A model generated the notes under the pieces. It saw only the letters and a list, made by a program, of their open reading frames with translations, ran no database searches and was not told where the DNA came from. A stretch of 64,000 nt of DNA from Schmidtea polychroa. Taxonomy: Eukaryota. The position numbers were made by a program, and so were the translations under genes. The DNA is taken from positions 20,276,001 to 20,340,000 of the forward strand of contig CM097885.1 in assembly GCA_044892525.1 (NCBI GenBank). Reading direction: 5' to 3'. Positions within the stretch are counted from its first letter, which is position 1. Each line of letters starts with the position of its first letter. Positions 1 to 64,000 of the stretch are shown here, piece after piece.

Positions 1-681
1 GACAGCTTAAATGCAGTACTTTGACTTCTATTCGTAAATAATCTAAAATTTTAAACAAATTACCGACCTATGAAATAACATAGATATTGCCACTGCTGAT
101 GTTACTTCCGTAAACTTGTCTGCCTATGGATGTCCTAAGTCTAATTACCTATCAAATGATGATGAAAACCATACCTAACCAGATTATCCAAACAAACACC
201 AAAGTCCTAAATCCTTATTGACATTAGATACATCCTAAAATGACGTCCATAAGCCTAACTAATTTCACAAAAGCCTTTCAAATGAATAGTCTTCGATGAT
301 GTCCTGAAAGCCTAAATGGAGTGCAACCAAATATATCCCAACGGCCATGGCTTACCATGTTTATCCTGTTGACAGCCTAGTGGATTACAACCCCAATTAC
401 CACGTTCTAACGATTGAGCCTCGGATTATCGTTCATAGATTAAATAAGGGTTTTAGAATTTTAAGGGTGAGAATTTATCCCCTTCAGCCTTAACCGGCAT
501 GAGTGTTTATTAAAATAAAATTTGATTTGTTTTTTTTCGTTTCTGCGCATTTCGATATTTGTTTACTCATATATTTGATATATTTTTGCTCAGTGTATAC
601 TTCAAAGTTGTCCAAACACATTTTAAGGTTAGAGTAATTTGTTTACTTGTAAATAATTAGATCTTAATTTTTTTCCCAGTT

Positions 682-1100
682 TATGGAGAAATCGCCAATC
701 AAATTCCAGAAGGTACATATCAGGGATTTTGTACTTTTTGAGTTGCAACAATTGCTACCAAAACCATTTGCGATGCTTTTCCAAGTGTAATAGACGTTTG
801 TAAATGCCAAACGTGGTTTTATAAGTTCAAATCGGGTAATTTTGATCTTTACGACTTGTATCGATCAGGAAGGCCACTATCTAAGCAAATCCGTGTCAGG
901 CAATCGAGGAACCTTGATTTGCCATCCAAGAACATTGGTAAAGTAAGCAGAGCGGGTGTTTGGGGTCATGCATCACCTGTTCAAAGAAAACAAAGATAAC
1001 CAATCCACCACATGTAACTTAATGCTTCACCGACACAATACAGAAGCGTTTATGATCGCTTGATCACTAGGGATGAAAAATGAATCCTCTATAATGATCA
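682..1100 (+). pseudogene. Degraded mariner (Mos1/Hsmar-like) transposase fragment in AP-3 beta intron
   Basis: Hand translation gives TICDAFPSVIDVCKCQTWFYKFKSGNFDLYDLYRSGRP, then GKVSRAGVW..HHL and DRLITRDEK*ILYN, matching mariner HTH (WF..F..G...L.D..RSGRP), WVPHEL and ITGDEKW motifs; stops and frameshifts present. Confidence 0.8.
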
Positions 1101-1371
1101 ACGATGCAAAATCCGAATGAATCTCCACCCAAATATGAACGTTTGATTAAATTAGGAATGACCGAAATTTGATTGTTAATCAATAATTTCCAAAATTTCT
1201 GTATCATCGCCTCCTCCTTTTGTATAATTGTAGTTTATATAGATAAGTAAATATTTATTTATTTTACAGTAGTGTGCGAATTATTGTAAACACGAAATAA
1301 TGTATATGTTTTCTCAGTTATGTCGAAATTAGCAACCGCTTTGTTTTACTGTTTTACATTTAGTGAGTGAC

Positions 1372-2700
1372 AACGTATATCAGCACGAATTGAGTGGATC
1401 AATTATATATCAGCACGAATCGAGCGAATCAATTATATATCACTATGAATTGAGGGGATCAATGATATATCAGCACCAACAGAAGGGATCAATGATATAT
1501 CAGCACCAATAGCGGGGATCAATGATATATCAGCACCAATAGCGGGGATCAATGATATATCAGCACCAACAGAAGGGATCAATGATATATCAGCACCAAC
1601 AGAAGGGATCAATGATATATCAGCACCAACAGAAGGGATCAATGATATATCAGCACCAATAGAGGGGATCAATTATATACCATCACGAATAGAGGGGATC
1701 AATGATATATCAGCACCAATAGCGGGGATCAATGATATATCAGCACCAACAGAAGGGATCAATGATATATCAGCACCAACAGAAGGGATCAATGATATAT
1801 CAGCACCAATAGAGGGGATCAATTATATACCATCACGAATAGAGGGGATCAATGATATATCAGCACCAATAGCGGGGATCAATGATATATCAGCACCAAC
1901 AGAAGGGATCAATGATATATCAGCACCAACAGAAGGGATCAATGATATATCAGCACCAATAGAGGGGATCAATGATATATCAGCACCAATAGAGGGGATC
2001 AATGATATATCAGCACCAATAGAGGGGATCAATGATATATCAGCACCAATAGAGGGGATCAATGATATATCAGCACCAATAGAGGGGATCAATGATATAT
2101 CAGCACCAATAGCGGGGATCAATGATATATCAGCACGAATAGAGGGGATCAATGATATATCAGCACCAATAGAGGGGATCAATGATATATCAGCACCAAT
2201 AGAGGGGATCAATGATATATCAGCACGAATAGAGGGGATCAATGATATATCAGCACCAACAGAAGGGATCAATGATATATCAGCACCAACAGAAGGGATC
2301 AATGATATATCAGCACCAATAGAGGGGATCAATGATATATCAGCACCAATAGAGGGGATCAATGATATATCAGCACCAATAGAGGGGATCAATGATATAT
2401 CAGCACCAATAGAGGGGATCAATGATATATCAGCACCAACAGAGGGGATCAATGATATATCAGCACCAATAGAGGGGATCAATGATATATCAGCACCAAT
2501 AGAGGGGATCAATGATATATCAGCACCAATAGAGGGGATCAATGATATATCAGCACCAATAGAGGGGATCAATGATATATCAGCACCAATAGAGGGGATC
2601 AATGATATATCAGCACCAATAGAGGGGATCAATGATATATCAGCACCAATAGAGGGGATCAATGATATATAAGCACAAACATAAGAGATCAATGATATTT
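1372..2700. repeat. 30-bp minisatellite, ~44 copies (ATCAATGATATATCAGCACCAATAGAGGGG)
   Basis: Exact 30-nt period, visible as two units per 60-nt line; a few variant units (CCAACAGAAGGG, ATAGCGGGG). Confidence 0.98.
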
Positions 2701-2830
2701 AAACACTTATAAATAAACTGCTTAATAAAATAAAACAAATTTTAAATCATCCAATCAAATGGAAAATAGAATTAATTAAGTATATTTAAGAACAGAATCA
2801 TGATTTGAAATATTTTATAAAATGATTTAC

Positions 2831-3527
2831 CTGTACATTTTTGGAATAGCATGTGCTGCAATTTTCCTAACATATGGTGACATGTCATTAACTGATTCTC
2901 TGATTGCTAGCATCATAATCGGAACAATCATTGGCACTCGAATAGATGACAAAACTCGAAGAGCTGATCCACGAATCAATTGATTTGGATCCTATAATAT
3001 CAATTTAATTTTTTATTATTTGTTACATAATACTTTAAGAGCTCTTTGAAATGTTGATATAGATAAAAGAGCGAGATCCTGTTTCTCTTCAGCGTAACGA
3101 GTTAAATATGCATAGACCAGTTTTTTCACCTAAATAATTAAATCATGTAAAGAAAATTATAAATTTACTTCAGCGTTTTTAGAAACTACATTTTTGACAA
3201 CAGATGGAAATAAATCTGCGCAATCTTTTCCTTTAGCTACCATCTAAAACTCAAATAGCTTAAAGAATATTCTACAAAAATTTACTGTAATTATCCGTTT
3301 CATTGCATCAAGTTTTGCTGAATCTTTATTACTTTCCAGTAATACTTTTAAATCTTCATGTCTGAAAATCAATTTAAAAAATAAATTGTAAAATTTTATT
3401 ACTTTTTAGGATCGCTCATGAATAAGTTTCCAGCTTTGATAACATCACTACCAATATCGACATCTGAGGGATTACTGTTATTTGAATATTTATTGTATGC
3501 AGATTGTTGAAATCCATTCGAATTCAT
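2831..3527 (-). CDS. AP3B1: AP-3 complex subunit beta, exons 1-5 (3527-3403, 3361-3286, 3243-3169, 3129-3034, 2991-2831); gene continues beyond the left edge
   Basis: Spliced translation [112 protein letters not shown] matches the beta-3 adaptin N-terminus; GT-AG introns of 39-42 bp with consistent phases. Confidence 0.96.
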
Positions 3528-3655
3528 TTTTCCAATATTTGAAAAAATATGGAATTTACAATTTAAAAATAATAAAGTTTTTAAATAAATAAATTGGTTG
3601 TATTAAACAAATTGAAATGTTCTTAAATAAAAAATGTTTGTGAAAATTCTTAAGG

Positions 3656-3660
<5 letters not shown>

Positions 3661-3735
<75 letters not shown>
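3661..3735. repeat. (TA)n microsatellite
   Basis: Uninterrupted TA run. Confidence 0.98.
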
Positions 3736-3738
<3 letters not shown>

Positions 3739-3946
3739 TTGTAGAAATAATTTGAATTATTAATATTGAATAATACATTTCTTGTAAGTTGAAATAGCTG
3801 CGCAAATTCTTAATAAGTTATATGAAAGGACGTATACATACCCATGAAACGTCCTTTCATATAACTTATTAAGAATTTGTGGAGTTATTTCAACTTACAA
3901 GAAATGTCTTATTCAATATTAATAATTCAAAATATTTCTACAACTT
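3736..3946. repeat. Long inverted repeat (98-bp arms, 15-nt loop)
   Basis: 3736-3833 is the near-perfect reverse complement of 3849-3946. Confidence 0.93.
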
Positions 3947-5349
3947 TAAATGCATTTACTTAAAAACTGCTCTTAATACTGTTAGAGTGAAAACGATCTA
4001 AGAAAAATAAATCATTCTTAATTTACCATTAACTTTATTAATCTATCATGGTTTCACGTTCTGTTCAAACTGGAACTCAATTAGTGAACACCTCGCTTTG
4101 TACATCACTTTGTGTCAATTATTGGTTCTGCAAAAAGGCTAAGCAAATTGAAGCTGCATTTTCAAGTATTTTCCTTATCAATGATATTTATATTTCACTC
4201 TAAAATATTAGTATTTTTAACAATAATTTCTAACAATATTTCATTGAAATTAATGAAAATTATTAGATAACTGAAAATTACAAATAGAAACGCAATTCAA
4301 TGAAAGTAAACTGAAAATTGATTGGCAAAAACGATGCTACGCAAACTGAATCAATACAAAGGGATGTATTGGTGAATTACTATTGTTGGTACCAAATGGT
4401 AGCTTGCTGACAGAAATATTATTTTTACTAGGAAATGAATGTCAATCAATCTTAGATGCTAAAACGATTGTTGATTTAAGCCTTATTGTTCCCGTACGCA
4501 TCCTTCTGTGCATACGTTTTTACTTAATAAGGGCCTGAGAACTCTTTTTCATTGCCGTCCTCATTAGCAGATGGGTGATGATAGAACAGACTGTGGTAGC
4601 GAAACTGCTTGGTTTTGTCTACTGGTCACACTAATACTCCCCTCTTAGTCACTATACTCAGATCTAAATAAATATTGGGGGTGACTTCAATTTCCTTTAT
4701 TGTACTATATGCATTCAATCTGCTTTCAATCTTTGTCATCGAAATTTCAAATCAATCAATCGTTTCACTATTATTTTCAAAATTTTTAAAATTGGAGTAA
4801 CAAGGAAGTCTCATGCTCGTCAAAATGAATTGTCAAAATTCAATTTTTATTTAGAAATTTGAAAAATCTGATTTGAGTAATTTCTTTGAAAATCATGAAA
4901 TCAAAATGGACTAGAATATATTACAATAACTGGTTAAAAATTCTCATTATGGAAATATTTTTGAGAAATAACTCATCCCAAAACGGCTACTTGAATTCAT
5001 GCTAAATTAAATGTCATCGTGAGAAATAAGATGATAAAAAGTTTTACGAAAGACTACTTTTATCTGAAAATAATTTTAATTGGTTAGTTTGTTTCAAGAA
5101 ACGGGTTTCTTATTCACACAAGCAATTCTTGCGAATTGTGGGAGACACACAAAAGGATGTTATCAAAATGAATAATGTGGTGGGTTACTGATGATCAAAT
5201 ATTTTGCTCTTTAGTGCTGTTTCCAGCGTAACCCAAAATACAACATGTGTCTTTCCGCTTGGTACCCGTTGAGTAATCAACGTTGGTAATGTACCAAGGG
5301 TTTGAGTACTAGCAAAAGGTGAGCATGCTTAGCATACTATAATTGTCTA

Positions 5350-5950
5350 GCACCCACTGGGGTTCACGGACTGGCGATAGAAGGCTTGCGTCCTATTTTG
5401 TTCTGGTCCCTTCTCTATTTATAAATTCTATTTCCTCCTCTCGTTCATCTCATAATGCTACGGATTAACACAATACACTTGTTTACTATGTACACATCCT
5501 ATCATCACATCATGGCTTTCGTGCGGGAATATTGGCCTGGGGATCTCTTTTAAGTTTGTCGCACGCAGCCCTATCCAGACGATTCCTCCTAATCGAACCC
5601 ACTGGTAGCCACTTCTAGTAAATTACGACTAACTCTTCAGTGACTGGTTTGATATGTCCGGACAATTCTTAATCCACTAGTTCTAGTTGAGCTGGGTCTC
5701 GAATTTTTGTCGATTTACCTTCTCAACCGTCTTTCGCCCTGACCAGACATACTCACACGCATGCACCATCATCTGTATCCAGACACGCATCTAAATGTAA
5801 ATCGTGGTCTGATAAACTTTATTAATTAAATTGGAGTTAAAAATTTTGTTTGGCTACATCTGAATTCCTTCGAAGTGGTTGGGCATTGGTTTTACTATCC
5901 TGAGCACCTATCCTATAATGGCCCATGTTACTATACAAATTCCGAGGCGG
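5350..5950 (-). mobile_element. Possible decayed RTE-clade non-LTR retrotransposon 3' fragment
   Basis: Higher GC than flanks; the minus strand has remnants resembling YACETW (CATGCGTGTGAG..TGG) and an RTE-like C-terminus/tail; no open frame. Confidence 0.35.
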
Positions 5951-6715
5951 TTTATTTTAGTCTTTAAGTCCAAAAGAAAACTCCCCGACCGCTGAATTAA
6001 AAGCTAGTTTATTTCTACCAAAATTTCTCATCTCCTAATTTATTAATCACATTGAATTTCCTGATTTCTGCAAGCAACTTAATTCGATTATCTTTGATTT
6101 CATGTCTTCTTAATTCCAACTTTTTACTAATTAATTCCCAAATTATTCCACCAGATTTTAAGTACCCGTATACTGCAAGACTGGCGACTTTATTATAAAA
6201 TTTTATTTCATTTCATTTTACTCTGTAATTTTAAAGTAATTGTGTCTCTACCTTTCCAAATGTTGTTCATTAAGGTACTTTAGTTTTGAATTTGTTTAGT
6301 GACTTTTATATAAAAATTTATTCTGAAATTTAGATTTATTAGACTTTATGACCATTAAAATAAAAAAATCGCCAGTGCAATTTAAGTCTTACACTACAAA
6401 AATCTGATTTTTGTCCCTTTAATTTAATTCAAAGAAAAATAACAACAAAATAAATTAATTAAAAATTAGCCAAATACTTGTATTTGTTTTAACCGTCCAT
6501 TTGATCGTTAGTTATTTACCGCTTCATTAAATTAATTATGTGTACCTAATATTAACCAAAAAGAAATATTTATTTTCGCTGCCTGCTTCGATCATGATAA
6601 GGGAAAAACCTTGGCGTCGAACCTAGTTTCGCAATGCATGTTTATTCCCCAGTTGTTGTGGTCCTAAGCGGCGCGATCCGCTCTTCGTTCGCCTCGATTT
6701 TAGTATATTTTAGTG

Positions 6716-6898
6716 CAGGGGTTTCAAACTCAAACTGGCCTGATGGCCGCATTAGACTAGTTTTATGAGCCGGCTGGCCGCAACATAAATAATTGTTTTT
6801 CAGAACATGTGGAGTCTGAAACTCCGACGTTAATATTTATTTAATTAAAAACTCAACAAAACTAAAAAACATTTTTTTTATTATTAAGAATAATAATA

Positions 6899-6961
<63 letters not shown>

Positions 6962-7106
6962 TGTATAACGTCATATGTATAAATAAAAATAATTAAAAAG
7001 ATAAGTTTTAATTTATACAGCCAATTATGATTTTAATTGTTAAATAAGTTTGGTTAAATTACAAATCTATGTTTTTTCGTTGCGGGCCGCGTGCTTGAGA
7101 CCTCTG
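6716..7106. mobile_element. Non-autonomous hAT (Charlie-like) MITE
   Basis: Ends CAGGGGTTTCAAAC / GCTTGAGACCTCTG, subterminal GGCCGC motifs, perfect 8-bp TSD TTTTAGTG (6708-6715 and 7107-7114). Confidence 0.92.
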
Positions 7107-8219
7107 TTTTAGTGTAACAAATTTTATGATTTTTTTCAGACACAATATGGGTATTTGCTTTGCTCGCTTATAATCGGTTGTCACAAGCGTTTAATAGGCC
7201 TCCATATAACTTGAAGATGGATTGAATGCTCAACAAATTCAGAATTTGGCCTGTTAACAGATTCATGAATGCAGAAATATCTTGTCACGAAATATTTAAT
7301 GGCTAGTAAATCGTTTAGATATGAATGACATATCTCTCTTTTGGTATAATGCCTAATGTTTGGTAAACTTTTATTGACGTAAAGTGATTTTGTGGTTTAA
7401 TTTATGAGGTTTAATTAATTTTTTTCAGTGATTTTGTAGTTAAATTCATGATGTTTGATAACTTTTATTTATATGTAGCGATTTCGTAGTTTAATTTATG
7501 ATGTTTAGCAAATTTTTACAGTGATTTTGTAGTTTGATTCCTGGTTGACTGCAATCATTTGTGGGACCCGCTACTCAATTGTGGCGGTGACGTGTGCGGT
7601 GATTCGGGGTATTTAGCCTTTAGGAATAATGTTTTTCATCTTTTGATTGAAAAGCGAAGGGATCGTCGCGATGTTGGTCCTGTTCTTTTTCTTGATCAAA
7701 CAGGGATTTTTCGATAAAACGACGGTGATTGGCCGGTAAAATGATGTAAAGAAATTTTGTGATTGAAATTAATAAATTTAGTCTCTTTTTGATTTGAGTT
7801 GAAAATAAATCTAATAATTTTAATAAATTAATAAATTATTTTAATAAATTGCTTTAGTAAATTATTTTCATTCTATTACCTTAGAGGGGTTGTGGTCATT
7901 ATATAACATGGGGTCTTGAGGGGGAAGATTATCGTATTTTTATAAGGTGGTTTTATAAATCTGTATGTACATACACTCATCCACATATATATACATATAC
8001 ATATACACCCACACATATATACATATATGGATATAATTTAAATTAATAATATTGATGTCGTTTTCAGGGGGGGGTGTGTTACTAAAAATAGATTTTAGTG
8101 ATTTTCCGTAATTTCATTGGAAGATAGGGCCATTGAAACTAAATTTAGAGATAGGGGAATCCCAAAATCAATAATTTGTTTTATAATTTTATTTTCATGA
8201 AATAAAGATAATTATTTTA

Positions 8220-8448
<229 letters not shown>

Positions 8449-8519
8449 TGTAAATTTATATTTTTAAATGAAATATAATTTAACTGTCTATGAATATAAT
8501 ATAATTCAGTATACCTACG

Positions 8520-10100
<1,581 letters not shown>

Positions 10101-11703
10101 ACTTAAGAGAATCTAGTATATATATAACTTATATTAATAGTCCTAAGGTTTTTCTTATTGCTACTTCTTATTGTACTTGAAAGTCTATATTTTCCTTGGT
10201 TTTGATTTATGCTTTATGTTGAAATAATATTTATGCTTGCAAGTTATCCATGTGGCCTTGTTTTGGTTATGATGGAGAACAATTTTAATGTAGATCTATT
10301 TTGTGGATCACTATATCATATCTAGAGAAATTTATGCCTGTAAAATATCATTTCAACAACTTTTGAGTCGAATGAAAAGCACTTTTAGTGGAAAATTGTT
10401 TTTGTTATGAATCTATATATTGCAATTACATAACATTTGTCTTGACAATTTATCTTTTTATAGCTATTCAACTTAGTGTAGAATTATGTGAAGATGTTGC
10501 CCGAACTTATAAGTTATAGATATAATATTAGTAGTTTATAGATAAAGAGACTTTGTCAATATGTCTACGGGAATTTGCGCATACCAAGACCATTACGATA
10601 GAGAAATTTAGTTTGCATCAAAATAGGTTATTTTGTGGGCATCTATAGATATTAGTTCGCTTACCAGTGCGATTGAGATTATATTATCTTAGGTCCGACT
10701 CATCGCATAAACTTTAGGTTGCAGTATTCTTACAGGGAATAGTTCAGAATTTTTTAAGTCTTTAATTGCCTTAAAAATCTTTGCGCAGGGATCTCCCTGT
10801 TATTTTGAGTTAATTAGTTTCTTAGGTTCACCTCGACTTTATCGTTTGAGAGGGATTCGTTTAGAAATAACCAGCTACACTAACATGTTCTATTGTGTGA
10901 AATTTGAGTCAGGGGATATTCCCCGTTTATCAGTTCCTAATGTTGTGTGCAAAATAATATAATTTAAGTGTTAATTTAGATATGTAAGTTAACGAAAAGG
11001 TCAATTTAATTAAAATTTACCTACTTTCCCGACTACACTGAGTACGGTACGATAGGCCCTATTGTAATATGTATCCACAATTAGTTTCCCATAATTATTT
11101 CGTCCGCATAGTCCATGTGACTATGCCAACTACCAAGAAGGATTTATACGCCCTACTCATGGTTAAACACCAATAGTTCGTGGCGACCTCTGGTTAAGAT
11201 TATGTTTTTAGTGCATGTAGGGTCGAGGACCCGAAATCATTATGAACTGTGCATTCATAAATGATAAAGTGCATAGGTGCAGGGTTGGCTTGGATCTCGC
11301 TTCAAAATCATTGATAACCGACGATCTCATTCAAATCTATACCTCTATAATTAAATAAAAATAATGAAAACAAGGCTTCAATAATAATAATTTATAATTC
11401 ACAAATTTATAATTCAGAAAAATCAAAATCAAAAATTTGGCATAAGAGTAAGCATTAGCATTTTTTCCTTGAAAAGTGACGAAATGTGTTAGTTTATATA
11501 GCCTCTGTTTGACGTGTAAGTATACATGCGTGCATTGATGCAGTAAAACAAATTCAGATTATTTTAATTCTCAAACATTCGATTTTTAATTTTTATCGAT
11601 TTTGATGGCGATTTTTCAGTAAGGATTTTTGTTTTTATTTTTGGAATTTTGTTTTTGAATTATTTTTTATTAAATTTGCCTCCATGATGGATTTCAGCAT
11701 TTC

Positions 11704-13085
11704 AGTAGTATAATTGGAGCCCGCCCGGCCACATATACCCCCTCCCCCCCGGAAAAAATTTTTAGAACGATGCCACATATTTTTAGAACTATTACGTAAT
11801 CGATGCCTCATATTTTTAGAACTATTACATAATCGATGCCCCATATTTTTAGAACTATTACATAATTGATGCATCATATTTTTAGAACTAATACATAATC
11901 GATGCCTCGTATTTTTAGAACGATGCCACATATTATTCAAAATATTATTAGTGGCCTGGCGGGCTCATGGTTTTCGTTTGCCCAAAAGTTATCGTTCCCA
12001 TAATTCTACTTCATCGATCGATAGCTCATTTTAAAGCCCAGTGCAAGATCTATCTACTGATCTATAAATATTATTATCATCATTATTATTGGTATAGTTA
12101 TTAACAATTGATGACCACCATCTTTTCAAAGTTAAATTATTATTATTTTTCAAAATACTATTAATTGGCCCAGCGGGCTCACACTTTTTTCCATCCCAAT
12201 AATTAATGTTCCCGATAAACAGATTATATTGATCGATAGCTTATTTTAAAGCTCTGTGCAAGACCTTTCTAATGAGATATAGATTTCTATCATACGATGA
12301 CTCATCACATTTTTAGAACAAAGACAATGACTCATCATAATTTTAGAACGATGCCTAATATTTTTAGAACGATGCCACATATTTTTAGAACTACTACGTA
12401 ATCGATGCCTAATATTTTTAGAACGATGCCATATATTTTTAGAACTATTACATAATCGATGCCACATATTTTTAGAACGATGCCTAATATTTTTAGAACG
12501 ATGCCACATATTTTTAGAACTATTACGTAATCGATGCCTAATATTTTTAGAGCGATGCCTAATATTTTAGAATGATTACATCATATTTTTAGAATGATGC
12601 CTAATATTTTTAGAACGATGCCTCATATTTTTAGAATGATTACGTCATATTTTTAGAACGATGCCTCTTATTTTTAGAACTAATAATTTTGTTTTAATTA
12701 TCGATTACACAATAATTTAATTTTGTTTAAATCGTTGATTATATAATTTTGTTTAAATCATTGATTATATAAATTTTTTTAATTATCGAATACGTAATAA
12801 TATAATTTTGTTTAAATCGTTGATTATATATTATTTTTTTTTTAATTTTCAATATTTTCTTTTAAAATATTAACGCACCGTGGAAGTTGTTATTATTATA
12901 TACTCCGAGTTTATCCGACAAGATATTCTGTCCCCCTATGGGTACTGCTCACAAAGGTACTGCTCACCAGAGTACTACTCACACTCAACAAGTCACATAG
13001 GTACTGTTCACAAAGTTAGTACTAAAAATATTCAAGACAAAACTTTAACAAAGAAATTCTAAATATTATTCTTTAAATATACACT
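11704..13085 (+). repeat. Left terminal inverted repeat of element 1 with internal 21/33-bp tandem units (ATTTTTAGAACGATGCCACAT)
   Basis: Reverse complement of 25625-26892, matching from AGTAGT through CTTTAAATATACACT; differs by substitutions and repeat copy number. Confidence 0.96.
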
Positions 13086-13442
13086 AAAATTTATTAACAC
13101 ATTCACATTCATCATCTCCACAGTTCATAACATTTTCAACAACATGATCTATGCAATCCCTATATACGCACGGTTCAGTATCCGTAAATTCCTCCATAGG
13201 TTCATCAATTTCTTGAATGCTTTCCTCATCATCTTGAGTGTTTTCTTCATCTGTTTCATCAAATCCCGAATCTTCACTCTCTGCTACCCAGTCTATATTT
13301 AATGCGTTTGCAACAGATAATAAATCATCCATTTTCACACCAGATATTTCTGCTAATTTTTCCAATAAAAAGTTTATTATAAATTCTAAATATTAAATAA
13401 TTTGATAATTAACTAATCATATTAACCTTTTTCTGTAGTCAT
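13084..13442 (-). CDS. Small acidic, Cys-rich-tailed Polinton protein; exons 13442-13427 and 13385-13084
   Basis: ATG ACT ACA GAA AAA G|gt, 41-bp intron, ag|AA TTT joins in frame to the 93-aa TTG-started ORF; TATAAA on the minus strand ~35 bp upstream. Confidence 0.7.
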
Positions 13443-13545
13443 TATTAGTATTTTAAAACTATAGTATATATTTGTTTATAGAAAATATAGAATATAAGCG
13501 AAAACAAATATAACTAAATACATTTATTAAATACAACAACATTTA

Positions 13546-13965
13546 TTAAAATAACTGTGAAAGTCTAGCAGACATAATTTTCCAAATTGGAGAATACACA
13601 TCATTATTATCAACTTAATATCCTTGGATTGCAATTGTTATATACCAATTTTCGTTTTCTTTGAAACTGATTTCATCAAAGGAATCATAAAATTTTGCTG
13701 ATCGGTTGTTGAAAAATGCATTTTGATTGCATGATAGATTCGTATTCAACCTTTTGAAAATATCATCTATGGTTTTAATATCTAACATTGAAAGCGTGCC
13801 GGTTAAGAATTGAAATTGGGTAGGAATTAGCTTGATCGGTGACACCAATTTCATATTGATTTCTTCTTTTAAAAAATACATTTTATAGTTGTGGAACATT
13901 TGAACAGGTTGTACAAGTTCTGGAACTACTTTTGGTTTTTCTGTGCTTGAAATTTTCTTGGTCAT
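13546..13965 (-). pseudogene. Polinton accessory protein of unknown function with one internal in-frame stop
   Basis: 116-aa ATG-started ORF; the frame continues past TAA (13615-13617) as VDNNDVYSPIWKIMSARLSQLF*; TATA (~14000) and CCAAT (~14028) elements upstream. Confidence 0.6.
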
Positions 13966-14085
13966 TGTGAATTATGATTAAATTGAAATGGTGCAGGGTT
14001 TTTATACCTATGACTATTGTTTATCATCCAATCAGATTGCAGCATGTTTTTGTTTTAATTGAATTGATATTGCAATGATAAATAA

Positions 14086-14550
14086 TTAATTAAGTGATAA
14101 TAAAAAATCTAAAAATTCTTTTCCTTCAATTATTGATTTAATTTCAGATATGATATTATCAACTATACATTTGTAATCAATATTTTTTATTCCAAGAATT
14201 ACTATCTTACCACTAGCAAATATATTTACACACATAGGGTTATATTTTATATATCTCAAAGCTGGAAATAATTCTGGTTTATAAAAGCATGGTATTAATT
14301 TAGCTAATTTATTTAAATTACAAGAAAAAACTATATCAGAAGTTACGGTTATCGATTGTATTTCTAAATCATAAACATTATATTCACTAGCTTTGATTAT
14401 TTCATTACACCCCATAATTCTACATTTACCAGTTTTAAAATATATTATCGGATATTTATTACTTCTATTGATAAGTTGTTGTGGTTTCCCTATTGGAAAT
14501 ACCATTTTTGATACATCAGTTTTTGCCCTGTAATTTATATTTGAAAGCAT
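14086..14550 (-). CDS. TBP: TATA-box-binding-protein-like protein encoded inside the Polinton
   Basis: IQSITVTSDIVFSCNLNKLAK..FYKPELFPALRY..PMCVNIFASGKIVILGIK aligns with TBP repeat 2 (IQN.V.S.D..F.I.L..L, YEPELFPGL.Y, LIF.SGK.V.TGAK); SNINY and IIYFKTGKCRIMG resemble repeat 1. Intact 154-aa ATG ORF. Confidence 0.9.
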   Translation of the reverse strand: MLSNINYRAKTDVSKMVFPIGKPQQLINRSNKYPIIYFKTGKCRIMGCNEIIKASEYNVYDLEIQSITVTSDIVFSCNLNKLAKLIPCFYKPELFPALRYIKYNPMCVNIFASGKIVILGIKNIDYKCIVDNIISEIKSIIEGKEFLDFLLSLN

Positions 14551-14654
14551 TTTAATGAAATAATTATAAAAACTCTGATATATATAGGTATTTAAAAACA
14601 GAGTTCATTTAAATTAACAATATAAACAATAATTATATTGTTTAAATTTAAAAA

Positions 14655-15293
14655 ATGGAATTACGAAATGATGCAGTATACCAAATCGTTGGTCCAAGTG
14701 GTAGCGGGAAAACTTTATTTGTTTGTAAATTACTAAAATCAAATTTGTTTAAAACAAAATTCAACAATATTTATTGGCATAGGGGCGCCGACGAAGAACA
14801 TGGATTGACGCAATCAAGTTTCTGTCAGTTGAAAAACATGAAAATAGTAAATGGTTTTGAGAAAAACTGGTCAAGTCGTTTGAAGAAAGATGATGTCATC
14901 ATTATCGATGATTTGTATCAAGAAACCAATAAAGAAAAGGATTTTAATAATTTATTCACAAAAATCACCAGACATGTTGGTGTAACAGTTATTTTAATAA
15001 CACAAAATCTATTTCATCAAGGTGGTGCACATCGAACACGTAATTTAAATGTACAATATTTAGTTATTTTCAAGAATCCTAGAGATGCAACTGTCATTGA
15101 TTTTCTTGGACGACAAGCATACCCTAATAACCGTAATTTTCTTATCAATGCATTTCAAGATGCTACAAAAATACAGCATGGGTATATATTTCTCGATTTC
15201 ACACAACAATGTCCTGATGATATACGCGTAAAAACAGATATTTTCAATCCAAAAGGTGCCATGGTATATAAACAAAGTTCAAAACAAAGTTGA
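14655..15293 (+). CDS. A32/FtsK-like genome-packaging ATPase
   Basis: Walker A GPSGSGKT, Walker B IIIDD, LFTK..RH, ITQNLF, FKNPRD, typical of Polinton ATPases. Confidence 0.96.
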   Translation: MELRNDAVYQIVGPSGSGKTLFVCKLLKSNLFKTKFNNIYWHRGADEEHGLTQSSFCQLKNMKIVNGFEKNWSSRLKKDDVIIIDDLYQETNKEKDFNNLFTKITRHVGVTVILITQNLFHQGGAHRTRNLNVQYLVIFKNPRDATVIDFLGRQAYPNNRNFLINAFQDATKIQHGYIFLDFTQQCPDDIRVKTDIFNPKGAMVYKQSSKQS

Positions 15294-15306
15294 AAACATA
15301 TAAATC

Positions 15307-15801
15307 ATGTTTTCAAAAACAAGGATATCGGGTAAAAAACAACCAAAGGTTCCACCAACAACTAGTTATACTCCATCTAAAGAACTTATTACAGAAAATT
15401 TTCCTGCAATGAATCTTATTTCGAAAAATCCTAAACCTAAACCTAAAAGTAAAAATACTAAGAAAGTAAAAGTTGTTAAAAATCATCGGAGTTTCCCGTT
15501 TTTCAATACATTGTTAAAGGCACCAAGTATGAAAAGAAACAGTATTTTGCAATCATTTCCAAATTATGTTGTCGATGATTTACTCGATATTATACTTAAA
15601 GTAGTCAAAGGCAAGATTAAAATCAGTAAATCCAAAAAGCAGTTATTGAGTAAACATAGGAAACCTTTGCTATCATTAGTAAATAATAAAAATCGTCAAC
15701 AAATGAGAAAAATTATATATAAACAACAAGGGGGATTTATCGGTGCATTGATACCTTTAGCAATATCATTATTAGGTGGAATAATAGGAAGTCGAACATA
15801 A
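15307..15801 (+). CDS. Basic virion core-like protein with C-terminal QQGG|F amphipathic peptide
   Basis: Lys-rich 164-aa ORF ending QQGGFIGALIPLAISLLGGIIG; sits between ATPase and integrase as in other Polintons. Confidence 0.8.
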   Translation: MFSKTRISGKKQPKVPPTTSYTPSKELITENFPAMNLISKNPKPKPKSKNTKKVKVVKNHRSFPFFNTLLKAPSMKRNSILQSFPNYVVDDLLDIILKVVKGKIKISKSKKQLLSKHRKPLLSLVNNKNRQQMRKIIYKQQGGFIGALIPLAISLLGGIIGSRT

Positions 15802-15804
15802 ACA

Positions 15805-16032
15805 ATGGGTGCTAATCCTTCATTACCAGACATTAAATTTAATATTAAATCTTCTTGCTGTAATGGAGAAGATTTGGACGAACCCGGAAGACGAAGCCGG
15901 TTTTGGTGGAGTGGCAAAATTAAGGAAAAGAGTTCTGAATTCGAAAAAGGAAACCCAGAAGTGGTTATCAGACCAGCTTGCGTACAGTTTGAACAAACCA
16001 ATGCAGAAACGATTCCCAACAAGAGCATATAA
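15805..16032 (+). CDS. Candidate 75-aa overprinted ORF (MGxxxS myristoylation motif, SSCC)
   Basis: ATG 3 nt after the upstream stop in AACAATGG context; overlaps the integrase 5' end in another frame. Confidence 0.5.
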   Translation: MGANPSLPDIKFNIKSSCCNGEDLDEPGRRSRFWWSGKIKEKSSEFEKGNPEVVIRPACVQFEQTNAETIPNKSI

Positions 16033-16918
16033 AACATATGGAATAAATGATTTATGGCAAATGGATTTGATGGAGATGATACCCTATTCGAAAATTAACA
16101 ATGGGTATAAATATATTTTAACATGTATTGATGTATTCAGTCGGTTTGCCCGAGCAATACCCGTCAAGGCAAAATCTGCAGATGAAATGTCCAAAGCTGT
16201 TAATCATTTATTTAAAGATGGACATCCTAAAAACTTGCAAACTGATTTAGGTAATAATATTATTATTTTTATTATTATTATTATTATTTTAGGTAAAGAA
16301 TTCTACAACAGTAAAGTCAAGCAAATCCTCAATAAATTGAAAATAAACCATTACTCGGTACATTCTCAATACAAAGCTGCTCATGTTGAAAGATTTAACC
16401 GAACTTTGAGAGATAGATTAAAGAAATTATTTGTGCATCAAGGTAATAAAAAATGGGTATTGGTTTTACCAAAAATAATAACCAGTTATAATCATTCATC
16501 ACATCAAGGACTGAATGGATTAAGGCCGATTGATATCACGTCAAAAACAATCTATTCTACAAAACCTGTAAAAATTACAAAACCGAAATATAAAGTAGGT
16601 GACCATGTTAGAATTAGTAAAATTAGTTCATCACCATTTATTAAAAATTTCGATACGAATTGGAGTGATGAAGTCTTTGTAATTTCAAAAATAAATACTA
16701 AACAGAATCCTGTAATGTATGTCATCAAAGACAATGATAACAATATTGTACAAGGAAAGTTTTATGAGCAAGAATTACAAGTTATTCCTCCCCCAAAAGT
16801 ATTTAGAATTCAGAAGATATTGAAAACTAAAAAGGTCGGCAAGGATAAACAATACTATGTCAAATGGCATGGTTATCAAAACCCATCATGGATATCAGAA
16901 AAGGATCTAGTAAAGTGA
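15863..16918 (+). CDS. Retroviral-like (rve/c-INT) integrase with C-terminal chromodomain; 42-bp intron 16251-16292
   Basis: WQMDL, IDVFSRFA, TDLG^KEF, VERFNRTL DDE motifs; YYVKWHGY..SWI chromodomain; probable ATG at 15863 (MEKIW..GFGG). Confidence 0.97.
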   Translation: MEKIWTNPEDEAGFGGVAKLRKRVLNSKKETQKWLSDQLAYSLNKPMQKRFPTRAYKTYGINDLWQMDLMEMIPYSKINNGYKYILTCIDVFSRFARAIPVKAKSADEMSKAVNHLFKDGHPKNLQTDLGNNIIIFIIIIIILGKEFYNSKVKQILNKLKINHYSVHSQYKAAHVERFNRTLRDRLKKLFVHQGNKKWVLVLPKIITSYNHSSHQGLNGLRPIDITSKTIYSTKPVKITKPKYKVGDHVRISKISSSPFIKNFDTNWSDEVFVISKINTKQNPVMYVIKDNDNNIVQGKFYEQELQVIPPPKVFRIQKILKTKKVGKDKQYYVKWHGYQNPSWISEKDLVK

Positions 16919-17931
16919 ATTTTTATACTATTTTACCAAGCAATAGTTGCCCATTAATTCATCCAGATAATCAAGCCAGTAAATTCATGGTCAATCTCCA
17001 GAATCCGATTTCTTTAAATGGTGACTGGGAAGTTGCACTGCAAGATTTTACATTCGTGTACAATACATTCCCATTTTATAGTCAATGTAAGATTGATTTC
17101 AAAAGGAATGTTCTGAAAACATGTAGTGGTATCTTTATTATCAGTAATTATGATAAAACATATCATATTCCGAATCAAATATTAGATCCGCATTGCTCTA
17201 TGTTTTACAAGGATGGATTAAATATCAGTTGTGATTTTAAACCATTTACAATAACATTCGAATATATTGAAGATGCCAGACGAATGGGTTGCAACAAGTT
17301 GAAAAATGAAGTTATGGAAACAGAATATTTATTACGCTTTGATCTATTTGAAGCAAACAGTGTAATGAGAGAAGAAATCAAAATATCAGTGTCGTATAAT
17401 AATGAAGTTGAAGAATCATTCACCTTTGCTGAGGAATTATATATTGATAAACTTGATGTGTTACTTAAATATTTAAAGTACAATTGTTCACACATATTTA
17501 AAAGTTTGGACATTGTGAAAGATTTGTTATTTACATTTAGTTTGAATGATGACATTTGCGAAGTTACATTTGATAAAAATTTGACAAATACACTTGGATT
17601 AGAGAAGCATCAATATCGGGAAAAATCTGCTGGTATACGGAAACCAAGAATACTTGAACATCATCAACAAATGTTCATATATACTAATATTATTGAGTCT
17701 ATAATAGTTGGTGATTCCAGTGTTCCTCTATTGAAATCGGTGTGGATTGGAAAATACGAACATGATGAAGTTGTCAATATAAATATAGATAATCCCATGT
17801 ATTTACCAATTTCAAGCTCATGTATAAACAATATAGAAATAAATATTCGTGACGATAGTGGAAAACTTATAAACTTCCCAAAAGACTCAAAAACTCATTT
17901 GACACTACATTTTCGCAAAGTAGATGGCTAA
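16864..17931 (+). CDS. Minor capsid (penton-like, PX) protein
   Basis: FYTILPSNS..PDN..SKF..NL.NPI.L.GDWEVAL N-terminus and FIYTNII..IVGD..VPLL..PMYLP..IEINIRDD.G..LHFR C-terminus; start could be 16888. Confidence 0.88.
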   Translation: MAWLSKPIMDIRKGSSKVNFYTILPSNSCPLIHPDNQASKFMVNLQNPISLNGDWEVALQDFTFVYNTFPFYSQCKIDFKRNVLKTCSGIFIISNYDKTYHIPNQILDPHCSMFYKDGLNISCDFKPFTITFEYIEDARRMGCNKLKNEVMETEYLLRFDLFEANSVMREEIKISVSYNNEVEESFTFAEELYIDKLDVLLKYLKYNCSHIFKSLDIVKDLLFTFSLNDDICEVTFDKNLTNTLGLEKHQYREKSAGIRKPRILEHHQQMFIYTNIIESIIVGDSSVPLLKSVWIGKYEHDEVVNINIDNPMYLPISSSCINNIEINIRDDSGKLINFPKDSKTHLTLHFRKVDG

Positions 17932-18286
17932 TTCCGATATTATTAGTATGTATAGTGATAGCCAATCTGGCGGTGAATTACCATATTTTATTGGTAAACA
18001 GTACGGATCAGGTTGGTTAAAAACAATAGGGAGATTTGCACTTCCTATTCTTAAACGTATTGGTAGTTTTGGCATGAAAACTGCTAAAGATGTGATTATG
18101 AATGAGCAGAAAATATTACCATCCCTAAAAACAAATGCTTTAGCTGAGTTAGGGAAGGTTCTACCTGGAGTTGCAGGTATGTTTCAAAAAGATACGCCTC
18201 CAGCCCCAGCTCCAAAACGTAAAGGACATGGAATATCGCGTATAAACAAACGAATGAAGGGACATGGAACTATATTTGCAAAATGA
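17924..18286 (+). CDS. Conserved small Polinton core/membrane-active protein
   Basis: QSGG.LPYF.GKQYGSGW...GRFALPILK glycine motifs plus amphipathic helix and basic tail, directly before the major capsid gene. Confidence 0.8.
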   Translation: MANSDIISMYSDSQSGGELPYFIGKQYGSGWLKTIGRFALPILKRIGSFGMKTAKDVIMNEQKILPSLKTNALAELGKVLPGVAGMFQKDTPPAPAPKRKGHGISRINKRMKGHGTIFAK

Positions 18287-19461
18287 TTTGTGGTAAATTC
18301 GAATTATGTATATTTGATAGACCATCGCCACAGGCTGTAATAGAATTTGGGGCCTTTGAGGAAGTTTTTCCTATGAATTCAATTACTGATAGTAGAAATG
18401 ATATCGAGTTTTATATTAATGGTTCGCAAACTGAATATTTAGATTTGAACGATACTTTATTGACTGTTCAGATCAAGGTTGTAGATAAAGATAGAAAGGT
18501 TTTGGATGCCAATGCTGATGTATTACCAAACAATTTCCTGTTTCATACTCTGTTTAAAGATGCAGTGTTGGGATTTAATAATATTAAGATCGAGGGCGGA
18601 AATAATACATTCATTCACAAAATTACCTGTCTTACACCTATGGGTTATGCAGCAGCAGATGATGAAAGAAAAAAGTGGGTTAAAGGCTCAAAATCATTCA
18701 CTATGTGCTCATCATTACAACTTGATTTTATGGATCAACCGAAATATTTGCTACCAGGAGTTAATGTACACATTAGATTGAAAAGATCCGATTCTGCATT
18801 ATCTCTTACTAGTGCAATTGGTGCACCAATATGCCAATTAGTTGATGCAAAATTATTGGTGAGAAGAGTGCGAGTAGACCCGTCAGTATTAGCTGGTCAT
18901 CAATTGGGTCTTAATTCAAAACATGCAATTTATCCATTAAAAACAAAGGAAATTGTATAATTTGCTATTGCTAAAGGTGCTTCATTCTATAAAGAACAAA
19001 TATTTGGTGACAGAAGAATGCCTAATTTTATTCTGGTAACATTTCAAAGTGAAACGCAATATAATGGATCTTATACTGCTTCGAGCTCAATTTTCAAAAA
19101 TTTTGGTGTTACTTCATTGACTTTGTCGAAAAATACTGATTATAGAGAAACATATACTCAAGATTTCGAAAGCGATAATTACTGTGCGACATATATGCAG
19201 AGTATTGTTAGAAATCTGGGTTACTTAGATAAAAACTTGAATTGTGGAATTAATCTAGAAGAATTTAAAAGCAAATATCCATTTTTCACATTTGTTTTAG
19301 CCCCTGATTTTGATTTAAATCAGAGTCAACTACCACAAAACGGGAATTTACGACTGGATATAAAGTTTGCAAAGGCCATTACTGAACCAGTACATGTTAT
19401 AATATATGGGGTATTTGAAAATGAAATTCAAATTACTGCAAATCGAACCGTGCTAGTATAA
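18283..19461 (+). pseudogene. Major capsid protein (double jelly-roll, PY) interrupted by in-frame TAA at 18958-18960
   Basis: IEFYING..EYLDLNDT.L, LHTLF-like, QPKYLLPGV..IRLKR, G.LRLDIKF, IIYG.FEN.I.I...R.V motifs; the 225-aa and 147-aa ORFs share one frame, joined by FAIAKGASFYKEQIFGDRR. Confidence 0.92.
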
Positions 19462-19542
19462 ATGTATACAGAAATATAAAAAGTTGTCATGGAGTAAGTT
19501 TTTTTTTGATACTGTTTAATTTATTAAAGTAGTTCTGTTCAG

Positions 19543-19875
19543 GTCAATAGAATTGGAAAACAGATATTGGGAAATGAATTTGTAGGAGTTTTTCCTCTTG
19601 ATAAAATTCCGTATTTGAGCAATAATCAAGCCATAATCGTCAATACTCAATCTTCTCATCTTGGTGGAGAACATTGGATTGCTATATATATGAAACCTAG
19701 TAATATATTCGTGTTCGATCCTATGGGTTTCTATTACCCTGCTTTGTTGGTATCAAAACTACAAACAATGGGGAAACCTATTGTATATAATAAAACAATG
19801 TTTCAAAATCCATTGACACAAACATGCGGTCAACATTGTTTAGCTTGGTTGTTGTATAAAAAATTTGATGTTTAA
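19543..19875 (+). CDS. Adenain-like (Ulp1/C5) maturation cysteine protease, main exon; upstream intron 19494-19542, first exon appears frameshifted
   Basis: FVGVFP.D, IVNT, GEHWIA, FDPMG, FQ...TQTCGQHC give the His-Asp-Cys catalytic set. Confidence 0.93.
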   Translation, partial: VNRIGKQILGNEFVGVFPLDKIPYLSNNQAIIVNTQSSHLGGEHWIAIYMKPSNIFVFDPMGFYYPALLVSKLQTMGKPIVYNKTMFQNPLTQTCGQHCLAWLLYKKFDV

Positions 19876-19897
19876 TAAATGTATCCTTTCCTTTGTT

Positions 19898-19923
19898 GTT
19901 ATTATTATTTTAATTATTATTAT

Positions 19924-19954
<31 letters not shown>

Positions 19955-20058
19955 ATTATTATTATTATTATTAATATTATTATTATTATTATTATTAATA
20001 TTATTATTATTATTAATATTATTATTATTATTAATATTATTATTATTATTATTATTAA

Positions 20059-20125
<67 letters not shown>

Positions 20126-20165
20126 ATTATTATTATTATTATTAATATTATTAATATTATTATTT
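19898..20165. repeat. (ATT)n microsatellite inside element 1
   Basis: Long ATT run with periodic AAT variants. Confidence 0.97.
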
Positions 20166-20277
20166 TTAATTAAATTTATTTTGAAAAATATTATTATCCA
20201 AATAAAGACAACACAATCATTGTGCATGCACAAAGTCATGACTAACAAAGATAGTCAGTCCCATGAAGTAGATACCA

Positions 20278-20365
20278 TTTGATTGGCTGATAGAGGAAAA
20301 ATATTCAGGAATGTGTCTAAATTCTGATTGGTTGAGACATGGAAATATTCCTGATCTATATAAAC
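20278..20365 (+). promoter_or_regulatory. Putative Pol II promoter of the pPolB gene (two inverted CCAAT boxes plus TATA)
   Basis: GATTGG at 20281 and 20326, TATATAAA at 20357-20364, ATG at 20431. Confidence 0.6.
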
Positions 20366-20430
20366 ATTGACAAATCTAAAATTTGTCACAATTATTCTTA
20401 AATTTACAAATAACGAAATTTTAAATTAAA

Positions 20431-21266
20431 ATGGACGCAGATTTACACAATATTTTGAATGCCATGTTGATGGGTGAAAATGGTAAATTATTTAGTTATT
20501 ATTATTATTATTTATTATTATTTTTGAGAATTTATGGTTTCAAGTGACCGAAGATAATTCAATTTTGAATGTTGATAGGATTTTCGGTAAATTTAAATAT
20601 TTTAATTTTTATGAAATTATTATTTTATTTAGAACCTATTATAATTAGCGACGACGATGATGTCGTTTTTATTGGACAAAATGATGCCCCTGATAAAGAT
20701 GCCTTATTTGTTGGGCAAAACAATGTTTTCAATAAACAAAGTAAATTTATTTTATTTAGTATATTATTTTTTAAAAATCATTTTAGTGTTTAATGTTGAC
20801 ATGGATGCAGATACCACAATTAATAATGATGAGGAAAACAATATGGAAAATGCCCTCACTTTTATTGAGGAGGTAGCTGATGAGGAATCTGATTCCGACC
20901 AGGAATCACAATGTAAGCATTTATTTATTTTTATATTTCTTTAACAAAATTTTTAAAATTTTCTTAATCGCTTTTTTAAACAGTTGCATAAATCTTATTC
21001 GTAAAATTATTATGTTTTTTTTGAATTATTATTATTGTAATTATGACGAAATTATGAAGAAAATACTATGATGGAAATTATAAAGAAATTACTATGATGA
21101 AAATTATGAAAATGAAGAAAATACTATGATGAAACTATTATAACGAAAATGAAGAAAATTATGAAATTATTATTTTGAAATTATGCAAATGTTTAAAAAA
21201 AGTGATTAAGAAACTATAGTTTTAAAATATTCCTTGTAGTTTGCAATGAGGAACTACATTAGTTAA

Positions 21267-21333
<67 letters not shown>

Positions 21334-21746
21334 TTAATGATAATAATAATAATGATAATAATATATCTTGTAGTCTGCAGTGAGCATGCAGCTACATATC
21401 TCTTTTATTATGATTGCTCCAATAAATGTAGTCTGCAGTCAGCATGCAGCTGCATCAAACTATTTATTTATTAGGTAATAATTACCCTTTATTAAATGTA
21501 GTCTGCAGTGAGCATGCAGCTGCATCAAACTATTTATTTATTAGGTAATAATTACCCTTTATTAAATGTAGTCTGCAGTGAGCATGCAGCTGCATCAAAC
21601 TATTTATTTATTAGGTAATAATTACCCTTTATTAAATGTAGTCTGCATCGAGCATGCAGCTACATCAAACTATTTATTTATTAGGTAATAATTACCCTTT
21701 ATTAAATGTAGTCTGCAGTCAGCATGCAGCTGCATCAATAATAATG

Positions 21747-21800
<54 letters not shown>

Positions 21801-24800
21801 TCCCACATTTATAGTTTACAAGACTTTATTAATATTTTACAATTATTAATATTTATTTCATTTTCATAATGTATTTAAATGAAACATATATCAATAATTG
21901 TAAAATCCTTATAAGAACTAAATGATAATTGCGTAAAAGAAATATAAATGTTATATAAATACAATTTCATGACTAATATTAATTGATAAATATAATTAAC
22001 AGGCGAATTTTATCCACATTACTGCCAGGCTTCAACTGGTCACTCAAAATTATGTCACAAAGTGATGAAAAAATATTATGGTCGTAAATTTTATGGTATC
22101 AAGTACTATATATGCCCAATATGCGAGACTTCCCATAGCATTAAATATTTAGAGTTTTACAGTATACATAGATCCCATTTAAATCAGTTCTCTTTAAATA
22201 AAAAGGATTTATTTAACAAACTGCGAAATACCTCAAAACCTGTAATTAAAACTACTGTAAATAATACAAAACCTGTAAATAATATTACAAAACCTGTAAA
22301 TAATATTACAAAACATGTAATTAAAACTAATGTAAATAATACAAAACCTGTAAATAATATTACAAAACCTATAATTAATAATGTTATTAATGTAAATAAT
22401 AATTTAAAAAGACCTGCTGTTAGTATTGGGTCTGATGCTCCCTCTAAAATAAATAAATTAGATCAAATAACTGTCAATGATGTGGTTAATAATATTCAAG
22501 TAGGCGGTTCAGTCGATATTGACGATGAACCTGAAATCGAAATTGATTTTAAGGGGGTTCGAAAGAATCTAAGATTTAATGTAGAGAAGGATAACATCAT
22601 TCAAATAACCATAACCGATAAAATCGTTAATAAGTTAAATCATGAAATAAACAGAATGGGGTCGGTGAAAATACAATTCTCCGTATTGATTCAATTTGAA
22701 AAAGATGGTGAAATTAAAGATAATTTCTTCTCGAATAGGGCAGAGGCTTTTTCAGATAGTTTTCTAAGTGAGGGGGTTCACAAATTAAATAATAAAATAG
22801 AAAAATTCACATATTTGGGTAGTGGATGGCGGGTTGTTAAAATCAAAGAAATAGATTTTATATTAACAAAATTTACACATATGAATAGGCTAGCTGGACA
22901 TAGTTATATCCCCACCCCATCATCTTTAAAATCTAAAAATGCAATAGTAAACGTTAAAAACACTGATGATATGTGCTTTATATATAGTATTTTAGCACTT
23001 TTAAAACGTAATGTAGTACATAGTCATAGGTACCGTGTTAGTTCCTATGAAAATTATCTTGACGAGTTAAATTTTGACCCCATTTCCGACTGTCCAATGA
23101 AATTATGTGATATTCCTAAATTCGAGATGAAAAATAAGGATTTAAATTTAGCAATAAATGTTTTAACTTATAGAACGACATCAGCTAAGCTTTTTGAAAA
23201 TATAGTTGACGATAATTATATTCCACATCATCCCAAATTGGATATAATTCACCGATCTAAGGTTATAGGTGGTGAACCCTTATACTTACTTTTATTGGAA
23301 GATGGTGATAATTTTCATTACACCGCAGTTTTTAACTTACAAAAATTAATGAATTGTCACTCTAGCAGTGAATGCGGCGTTAGACTTCAAGTAAACTGGT
23401 GTCCCCATTGTCTTAACGGATTTAGACATAAAAATGCATTTGATATTCATGTCGCCTTATGCATTAAAAACCAGATAGGAACAATTCTATACACGTTACC
23501 CAAATTTAATTTTTCAAAATTATGCGAAAACCATCACCCCGCCATTCGTGTTATATGCAGACTTTGAATCAATTTTACCGGGGGATATAATACACCATCA
23601 AAAGCATTTGCCAATAACAGCAGGTTTATTATTAATAAATAATTATAATAACTCTAAATTTTATTATGAGTTTGTTGGGGATGATTGCATCTTATCTTTC
23701 TTGCGTAAGGTGGAGGAAATTGCTATGACAAAAAGCCCATGCAAACCTTGTCTTTCGCTGAAGAGCGGGCCTCTCGTGATTCCAGAACCTGCTACCTTTG
23801 TAAAAGATTTATTAGAAATAGAGTTAGGGATCATTGTCACTTTTCAGGTAAGTATCTTGGTGCTGCCTGTAGGAAATGTAATGTTTCTCGACGAATTCTG
23901 AAACAGTTACCTGTGGTTTTTCATAATTTGAGGGGGTATGATCTTCATCATATTTTGAAGTATGGTTTGAAGAATTTTCCTTCTTGGGAATTAAATATTA
24001 TTCCGACCACTACCGAGAAATTCATCTCCCTCATCGTTTATATTAAAAAATTGTCTGTTCGTTTTATTGGCAGCATGCAGTTTGTTAATTCATCTTTAGC
24101 AAAAGCGGTTAAGACTCTTTCCGATCTGCCTTTAACTTCTTCGGTTTTCGATGGCGCAATTGTTCGAGCCAAAGGTATCTTTCCTTATGACTTTGCAACA
24201 TCTCTTGAGGTTCTGGAATCGACTCTTGAATTGCCTCCTATCTGGGATTCTGTGTCTAATGATGAATATGCATTAGCCCAAGTAATTTGGACTCAGCAAA
24301 ACTGCAATAACATGTTAGATTACATGTTAACTTACCTTAAATTAGATGTTTAATTTCTATGAAGGAGGGATACGGGGTGGGTTAACATTTGTTAACAAAC
24401 ATTATGTTGCAAGTTCTGAAGACACAGAACTCTTGTATATTGATATTAAAAACCTTAAAAAACGGATGAATTTGAGGCTATGCAATTCAGCTGAAAAGAT
24501 GATTGTATATGCTTCAAAGCCGACTTTCAAGAAATCTATCAAAATTGATGATGACTTGATTGCTGCACATCTCAATAAGGATTCTATATGTTTAGACAGG
24601 CCTAGTTACATTGGCCAAACGGTGCTAGACCTGTCTAAACTGAGGATGTACCAGTTACAGTATATACTATATAGAATTGGCTAAATATAGAAATGAATTT
24701 AAATGTGAAATAAATATCGTTGCCGGCGATACTGACTCCTTTTTTCTTGAGGTTAGGCACTGTAAGCTTGACATTCTTTTGCCGGCAATGGTTCGTGACA

Positions 24801-25372
24801 ATCTTTTAGACACTTCAAACTATGACCTTGCACATCCCTTATACTCTAGAAACCTTGATTCTGTGATAGGTAAATTTAAAGATGAAAGTAAAGGTCTAGG
24901 GTATAAGGAATGGGTTTTCTTAAGACCCAAGTGCTATAGTTTGTTAGGGGCTAAAAATCATTTAAAAGCAAAAGGAGTCAGGTTAATAGGTACAGAAATT
25001 AGGCACGATTCATATTTAGAATGCTACAATAACAACGTAGTATTTTCTGTGCCACAAAGTAGGATAGGGACGCGGAACCATCAATTGTACACATTTAAAA
25101 ACAATAAAATCGCGTTGTCAAACAACGACGACAAGCGGTTTTGGGTGGGGAAAAATCCCAGTCTCGCATTTGGTCATTATTTAGCACTAGATGACATAAA
25201 TGATGATCAAATATTTGAAGAAGTTGGGCCACTATTCGGAGGATTAAGTCCAGATTTTGTTTCTGTTGATGAGGAAGTGGGTCCACTTTTCAATGGTTTA
25301 AGTCCAGATTTCGATTCTGGGGATGATCCTAATGATGAAATAGATATAGATGATATTTTATTGTCAGACTAA
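20431..25372 (+). pseudogene. Protein-primed family B DNA polymerase (pPolB) with spliced acidic leader; frameshifted and internally deleted
   Basis: Leader exons 20431-20482, 20545-20586, 20633-20740, 20787-20912 splice in phase to 22003. Motifs GSGW, SYIPTP, N.DD.CF, YADFES (ExoI), RDHCH..GKY.GAAC..CN, FHNL.GYD (ExoII), KGIFPY, YLKLDV, IRGG, YID (motif A), GDTDS (motif C), GKFKDE, KAKGV are spread over five ORFs; motif B is absent. Confidence 0.93.
21423..21737. repeat. 70-bp tandem repeat (~4.5 copies) with a hairpin per unit, in pPolB intron 4
   Basis: ATTACCCTTT recurs at 21481, 21551, 21621, 21691; unit contains TGTAGTCTGCAGTGAGCATGCAGCTGCA. Confidence 0.95.
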
Positions 25373-25624
25373 ACTGTGATAAATGTTAATATATCTTTTT
25401 ATTTTGAAAACGTTTCTTCTACATTGTTGTATTATCTAAAATCTTTTATTGAAAACTCGTTATAGTTTTCACAATTCTTACAATTGTTAAACACTTGTAT
25501 AAATATATTTATTAATATTGATAAAGTTTTTATAAATCATGTTTAACTATTGAAAGAATTTGGTAGAATTTTTTTTTTTTTGAAATGTATGTTGTAGTGA
25601 GCACACCACTACATATATGAGTTG

Positions 25625-26892
25625 AGTGTATATTTAAAGTATAATATTTAGAATTTCTTTGTTAAAGTTTTGTCTTGAATAGTTTTACCAGTAACTTTGT
25701 GAACAATACCCATGTGACTTGTTGAGTGTGAGCAGTACCCTGGTGAGCAGTACCCATAGGGGACAGAATATCTTGTCGGATAAACTCGGAGTATATAATA
25801 ATAACAACTTCCACGGTGCGTTAATATTTTAAAAGAAAATATTGAAAATTAAAAAAAAATAATATATAATCAACGATTTAAACAAAATTATATTATTACG
25901 TATTCGATAATTAAAACAAAAAATTATATAATCAATTATTTAAACAAAATTATATAATCAACGATTTAAACAAAATTAAATTATTGTGTAATCGATAATT
26001 AAAACAAAATTATTAGTTCTAAAAATAAGAGGCATCGTTCTAAAAATATGACGTAATCATTCTAAAAATATGAGGCATCGTTCTAAAAATATTAGGCATC
26101 GTTCTAAAAGTATGACGTAATCATTCTAAAAATATTAGGTATCGTTCTAAAAATATGTGCCATCGATTATGTAATAGTTCTAAAAATATATGGCATTGTT
26201 CTAAAAATATGAGGCATCGATTACGTAGTAGTTCTAAAAATATGTGGCATCGTTCTAAAAATATTAGGCATCGTTCTAAAAATATGATGAGTCATTGTCT
26301 TTGTTCTAAAAATGTGATGAGTCATCGTATGATAGAAATCTATATCTCATTTGAAAGGTCTTGCACAGAGCTTTAAAATAAGCTATCGATCAATATAATC
26401 TGTTGGCGGGAACATTAATTATTGGGATGGAAAAAAAGTGTGAGCCCGCTGGGCCAATTAATAATATTTTGAAAAATAATAATAATTTAACTTTGAAAAG
26501 ATGGTGGTCATCAATTGTTAATAACTATACCAATAATAATGATGATAATAATATTTATAGATCAGTAGATAGATCTTGCACTGGGCTTTAAAATGAGTTA
26601 TCGATCGATGAAGTAGAGTGATGGGAACGATAACTTTTTGGCAAACGAAAACCATGAGCCCGCCAGGCCACTAATAATATTTTGAATAATATGTGGCATC
26701 GTTCTAAAAATATGAGGCATCGATTATGTAATAGTTCTAAAAATATGAGGCATCGATTATATAATAGTTCTAAAAATATGGGGCATCGATTATGTAATAG
26801 TTCTAAAAATATGTGGCATCGTTCTAAAATTTTTTTTTCCGAGGGGGAGGGGGGGGGGTATATATGGCCGGGCGGGCTCCAATCATACTACT
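25625..26892 (-). repeat. Right terminal inverted repeat of element 1
   Basis: Reverse complement of 11704-13085. Confidence 0.96.
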
Positions 26893-28629
26893 CATTTCCA
26901 GAATATTTCATGCTAAATTTAATCTATTTCTTATTTTTAAATTGTTTTTTATGATTTCTTTTCTAAAATCTTTATTTTTTAAACTAAAATATTTATTTTT
27001 TATAAATTTTATTGGGTCGTTTGGCGGTCATGATGGATTTCGCCATTTTTATGAATTGTTCTGGATTTTTATTCAAAATATCGATATAATTTTCTTTACG
27101 TAAGATTTTATGAAGATTTTCTTTAATTTTCTTTTTTATTAATTTTTACTAATCGCCTTTATTTGAATTTGTTTTTTTGTTGTTTTATGTCTTTCGGTTA
27201 TATTTGAGTAAGTTTTCGTGTAATACTTCTTGCTCGTGTTTTATTTTATTTTTAATTCAGATGTTTTATTTTTGGGTATATTATCTCTTTATTATCATTG
27301 TTTACTTGGTTTTTTTATATATTTTTATTTAAGTAAACTTAATGCTGTGTATGCGTGTTGTGTACTGACACATTTCGTCCCATTCCTAACTTTGGGTTCA
27401 GAAATCAGTTCTAGCCCAACAAATGTAATGATTTCTTTGATAATCCTTTTCTTTGCATGTCATCTCTAGAGTAAGCATTATACCAAGATATCCTAAAGTT
27501 CTGCATAGAGTTAAGGTAGACACAGTAATGGCTTTACAGAAAGTCAGCCCAATACTGAAAGTTGAAAGGGACGTGGTTTTATTCCAATCAAAGGAACACA
27601 GTAAAGAAGCTTATATTGTAGTTTAAAATACTTTCAATGCAAGCAAATTCGAAAGTCTAAAGCATAAAAGAACATTATACAAATGAGGAAAAATGTCGAT
27701 GGCTATTCCGTAATGGCAATTACGTAATTTCCTCAAATATTTATCTATTTTTTCTATTTTCCGTTGTTTATTGTAATTTATTTACATAAAATTTTCAGAA
27801 AGGCAAATTTATTTTTATTTGTTAGAATGTGCACTTTACAATGCATTGTTTTATTTGCTAAGTTGTTGCATTTTGTTCATTTTCATCTCTATATTTTTTG
27901 GTGATACTGAGTATGAAATCAAGTTCAAACGTCTTGAACATTCATATGAATAAAGATAAATTTGATTAAATAAAAGTAAAGTCAGCATTGTTTTTGGCCT
28001 AACACTTTGCATTAATTGATGTTGAAGAATTATTAATTAAGATTTGGTGTTGCACATGGATACATTAGTAGGTAGATAGTGGCCCCCCGCAGCAATGACA
28101 CCCCCCCCCTGCGGCAACTTTTTTTTGCGGCGACTTTTTGATTACGCAATTTTTTCAGACTATAGTGAGGGGGTCTCGATGGTCTTGGGATTTTCAATAC
28201 AAAAATTTTTTTCAATACAAAAACGATGGTCCTGGGATTTTCAATACAAAAAATTTTTTTCAATACAAAAATCCAATACAAAAAAAAAATTAAATTACAG
28301 TAAATTATGAGCTAAGATTTTAAAATTAAGTAATCATTGGTAAAAAATTTAAATAAGTAAATTAAAGTAATAATTTTTAAATAAGTAATGTAATAATAAA
28401 ATTAAAGTAAGATTTTAAAATTTATTAACAAATAATAGAAGGCGTTTGAGAATTGAAATTTTTTAATGAAAATTTTTATGAAATAATTTTTTAAGTAATT
28501 TTTAATAGAAATTTTAATGAAATATTTTTTAAAATAATTTTTAATGGAAATTTTTATGAAATAATTTTTTAAGTTAATTTTTAATGGAAATTTTTATGAA
28601 ATATTTTTCAAAGACAAATTTTAATAATA

Positions 28630-30230
28630 ATTCAACAACAAACCAACAACTTAGTACCAACAACCAGTAACTTACGAACATGTAGTTACAACCAGATACC
28701 TACAACTAGTTACTAACAATCAGTTACCAGATACCAAGTACTTACAACTAGTTACTAACAATCAGTTACCTGCTACCTAGTACTTACAACTAGTTACTAA
28801 CAACCAGATACCTACTACCAAGTACTTACAACTAGTTACTAACAACCAACTACTTACAACTAGTTACTAACAACCAGTTACCTGCTACCAAGTACTTACA
28901 ACAAGATACCAAATACTAAGCCCTGTCAACTAGATACCAAACACTTACAACTAGATACCACGTACTAACTAACTCTCAAACAACTAGTTACTAACAATCA
29001 GTTACCAGATACCAAGTACTTACAACTAGTTACTAACAATCAGTTACCTGCTACCTAGTACTTACAACTAGTTACTAACAACCAGATACCAACTACCAAG
29101 TACTTACAACTAGTTACTAACAACCAACTACTTACAACTAGTTACTAACAACCAGTTACCTGCTACCAAGTACTTACAACAAGATACCAAATACTAAGCC
29201 CTGTCAACTAGATACCAAACACTTACAACTAGATACCACGTACTAACTAACTCTCAAACAACTAGTTACTAACAATCAGTTACCTGCTACCAAGTACTTA
29301 CAACTAGTTACTAACAACCAGATACCAAGTACTTACAACTAGTTACTAACAACCAGTTACCTGTTACCAAGTACTTACAACCGACAACAACCAAGTACTA
29401 AGCCCTGTCAACTAGATACCAAACACTTACAACTAGATATCACGTACTAACTAACTCTCAAACAACTAGTTACTAACAATCAGTTACCTGCTACCAAGTA
29501 CTAACAACCAAAAACAATCAACCAACTAGCTACCACCTACCAAGCACTCACAACCGTCAACAACCAGTTACTAAGCATTATTAACCAACTACTAAGTACC
29601 TACAACCAAAAACAACCAGCTATCAACTAGATACCAAGTACTTACAACCAACATCAACCAGGTACTAAGCATCATCAACTAACTACTAAGTACCTACAAC
29701 CTACAACTAGATACTAACAACCAGTTACCTGATACCAAATACTTACAACTAGATACCAAGTACTATCAACCAAAAACAACCAACCAACTAGGTACTAGAT
29801 ACCAAGTACTAACAACATACAACAACTAGGTACTAAGCATTATCAACCAAGTACCTAAAACCACCTAACAAGTACATACAACCAACATCAACCAGGTACT
29901 AAGCATTAATTACCAACTACTAAGTACCTACCATATACATACAACCAACATCAACCAGATACCTACAACTAGATACTAACAACCAGTTACCAAGTACCTA
30001 CAACCACCTACCCATTAACTAGCTACAACCAGCTAACAACTAGCTACCACCTACCAACTACTCACAACCGTTAACAACCAGGTACTAAACATTATCAACC
30101 AAGTACCTACAACTAGTTATCAGATACCAACTACTTACAACCAACAACTAAGTACTAACAACCAGCTAACAACTAGATACCTAGTACTAAGCACTGTCAA
30201 CTAGATACCAAGCACTGACAACCAGATGAC
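28630..30230. repeat. A/C-rich degenerate satellite (ACTTACAACTAGTTACTAACAACCAG variants)
   Basis: Strongly G-poor short-unit repeat with longer duplicated blocks. Confidence 0.9.
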
Positions 30231-30765
30231 CACATGAAATTATTGGTTAAATAAGTAAATTAATATTTAATTTTTAAATTAACTAATCAATGGTCTAAAA
30301 TATTAATGTCAATTTAAGATGAAAGTTTTCTGGGATTTTCAATGTTAATTTTAGATGCAAATCTTCGTCAATTAATCAATGACCACATGAAATTATTAGT
30401 TAAATATGAAAATAAGGGTTATAACTAGTTGTTTAGTAAATTATGGTGTAAAATTAAGAAATAAAGAATAATTAGGTAAATTAAAGTTAAAAATTTTAAA
30501 TAAGTAAATTAAGGTTCAAAATTTAAAATTAAGTATCCAATGGTCAAAATTTTAAATTAAAGCTAAATAAGTAAATTAAAGTAAGATTTTTAAATTTATT
30601 ATCAAAAGATTGAATAACCACCAACTTTTTTGAGAAATGTAATTTTTAATGAAAATTTTTAATGAAATATTTTTTTAAGTTAATTTTAAATGTAAAATTT
30701 TTTAAGATAATTTTAAATACAAATTTCAATGAAATATTTTTCAAAGTCAAATGAAAATTTAAATG

Positions 30766-30819
<54 letters not shown>

Positions 30820-32199
30820 TAATAATAATTCAATAGTTCCCAACAATCGATTACTAAATATTTTTAACTAGGTGCTAACAAATAAGTACCAAATACTTAC
30901 AACTAGATACCATGTACTAACTAACTCTCAAACAACCAGATACTTACAACTAACTACTTACAATCAACTAAATATTCTTTATTGTATTTTATGAAATGCT
31001 TTTTTAAATTATTTTTTTTATACAGCTTCTATAATAATTTTAATTACAATCAGTAGAAAAACCTTTTCAAATTTAACAAAAATGTTGATTTTCATCAAAA
31101 AACCACAACTCAATCACTTTAAAACACCAAGTGAAATTCAAAATAATTTAAATTACAATGAAAGACTAATGAATTCTAATTTACAAAACATTCTTCTTTT
31201 AATTGATAACTACTGACTTATTATTGCAATGTAAAAAACGCATTCAATAAATACTTATTGTTGATCAGTTTTATTATATATACTCTGAGTTTATCCGACA
31301 GGATGTTTTGACCCCCTAAGGGTACTGGTCGTAAGGGTACTGGTCGTAAAGGTATTAGTTGTAGGGGTACTGGTCGTAAGGATATTGCTAACTCTCAACC
31401 CCCACTTACCCATTAACCACCTAACAAGTACTAACAACCAGCTAGCAACTAAATACTAAACACTAACAACCACCATCAACCAGGTACTAAGCATTATCAA
31501 CCTACAACTATATAACAACAATCAGTAAACAACATTGTACCAACAACCAAATACAAGATACCAACAACTTAGTACCAACAATCAACTAACAACACATAAA
31601 AATAATAGCAATTAAATACAAAATATTCTTCATCACATACACTATCTTCTTATCAAAATCTAAAAATGTCAACCAACTACTTACAACCAGCAACTATGTA
31701 CTAACAAATTGATCTTTAAAAGCGAATACTCATCACTTGGCAAATTGGATGAAAAATTAATTGTTAATAACTTGATAAAAATTGATTAAATAATTGTAAA
31801 AATTTAAATTATTCAAAATAAATATCATAAAAATGTAATTAATGGACAAGAAAGAATTCTAGTCATCAAGTAAATAAAAGAAAAATACTGATCATTCAAG
31901 TTGAATCAACTAAGAGAATAAATTAATAAAAAGTTTGAAATAAGATCTAATAAATAATTGATTTAGATTGAATAAATTTTAATTATTTTTTTAAAGTAAT
32001 ACATGTACTCAAATTGATTGACTGATTGCTCAATATATTCAAAAAAAACAGTATAAATTCATTACAATTATCAAAGTCATCAATCTACAATAAAATTAAT
32101 TATCATTAAATTCCAAAAGAGACTGATAACTAATGATAACATCTAACAAACCAGTAAATTCATTTAAATGACAATAATTGGTATATCCAAGTGAATTCT

Positions 32200-32720
32200 C
32201 TAATAAAATCATCTAAAAAGCATCAAATTTCCCTGAAATATCTCTATCTTTTAAGATTAGTATCTTATGGATAAGTACTTGTTAAAGATCATATATTCAC
32301 CTCAAACTAATAAGATTCCTTAAAATCCCTTAAATGACTATATTTCAACCCTTAATTCATATTATTACAAATATCATCTAAAAAGCATCAAATTTCATTG
32401 AAATAACTATATCTTTTAAGATTGATATTTTAATGATAAGTACTTGTTAAAGATCATATATTCCCCTCAGACTAATAAGATTGCTTAAACTCCTTTTAAA
32501 TGACTATATTTCAACCCTTAATTCATATTATTACAAATATTTCACTAAAATCATCTAAAAAGTATCAAATTTTCCTGAAATAATTCTATCTTTAAAGATT
32601 AGTATTTTAATGATAAGTATCCCGTAAAAGGTTATATATTCCCCTCAGACTAATAAGATTGCTTAAAATCCCCTTTAAATGACTATAATTCTAACTTTAA
32701 TTCCTATTATCACGAATATT
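32200..32720. repeat. Three diverged ~165-180-bp tandem units inside element 2
   Basis: ATCATCTAAAAAG.ATCAAATTT recurs at ~32208, ~32373 and ~32550. Confidence 0.85.
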
Positions 32721-35527
32721 ATAAAACAGGTAAAATAAATTGGTCATTAACCCTAAATAATTTATAAAATATAATGATAAAAGCAGTTATAATTAAATTT
32801 TTATTCTAAAAATAAATCACTCTATTTGAAATTTACAATAATTAATACTGTATAATATAACTGACTAGGTCCCATTGAAAGATTAAATTTATCCATTCAA
32901 TAAAATATATTTCTTCAAATGATCATTTTTACCGATATTCAACCGATTTAATTACTAATTAAAATCACCCGATAGATTTCTTTCAATAAAGATCAATTTT
33001 ATTTAGTTGTTGTCGATGTTTTAAGTCCATATTTTTCAACTTTTGTCATTCTCCGTCTAAATAAAGATAAAAATAAATTAAAGTTGATATCAATCCCAAT
33101 TATCTGTAAAGTTTTCATTGGAAAAACCAAGTAAATCGATCATTATCTCTACTTAATAAACCATAAATCTAAATTAACATACAATGGATTAATCACAACC
33201 TAATAAAACGATATAATTATTATTGATTCATAACTGACTAATTGCAATTTCCCTTAAAACATTGATATTTGACCAACATTACCCATGTAAATATTCAAAA
33301 GATTCCCATCGAAACCCTTCCCTCATTAAAAGCAACCGACTATATCTTTCTTAAAATGAAATATTCCCATATTAACCGATTATATCCCATCTTAACCGAT
33401 CTCTCATTAAATCTAACCGACAATATCCCATCTTAACCGATCTCTCAGCAAATATTTCTACACTATTAAACATCTATCTGATTATATCCCTTATTTTCCC
33501 TAAAGATTTCACCCACTTGAGCTCTTTAATATATATCAATCCTCTTAAAATCCTCAGAGAACTTCAAAAATATGACTTTTAATTAATTTTTATAGAACCA
33601 GACAAATAATAAGAGCCCACTAACCAATCAAAATCATGGAAGGGCAGGGAAAAATATATTACGTTGCGATATTTTAAAATTAAAATTTATTTTAAAAACA
33701 CATTTTGACGCTAAAGTCGACTTATGTAACAAAGATATAATAAACTCATTATTTTCTACAAATATTTACCATCAAATACTGGAGATGATATATATTGTTT
33801 GATCATAATTCTTCAGCTATTCAACCAATCATTTTCAAGCAATAACAGCAAACTAAATTTCTGTATATCCTACAATAATTATCAAGTAAATTTAAAGTCC
33901 CTGATAAAGTTAACTGGTTTCTTAGCTTATGTTTTTTAAAGTTCATCAATGTGTCAATATTCTTAGAAAATTATTGAAAAAATTATTTATTCAAATATAT
34001 TACAAAGTCATCAAAAATTTATTCTATCACTTAATTATTAACCTAATTGTCAATGAAATTAATTTTTATTTAAAAACTATTCAATAAAATACAACTAATT
34101 ATCAAGAAATTAATTAAATTTATCAATTAAATTTATCAGTCAACATGAAATTCTTAGAAAATTATTCAATATCCTCATCAAAATTTATCCTATCACTTGA
34201 TTATTGTAAAAACTCTAATTATTAACCTCATTGAAAATAATTTTTATTTAAAATTTAAAAACAAGTCAATAAAAATACATCCAATTATCAAGAAATTAAT
34301 TAAATTTATTTTAGAAATAGCATTAAATTTTTAAATATTCTTTCAATCAACATGAAATTCACAAGAATGATAAAAATCCACAAAAATCGATAAAAATTCA
34401 CAAAAAAGATAGATATCCACAAAAATTACAGATATTCACAAAATATAACGGAAATTCATGAAAATAATAGAAATTCACGAAAATGTTAGAAATTCATAAA
34501 AATGATAGAAATATACTTGAATATTTACTAAAACCATCAACTCTAAAAATTATCAATGAATGCCTTATACAAATTTGCCTAAATAATCATTCAAATAAAA
34601 GCATTAAATACCTTTACGACTAATACCCTTGCGACATGTTGAATGTGAGTAGTACCCTTGTGAGCAATACCCATAGGGGGACAGAATATTTTGTCGGATA
34701 AACTCAGAGTATATATTAATTAACTCATTTAAATTTATCATTGAATCAGTCAAATTATCATAAATTTCGATAAAAATTCTAAAGTGGTAAGCAATGAAAA
34801 GAGAAATATTCTTTAAACTTTGATAAAATTAAAAATGAAGGTGGTAAAAATCTTCATTAAAGTGAGGAAATTATTCATTACTCGATGATAAATTCAAATG
34901 GGTGAAAATAATTGGTAGAATAATTCATTAATGGATCATTGAATGGGCATAGATAAGAAGAAGGTTTATAAGAATGGAAATATATTAATTGAATTTATTT
35001 AAAATTATTTCATAAAATTCATAAATTTAATAAAAAAAAGAAATATTTGTGGGGAATAATTAATCAAAATCGGTGGAATATAATTGATTAAATATCGAGG
35101 GTGGGGGTTATAAGTGAATAATTAATGGAAAATCGGGAGGATATATAATTTGAGCTAGTTTATTACATAACAAGCCGTGACTATTTTATTACATAACAAG
35201 CCGTGACTATTTTATTACATAACAAGCTGTGAATGGTATTTTATTGAGAATTATTGATTAGGTCTTTTTTAAAATTTTTGAATAAGTACTTTAATACCTT
35301 AATAATTTAAATGTTTTGATTTACACTAAATAATTTCTAAATCTATTACCCTTTTCAATCAAAATAAGATCAATTATATACCTTTTTATAAAATTCAGTT
35401 AAAATTAAATACTTTCCACTAAATTTAAAATATATAAATTTTATAAGTTTTTCAAATTTTCAAATAATGTAAATAAGAAATTAATTTTCTTTTCACCAGT
35501 TATATACTTTTAAACTTATTGACGGAA

Positions 35528-36386
35528 TTATGTAATAGAAATATTCTCTAACCAATAGTTAACAATACTTCCATCGACCCACCCTTTTTCGTTTGCAGTA
35601 ACATTTACTCCTTTAGGAAAGACATCTTTAGGTATTGTTTTGCGCTTGAAAATCACTAAAGGTTTGCATTTTCCCCCGTTAGCTGTAACACAAGACAACA
35701 GTGAAATTACACTTTTCACTGCCAGTTGTAGTAATTCTAACATCTGTGGATCCCTTTGTGTCAACCGTATATCCACTGGGCATATCGAAACTGATGGAAA
35801 TTTCGTGAATATTACCGATCTGTTCGTGATTGACTCCATTGGTCGCATTTTTGACAAACTCGCCAAAAACAGCCATTTTTTCTACCTAATCGACTGGCAA
35901 CTTTTGTCCTATAGATGTAGTAGCTCTTACAGTTAAATTATGTCGTTTCATGAACAGAAAACACCAACACTTGCTGCCATTAAAGTTGTTGATTTTTAAG
36001 TGTTTCGCCAATTTCTTCGCTTTCAAACGAATTCCAGTGGTCGTTACTCGTCTATTCTCATTGTGTATAGAGAGAATCCACGCTTTCAAATGCAGCTCTA
36101 ATTCCGGCCAGAACTCTTTTCGAGAACGACGGCAACGCTTCTTCGGAGGCATCGCTTTAATAACAGGCTTTTGTTTTTTCCACCTCCGGATATTTGACTC
36201 ATCTGTTCCAAACTCCTTAGCTGCTGCCGCATTGCCATACTCTTCTGAATATTTCACCGCTTCTAGTTTACGGTGATTGGGATAAGATTTTCGAGTCTTC
36301 TTTGCATTTCCAAAAATATTTTGCATTTTACCAGGGATTAAAGAAATTTTTATGATAAGATGGTATATATTTATTGCTGCACACAC
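35528..36386 (-). pseudogene. pogo transposase: Brinker-type DNA-binding domain, CENP-B HTH and partial DDE_1
   Basis: RKSY...KLEAVKYSEEYGN.AAAKEF..DESNIRRW, WPELE..L..WI, FMKRHNL..R, IGNIHE..ISFDMP, TTGSEK..FTVVL, ANGGK..PLVIFKRK; stop, frameshift, and first catalytic Asp replaced by His. Confidence 0.92.
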
Positions 36387-37170
36387 GTGTCAAATGGCAA
36401 TTAAAACAAAAAGATTTTAAACCCGAAAATCGTATATGCCGAGGTTATAGAAACGAAAGTGAGTTTACCCGCATATTTTTTTATAGCTCAATATTATTTT
36501 TATCCAATATTTTATTAAAAATCCAATAAATTACTAAAGTATCCAATAAAAATGGCCTTTCAAATAAAAAAAACTTAGAAATATATTTTAAAACAAATAA
36601 AATCTTAATATAAAAATAAAAAATCTTTGCATTTTAAAATACCTAATATTTTTGACTTGTGGATCAATAAAAAACACTTACGCATGAAAACAACCAAAAC
36701 TACGAAAATTTAACATTAAATATTAAAAAATAAAAAATAAAATAAAAAAAGAAAGGCAACTTTATTCTTTCAAATTGCTGACGTTTTTCCTTATTTTTTC
36801 AGGCCTTCCTCTTTTTTTCTTCAAGCTCAAAATGTTAATTTCAATTAAATTCAAAAATTTCATTTCTTTTAAATATGCAAAACTATGCACGCATCTTATT
36901 TTTTTAATAAATCTTTGGATGGATAAACCAGTCTGCTACCATATGAGGGCCATTTCCTATTATGCGGTTTTGTAGACTATCTTGCTGTAAAAGATCAACG
37001 GGATGCCATTACGCACGTTGAGGTCCAATAAATATGCGCGAAATTACTTAAAAACTTTACGGCTTATCCATGAGTCCGGCTTATCTAAGATAAAAAAAAA
37101 TTTTTTTAATATATGTGATTTAGAGAAACCGGTTTATGCACGAGTCCGGCTTATAGACAAGAACTTAGGG
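35528..37170 (-). mobile_element. Truncated pogo-family (POGK-like) DNA transposon nested in element 2
   Basis: One pogo-like TIR (minus strand TA|CCCTAAGTTCTTGTCTATAAGCCG at 37170) upstream of a transposase remnant; second TIR not found. Confidence 0.75.
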
Positions 37171-37224
37171 TACTTTAATTTACTTATTTAAATTTTTTAC
37201 CATTGATTACTTAATTTTAAAATT

Positions 37225-37740
37225 TGGACCATAATTTACTTTAATTTTAAAATCTTAGCCCATAATTTACTGTAATTTAATTTTTTAGGACCATAATTTA
37301 CTGTAATTCAAAATTTTTGACCATAATTAACTGTAATTTAATTTTTAGGACCATAATTTACTGTAATTCAAAGTTTTTGACCATAATTTACTGTAATTTA
37401 ATTTTTTAGGACCATTATTTACTGAAATTTAATATTTTAGGACCATTATTTACTGTAATTGAAAATTTTTGATCATAATTTACTGTAATTCAAAATTTTT
37501 GACCATAATTAACTGTAATTTAATTTTTTCGACCTTAATTTACTGTAATTGAAAAATTTAGACCATAATTTACTGTAATTTAATTTTTTAGAACCATAAT
37601 TTACTTTAATTTAATTTTTAGAACCAAAATTTCCTATAATTCAAAGTTTTGACCATAATTTACTGTAATTTAATTTTTTAGGACCATAATTTACTTTAAT
37701 TTAATTTTATAGGACCATAATTTACTTTAATTGAAAAAAT
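37225..37740. repeat. ~29/30-bp tandem array (GACCATAATTTACTGTAATTTAATTTTTTA) expanding the right TIR of element 2
   Basis: About 17 visible units; only about one on the left TIR. Confidence 0.92.
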
Positions 37741-39889
37741 TTACCACGTTTTTTAGTGTATACCACCTTTTTCTCACGACCATCGAGATCCCCTCGCTAT
37801 AGTCTGAAAAATTCCATGCTTTTATAGTGGTAGTCGGATTTTTGTATTGAAAATCCCAGGACCATCGAGACCCCCTCGCTATAGTCTGATAAATCCTTGG
37901 CTTTTTTAGTGGTAGTCGGATTTTTGTATTGAAAATCCCAGGACCAAGGAGACCCCTTCACTATAGTCTGAAAAATTCCATGCTTTTTAGTGGTAGTCGG
38001 ATTTTTGTATTGAAAAAAATTTTTTGTATTGAAAATCCCAGGACCATCGATTTTGTATTGAAAAAAATTTTTTGTATTGAAAATCCCAGGACCATCGAGA
38101 CCCCCTCACTATAGTCTGAAAAAATTGCGTAATCAAAAAGTTGCCGCAGGGGGGGTGTGGTCATTGCTGCGGGGGGCCACTATCTACCTACTTACATTGT
38201 CATATTGATGAACTAAAACTCGGCAAATTTCGATTTTCCAAGAATATGCATGAAATATTAGCACGAGAATTATCAACGACAAATAATTAAATCTGTTATA
38301 AATAGAAGCAACAAATCTAAAAATAATTCCGAGAAAAAACCCAATTATGTACATATTTCAGTTAAGGACTTAAGCTATTTTAGTTATTTAAATCTTTGAA
38401 TTTTTGACAACTCATTATTTCAATGTTGTATTTGTAATAATTGATATTTCTATGTAAAAATTTGTTGGTTTTTTTCATTTGCTTATATGATTCTAATATT
38501 TTTCAAATACTAATATGGAGGAATCAAGAACGCAAAATTACTGATTAGAAGGTTAAAATGAACTTGCAGTCGTAGTCACAAATCTAAAAAAGCTTGGTGA
38601 TCTGAAATTTAATTTAATTATTTTTATTGTGTGTCACTTTCAACGATAAGGCTTTGCGATGTGTGCTAAGCGGTTTTATTTTCAGATCCGGAATTCGTTG
38701 TCAATACAAAAAGGGGACATCATATTGTTTCAGGAAAGATAAAATTTAGAAATTAATATATTTTTACTAAATTTCTCCTTGTCGATCTAAATTAAATCCA
38801 AAAGTGAAAATATTCATAAGTAATTTTTTTGAAAATAGAGTTATCAAGTATTAGTAATAAAAACTGCAAAATAAAAGAATATGCTGGATAAATAGTTCAA
38901 AGTAGATTTTAAGTATATAAAAAGGATAGAACGCTACAAAAATTTTATTTAATAGACAAGCAGATTGTGTTCATTCAGTCAGCAATGTAAGAAGCCAGTG
39001 AATTTAGTATTTTAAAGATGTGGACATGAAGTGAAAATTATCAAGAATAAAACAGTAAAGAACTATATTAATTTTAACCGAAGTGGAATGGAATATTGTA
39101 CAATTAACCATTTAGATGTGAGCATATTTCGAAAAATTACAACGATGACTTATATGACTATAACGGTCGTCAAGGAACTAAAATAGAAAATTCGAACGCA
39201 ACAGTTTTGCTCATACACTAAGAGGTAACTATAAAATAAAACAAATATTAAATGCATCCTATTCAGGCCAAACAAATAAAGCCATACATCCTTTATAATG
39301 TGACCTTCAATTTTCAAGAGCCTGAACTTTTCAATAAAATTACAAATATTATATTAATTTTTCAAGTAAATCTAACTGAATTACATTTTTCCATAACTTT
39401 CTAATTTAAATATATTTTGATCTCAGATACAGTTTCTTTTCCATATAATATAAGTAGAAATTTACATAGAAATTTAATTCGTAAATTTTAACAATTTTCT
39501 ATTTTTCTGTTAAATGATGAATAATTAATTATATTAAATATATGCAATTATAATCAAAAATAATTAAGTTCTTTAATAATTTAATAAAACTCATTTAATT
39601 TATTAGTTCATACTTTAATTTGTTTGTATATTGAAATTAAGCTAAAATTCTAAAATTAAATTAAATTGTAAAAATCAATTTTTATATGTATATTAACTTT
39701 GCATTATAAAATCAAGTATTTGCATTTTATTTTTATCAATTAAATTTAATATTAATTGATAAATTCAAAACCTTTTTTTATATTCATTTATTTTTACTGA
39801 ATTTAATTGTAAACCAATTTTTTATATGATCTCATAATAAATTATACAAAGTTGATTGACATAGAAATTTTTATTTCAGATTTGACAAG

Positions 39890-42800
39890 ATGGACAAGCT
39901 GAATAATTATGTATTATTGGAGAGTAATTTTCAAAACCTAGTCTCTGACGACAAAGAAAATATTTCACTGGATTTAATTTTTGATTCGTTTCAAAATTTG
40001 TTTCTTGATTGTAAATCAGTTTCGAATCTTCCAACGAATAAATATTTTATTAATTTTTACAAGCAGTGAGTTATTTAAATTTTTTTTTGTAATTTTAAAT
40101 GTCATTAAAAAATTAATTTAAAATTAAATCTATTTTTGTGTTATTTTATTATAATTTATTATTATTTTTAATAATATTTAATTTAAAGTATTTATCCATT
40201 TTAATAAAATTATTCAAAGAGAAAATAAAAACTACAGAAATTGGTTTGTGTGTATATTTGGTAATGTGCATAATATTTTATCCTCAAGTATATTTCATGT
40301 TATTTCTGGTGTATGTGGAAATTGATATAAACTGCACAGATTTATTCCTCGCCTTTGGCTATATAGTGATAACACGAATGATTTTATTGATTCACGTCGA
40401 ATGGATGCACCAAATATTTGGAAATTTATTTATAAATAAAAAAACAATATTTTAATTTATTATTAAATTTAAATTTAAATTCTAAATTTATTTTGTCATT
40501 TTGTTGCCAAATGAATGTTAAAATTTATTTTAATCATTTTTCATTCAAAAACTTTCCACGTTTATTTCATATTTTTTACTCATGATAAAATATTTTGATG
40601 AGATTTAATATTTGATCGAATGTTGAATGGAACTTTCCCACAGTAAGTAATGGGAAAAGGGAATTAGAGTAACTAATCTTTATGAACCAATCACTCCTAC
40701 ACAGATTTACTACATTCAGTTACATTTATCGCGTCGTAATTCGTGTTAATGTGTTGCAAATTGCTACTTTCCGGTTATCTCTATCTCATCAAAAAATGAA
40801 CAGTTTCAATTATAGAAATCTTTAAAAACCAATTTAAGCAATAACATAGCATCGAATGGATTCTCATCGCCAATACTGATTATCCACATGAACTCGGTCA
40901 AGTAAGACTTCAGGAAGTTACGATCAGTGCTTCTGTGGTTTTTATTCACCCACTTTGCTGATACCCACATCCTTTCCGCGGTCTGCGTATGTGCGCCTGT
41001 CTCCGGATTCACAATTATATCGATGGTTGACCTTGATGCGCTCAAATCTAGCCCGCCCTAGTGCTTCTGTCTTATATGCTTTCTAGGTGTCTGAGTATAT
41101 GATAGTCCCTTCGGAAAATGTTCTACTTGATTGCAGTCAGCAGTGTAGGAGAACTTCGATGAGAAAGCATTCCTTGATTTCTCGGCATATACCACCAAAG
41201 ACCGATTGTTGAGGTAGCACCCGACCGAGATTGTTCTTCCGCTTGGTGAAAAGGGATTCATCAATTTCCACTATCATCCCTTCGCCACCAATTTACCATT
41301 GATCCTTCACCATTAGAATTTCAACAAAGGTTTGCCTCAGATAGTTACTCCAATCTGTTGTATCATTATTGATCCCGAACTCTCTCTTACACAGTTTTCT
41401 TGATGTCATTTCCCAGACCCAGGTGTAGATAAAACATGCGACAGTGACAAATGCCGGACGAGATCGAGCGAACCAATTGCCGTTGCGAATATTTATCCTC
41501 TGATAACAGACTCTGAGTATACACATCCAGAAGATTTCTTTGCCAAAGTACAGCTTTATGGGATGGGCGTTCTTGCATCTTAATTCTTTTGGTAGTAGAC
41601 CACGATCTTGAAAAAATTTCACAGCTTCCTCCTCATTAGTTGGCAGGCTCCGCAAGTTCATCTGGAAATTAATATAACGAAATTAAATATATAATTAAGT
41701 ATATAATTCCTATCACTTCATGCTAATAAAAACATCACAGTTTGAAATGCATCTAAAATACATTTAAATCTCCATCATTTTCTATTTGGATGCTAAATTT
41801 AATTTTTGAATCTTCATTTTATATATTACTAGTTTTAATGTGGCTTATAATGAGTATGCCATTTTTTTACTTGTCTTTCGAAATGACCATTTAAGACTAT
41901 AATTCTGAACCAAAAATAATTACATATCCTTCAAAGCCAAATTTTCAAAATAAGTCAAAAGTGCCAATGATTTAGTCTTACTAAATGCGATTCGATAAGT
42001 TTAGATTGCCCAAAATATTATTAATCAATCCGTTTTGGATTTATCTAAAAATATTAATTTAAAGTTCCAATTTAATCCATTTAAACCTTACTGCAAAAAT
42101 GTCATCTATTTCGCTTTTTTATCAGTCTCTCCCACATTTTCTCAACAATTAATAAATTATGTGAAAATATCATTGTCTTCTGTCTACTTACAAATGATTG
42201 ATGTTGATATGCTGTTGTCATGAAAGTGCGAAATATTAGTTATCTAAAAGTGAGCCGACTGATTTGCATATATTTTTAAACTATAAAAACATACTTAATT
42301 TTAAAACGAAAAGAAGGTTTTATGGTGACTATCGTAAATGAAAAACTATAACAAAAAAAGTAGTAACTTAGAACTATTTATTTATAAATTAACTGTTTAT
42401 TTACAGTTCTACAATACATTTCATTAAGAGAAATATTTTAATTGCTATTTATAATAATTTTGTGAAACCATTTTCTGAAACCATTTTATAGTTATAATTA
42501 CATTTAGTCATTAAACTATTTATGTAGATAGATACTTTTAAATAGAATAATAATAATATTTATGAACACGGTAATAACAATAAATAAACATAAATTTTCT
42601 ATAAAATCTGTGACAGAATATATTCAACTAGTTTTCCTGTGCTAATTGGGAAAGGTGTGATTTTACTTAAAATATTGCGCATAACATTATTAGATTACCT
42701 TTAAAATTGAAATTTAAAATATTTTGTGTTTCTAAAGAATTTGATTCCCAACATGACAACATAAGCTTGTATGTAATTTACATTTCCCTCACAAATATTC

Positions 42801-45800
42801 TTGACGACTCACTTTTATACATATTTTATGTTAACCTTCAAAATACATATATTGGTTCATTTGTGTTAAACCAGCTGGTAATATTCGCTCGTTTCAAAGG
42901 CATTTGTTTACAGATTTTTACGGTGATGTAGCTGTAAAAATATTTTTATTGAAGTTCCCCGCGGACTATCTGCTTTGCCATCTATATAGAAAATTACAAT
43001 TTTAATAAATATATTTTTTCTATTAGTAAAATATACAGTTTATTTTTTAAATTTAAGAACAAGACTATTTGATATTTAAACAAGTCTTTAAACTGATTCT
43101 GTTGCTTCTCATTTTTCCTCTAGGACAAAATTTAATTGCTACATATTCAATTTTGTTCCTGTTTTCAACTTGAAGTACATAGTTTCAGACTACCTGAGAA
43201 TAAATAGAATTTCAAGTCAATACGGATCATAAAATTATCTTGACTCCAGATCTCATACACAAGTGAAGAACTAAATATTCTAGCATTCAAGGGATATATG
43301 AGATTCTCATAAAAATACTGGCTACCTGAGAAAATTAACAATTAATTAAAAAATAAATATTTGGGATTTACTTTTTCATACAATAATACAGTAGAACCTC
43401 GATTATTGGAACCAATTTGGAGATGGGGATAGTTCAGATAAGGAATAATCCGGATAATCGAAAAGTCCATAATTGACAATAAAAGACGTACATTTAATAT
43501 GAAATTTTATAATTTTGACTAGATATACATATTGTTTCAATATTAAATTATTTTTTATTAATAAATTCAAATTTATTTTTGCTTAAAACTAGCTGTTCTT
43601 TTTGAAGCTACTAAATTGTGAATACTTAAGGCAGATAAGTTGTTCTGTGTTACACTCCTCTAGGTACTAAAACCACTTCGATGTCTAAACATCGAAAAGC
43701 TTCAGAATGTGTGCGTCGCAGATCTCGTCTCCATCAGCTTCTCTATCTTATTCATCTGAGACTGCTATTTCTTTCATTATTTCATCACCATTTAAAATTT
43801 GAAACCCAGGATCGTTTGCATTACAATTTAATCATTCAGTTACATCATTTTCATCACATTCAGCACATATTGAAATTTGGATTCCCACTGAATATCCATT
43901 TAGATCAGTACTGCTGAAATGACGGAATTTAACAGAAATCGTTATAAATAGGTGGGACTGTTTTATTATACCGCAAAATATACTATAAAGTATACGACAT
44001 TATACCGAATGAGAGATTGTTGAAAAAACAATCCGGATAATCGAGGTTCTACTGTATATATTTTATACTATCTGCAACGTAGATTAAACTTTTTTCACAT
44101 TCTCCTCGGGTTTGGAAAGTGCTGGATTCAATTCTAATAAATTTAAAGCACTTCACAATTGATTCTGCTCGTAAATTGATCCAATTTTGATTATTTATTA
44201 AATCACAATCAATTAAAAAAAATCGATAATTAAATTATCAATGAGACAATTTGTAAGATTTGAGAAAATTAATTATTTAAAAAATGCAAATTATTTGTGA
44301 AATTTCAAGTAATTGTTGATGTGTTTTAAAATTAAATTTACGAGTTTTGTTATGGATTCCAATTACGTTTCGATTGATAAAAATATTTTCATTAGAATAA
44401 GTATTTACTTGATCAGACATCGAAATGAACTGATCTGTAAAATGATTCGATTAATTCAATTCCGAATTGGCAAACATTTTATTTTTTTATTAAATTTAGG
44501 CATAAAAGAATTTATGAGAAATTGATTGATTTCCGTATGAAATACTCTGATTTCAATCTGTTGAAAATCATCGGTCAAGGCGCATTTGGCCAAGTACAGT
44601 TAGTTAGGCATAAACAAACTGGTGATTTGTTTGCATTGAAAATCCTAAACAAATCACAAGTTGTGACTTGCGAGGGGACTTTATTTTGGCAAGAGGAGCG
44701 TGACATAATGATGAAAATAGATAGTAGATGGATTGTCAAATTGCATTATGCATTTCAGGTTCTTTTATTGGTTTTTATTTAAGTTGATTTCTTATATAAA
44801 AATCTATCATGGGATAATAAATAATTTAATAATCTTATTTAATCAATAATTAGCACTCAATAATTAATCGTCTCTTATGGAATTTAACCTTTTTTTCATT
44901 CCAATTTCCTTACACTACTCACAAAATCGGTATACATTGAAAAAAATATTCTTTTTTCTATTAATTATAAAATATTGTATTTGTTTATTTTCATTTCTTT
45001 CTATGCTATCGATTAATATTTTCTATATTTAAAAAAAAACTTATGACATCCTTTTTTTGGAAAGATTATACAACGAAATAGAAACAAAATAAGAAACAGA
45101 AAAGAAGTAATGACGAGGAGACAATTTGAAGTAGAAAATATATTACTGATAAAACGATAAATGTGAAATAAAAAAATCAATTATTCATAAGTTATTTGTT
45201 AAGAAATGAAAAAAGAAAAACTATTATCCAAAATATTGAAAAAGCTTCTAAAAGAATTCTAAAATTCTAAAAGTGAATTGAAACTTAAGAAAATTGAAAT
45301 TAAGAAAAATTTATAAAAAAGTAACCAAATTTAATGAAAAGTGAAAATCTGAATGATATGGAAACTAATATAAACAATTAAAAAGAAATCATTTTCATAG
45401 ACAAATGCACAATACTTGAGGTAAATTTTTTTTAAATATCAAGAAAATTATTAAATTAAATAAGAAAGATGAAAAATTCTAAAAAAATAAATTAAAGAAA
45501 AACAGAATATAAAAAGTTTTATAAAAAGAATAAAATGTGAAAAATTTATGAAAATCTAAATCTATATGCCTGAAACAAAAAAAATTCTCAATTTTCGGAA
45601 TTTCTAAGCCAAAACCATTATTTTCATGTCGAAGTAACATAGTGTTTATTCTAACCATTCGAAAGCAGTGTAAGTGCATTTAATTAACAATTGATTAGAT
45701 ATACAAAAAACGAAATCAAATATTAAAATACAATAATTAATTAAATGAATCAACTAATTCAATCATTTTATCTACTGAGGTTCCCGACCGTTTTATATCC

Positions 45801-48800
45801 CAAAGCACCTAAAAAAGTATCAATTTGGCAAAGCAAATTTATAGCAGGATATTCATTTAATTTTGAGAAGATTCATTTTAATATATAAAAATTATTGTTT
45901 ATATTATTATGTAAAATGAATAAAACAGATAGTAAACATTGTTTAAAATTATTTCTAGTTTTTAATTTTTGTTATCTTTTACTGAAATATTGATGAAATG
46001 TTCAACTATTGACTTAGTTACATTTAAAGCATTTTTAAGCATTAAATAGGGAGACTAAAAATTTCAAAAGGTAAAGACAAATTTCTTCGTTTTTGACGTG
46101 TTATATTGCTATTGTTATATAAATCAGTTGAAAAGGCTGTGCCGAACATTTGAGAATATCAAAAAACATCAATAATGTCTTTACTGATTCAGAATCAATT
46201 TTTTAATAAATATAATGTCACTTGAAAATGAAATGAGATCAGAAATGAAAATCAAAAAAAATTCTTCTATATAGGTTTTTCTATTTAAAATCATAATGAG
46301 ATAAATCTTCATTTAAGTTCTCATAATCTTAATCACAAAATCATAGAATTCTAGGATTTGTTAGCGTTTGAAATTGTAAAATTAAATTAGTCTGATTTAT
46401 TTCTGTAGAAAGATTATGAATTCAATAGGAAATTTACTATGATTATAATTTAGACTTCAGCAATAATTGAACCATTTAAAAAATTATTTTTAATGACATT
46501 AAGAATTGTTTTTCTTAAACATCATATTCTATAGGATCCGAAAAGGTTGTATATGGTAATGGATTATTTACCCGGTGGCAATTTAGTCAATTGGATGAGT
46601 AAAGTTGAAGTTCTCCTGGAGAAAGATGTGTGTTTTTATGCTGCAGAAATTGTCTTAGCAATCAATGGGCTTCATAATTTCGGTTTTGTTCATCGAGACA
46701 TAAAGCCAGATAATCTTCTTATTGACGTTAAAGGTCACATAAAGTTAGCAGACTTTGGTTCCTGTGTAAAAATGGATCCAGTCACAAAATATGTTAATTG
46801 CAATCGAGCTATCGGTACGCCTGATTACATTAGTCCAGAAGTACTTTTGTCACAGAGTGATAACACAAAATATGGAAAAGAAGTCGATTGGTGGGCGTTA
46901 GGAGTCATGTTGTATGAGATATTTTACGGTGAACCGCCGTTCTATTCAGATAATCTTATTAATACATATGGCAAAATCATGACACATGAACAAAGTCTTT
47001 CTTTTCCACCAGACGACGAAGTATCAATGATGGCTTTAGATTTTATGAAAAGTTCGTGTCGCTACTTGATAATTCGATTCCTGAATCTCCTTTAATGTTC
47101 AGAATTGATATGTGATCGCTCAGTTCGTCTTGGTCAAACTAAAGATGCCAGTGATATTAAAGCACACGTATTTTTCAACAACAGTTCTCGAGAATGGACC
47201 TGGGACACTATTCAAGATAACACTCCTCCATTCGTTCCGGTACTAGAAAACGATTTAGATACGTCATATTTTGATTTCGGAGAAGACGACGTTGACAAGA
47301 ATTTTTTGAATCAAAGCAACCAAGGATTGAAATCGACAACGTTTATCGGTGAAAATATCCAATTTTCAGGTTTCCTCCATTGAATGATATTGGTAGTAGT
47401 AATAATAATAATTCTGAATTCCTTAGGATTCTCATATATCCGATGCCAAAATACAAATAAAGAGAACAAAAAGTCGGACAACGTTCTCAATTCCAATATT
47501 ATCAATGAAGATAAATTGCAATCCATTAATAAAGAGAATGAAATCAGTAAAGACATGCTGGATAAACTAATTATAGATAAAAAGGACCTAGGTAAATTCA
47601 ATTAAAAATTACATTTAATAGAAACAATTATCTATTATTAATTATTCACTTTATTTTAATTTTTTTTATCATTTTTCAATTTATGATGTATTAATTATAT
47701 TAATTTTCATAATTTTTAATCTATCTATTAATGTAATACTAATTTAGAAATCGATTTATTTATTAATATTATTTTTATTGATACATATATGTTATTACTA
47801 TTTTATGAGACCAATATTATTAATTAATAATTGGGTAACAATCTTATATAATAATCTCCATTTTCATTTCCGTTCTCCCGCCCAGAGAAACACTTCCCAA
47901 AACACAGAAAATGAGCCTTATTTTAACTATGGTTGGGAACTTGAAATTCTTCATTGGTAACCAAAGGGATTCAGGGGGTGGTCACAATTTTTCTTCACAA
48001 ATTTAAAGACTTGTATCATTTAACCTTTTTTTCTTTTCACAATTTTCATCAGATCAATTTTTTATGTTCAAAATTAGTAAAAGTGGTTATGACGCCAAAT
48101 GGAATTTATCTCGAAACCCAGAGGACATAAATAAAGGACATAGTTCACATTCTCACACTGAAATGCAATAAAACAAGAAAATTGTAATAAAAATGTTTGT
48201 TAAAAAATTCCTTGACAATAGCATTATTACTGGCATTTGTCTGCAATCGCATCTACTGCATAAATAAATGTCTTTCATTTCTTTGTTTTTATTATCGAAT
48301 AAATGTCAAATATTGAAACATTTTCTATTTTTCATAAACAATTATGTTATCAGAAATTATTATAAATTTTGTTTATGTATAATTTCAAATATGTAACATA
48401 TTGTGCTTGATTTTAACTGTTTCGAAATGTTTCAGTTCTGATATTAATTGTATATATTTACCCGCGCTACCCTGCTCAATGAATGATTTTTTATGACAAT
48501 GCTCAATTGAATTGTTATCTTATGATTTTTTTATTTTATTTTGTTATCAATACAGAAATTTCTAACCAGCTTACAGTGATTTCTAAATTTCACTCGTATT
48601 TTAAATGTGAATAAATTTCTACTAATAATAAATAACAAAAGTCAGCCAGGTAGCATAAATATAAAAGGTAACAAGGCATACAATTCCATCGATCATAGCG
48701 ACAATTTTTTTTTAACCTAGAATTCCGTTGTATTGGAATCTACACTTAGAAAGGCGAAATGCAAAATAGGAAATCTGGAGCATCAAGATTTCAGCTTTAG

Positions 48801-50030
48801 AAAATTGTCCAGAAAGAGAATGGTGATAATAACTTTCTTGACATCATTGAAAATTGTTGTGATTTGATACTTAGTAATCAAATAGTAATCCTATAATAAA
48901 TACCGGTAGTCTCAAACTTGCGGCATAGATGTTTAAACTATTATAATAATATTGTTTATCTTAACAATTTCACTCTAATAAATTTCATTGGAAAACAATA
49001 ATTTCATTATATGCCAATAAACATTATCATTAATCAACAAATATTTATTAAACAAAAATACAAATTTACAAATTGTGAGGTAAACTGAGAAAAATCTGAT
49101 TTCTTAATTTTTATTTGTATTTGACAAATGATAAATATTCTTTTAGTATAAGGGGGGGGGGGTAAAATTTGACTGTTGTAAAGCGATTTCGGCATAGTAA
49201 GTTGATTTAATAACAAAAATTGTAGATTTGAAATCGTTCAGAAATACCATATTTAATTCTAAAGTTGAAAAAAAACTTCCATCTTAAAATTTCTGTAGAT
49301 TTGAGTTTTCTATGTATTTTATTGGCTACTCGATATGTAAATAAAAAAATCAGTTATTTTTTTCTTATTACTTTTTCGATCATTAACCTCCAGGAAACAC
49401 TAGATAATTCTACCCCATTCCTTTTATTATCATTAAATAAATTAAAATTTTCTACTCCTCTAATTTTGCAGTAATTTGTCTTTGATTAAATAAATTATTT
49501 TTTTCTTTAAAGATTAAATTTAAAGTTTTTTAACCAATTTCTTTCGCAAAATCCATATTGATGAAAAATGGCTATTTCTAGAAAACCAGCTTCATGTTGT
49601 CAGTAGCAATTTCAGAAAAGAAGAGATAATATCTAAAAAATTACAAATTGATTATAGTGATTTACTGACAAAACACTCTTGTTGCCAAAAGTCAATTGAG
49701 GAGCTTGAAACAATTCGAGAAAATTTAAGTTCAGATTTGTTAAAACAACAGGTTTGATTTTTTGGATTTATTTGATGAAATTCTGGGTTCCTTGGGCTTT
49801 TTTGGATCCGCAACAGATATTAAGACATTTTTGTTTAACTAAGTTGGAAATTATTATTTTAAAATTTTATATTTGATTGCCAAAATTTAAAAAATAATAT
49901 ATTAAAATTTTTAAAGAATAAAATGTTTTTATTAAACATTTGATATAATTTGTTCAAAAATCTATAATTTCTATAGTTATTATATTCTACCATTCGATGA
50001 CAGGAAAACTGTCGAAATATATCGTGAAAA

Positions 50031-50077
<47 letters not shown>

Positions 50078-53000
50078 CATACATATATTGAACGAAATTT
50101 GAAACTGTCAATAATCAATGAAAAATTATTTAAATTAATATTTTTAAAATTGTTTAAATACCGGTACATACACAACGGTAAAGTCTATATGCAATATATT
50201 TTTATACATGTTTTATATGAAATTACATTACAATAATTTTCATTTGTCATCATAATTAAATTTAATAATAACGATTTAAATTCCATTATGTCACAAAACA
50301 ATATCACTTCATTATGTTATTCAAACATATTTCCAGAAGTGTCGAGAATTCTTTCTATTTCGAACATACATTTTAACATACTGTATAAATTTTTATATAA
50401 CCTATTTTATTTACAATTTTATTACATATAAATATTTGATTATTTATTCGAAATTAACACTATATTCAATGATAACTTTACCAGTAGTAAAAATAATTTT
50501 TCGCCTGTATTTCTGAGTTAGTGAAATAGATAATTAGCGTAATAAAACCTATTATAGATAAAAAGTTATATATAAATTACTGAAAAAATTATTTCAATTC
50601 AGAAATATTTTATTAAAAAATATTTTGTCATTTGTTGACATTTCCTCTATTTTGACACGATTGATTTGCACTGTTGGTTGGGAGATTTGTAGTCGATTGT
50701 TTGCCATTTGGTTAGATTGGAATATTTGATCCATGTTATTATACTAATTCCATTTGTGTCGTTTTTTATAAAATGCTGTTTTTGTGAACTTTTCTATAGA
50801 TGTGATTTAATTGATTATAAATATCCGTGCAATAAAATCATCTGTTTCTTTTTGATGTTTTCTGTGGTAAAGTTTAGTGGAAATTGGTCACATTTTTCAA
50901 AAATGTCATTTATTTTGCATGTATTTAAATGAAAGAAAATCATGGGGTTTTGAATAAATTTATATTTACTATTTGATGTTTAAACGAGTGTTCCTTAAGA
51001 AATTTTTGTTTTAATTTACATCCACAATAATGTCATATATATTCATTTGTATATCCGGGTAATATTGTGCGTATTCAACGTGATATAAAATTTTGTGATA
51101 ATTTTATGTAAACTTTATATTATAACTTTTTTTCATATATATATGATTTATATGAAGTTTTATCCAACCAGTATTATTTCTGCCAATATTGAAAAATCAC
51201 TTAAAAATTCTTTCCTTCATTTCAGACCTTAAATCACCATTTTTTATTTAGTGCACATTTTTGCAGATTCATTTTCTAGTCTGAAATGAAGAAAAGGAAT
51301 TATAAATAGAAGATAATCGATTAATGGTGAAGGAATTAAAATTTTTCCTATTTAATATCATGTTCCATCTTGATTCCACATTTATATTTGGCTTACTCTC
51401 AAATATACTGACTGTAAAAATTACTTCAATTCTTATTTTTATTCATTAATATAATTTCCAAAAATATATTATAATAATAACAAATATTCAAATAACGCCT
51501 GAAGAATTTCCTTGTATTCTCACATTCTGAACAATGCCAACATACTGCAATCATACACATATTTAATATTTCAAGTTATAATTTATTTAATATAAATATT
51601 TCATATCAATTCATTATTAAAAATAAAATTGTAATTTAATAAAAACAAATCATTTTTTAGAAATACAACATTAACTAAATAGGAATAAATAAGATTTAAT
51701 ATTAAATCAGGGTTTTCAAAACTTTAAAACATCTGAATTTCCAATAGATGCAAATCCAATATAATCCAATATAAATATCTTTCATTGTACTTCCGGTTCA
51801 TATGTGACTCCTGTTCTTTAATATTAGACTTTAATATTAGAAAACCCTTCTTCAATTGTAGATGTATCAGTCCAATTACCGTGTCTTTAACCAAATATCC
51901 ATTGATAGTTTTTGAATAATACTTACATTTTTTAATAAGAAAAACAATTTTGTCAAAAATGTCATTTTAACGCAAATTTATACAATTTATATTTCCAAAA
52001 GTAAGTACAGACGTAATGTTAACTGAACAATTTACATTTAATTTCGATTCAAATTCGATTTAATTTTAATGATTAAAACAACACTTGTGAAATAGGTAAT
52101 ATGTTGAATATTTGACGCGCATTTCCATGCGGTTTTATTTGATTTTTTATTTAGATTTGTGAATAATATTTATCAGTGCTTTTTACAAACTTGACAATCT
52201 TCTTTGAAATGACTCTAATATTGCTAACACGTATTTATTTAATTAAAATTCATTTATGGCAATGCGATTCCGAATTTGCTTTCAAAATTCCTATTATTAA
52301 TTATTATATAACAATTAGAGATCTTCAGAACAAGAAAAAGAACAGCTAACCAAAGAGCTGACCGAAGTAAATACATATTTGAAAGCTACTAATATCAAAC
52401 TCATGGAAATTCAAACCAAATTCCATGAATCAAAATTGCGCTGTGTCCAACTGGAGAGTGATTATAATAATTTAATCGAATCTCATAATTTAATGGAGAA
52501 AGACTTAGTTATACTTAGAAATTGTATTTCTTCAAAAAAGGTATAAATTTGCTGTAAGTAATTTCAACTGTTATGGAAATACGATCAGGATGAAGAATCA
52601 TCATTGAATGAGAGTGATTTCATTCAGCTGAAGTCGGAATATGAATCGAAAGTCTTTGATTTACAGAAAAGTCTTTTGGAAAATAAATGCATAGCAAAGT
52701 CTTTGGAAACCCTTCAAAGTGAAAAAGAAAAGTTAGCACATTCCTTAAATGAATTGGAAGCTAAATTTACCGAACAACTCCATGACAATAGAAGCCAAGA
52801 GACAGAACTGAAAGAGAAGGATAAATTAATTAAAGAAATGGTATGAATAATTTTTTGTCGATTATAATTTCACTTTTTTAACTGACATTTATATATGAAC
52901 AATATGTAGTTGTTAAAGCACAAATTGATTGTTTTATGTGATAAATATTGATCTCAATTTATTTATTTCATTTACCAGTCAATTTTTGTTGTTCATAAAT

Positions 53001-55568
53001 ACGATATATTCAATATATTTCATTTTATACCGATTTGATTCTATTATGATGCTTCCAGGATATATTACAGCAAGGTTTCCCTTTTACTATTTATTTTTTC
53101 TTTCTATTATTCACGAAATTTCCAATCCGATTCCGACTCATAATCTGATAACATTGAAATTGATCTCAGCCTCACGGAAACGTTATTAACGAAAAGAAAA
53201 TAAAAAATACAAGTGTAATAAATAGTTCAAAACCTAGAATGATGAAATTATAAATAACTACAAGGCTTTATGTTTGCTACCGTATAATGTTCTCATTGCT
53301 GACAATGATAGTATAAATAATTTTCATCTAACTATCTAGTAGTACGTATTGCTTTACAAGGTGAACATTATAAAATTTTATGGTTGTTTATGAAATTATT
53401 TAATAAATATGTATGACGTATACAGTGTAATTACTAGTCATTTTTAAGTCTTATACAATCATTAATATTAATTTATATTCTGATATTTCCAACAGTTTAG
53501 AATTTTCTTCATATTTTACTATATTTTGATCCAATAGAATAAATGATAATTGATTCATAAATTACAAAGGAAAAAGTAATTAATGACACCAGAATAATTT
53601 CCAATTGGTTAATAAATGCCTGCAGATTTTTGAATTTTAAGAACAAAACTTTTTCATATCCCCATAAATGGGTAACATAACACTAGTTATATTGTAAAAA
53701 TACCATTAATGTATCAGATAAGGTTTAGGGTAATAAAAATTTAACAGAGTTTTGGAATTGAATTAAAATTTGCTTTTGAAAACATTGATTTTCTTCCATC
53801 ATTTTCGATGGATTATTTATCATTTATTCAATTATAATTCGATTTAATCATAATTAAATTAATAATATTTCGATTAATTATAGTTCAATTTAATCATAAT
53901 TAAATTAATAATAATTCAATTTAATTTTAAGTTATTTTATTTAATTTATCAAAAAGAGAGTTTGAAGACTATAAATCAGTAATATATCGATGTTTTTATT
54001 AATACTCACGAATTTTCGGCACGCCTTTTTCAAGTGAAATTCAGAAATTCATTTGAAAAAGGCAGTGCTGAAACTTCGTGAGTATTAACAAACATCGATA
54101 TATTACTGATTTATAGTCTTCAAACTCTCTTTTTGATAAATTCAATGGAAAAAATAATCAGTGTTGAAATTGGAAGAAATAAAAGTTCTTATAATAATAA
54201 TATTTTATTTAGATAAGTGGTTGGTAATATTACTCTGCGACAGATCATAATGGGTTTTCGATAAATCCGTTCTAAAGCAAAATTAAATTTATTAATAATT
54301 TAATCTATTATTCACACATTAATCACATCAAATTTTATAATAATCAAATCTTATCATTGGGAATTTGTGTTTATTGACTCCCTAAATTCCGTAAAACTGA
54401 CTACATAGTATCATTGTACATTCTCAAAAGTGACTGTGACACATTTATGATTCATATGTTGAATAAATTGTCACAATTATTAAAATATCTCATAAAATTT
54501 GATGTTTAGAATGATTTGTACTAAAATACTAAAATGTACTAAAATTTTTCAAGAGTTTTTAATAATAAAAAAGTTATATTTGCATATAGCTTTTTAACTC
54601 TTGTTTTTAAGTCAAATGTCAGATTGAAAACACAAATTCCCACAGCTAGGAATATATAACTGAGAAAAGTGATTCTTGTTTAAAGATACTTCTACCATCA
54701 CTTGCAGTAACATTAAAACCTTATAAAAATAATTAAGAGCTCCTTTACTCAATTTCTTAATTGGTTTTAGAAAGATGAATTAAGTCAGCTGAAATTCTCC
54801 ATTGATGAATCATTAAAAAAAGAACAAACTACTCATGCGAAATATAGTAATATAATGAAGATGCACAATCAAGAGAAAAACAAATTTGAACAGGTTGCAA
54901 ATAAATGTGGCTTTTCTCATTAGGTTTTTCAACTACTTGTTGCATTGCAGGAATTGGAGGAACAGCGGAACAAGCTTAGCAAAATTATCACAGACAAAAC
55001 ATCAGAAATTAAATTAATAAATACTTCAATGGAAACTTTAAAAGATTCGAACACGAAATTACAGAAAGAAATAGAAATGGCAAAAGTCAAACAAGAGTCG
55101 CTGGTAGAGAAGATCGAAGACGTATGTGTGATTTTTTTGTAGCAGTTATTGTTTATGAGATCAGATTATACATGGACAAAGCACGACTGCCAAAGAAATG
55201 ATGATCACTGAAGATCTAAAAAGTGGCTTCCTGGGAAAGAGATCTGGAAGAATTTATCACCAGTTAGCGAAAGAAAACAAAAGATTACAGAATATTTTTG
55301 ATGAGTTTAAAAAAAATTCTCAGATGCAAGAAAAGGAAGTTAGTCAACGGAATAGAGTTCTTCGATATTTTTAAAATTGTGAATTTTCAGCTTAGGAAAC
55401 AACTGGAAACTATCATGAGAGAGAAATATCAGTTAGAGCTAGAATTAAGTAATTCGCAAGAAGGATATTATGAAAATCTGAATAGTCATGATAATCGAGA
55501 TACTGATAAACGAGCCAGCGTTGCTTCATCTCACAGTAGCTTTGACAGGTTAGTTATTTATAATCTAC

Positions 55569-55658
<90 letters not shown>

Positions 55659-55774
55659 TTATTTATTATTTATTATTTATTATTTATTATTATTTATTAT
55701 TGTTATTATTATTTTTTATTTTTTATTTTTTATAATTATTACTTATAATTATTTATTATTTATTATTACTATTA

Positions 55775-55813
<39 letters not shown>

Positions 55814-55864
55814 TATTATTACTATTTATTATTTATTATTAATATTTATTATTAATATTTATTA

Positions 55865-55921
<57 letters not shown>

Positions 55922-56011
55922 TATTATTACTATTTATTTTTTTAAATCATTTTATTATTATCATACTATTCGTATTCATATTTCTATTTATTTTTAATTT
56001 TTTTGTAATTA

Positions 56012-56050
<39 letters not shown>

Positions 56051-56094
56051 TATTATTAATATTTATTATTAATATTTATTATTATTATTTATTA

Positions 56095-56160
<66 letters not shown>

Positions 56161-59100
56161 ATTATTAATATTATTATTTTCGTTATGTCAATAATCTTCA
56201 TAAAAATATTCTTATTTATTACTTACTATTTATAAGTAGATTGATATTTATTGTATTTATATTTAGTAGTATAATTTGCTTCACAGTGCCAAATGTGACA
56301 AAAAATTTGTTAATGATAAGTACTAGAGAAATCTGTCTTTTTAAAATTGTAAGTAGCCAATTGTTAGTAGCAGTGTTAGATTAGCAGCGTCATTTACTTG
56401 TCGTAATTTACTTGACCCATTTAAACGACAATAAACAAACTCCCCTTTCATGACATTTCAAAGATCACTTTATCCTCCCGCTTGATTTCCGATTTTCACA
56501 CAATACCAAAAACTGAATAATTTAAAATTTTATACAGGTTGTTTTAATTTTCTGATTCTTCTTGCTGTCAGACTTTTGAACATTAATTTTCGTTTTCTTC
56601 TTTGATATTGTTCATTAACTATTTTTGTCATAATTAAAACAAACATAAAATAATTTCAATACATAAAGGGAAATAATTCATTCAGGATTAATGATTTAAA
56701 TGTCGATAACTTTGATTATATTTTTATTGAAATTAATAAAATTGAATAATTATCCAAATATTTAAAATCAATTTTTTGAATTTATTATAATATAATCTAT
56801 TAAATTGTCTATATCGATTTTTCTATAATTCTGATTCTTGCCCAGCTTTCAAACTTCAACCTTTGTTACTTTCCTTGCGATTTCTTTGTTGCTTTCGAAA
56901 ATATATTAGATTTTGAATAAAGATGCATCATTATTTCTTGCAAAAGTAACCACTAAATACCTTTATCATTCTCACCTTCCAAAATTGAATATTCAATTTT
57001 TAACTATAGTGGATTTCATCCTGACTCTTCACTTGTGTCTCAGTCCAATTTTCGCCGCTCCTACAAAAACCCATTCTCAAAGCCTCCATTATTATCTCAC
57101 AGAACAAGCCATTCGAAACAAGATTTAACAAATGACGTTTTCCCGGAAAGTGGCGACGAAAAGGAAGGAGTAAAACTTCGTCAGAAAAAATCGGCAACTT
57201 TACAAAATCGAAATTCTAAAACTGAAAACATGACCATGGATATTCGGAATGTTAATCAAATTTTAGAAGTTAATGTGAAAAATAAAGGTAAAAAAATGTC
57301 CTGGGAGAAACGTTTTGTTCGAGTAATTATACAGTTTCTATATTTGGAATTACTTATCCTAAATTTTATCAGCTCGAAGGTGAGTCTCTTTCTTTCTATG
57401 GGGAGGATATTCAAATCTGTCATTTTCAATTATCACTTTCAAGCTTGATCTTTGTAAGATCGGTTTCTAATGTCGACGTAATACATGCAAAACCATCGGA
57501 AATACCGCGGATATTTCAAATATGTTACGACAAAAACGATTCTCTTTATTTAAATGCTCAGATGAATCCAATCAACAAATCTACCACTTCCATAAATAGC
57601 GTGGAATCTTTAAAGAGCAGTAATTCAAGTAATGAGAATGATGCCAATGCTACCGTTAAGGAGAAAAAAGGTATATTTTCTTTATTGAAATATATTATTA
57701 TTATTACTATTAAAATAACATTAATTTATTCATATATTTTGGGTAATATCGAGTTTGTTTTCCTTGTTGCAAACATATATGCTCCTGTTTTAATATATTT
57801 AAGGTTTAGGTAGAAGATTGACATTATTATTCTCGAGTGAGTTCTTGTTTTCGCTATTGTTGAAATATTTTATATAATTGGTGGTCATGTGTTGAATTTT
57901 ATTGCTAATACACGAGCAAGGATTCCCTCTCTCGTCATTGGGTCACAGTTTACAGGTTATGTAATTCAGATGCAATATACATACAAATTTTGATTGGATG
58001 GATACATACAAATTCAATATACAAATTTTAATTTGATACACACATACATATTCAGTAGACATCATAATTTGATTGGATGCACAAATAAATATTCAATATG
58101 CATCATAATTTAATTGGATGCACAAATAAACATTCAATATACATCATAATTTGATTGGATACTCAAATAAATATTCAATATGCATCATAATTTGATTGGA
58201 TACACAAATAAATATTCAATATGCATCATAATTTGATTGGATACACAAATAAATATTCAATATGCATCATAATTTAATTGGATACACAAATAAATATTCA
58301 GTATACATCATAATTTGATTGGATACACACATAAGTATTCAATATACATAATAATTTGATTGGATGCACACATAAATATTCAATATACACCATAATTTGA
58401 TTGGATGTACAAATAAATATTCAATATACATCATAATTTGATTGGATGTACACATAAATATTCAATATACATCATAATTTGATTGGATACACATAAATAT
58501 TCAATATACATCATAATTTGATTGGATGCACAAATATATATTCCATATACATCATAATTTGATTGGATACACACATACATATTCAATATACATCATAATT
58601 TGATTGGATACACATAAATATTCCATATACATCATAATTTGATTGGATACACACAAATATTCCATATACATCATAATTTGATTGGATACACACATAAGTA
58701 TTCAATATACATAATAATTTGATTGAATGCACAAATAAATATTCAATATACATCATAATTTGATTGGATACACACATACATATTCAATATACATCATAAT
58801 TTGATTGGATACACACATAAATATTCCATATACATCATAATTCGATTGGATACACACATACATATTCAATATACATCATAATTTGATTGGATACACACAT
58901 ACATATTCAATATACATCATAATTTGATTGGATACACACATAAATATTCCATATACATCATAATTTGATTGGATACACAAATAAATATTCAATATACATC
59001 ATAATTTGATTGGATACACACATAAATATTCAATATACATCATAATTTGATTGGATACACACGTACATATTCAAAATACATCATAATTTGATTGGATACA

Positions 59101-61529
59101 CACATAAATATTCCATATACATCATAATTTGATTGGATACACACATACATATTCAATATACATCATAATTTGATTGGATACACACATAAATATTCAATAT
59201 ACATCATAATTTGATTGGATGCACAAATATATATTCCATATACATCATAATTTGATTGGATACACACATACATATTCAATATACATCATAATTTGATTGG
59301 ATACACATAAATATTCCATATACATCATAATTTGATTGGATACACACAAATATTCCATATACATCATAATTTGATTGGATACACACATAAGTATTCAATA
59401 TACATAATAATTTGATTGAATGCACAAATAAATATTCAATATACATCATAATTTGATTGGATACACACATACATATTCAATATACATCATAATTTGATTG
59501 GATACACACATAAATATTCAATATACATCATAATTTGATTGGATACACACATAAATATTCAATATACATCATAATTTGATTGGATACACACATACATATT
59601 CAATATACATCATAATTTGATTGGATACACACATAAATATTCAATATACACCATAATTTGTTTGGATACACATAAATATCTTAATTAATTTTTAATAATA
59701 ATAATGGTTAATAAAATTTAAATTCTCGAATTTATTCTCCATTAGTTGAAATTATCTATTATATAATCCAGGTCCGCTTATATTGGTAAGTAACCAATTG
59801 GTATGGGTTGGTAGAGGGGGAAATTGAGTTTATTAGTTTTTTGTTTATTGGTATGGAATTATAAAACCAACAATTTAATGCCCATGTCTGATTGTCGCTT
59901 CTAAACATTCCATCATAAATTATTCCCATGTGAAATGCAATACATAAATAGCAAGATAGCTAAGCGATAATATTAGATTGAAACACCGGCTTATTATGTC
60001 GTTATTTATTTATTTCTAATTTAAATGATTTAGATTAAAACCCTTTTAATGTTTTTGAGGTATTTTATATTCGTATAGCTATTTATTATATACAGACTCA
60101 AATTATAATTGTAATATTTATTTTTCTCACTGACTTCCTTATCTACTCTAGAAAATATGAGAAATGTAATTTAATATTCATGGATTATTTTGTTTCCAAG
60201 GAATTACAATAAATTTACATTTTTGATCTAATTTTTACCATTTAAACTAAAATCAATATAAATTATTAAATCAAATAAATATATAATTGAACCAGAATTA
60301 AAATTAAATCTATAAATTACGCCAATAACATTACATTATTACATTATATTAATTGATATAATATTAAATTAGTTTACAGGTAAAATCCAAATTAAATTTT
60401 ATGAATTTAATTTCCAATTTAAAACTAAAAATTTCCCAGCAAAATAATTACTAAAAATTTCTTTTAGTATAAATATTTGTAAATATACATGTTAAAAATA
60501 ATTATAATTCAATTGCAACTTTAGCAGTGCTTATTTGTTTCTTGTTTCACCTACGAGATGATTGAAATTACTGATACATTACCTACTAGTCCTTGTCAAT
60601 CTCCTGGAATTTAGCAATCTTCTTTCCGAAAATACATTTCTATCTTTCTTTTATTTCCTTTTTCTTAATTCTGATTGGTTATAAATATAATATATACTTT
60701 CTTTTTATGATTTTCTATTTTTTTATTTATTATTATTATTTTTTATTATTACATTATATTGATGTAATATTAAATTTGCAGGTAAAACCACAATTAAATT
60801 TTTTGAATTTAATCTCCAATTTACAACTAAAAATTTCTTTTAGTATAAATATTTATAAATATACATGTTAAATATAATTCAAATTGCAACTTTAGCAGTG
60901 CTTATTTGTTTCGTGCTTCATTTGTTTCTTGTTTCACCGACCAGATTTTATATTTTTGTTTCTTTGTCGAAATATTTTTTACGGATTTTTCAACAGGTTT
61001 AGATTTTCGGAAAAATAGTTTTGCTAGATTTCTACCGATTAAAAGTTTCAAAGCTAATAAATCCAAAGAAACTCCAGAATTGCCAAACAATTTATCAAAT
61101 AACTTTCCGTTGTTTATGAAAGGTCACATTTTTACAATGATAACCACTGAAACGAAATCGAGTTGTCAAATATGCAACAAACCCCTCAATAACACTAGTA
61201 GTCTCTTATCGTCAACCATGACCAATGCCCAGAAATCTTTGACGAACTCCTTCTCCACAGATTCCCAAACCCACATTGCATGTGCTTCGCAATATCCAGA
61301 TAAGGTCTATCAATGTCGACATTGTCTGCTGAAAATTCACGGCTATGATTTGGATACTCTCTTCAATTGCACCCAATCGGTTGCCATTCAATTGTGTCGA
61401 GCACCCTCAGAAGCGGCACAAGCGAATTGGGTCAAATATCTGAACCAATTCGTCAAACCCCAATCGAAAGCGATTTGTGATTCAGGAATGTCAACACCAA
61501 ATACGAAACCTCGATCTTCAAAATGCTAG
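39890..61529 (+). CDS. ROCK: Rho-associated coiled-coil protein kinase; exons approx. 39890-40065, 44500-44758, 46535-47051, 47103-47369, 47427-47591, 49582-49751, 52319-52540, 52589-52840, 54771-54893, 54951-55121, 55165-55338, 55391-55548, 57010-57322, 57373-57670, 60997-61529
   Basis: IGQGAFGQVQLVRHK, FWQEERDIM, HRDIKPDN, DFG, GTPDYISPEVLLSQ, DWWALGV kinase motifs; AGC tail; coiled-coil exons; VRSV..DVIHA...EIPRIFQI PH motif split by a C1 domain (KGH..CQICNKPL..CRHC..KIH); GT-AG phases consistent. Confidence 0.93.
40806..41661 (-). pseudogene. Merlin/IS1595 (ISXO2-like) DDE transposase remnant in a ROCK intron
   Basis: EEAVKFFQDRGLLP..C, IRNGNWF, DWSNYLRQ, IGGEGMIVEIDESLF, VNPETGAHTQTAERMW motifs with stops and frameshifts. 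Confidence 0.9.
43389..44054. mobile_element. Non-autonomous Tigger/pogo-type element (MITE-like)
   Basis: TIRs CAGTAGAACCTCGATTAT / ATAATCGAGGTTCTACTG flanked by TA on both sides. Confidence 0.9.
53943..54142. repeat. Long inverted repeat (~90-bp arms) in a ROCK intron
   Basis: AATTTATCAAAAAGAGAGTTTGAAGACTATAAATCAG... is the reverse complement of ...CTGATTTATAGTCTTCAAACTCTCTTTTTGATAAATT. Confidence 0.93.
55568..56180. repeat. (ATT)n-derived low-complexity tract
   Basis: Long degenerate ATT microsatellite. Confidence 0.95.
57975..59680. repeat. ~41-bp minisatellite (AATATACATCATAATTTGATTGGATACACACATAAATATTC)
   Basis: About 40 units; higher-order duplication shown by identical artefact ORFs 693 bp apart (58583 and 59276). 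Confidence 0.97.
60341..60938. repeat. ~200-bp diverged direct duplication (60341-60551 and 60751-60938)
   Basis: Both copies run ACATTATATT..CAGGTAAAA..CAACTTTAGCAGTGCTTATTTGTTTC..GTTTCACC. Confidence 0.85.
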
Positions 61530-61754
61530 CTCAAGAAATCCTTCTAAACTAACAATTAGATTTATTTCTGAATAGATTTATGTATTTTTGCTTTCATGTT
61601 TATATGGATTACAATCTCCTCTGTAATGTTTGTCTGTAGATATATATATTCCTCGAGATTTGTGAGAGTTCTTGATTGCTTGTAGATCCCCTGTATTATT
61701 GATGATATTCTTTTTATTGTGAAAATAAATCATTACTATTTGTTTTTTCGGTAA

Positions 61755-62655
61755 ATATTATTTTTATATTTGTTTTGATTGATTATATTTATATTATTAT
61801 ATTTTGTCTTGATTGATTATATTTATATTATTATATTTTGTTTTGATTGATTGTATTTATATTAATATACTTTGTTTTCATTAATTATATTTATATAATA
61901 TTTTGTTTTAATTGATTATATTTATAATAATATATTTTATTTTGATTGATTATATTTATTTTATTATATTTTGTTTTAATTAATTACATTTATATATTTT
62001 GTTTTAATTGATTACATTTATAATAATATATTTTGTTTTGATCGATTATATTTATATTATTTATATGAATATACTTTTTTTCATTAATTATATTTATATA
62101 ATATTTTGTTTTTAATTAATTATATATCTATTATATTTTTTTAATTGATTATATTTATATTAATATATTTTGTTTTGATTGATTGTATTTATATTAATAT
62201 ACTTTTTTCATTAATTATATTTTTCTTAATTGATTATATTTATATTAATATAATTTGTTTTGATTGATTATATATTATTATATTTGTTTTGATCGATTAT
62301 ATTTCCATTATTATATTTTGTTTTAATTAATTATATATCTTATATTTTGTTTTAATTGATTATATTTATATTAATATAATTTGTTTTGATTGATTATATA
62401 TTATTATATTTGTTTTGATCGATTATATTTCCATTATTATATTTTGTTTTAATTAATTATATTTCTATTGATTTTTTGTTTTAATTAATTATATTTCTAT
62501 TATTACATTATGTTTTGATTGATTGTATTTATATTAATATACTTTTTTTTGACTAATTATATTTATATAATATTTTTTGTTTTAATTTATTATATTTTGT
62601 TTTAATTAATTATATTTCTATTATTATATTTTGTTTTGATTGATTATATTTATAA
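61755..62655. repeat. AT-rich degenerate ~35-bp tandem repeat (TTTTGTTTTGATTGATTATATTTATATTA)
   Basis: Recurring unit downstream of the ROCK stop. Confidence 0.88.
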
Positions 62656-63747
62656 AATAAACAATAAAACTTTGTGATACCCAGTGCAAATCCCAATAGT
62701 AGACTACTTTCGAGATTTTGGCTCTCATCAGTAATATGCAGGCGACGGGAAAATTTCTCTTCGCGCCAGGTAAGTATACAATATTGTCGATTCAACTTTA
62801 TTGCATACTTTTCCTGGTACACTGGAAATCACATGACTTGGTAAATGGCTTCGTCACAGAAAATCTGTAAACTTGTAAACATGGCGTATGAAAAATCATA
62901 ATCACCTTATTGTTGGGCTTAACGCCACGATTGAAACAAGTTAAAACTGAATCGGATATAAGAAAAAGATCTAGGATTAAAATAAAATAAATAAATAGGT
63001 CCAACATCAACTGATTAAAATCAAAAGCCAACCAAGAGAAACCGAAATAAACAATAAAAAAAGAGAAAAAACAGAATAATAAAAAATGATTTAATGAAAT
63101 GAGATTTAAGAAAATAAAATTCGAAAACGCTAAAAAATGAACCAAACCAAACATAAAATAAATAAACTATCAACATAAAGCACAAAATGATTTAATAAAA
63201 ATGAATTATTACACCAAGTAAGAATAAGGAGAATCTACAAAAATCATACTAAAATAGGAAAATTAATGAAAATAATAAAATAACAATAGATAACGAAGCA
63301 ATTCAACGAAGCAATCAAAATTTAAATTAAGAAAAATATATAAATGAAAAAAACAACACAACTCGGCCCTGATTGGACCAAAAAACAATATATAAGGAGG
63401 ACATAAATATCATTTATTAACACTCTAAAAAATTCTATACGGGTAAAATTTCATATGCATAACTATTAACACTCTAAAAAATTTTATACAAATATAAACC
63501 CTAGGAAACTCCATACAGATATAGCCACTTACCGACTCATTCAAACAGGATACCTAGCATCACTACATTTAAACCAATTGTGAGAAAGAGAGATTGAGCA
63601 ACCGAACCGAACACGAGATCATCTATAACCGATTCAGTTTTAAGAATTTTATTTCAGGATTCAGGGTATGATCATTTGATTGTTTGTTGCAATACTTATC
63701 ATTTATGCAGTAAAAATAGATTTTTAAAGTTGTAAATAAATAAATTA

Positions 63748-63901
63748 TTAAATTGAGGATTTCACGAGTTCTCGCTTCTTCACGGGACTGGCGACGTTGC
63801 TGTCTGGGAGCTTCGAAAATGATGCCAAGGAATTGCAGATGTTATTGATAACAGTTGGGAAAAGACCACTAATGACTCGAAGGTAGTTATGTATCAAGAA
63901 C
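63748..63901 (-). CDS. Possible last exon of an unidentified minus-strand gene entering from the right edge
   Basis: TTTAG acceptor, then open frame FLIHNYLRVISGLFPTVINNICNSLASFSKLPDSNVASPVKKRELVKSSI*; GC-elevated; no recognisable motif. Confidence 0.35.
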
Positions 63902-64000
63902 CTAAAGTCGTGAAAATTATTTAACCTCCAATGACATTGAAATGAGGATCAGAGAATTTTGTGGAAGGATATGAGTTGTATCATGCGGGGAATGAGGAAA

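Follow-up and report, generated by a model that had tools for sequence, protein, structure and literature searches.

Polinton core genes are usually annotated as intronless, as the original prediction stated and as is stated in the available portions of PMC8097293 (Barreat and Katzourakis 2021) and of Widen et al. (bioRxiv 10.1101/2022.07.12.499685). The former, so far as its text was available, reports no introns in the genes of intact vertebrate Mavericks and notes that this accords with Kapitonov and Jurka 2006. In the available part of the latter, nematode Mavericks contain intron-bearing genes inside the element, but their core genes are intronless and introns occur only in captured host cargo. 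Intron-like insertions within integrated elements are described, in the available part of PMC11957031, for dinoflagellate maverick-polinton-like viruses; these are introners, young copies of a mobile family that were mostly gained after integration. No spliceosomal introns in Polinton core genes appear in the available portions of 10.1101/2023.08.22.554363, PMC8502044, PMC5718144, PMC10294476, PMC6431247, 10.64898/2026.10.13.758929, 10.1101/2024.01.15.575659, PMC11296320, PMC11244446 or PMC13465017, and that of PMC12220804 holds group I introns only. Within these portions of the literature, no conserved spliceosomal intron in Polinton core genes was found in print.

The element described here lies in a window of 64,000 nucleotides, the whole stretch of DNA that was analyzed, and all coordinates are positions in that window, counted from its first letter as position 1. 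Like the vertebrate Mavericks of PMC8097293, as far as these are described in the text available, it has TIRs, a 6-bp TSD, a protein-primed DNA polymerase B (pPolB), integrase, ATPase, protease and capsid genes, and it is decayed, as most of their copies are; unlike them, it has predicted introns in core genes, one of them conserved in the lineage, and a TBP-like gene. The nematode elements share the same core set, whereas here the protease and integrase are themselves split. In contrast to the dinoflagellate introners, the protease intron appears old and conserved in position, its interior is not conserved, and the host has an animal-type genome. With a probability of about 0.8, the element belongs to a spliced Polinton lineage with introns of two ages, an old one in the protease and young ones in the integrase and in single relatives.

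The element and its genes

A full-length Polinton/Maverick was found at 11704-26892. It is bracketed by identical TSDs of 6 bp, CATTTC, at 11698-11703 and 26893-26898 (both plus strand). The left TIR (11704-13085, plus strand) starts with AGTAGT, and the right TIR (25625-26892, minus strand) is identical to it at 1221 of 1257 aligned bases (97%), with ends AGTAGT/ACTACT. The features of the group that were found are long TIRs with AG..CT ends, the 6-bp TSD, a retroviral-type integrase (Pfam rve), a packaging ATPase (Pox_A32), an adenain-like protease (Peptidase_C5), a polymerase with a Pfam DNA_pol_B_2 match (E 6e-8), its gene being broken in this copy, and a double jelly-roll major capsid protein, the fold of which comes from a model of a homolog. 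Intronless core ORFs, a descriptive trait outside the definition of the group, are not a feature of this copy, in which the protease and integrase are interrupted.

Three genes are on the minus strand: an acidic ORF, a conserved small ORF (13615-13965) and a TBP-like gene (14086-14550; Pfam PF00352, E 6e-13), the latter two intron-free in the window. The plus strand carries the packaging ATPase (14655-15293; Pox_A32, E 1e-7), a basic ORF recognized by its conservation (15307-15801), and the integrase (15863-16918; rve, E 4e-8) with a chromodomain whose Chromo match (E 3e-4) falls short of the Pfam curated cut-off. These are followed by a stop-to-stop ORF (16849-17931) with no match in the Pfam search, a putative minor capsid protein by its position in the Polinton layout, and by another conserved small ORF (17924-18286). 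The major capsid protein gene (18283-19461) is broken by an in-frame stop at 18958-18960 and has a 14-codon gap against its relatives; the polymerase (22003-25372) is broken into five ORF pieces. This is thus a dead copy, a point absent from the original prediction, and is best explained as a decayed member of a multi-copy Polinton family.

Relatives were compared in a set of 54 metagenome loci (L-numbers; 365,594 positions); three protein queries returned no relatives from viral contigs. Compared with the intact polymerase of L006, the window polymerase leaves about 50 and about 150 L006 codons unmatched. An intact capsid relative in L007, 53-56% identical to two pieces of the window capsid, was modeled with a double jelly-roll fold (pLDDT 65), and this model matched capsid chains of PBCV-1, an iridovirus and mavirus with E values of 3e-14 to 4e-13. 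A capsid profile search of PDB sequences gave no matches.

The protease intron

The strongest result among the seven predicted introns concerns the protease. A 49-bp intron had been proposed at 19494-19542; that stretch does have GT..AG ends, but the acceptor is here corrected to 19532. From the ATG at 19489, the acceptor at 19542 yields a 15-codon non-protease frame, and it was rejected because it is out of frame; a start at ATG 19462 was likewise discarded, as it meets an in-frame stop at 19477-19479. In the corrected gene, all on the plus strand, exon 1 (19489-19493) is the ATG plus two bases, the predicted intron (19494-19532) is 39 bp long, in phase 2 and reads GTAAGTT..TAG, and exon 2 (19533-19875) encodes the adenain-like cysteine protease (Peptidase_C5, E 8e-7). 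With this acceptor the protease reading frame is recovered, and the N-terminus is as long as in four homologs that start without an intron. An AAG acceptor at 19529 (36 bp) would also be in frame, but 19532 agrees with the relatives and is favored.

Seven of the eight related metagenome loci that reach the protease have an intron at this very position, after the fifth base of the gene; the sole exception is L033. These seven loci represent five distinct elements, 47-60% identical to the window protease, which may stem from few samples or hosts and are therefore not fully independent. The predicted intron is conserved in position, phase and donor across elements that are 45-64% identical in the protease. 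Its length is 39 bp in L006 and in L007/L049, 40 in L009, 37 in L015 and 47 in L017/L018; the donor GTAAGTT is invariant in all six aligned sequences, and the interiors have an identity of 0.664 against 0.637 for shuffled sequences, a value that 8 of 200 shuffles reach. None of the lengths 37, 40 and 47 is divisible by three, and in every intron-bearing locus the unspliced frame hits a stop at codon 3, so production of the protease would require splicing. Over both strands of the 54 loci, nine sites match ATG-NN-GTAAG-(25-45 nt)-AG, and seven of these are protease starts. Several intron-bearing relatives have a full-length capsid ORF adjoining the intron. With GT-AG ends, a restored frame, a position and splice sites that are kept and an interior free to vary, the predicted intron has the properties of a U2-type intron.

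In a protease tree, one group, with a support of only 87/84, holds all intron-bearing rows together with P0122 and P0124, proteins that have no intron at their start; this could reflect intron loss, contigs of spliced RNA or a wrong tree. Five database proteases (P0121, P0125, P0126, P0128 and P0137) have N-termini that, judged from the protein letters, appear to be intron-like read-through, which shows directly that ORF-only annotation misreads these genes; the original prediction was that it misses them. The conserved intron weakens the case for selecting intact elements by their intronless ORFs, and public protein collections already contain such mis-called N-termini.

Comparison of intron positions, proposed in sibling elements as a check on the original prediction, was made in distant relatives and bore it out for the protease. 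Since the intron is in the same place in such relatives, the lineage appears to depend on the host splicing machinery. Conservation of an intron in a capsid-maturation protease suggests that the gene has long been expressed through the nuclear spliceosome under selection, and hence that the particle-building genes of this lineage are expressed in the nucleus and in dependence on the host. This bears on whether animal Polintons form virions and on where they are transcribed, and the exact protease junction is available for assay.

The short introns had been said to resemble those of the host, and they do: in the AP-3 beta gene (minus strand) introns of 42, 39 and 42 bp lie at 3244-3285, 3130-3168 and 2992-3033, and the Polinton introns match them in size and donor. 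An exon flanked by these introns matches AP-3 beta (E 4e-12), and this gene and ROCK mark the window as part of an animal-type genome. Among the sequencing runs listed for 13050-19880 none was marked as RNA, which speaks neither for nor against splicing. In an overlay of contigs from four runs (X8, X13, X2 and X15) on this stretch, none of the 15 joints listed, of 312, matched an intron; the overlay spans three of the seven introns, the leader introns lying outside it and the integrase intron being skipped as a repeat. For X8 and X13, an RNA origin is no more than a guess: both extend over all 30 bins and include intron letters, and their depth tracks that of a DNA run (Spearman 0.65 and 0.67), so they may be DNA. 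We infer splicing of the protease intron from frame and conservation in the DNA. Among the 12 indel rows listed, of 57, four indels fall within the protease intron, three of them of 1 nt, and protease-intron indels were also seen in the sequencing run labelled organism B.

The predicted integrase intron and probable intron gain

The intron predicted in the integrase (16251-16292, plus strand) is 42 bp long and, as had been claimed, has GT..AG ends and is in phase; it lies in phase 1 within a catalytic motif. The insert is in frame and stop-free, 95% AT and nearly a pure ATT repeat, microsatellite-like, with a GTAA donor and a TTTTAG acceptor, and it is flanked by a 9-nt junction repeat. In searches biased toward intronless genes, the motif was uninterrupted in all of the best 120 of 2226 homolog matches and in 44 of the 54 metagenome loci; nine of the other ten stop short of the site and one, 30% identical, failed the motif match. 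A DNA pattern for an intron at this site had no matches in viral contigs or in metagenome contigs. The repeated 9-mer is absent elsewhere in 8451 coding bases, and it stands unsplit at the site in 5 of the 44 relatives. The predicted intron is best explained as a recent gain. Long adaptation to the host spliceosome, as originally proposed for the element, is supported for the protease intron, with its position, phase and donor kept and its interiors near shuffled identity. It finds no support in the integrase intron: none of the homologs covering the site has it, and its junction repeat is typical of recent gain.

In the history that we favor, transcription of the lineage's genes would take place in the host nucleus, and the host's major spliceosome would process the transcripts. 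The protease intron would be old and inherited, its splice sites under selection while its interior drifts; the integrase intron and those private to single relatives would be young, with exonic AG|GT sites as their places of origin. Through a staggered break or a short duplication, such a site would most likely have been copied to both sides of an AT-rich filler, so that donor and acceptor were in place from the start. Private introns in relatives were seen in the phosphatase of L009 (46 bp, with a 10-nt junction repeat), in the TBP-like gene of L004 (40 bp) and in the L015 homolog of the small ORF at 13615-13965 (43 bp). In the available part of a Daphnia study (PMC4202315), new introns share direct repeats of 4-12 bp with the adjacent exon, which was read as staggered-break repair; those gains were in host genes with population data, whereas here one copy is compared with outgroups. 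Old and young introns together in a fast-evolving, high-copy element would make a natural system for the study of intron gain.

Part of this history would fall if the integrase insert were instead private to this copy or its subfamily, left unspliced and disabling the enzyme, with the protease intron, and perhaps others, being real. The insert, being in frame, stop-free and microsatellite-like, would add 14 hydrophobic residues beside the catalytic aspartate, it is absent from every homolog covering the site, and a plain duplication leaves an equal junction repeat; since the window copy is dead, selection need not have acted on an insertion private to it. Against this stand the host-like length of 42 bp, the GTAA donor and TTTTAG acceptor, and the similar repeat-flanked intron of L009, which breaks its frame, and we regard an unspliced insertion as possible but unlikely. 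Copies of a mobile intron-generating element have a precedent in dinoflagellate Polinton-like viruses (PMC11957031, as far as available), and the three short introns of the polymerase leader share the donor GTAAATT; however, two of the three host AP-3 beta introns have the same donor, the protease interiors are near shuffled identity, and among the families listed in a repeat scan none is specific to these introns, which leaves introners very improbable. Hardly credible at all is the view that the stretches are AT-rich insertions with chance GT..AG words in a dead element. The capsid and polymerase are indeed broken, a loose intron scan yields GT..AG candidates in intergenic and repeat DNA too, and the integrase insert is little else than ATT, but chance cannot account for an invariant donor at one site in five distinct relatives, several with full-length capsid ORFs, nor for the concentration of pattern matches at protease starts; for the protease, conservation already refutes it.

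The acidic ORF and the polymerase leader

The acidic ORF (minus strand) has exon 1, which holds the ATG, at 13427-13442 and exon 2 at 13084-13385, with an in-phase junction. Its predicted 41-bp intron (13386-13426, GTTAAT..TTTAG) has GT..AG ends and is in phase, as originally proposed; it is a phase-1 intron and is plausibly real. Five homologs, 54-63% identical, are all called from a LEKL motif, and none has a Met close to its start. Two sites at which siblings differ by substitution, 13393 and 13403, fall within the intron. Another candidate, 13059-13098, was dismissed as unneeded because the homologs end there. By tblastn, neither the acidic ORF nor the leader exons had a homolog among the 21 loci of at least 3 kb listed, of 54, and a protein atlas search with the acidic ORF gave no usable match.

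Upstream of the polymerase on the plus strand, an acidic leader (20431-20912) is predicted as a phase-1 chain of four exons, 20431-20482, 20545-20586, 20633-20740 and 20787-20912. Four introns of 62, 46, 46 and 1090 bp had been proposed here, and all have GT..AG ends and phase 1. The first three (20483-20544, with an AAG acceptor; 20587-20632; 20741-20786) are plausibly real; a 46-bp version of the first, ending in GAG at 20528, runs into a stop. The pairing of the fourth (20913-22002), which includes AAT runs and 70-bp tandem repeats, is uncertain, and the 1090-bp intron is doubtful.

There is nearly an even chance that the four exons form a separate small gene, ending through a 71-bp intron (20913-20983) followed by a stop, with the polymerase starting near 22002 from a short exon or ATG of its own and the 1090-bp intron nonexistent. 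The T-rich acceptor at 20983, with its long T tract, is the closer of the two; other phase-compatible donors occur between 21037 and 21950, and for the one at 21900 there is an ATG in frame at 21869; positions 21943-21954 hold TATA-like words; and the long leader is mostly missing in homologs, L006 included, many homologs of the polymerase N-terminal domain beginning with Met a few residues ahead of the first cysteine. However, the main ORF has its first ATG (22065) only within the conserved cysteine/histidine domain and would therefore need an exon upstream; the codon split between 20912 and 22003 encodes a residue conserved in homologs, which the unspliced frame does not; and 20913 is the best donor word. 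In L015, moreover, acidic phase-1 exons are joined through three short introns (45, 53 and 49 bp) to the main polymerase ORF. The best explanation from these comparisons is that the 5' end of the polymerase region uses phase-1 mini-exons, with 20913 as one of several candidate donors for the join to the main polymerase exon.

In adenovirus, the E2B polymerase mRNA has a short upstream exon that supplies the first codons of a related protein-primed polymerase, although adenovirus uses long-range alternative splicing and not host-sized 40-bp introns. By analogy, splicing could serve as a layer of control, a speculative and rather unlikely proposal: the protease intron might gate capsid maturation or license the final gene in the cluster of capsid genes, and use of the acceptor at 20983 or of that at 22002 might decide whether a single promoter yields a small acidic protein or the complete polymerase. 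If true, these elements would be viruses of the nucleus, regulated by splicing and independent of the cytoplasmic factory of giant viruses, in a clade misannotated by ORF-based surveys. Promoter-like words, as consensus matches, precede the leader at 20282-20363 (plus strand), with inverted CCAAT boxes at 20282 and 20327 and TATATAA at 20357.

A conserved intron at the protease start

The protease gene of the Polinton contains a predicted intron whose position, phase and splice sites are conserved among related elements. The original prediction, which called seven GT-AG introns in the acidic ORF, integrase, protease and polymerase leader, had assigned this one 49 bp and an acceptor at 19542; with that acceptor, the frame from the ATG at 19489 terminates after 15 codons. 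The acceptor at 19532 yields a 39-bp phase-2 intron (19494-19532) that restores the protease frame and places Met two residues ahead of the aligned start, exactly as in database homologs P0122, P0124, P0133 and P0134. The claim of an intron is strengthened by this correction and is supported by a same-site intron in relatives.

Metagenome loci carrying related elements were gathered with an integrase profile (54 loci, 21 of at least 3 kb), and eight of them reach the protease. In seven of the eight, ATG-NN is followed at the same site by GTAAGT and then AG, with intron lengths of 39 bp (L006, L007 and L049), 40 bp (L009), 37 bp (L015) and 47 bp (L017 and L018); the most distant locus, L033, lacks the intron. 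The seven represent five distinct elements, with protease identities of 47-60% to the window and 45-64% among themselves, and may have samples and hosts in common. The donor GTAAGTT is invariant in all six aligned sequences, while identity in the intron interior is 0.664 versus 0.637 for shuffled sequences, 8 of 200 shuffles reaching the observed value. Unspliced, the frame meets a stop at codon 3 in all eight intron-bearing sequences. The intron pattern occurs at nine sites on both strands of the 54 loci, and seven of these are protease starts.

Judged from their protein letters, five of 17 database homologs appear to read through the intron (P0121, 96% identical and implying 37 bp, P0125, P0126, P0128 and P0137), two show the acceptor only, four have an intronless start and six are uninformative. 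Among the 12 indel rows listed (of 57), four fall inside the intron, three of them single-base; three of these intron indels are also present in the run labelled organism B. In the protease tree, the group with the intron-bearing rows has support of only 87/84 and includes P0122 and P0124. Two further database proteins, P0131 and P0132, contain protease pieces 82-85% identical to that of the window fused to unrelated tails, a tubulin domain in P0132 and a presumably histone-like tail in P0131, and are probably chimeric gene calls.

Host polymerase II would transcribe the element genes in the nucleus and the major spliceosome would splice the transcripts, such that protease synthesis would depend on splicing. 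A regulatory role for so start-proximal an intron is speculative.

The element and its relatives

The element (11704-26892; 15,189 bp) is a Polinton/Maverick. Its terminal inverted repeats, each roughly 1.3 kb long with AGTAGT ends, are identical at 1221 of 1257 aligned bases, and CATTTC is duplicated on either side. Pfam matches identify a TBP-like gene, an A32-type ATPase, an rve integrase, a C5 protease and a type-B polymerase, and a double jelly-roll fold was predicted for the capsid homolog of L007 (pLDDT 65; top matches PBCV-1, iridovirus and mavirus capsids). The window copy is dead: a stop codon at 18958-18960 interrupts the capsid frame, which also shows a gap of 14 codons, and the polymerase is split into five ORF pieces, lacking two blocks found in L006. 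Variant contigs are numerous along 13050-19880 in four sequencing runs, so the family is multi-copy.

The TBP-like gene (14086-14550, minus strand; PF00352) has homologs in L004, L005, L006, L015, L033 and L037. An Endonuclease VII-like zinc motif at 23709-24353 (plus strand) in the polymerase, also weakly present in L006 and L015, scored below the curated cut-off (E 1e-4). The segments 19890-20180 and 21270-21800, between protease and polymerase, contain long ATT and AAT microsatellites together with some five tandem repeats of 70 bp. Short fragments at 34609-34720 and 31267-31345, with 83-92% identity to the inner part of the terminal repeats, are possibly remnants of other copies or non-coding derivatives. 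Related elements carry host-like cargo by Pfam, comprising ubiquitin-conjugating enzyme, dual-specificity phosphatase, TRAF-like and RING proteins (L006 225-722, minus strand; L020 178-702, 1530-2729 and 2861-3325; L009 919-1260).

The integrase insert and apparent intron gain

A 42-bp insert (16251-16292) interrupts the integrase QTDxGxEF motif. The motif is unbroken in all 120 homologs listed (the best 120 of 2226) and in 44 of the 54 loci, nine of the others stopping short of the site and one being too distant to match; both searches are biased toward intronless genes. Searching viral and metagenome contigs directly with a DNA pattern for an intron here gave no match. The junction carries a 9-nt repeat. 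Elsewhere in the element's 8451 coding bases this 9-mer is absent, and in five of the 44 relatives it occupies the site unsplit. The same footprint is described for new introns of Daphnia in PMC4202315. The insert is real and recent. It keeps the reading frame, has no stop, is 95% AT and lies in a dead copy, all of which count against an intron, but a working intron is still the likely reading.

Other elements have private introns. The phosphatase gene of L009 has a frame-breaking 46-bp intron (873-918) with a 10-nt junction repeat, and short GT-AG introns occur in L004 (376-415) and L015 (1745-1787), whose counterpart genes are intronless in the window; across the three loci, the matching genes are intronless in the window or in L020. 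Intron gain therefore appears to be ongoing. New introns would arise at AG|GT sites through break repair or short duplication. Long adaptation to the host spliceosome, as originally proposed, is thus supported by the conserved protease intron but not by the integrase insert, which is recent and absent in relatives.

No introns are reported for intact vertebrate Mavericks (PMC8097293), nematode Mavericks had core genes called intronless and introns in cargo only (Widen et al.), and dinoflagellate Polinton-like viruses carry mobile introners (PMC11957031). In the open literature searched, no Polinton core gene was reported to carry a spliceosomal intron at a conserved position; subscription papers and Repbase may hold exon annotations.

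Acidic ORF, polymerase leader and host introns

The predicted 41-bp phase-1 intron of the acidic ORF (13386-13426, minus strand) joins a 16-base exon, bearing the sole nearby ATG, to exon 2. In all five homologs, at 54-63% identity, the gene call begins at the LEKL motif and no Met lies near the start, which would fit a missing first exon; this intron is quite probable.

Upstream of the leader ATG at 20431 are two inverted CCAAT boxes and TATATAA, promoter-like words. The predicted introns of 62, 46 and 46 bp (20483-20544, 20587-20632 and 20741-20786) are all phase 1 and maintain a single open frame; each is quite probable. In L015, three short phase-1 introns lead into the polymerase at positions not homologous to these. 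Use of the acceptor at 22002 is probable, since the first ATG of the main polymerase ORF (22065) already lies within a conserved cysteine/histidine domain, and splitting the codon at 22002 yields the residue conserved by homologs at that point (27 of 34 matches read). The predicted 1090-bp intron (20913-22002) is uncertain, at slightly under even odds. The leader would otherwise end separately through a 71-bp intron (20913-20983) followed by a stop, with which the T-rich acceptor at 20983, phase-compatible donors nearer to 22002 and the absence of a long leader from many polymerase homologs agree, although 20913 has the best donor word. The seven-intron prediction was confirmed in part; its protease coordinate was wrong and this long intron is uncertain. 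A regulatory role for leader acceptor choice is speculative. Seven homologs of the polymerase N-terminal domain (P0151, P0154, P0158, P0163, P0168, P0174 and P0175) end right after it in GK, GN or SK plus hydrophobic residues; judged from the protein letters, these tails resemble translation continued into a phase-1 intron.

The resemblance in size to host AP3B1 introns held, with minus-strand introns of 42 bp (3244-3285), 39 bp (3130-3168) and 42 bp (2992-3033); an exon that they flank matches AP-3 beta (E 4e-12). Two of these three introns share the GTAAATT donor found in all three short leader introns. A host ROCK-like kinase gene (44441-61526, plus strand; PDB match E 1e-63) has some short introns with donors that, by eye, apparently start GTT. 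Together with AP-3 beta, this gene points to an animal host. Decayed transposons lie at 742-996, 35531-36389 and 40809-41682 (the latter two on the minus strand), with Pfam matches to a mariner-type HTH and a Tc5/pogo-type transposase; one, without a Pfam match, we take from its motif to be a possible Merlin-like transposase.

Follow-up and report, generated by a model that had tools for sequence, protein, structure and literature searches.

The window we analyzed, a 64-kb stretch of the Schmidtea polychroa genome, contains a Polinton/Maverick copy of 15,189 bp at 11704–26892, delimited by its ends and flanks. The copy has AG...CT termini and sits between identical 6-bp target-site duplications, CATTTC, the left one at 11698–11703 and the right one at 26893–26898. 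Its left terminal inverted repeat (11704–13088) contains arrays of 21/33-bp repeats and has its partner at about 25622–26892; the inverted arms, ~11738–13088 and 25622–26851, are roughly 1.4 kb long with a complementarity of 83–100%. Long terminal inverted repeats, a 6-bp target duplication and AG...CT ends are those of a Polinton/Maverick, and so are the hallmark genes found between them: a protein-primed DNA polymerase B (pPolB), an rve integrase, an A32 ATPase and an adenain-type protease.

Three genes are read from the minus strand. The first, orf93 (13084–13365), encodes an acidic protein with a Cys-rich C terminus. Next to it, orf116 (13615–13965) is a truncated version of a 139-aa protein whose OB fold resembles that of gp2.5; the full-length protein is probably a single-stranded DNA-binding protein, the family matching viral SSBs with VIA Z scores of 6.8 to 7.2. 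The third is the subject of this article, a TBP-like gene (TBPL) at 14086–14550 that encodes 154 amino acids comprising a complete C-terminal TBP repeat and an all-strand N-terminal lobe. As the first-pass annotation had it, this is an intact, intronless ORF inside the terminal inverted repeats, reading through without a stop and standing head-to-head with the ATPase gene across a divergent spacer of 104 bp (14551–14654) that contains TATATATA at 14579–14586.

On the plus strand follow the A32-like packaging ATPase (14655–15293; Pox_A32, E = 1.2e-7), the conserved orf164 (15307–15801), the rve integrase with its chromodomain-like C-terminal end (15809–16918; rve, E = 3.9e-8, plus a weak chromo match), the conserved orf355 (16864–17931) and orf120 (17924–18286), a putative major capsid gene (18283–19461), an adenain-like (C5) protease ORF (19567–19875; Peptidase_C5, E = 5.4e-7) that runs into a simple-repeat array at 19899–20168, and pPolB (22062–25372; DNA_pol_B_2, E = 5.5e-8). 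The block of ATPase, integrase, capsid and protease genes proposed earlier is secured by Pfam for three of its members; the putative capsid ORF had no match in Pfam or among PDB sequences, a profile search included; in relatives a conserved ORF of 406 aa lies where a capsid gene is expected. In the window copy the capsid ORF is interrupted by an in-frame stop at 18958–18960. We considered an intron there and rejected it: the two halves share one frame, nine relatives are uninterrupted and the window has the in-frame stop. Outside TBPL, then, this copy is degraded, with its capsid stop, shortened orf116 and a pPolB spread over at least four overlapping frames.

TBPL is a true TBP homologue with the saddle fold. 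Pfam's TBP family (PF00352) matches it over residues 62 to 125 only (E = 2.6e-13; 50 bits, cut-off 22.9), and 35 of the 36 matches at E <= 10 in a sequence search of the PDB are TBPs. The AlphaFold (AF2) model has a pLDDT of 94.6. Run against the PDB with Foldseek, it returned 44 matches at E <= 0.001, all of them TBPs, with TM scores of 0.58 to 0.72 on the query; since these alignments span 155 to 184 columns, both lobes are covered. The C-terminal lobe is canonical, with both DNA-kinking phenylalanines, the Phe-Pro step and the E-P-E-L-F stirrup. The N-terminal lobe has kept its strands (2–10, 25–28, 35–38 and 42–48 in the model) and lost both helices, H1 and H2; there is no long helix, just a four-residue one at 54–57. 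What we see is therefore one Pfam stretch and a strands-only lobe 1, rather than two complete tandem repeats of five strands and two helices each.

The residue-level claims made at first sight also held. Phe95 and Phe111 of repeat 2 and Phe38 of repeat 1 are invariant in a 24-member family alignment, so three of the four kinking phenylalanines are present and the fourth place is taken by Gln24/Gln25; the repeat-1 mapping is inferred, as it is based on the strands of the model. The family opens with M-[LI]-x-N-I-N-Y and has no N-terminal extension. In the stirrup, which we take to be the TFIIB contact after yeast E186/E188/L189, E93 is invariant and E91 and P92 nearly so. The window TBPL has a lysine at the first stirrup glutamate (K91) and departs at three residues from the form common to 19 of 20 sampled copies from its own genome, a sample biased because it was ranked by similarity.

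Relatives of TBPL are about 150 aa long and fall into 88 representative clusters at E <= 1e-10. Among 24 sequences, 24 columns are invariant, nine of them in lobe 1: lobe 1 has nine invariant and six near-invariant positions of 59, lobe 2 fifteen and five of 66. Identity is 40 to 58% across lineages with saturated dS. We compared the family with 28 two-repeat TBPs, on whose cellular members NCBIfam gave archaeal model scores only, and with five frames from TBP paralogues of the host, whose genome encodes a canonical TBP with introns alongside five or more other frames of TBP type. In the resulting tree the family members group together as a single clade (SH-aLRT 100), its stem 1.57 changes per site long. 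The clade extends beyond the window copy and is separate from host and cellular TBPs alike. For this reason TBPL is not a recent host retrocopy, as its divergence had suggested from the start. The gene belongs to one Polinton lineage, where it is conserved and monophyletic, and not to the host.

Selection tells a similar story. With pairs sorted by dS into four bins of 25, 5, 3 and 292, the Nei-Gojobori method gives median dN/dS values of 0.31, 0.33, 0.20 and 0.295, respectively. This is not near 1 and is above the 0.05 to 0.23 of neighboring genes; dS is 2 or more in 793 of 1128 pairs, which is to say saturated between most lineages, and close pairs are underpowered (L020 and L092 differ by four synonymous and nine nonsynonymous changes). 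We set aside dN/dS from the 20 best copies of the host's own genome, where ranking by protein score biases toward synonymous change. The gene also keeps its company: the ATPase adjoins TBPL in all ten own-genome loci examined, and a core Polinton gene lies beside it in 25 of 55 metagenome loci (12 of 14 among loci of at least 3.5 kb). Copies are many, a first look at the own genome returning 4111 candidates, that is, thousands of candidate copies. Just one of 25 close relatives carries the name TBP in its source, none of the members read from ten clusters has an NCBI or UniRef source, the Protein Atlas returned only generic TBP clusters and a scan of IMG/VR with the TBPL alignment found no relative.

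The second strand of the argument comes from the other genes of the element. Of 74 non-TBPL element genes from 19 loci, 62 have TATAAAC(A/G) ahead of them in the sense orientation, compared with 1 of 18 TBPL genes (Fisher p = 5.6e-10; shuffle mean 7.75, maximum 17). These counts are not independent events, because the loci share ancestry, though dS is saturated between most lineages. An unbiased count of 7-mers puts ATAAAC[AG] at the top, with 57 of 74 windows in sense and two in antisense. The box precedes every ATPase (13/13), capsid gene (9/9), orf120 (9/9) and orf355 (6/6) and nearly every integrase (10/11); cover is weaker for orf164 (5/8), the protease (6/9) and orf116 (2/7). TATAAA is followed by C, A, G or T in 46, 6, 4 and 15 windows of the 74 other genes, and in 0, 2, 7 and 9 of the 18 TBPL windows. 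Three distant, ATPase-bearing viral contigs without TBPL served as a negative control and had the motif upstream of 0 of 11, 0 of 14 and 2 of 23 ORFs.

In the 64-kb window, six of eight TATAAACAA matches fall inside the element, all in gene sense, and TATAAAC has a density of 0.66/kb in the element versus 0.18/kb in the flanks. On the plus strand, TATAAACAA boxes lie at 14621–14629, 34 nt before the ATPase ATG, at 15267–15275 before orf164, at 15718–15726 before the integrase, at 17823–17831 about 100 nt before orf120 and at 18241–18249, 42 nt before the putative capsid gene; a ATAAACAA box before orf355 occupies 16845–16852. On the minus strand, a ATAAACAA box (14017–14024) stands 59 nt before orf116 and a TATAAACAA box (13472–13480) upstream of orf93. 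Some boxes are within coding sequence. The orf355 box is one, lying inside the integrase coding sequence, and as it overlaps conserved chromodomain-like codons, protein constraint contributes there. Across loci, 12 of 13 have the box 32 to 37 nt upstream of the ATPase start codon; with a start some 30 nt past the box, ATPase leaders would be of a few nucleotides only. A general role as a branch point, 3' splice or trans-splice signal can be discarded, there being no AG in 16 of 50 motif-to-ATG intervals, including 8 of 15 for the ATPase.

TBPL itself has a different promoter: canonical TATAAA(G/T) with an Inr-like TCA, instead of TATAAAC(A/G). In the window the candidate TATA box is the TATATATA of the divergent spacer, set in a (TA)n tract that is longer in some copies than in others. 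Of 37 non-redundant TBPL upstream regions, 19 contain TCAYWAHT (shuffle mean 2.8, maximum 8), and in six of the eight regions with both motifs the spacing from TATA to TCA is 31 to 32 nt. TATAWAW before TBPL, at 22 of 37, is no more frequent than the shuffle maximum.

What might a transposon want with a TBP? Reading these sequence patterns together, and with confidence about evenly poised, we propose that a cut-down, element-borne TBP reads a private TATAAAC promoter code by way of host Pol II. Host TBP/TFIID would fire the TBPL promoter first. TBPL would then bind the TATAAAC boxes of the element, its intact C-lobe on the TATA half and its remodelled N-lobe on the AAC half, which ordinary TBP would disfavor, and would bring in host TFIIB and RNA polymerase II through the conserved stirrup; with no RNA polymerase subunits in the 15-kb element, it would have to use the host's. 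The lobe-1 helices of cellular TBP are docking sites for host regulators. Because these helices are absent from TBPL, the element would gain a promoter code of its own that largely bypasses such regulators. The geometry has precedents in PMC1636458, where the C-proximal repeat of TBP lies on the 5' half of the box and the N-proximal repeat on the 3' half. There, Pro191 imposes a T at position 1, and a variant, TBPm3, disfavors C in the downstream part of the box. A fuller version, which we hold more tentatively and a little short of even confidence, would be a two-step switch: a host-type TATA plus Inr promoter would make a mini-TBP whose N-lobe has shifted from TATAAA(A/G/T) to TATAAAC, and this protein, blind to host TBP regulators, would turn on all the other genes, the cassette being swapped between element lineages as a module. 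The first-pass annotation had imagined a basal factor of altered specificity for the element's own promoters. An element-wide TATAAAC that is rare before TBPL now lends that idea indirect support.

How does TBPL compare with what is known? With cellular TBP and its paralogues (TBP, TRF/TBPL1-type) it has in common the fold, the Pfam repeat, the C-lobe Phe pair, the Phe-Pro step and the E-P-E-L-F stirrup. It differs in being about 150 aa long, lacking H1/H2, one kinking Phe and the N-terminal tail, and in forming a separate, long-stemmed clade that is transposon-borne and present in many copies. Nucleocytoviricota, too, encode proteins of the TBP fold, including the asfarvirus B263R type; of 19 BFVD matches to TBPL at E <= 0.001, every named one is a Nucleocytoviricota TBP-like protein (best E = 3.7e-7). 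Those proteins have 189 to 547 aa and two full lobes, in contrast to a mini form in a 15-kb element, and the giant viruses that have them mostly bring their own RNA polymerase.

The closest working logic to the role proposed for TBPL is, by analogy, that of the herpesvirus late-gene TBP mimics (BcRF1/ORF24/UL87). The herpesvirus mimic reads a variant TATA, TATT, on viral late genes, to which it recruits host Pol II. A box shared across genes is common to both, TATAAAC standing before most element genes and almost never before TBPL, whose binding to it is a prediction. The mimics are far larger, work in a six-protein complex and use TATT, whereas the element box is TATAAAC. Fold matches between TBPL and the mimics are weak (U58, E = 7e-3, rank 30; BcRF1, E = 1.4e-2, rank 37) and demonstrate no common origin.

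Polintons/Mavericks are presumed to have given rise to adenoviruses, virophages and giant viruses, and, to our knowledge, next to nothing has been established about how their genes come to be transcribed in the nucleus. If an element does pair its own TBP with its own TATA variant, this would be the first regulatory logic for Polintons/Mavericks, a natural case in which losing and remodelling one lobe has re-specified a TBP half-site, and possibly an evolutionary stepping stone to the transcription systems that larger DNA viruses have of their own. What is new here, the TATAAAC(A/G) shared by nearly all element genes but TBPL, suggests that the element brings its own promoter-reading factor. 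The gene itself was taken at first to be undescribed in animal Mavericks, a claim that needs tempering. In the literature we searched, subscription journals lying outside its scope, we found neither a TBP gene nor a TATAAAC-type promoter motif in Polintons/Mavericks save for one legend: that of Fig. 5 in Starrett et al. 2021, which already labels a 'TBP' gene in MELD viruses with adintovirus-like PolB. That gene, too, is noted as TBP-like, and its carrier is a mid-size virus with linear dsDNA or a Polinton-like genome. It appears as a legend label, in a section on non-animal datasets, with no analysis, family, motif or structure; the text of one supplement contains neither 'TBP' nor 'TATA'.

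The strongest competing explanation, possible but in our judgment unlikely, has host TBP or a forkhead protein reading the TATAAAC boxes, with TBPL as a modulator or decoy that sequesters TFIIB, TFIIA or TATA sites already occupied, or escapes host repressors, and so tilts transcription toward the element. With the canonical TATAAA core inside the box, host TBP may be able to bind there, and ATAAACA fits the forkhead consensus RYAAAYA. The retained stirrup and missing lobe-1 helices would suit a decoy, and with thousands of candidate copies dosage effects are conceivable. Such a protein would leave unexplained the avoidance of C at position 7 before TBPL (0/18 against 46/74) and lobe-1 strand residues as conserved as those of lobe 2; nor is the fixed distance from box to ATPase ATG expected of a forkhead site. 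A decoy for host TFIIB, TFIIA or TAFs had been raised in the first-pass annotation, and of that proposal the TBP fold was upheld while the decoy role gained no support.

TBP-like folds do other DNA tasks in some proteins, and TBPL could in principle be an architectural protein rather than a transcription factor, bending DNA for replication, packaging or integration, for example to help the protein-primed polymerase at terminal repeats or origins. We regard this as improbable. TBPL does lie in the arm adjoining the terminal repeats, and homologues of orf116, the probable single-stranded DNA-binding protein, adjoin it in 18 of 55 metagenome loci. The terminal repeats, however, hold repeats of another kind, CGATGCCNCATATTTTTAGAA, without the box; the homology is to true TBPs, TFIIB-contact motif included; and in a second arrangement (L045, L047, L053, L056, L058 and L060) TBPL sits between protease and PolB with no SSB-like gene nearby. 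That TBPL is a functionless passenger, the decaying fragment of a captured host TBP, might be read from its truncated lobe 1 and the degraded state of the rest of this copy, but is most improbable given that all 150 scored own-genome matches are open (in a sample ranked by score), that identity persists over saturated dS at a dN/dS of about 0.3, that the clade is apart from host TBPs and that synteny is conserved. Intact frames and a high-confidence fold likewise contradict gene-prediction noise.

Returning to a TBP that reads its own element's promoters, the proposal makes a simple prediction: TBPL should favor TATAAACAA over TATAAAAG, and do so beyond host TBP. A 154-aa protein and a 9-bp box make a directly testable pair. 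The canonical host TFIIB gene has an intron that splits the first cyclin repeat, and the best TFIIB-family match in the own genome presumably resembles BRF1. Planarian Polintons rise upon smedwi-2 knock-down (PMC8532177).

TBPL, the 154-aa TBP-like ORF on the minus strand at 14086-14550, is a conserved, element-owned mini-TBP. The first-pass annotation had placed an intact gene of this kind inside a Polinton and expected it to have the saddle fold, and both ideas were borne out. Pfam's TBP model matches residues 62-125 (E 2.6e-13, 50 bits against a cut-off of 22.9), with no Pfam match of any kind in residues 1-60, and TBPs make up 35 of the 36 matches in a PDB sequence search at E<=10, the best being archaeal (4.8e-13). 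The AlphaFold model, from an input alignment of 24 relatives, has a pLDDT of 94.6 and a pTM of 0.82. Its Foldseek matches at E<=0.001, 44 in number, are TBPs without exception, and their alignments run over 155-184 columns and so take in both lobes of the saddle. The strand-helix-strands-helix layout is complete in lobe 2. In lobe 1 there are strands at 2-10, 25-28, 35-38 and 42-48; helix H1 is absent and H2 is a four-residue remnant. Three of the four DNA-kinking Phe positions had been read as kept and the region of the fourth as shortened. In the family alignment the three (F95, F111 and F38) are indeed invariant, and, with lobe 1 mapped by the strands of the model, Gln24/25 stands in place of the fourth. 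Full or near invariance also marks E91-P92-E93 and P96, the Pro of the Phe-Pro step. Such positions are equally dense in the two lobes (15/59 in lobe 1, 20/66 in lobe 2), so lobe 1 has been remodelled and maintained rather than left to decay; the long C-terminal helix has none. In a similarity-ranked and hence biased sample, 19 of 20 copies share one form of the protein, from which the window's departs at residues 49, 74 and 91; residue 91 is where the stirrup motif has its first Glu.

TBPL represents a gene family that belongs to one Polinton lineage. A word-indexed search returned 25 relatives (101-235 aa, 38-94% identity, Pfam TBP in all) from ENA, Logan, JGI or MGnify assemblies, a single one of which bore the TBP name at its source. 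An exhaustive search gave 789 representatives at E<=0.001, of which 88 reached E<=1e-10; the best of the latter align in one stretch over residues about 1-140. As for the proposed company of Polinton genes, tblastn of the window's own proteins against 55 metagenome loci encoding a TBPL relative found an adjoining core gene in 25, an orf116-type gene alone in 9 and nothing in 21. Those 21 loci are all <=3.1 kb; among loci >=3.5 kb, 12 of 14 carry core Polinton genes. One gene order runs orf116-TBPL-ATPase-orf164-INT-orf355-orf120-capsid-PRO with PolB on the opposite strand (e.g. L024, L032, L055), and in another TBPL follows the protease (L045, L047, L053, L056, L058, L060, L061, L072). TBPL and ATPase are co-directional in most metagenome loci and head-to-head in the window and in 10/10 own-genome loci examined.

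The best 150 of 4111 first-look candidates from a protein search of the window's own genome are all open, the window itself plus 149 at 98% identity, a sample biased because it comprises the best-scoring matches. A Pfam-model search of that genome brought out further subfamilies with open frames of 163-219 aa. In six subfamily copies (among loci L088-L095) identity to the window (14086-19461) is 82-97% over the block from ATPase to capsid gene and only 53-56% for TBPL; lineages have thus swapped the TBPL arm, at the divergent spacer. The L088-L095 elements are mosaic, the left arm being, like TBPL, 53-56% identical to the window's and the breakpoint being that spacer. TATATATA at 14579-14586, picked out in the first-pass annotation, is a (TA)n microsatellite, which in the L086-L095 spacers varies among copies from 4 to >40 units.

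The Polinton/Maverick itself looks complete: 15,189 bp at 11704-26892, with ends AG...CT, flanked on both sides by the identical six bases CATTTC. Its arms are inverted repeats of ~1.4 kb each with 83-100% complementarity. They contain 21/33-bp tandem repeats of the unit CGATGCCNCATATTTTTAGAA (11768-12680, mirrored at 25900-26850), which yield spurious ORFs and may be protein-binding sites. The minus strand carries orf93, orf116 and TBPL. A tightly packed plus-strand block starts 104 bp from TBPL and holds an A32-type ATPase, orf164, an integrase of the rve type that ends in a chromodomain-like tail, orf355, orf120, a putative capsid gene (so labelled in the first-pass annotation) and a C5 (adenain-type) protease; 3' of the protease come simple repeats and then the protein-primed PolB. 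The capsid candidate drew no match from Pfam or from PDB sequences. Pfam E-values of the core proteins are about 1e-7 to 5e-8. Between protease and PolB lies a 70-bp tandem repeat (21423-21738, 4.5 copies, 96% matches) with (AAT)n runs on either side.

This copy is degraded. An in-frame stop at 18958-18960 interrupts the putative capsid gene, which in nine relatives stays open across this point without a change of frame; orf116 stops 23 codons before the sister copy's end; the protease ORF continues into the simple-repeat array (19899-20168); and PolB (22062-25372) is spread over at least four overlapping frames. The orf116 of the window (13615-13965, minus strand) is a shortened version of a conserved 139-aa protein (L092:3573-3989, minus strand). 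Of 48,161 chains compared with an AF2 model of the orf116-type protein (pLDDT 88.7), the four that match best are viral ssDNA-binding proteins or their kin: ASFV CP312R (Z 7.2), DUF2815 (Z 7.1), phage Enc34 SSB (Z 6.9) and T7 gp2.5 (Z 6.8). On this modelled fold, orf116 is probably the element's ssDNA-binding protein.

What is new and testable is the pairing of a mini-TBP with an element-wide TATAAAC box. In 130-nt upstream regions aligned from 26 loci, TATAAACA(A/T) lies ~35 nt upstream of the ATPase ATG, and it is present in lineages with ATPase identity of just 35-72%. In the window's element ATAAACAA has eight plus-strand matches, each in or before a gene of that strand, and two minus-strand matches, each before a minus-strand gene, against an expectation of ~1.5 per strand. 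The element, 24% of the window, holds 6 of the window's 8 matches to TATAAACAA. TATAAAC density is 0.66/kb in the element (9 of 10 matches in gene sense) against 0.18/kb in the host flanks, where its 9 matches are fewer than those of TATAAAA (69) and TATAAAT (82).

We surveyed 19 loci, picked as distinct lineages, for sense matches within ~150 nt of gene starts. ATAAAC[AG] precedes 62/74 non-TBPL genes but only 1/18 TBPL genes (Fisher p 5.6e-10): ATPase 13/13, capsid 9/9, orf120 9/9, orf355 6/6, INT 10/11, PRO 6/9, orf164 5/8, orf116 2/7 and orf93 2/2. Antisense matches occur in 3/74 windows, and shuffled windows average 7.75 and reach at most 17. Nor was the motif imposed, since it supplies the top 7-mer and top 8-mer in an unbiased count (ATAAACA 57, ATAAACAA 44, TATAAACA 42). 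Box position 7 is the decisive contrast: after TATAAA, C follows in 46/74 windows of other genes but 0/18 of TBPL, A in 6/74 and 2/18, G in 4/74 and 7/18, and T in 15/74 and 9/18. A small control came from three distant viral contigs in which a related ATPase occurs but no TBPL in the part examined: the motif precedes 0/11, 0/14 and 2/23 of their ORFs. A general splice signal was rejected because AG is absent from 16/50 box-to-ATG intervals. The orf355 box (16845-16852) falls within the integrase's chromodomain-like codons, with homologous sites in L024, L032, L055 and L058; the first codon varies (D/H/N/Y) with a constant AT ending, and Lys is invariably AAA, a usage that suggests a DNA motif selected on top of the protein.

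Of the 37 non-redundant regions upstream of TBPL itself, 19 have TCAYWAHT at a distance of 6-15 nt from the ATG, against a mean of 2.8 and a maximum of 8 in shuffles. TATAWAW, in 22/37, shows no excess over the best shuffle. Where both occur, the T1-to-A spacing is 31-32 nt in 6/8 regions, the classical TATA-Inr distance.

According to PMC1636458, the C-proximal repeat of TBP contacts the 5' half of its box and the N-proximal repeat the 3' half, Pro191 beside a kink Phe enforces T at position 1, and the variant TBPm3 discriminates against C in the downstream half. TBPL keeps precisely these C-lobe features (Phe-Pro, both Phe) and has a rebuilt N-lobe; in the boxes of the element, TATA is retained and it is the 3' half that differs. 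From this correspondence we infer a stepwise promoter model, binding steps included, to which we give about an even chance. Host TBP would fire TBPL's canonical promoter, TBPL would then bind the TATAAAC boxes, and it would recruit TFIIB and Pol II through its conserved E-P-E-L-F stirrup, which we take to be the TFIIB contact after yeast E186/E188/L189. Several host TBP regulators dock on the lobe-1 helices of TBP; TBPL, lacking these helices, may therefore escape such control. A rival reading, unlikely though still to be reckoned with, has host factors reading the box and TBPL acting as modulator or decoy: the box contains TATAAA and also fits the forkhead consensus, RYAAAYA. An architectural role for TBPL in replication or packaging is improbable.

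Virus-encoded TBP-like factors are already a known kind. Giant viruses encode TBP-fold proteins, as this Polinton does, and every named match among the 19 from a BFVD search with TBPL (E<=0.001) belongs to the giant viruses. Nearest to the stepwise model in working logic is the herpesvirus late-gene TBP mimic, which reads TATT; herpesvirus mimics are weak fold matches to TBPL. The novelty claimed for a Polinton TBP gene needs qualifying: a full-text literature search found neither such a gene nor a shared promoter box described for Polintons/Mavericks, but the Fig. 5 legend of Starrett et al. 2021 labels one gene 'TBP', a word absent from the one supplement text of that paper that was searched. 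A term search of a 2023 review-type analysis of Polintons/Mavericks (PMC10328495) gave neither TBP nor TATA. Planarian Polintons are recorded as piRNA-controlled and de-repressible (PMC8532177).

That TBPL is a functionless passenger is scarcely credible; judged by its codon substitutions, the gene is under selection. Its dN/dS is well below 1, with Nei-Gojobori medians of 0.20-0.33 over 48 coding sequences: 0.31 (25 pairs, dS 0.02-0.2), 0.33 (5 pairs), 0.20 (3 pairs) and 0.295 (292 pairs, dS 1-2), the other 793 of 1128 pairs being saturated in dS and outside these medians. Neighbouring element genes, window against L092, give 0.05-0.23. Nor is TBPL a host retrocopy; the first-pass annotation had likewise argued against a recent one. 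A maximum-likelihood tree from a quick search (79 rows: 46 TBPL, 28 unnamed two-repeat TBPs and 5 host frames; its midpoint root serves drawing only) separates the TBPL rows with an SH-aLRT of 100 and a branch length of 1.57, and the host frames group with some of the two-repeat TBPs, apart from TBPL.

Besides a canonical TBP with introns, the host carries at least five other TBP-type frames. Loci L076-L082 of the genome comprise the canonical gene, a pair of close paralogue exons separated by ~40 kb, a 215-aa TRF-like frame in a single exon, and two divergent frames with two repeats each. At least 13 matches to a 301-aa TFIIB-like ORF without introns lie in local clusters (C1:23.85-24.19 Mb and C3:38.2-39.1 Mb), with no Polinton genes seen in the 10 kb examined. 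The ORF has a Zn-ribbon (E 1.5e-10) and a TFIIB repeat (E 4.9e-9; L104:4482-5387, L105:4572-5477), and the clusters resemble an expanded family of basal-factor paralogues within this one genome.
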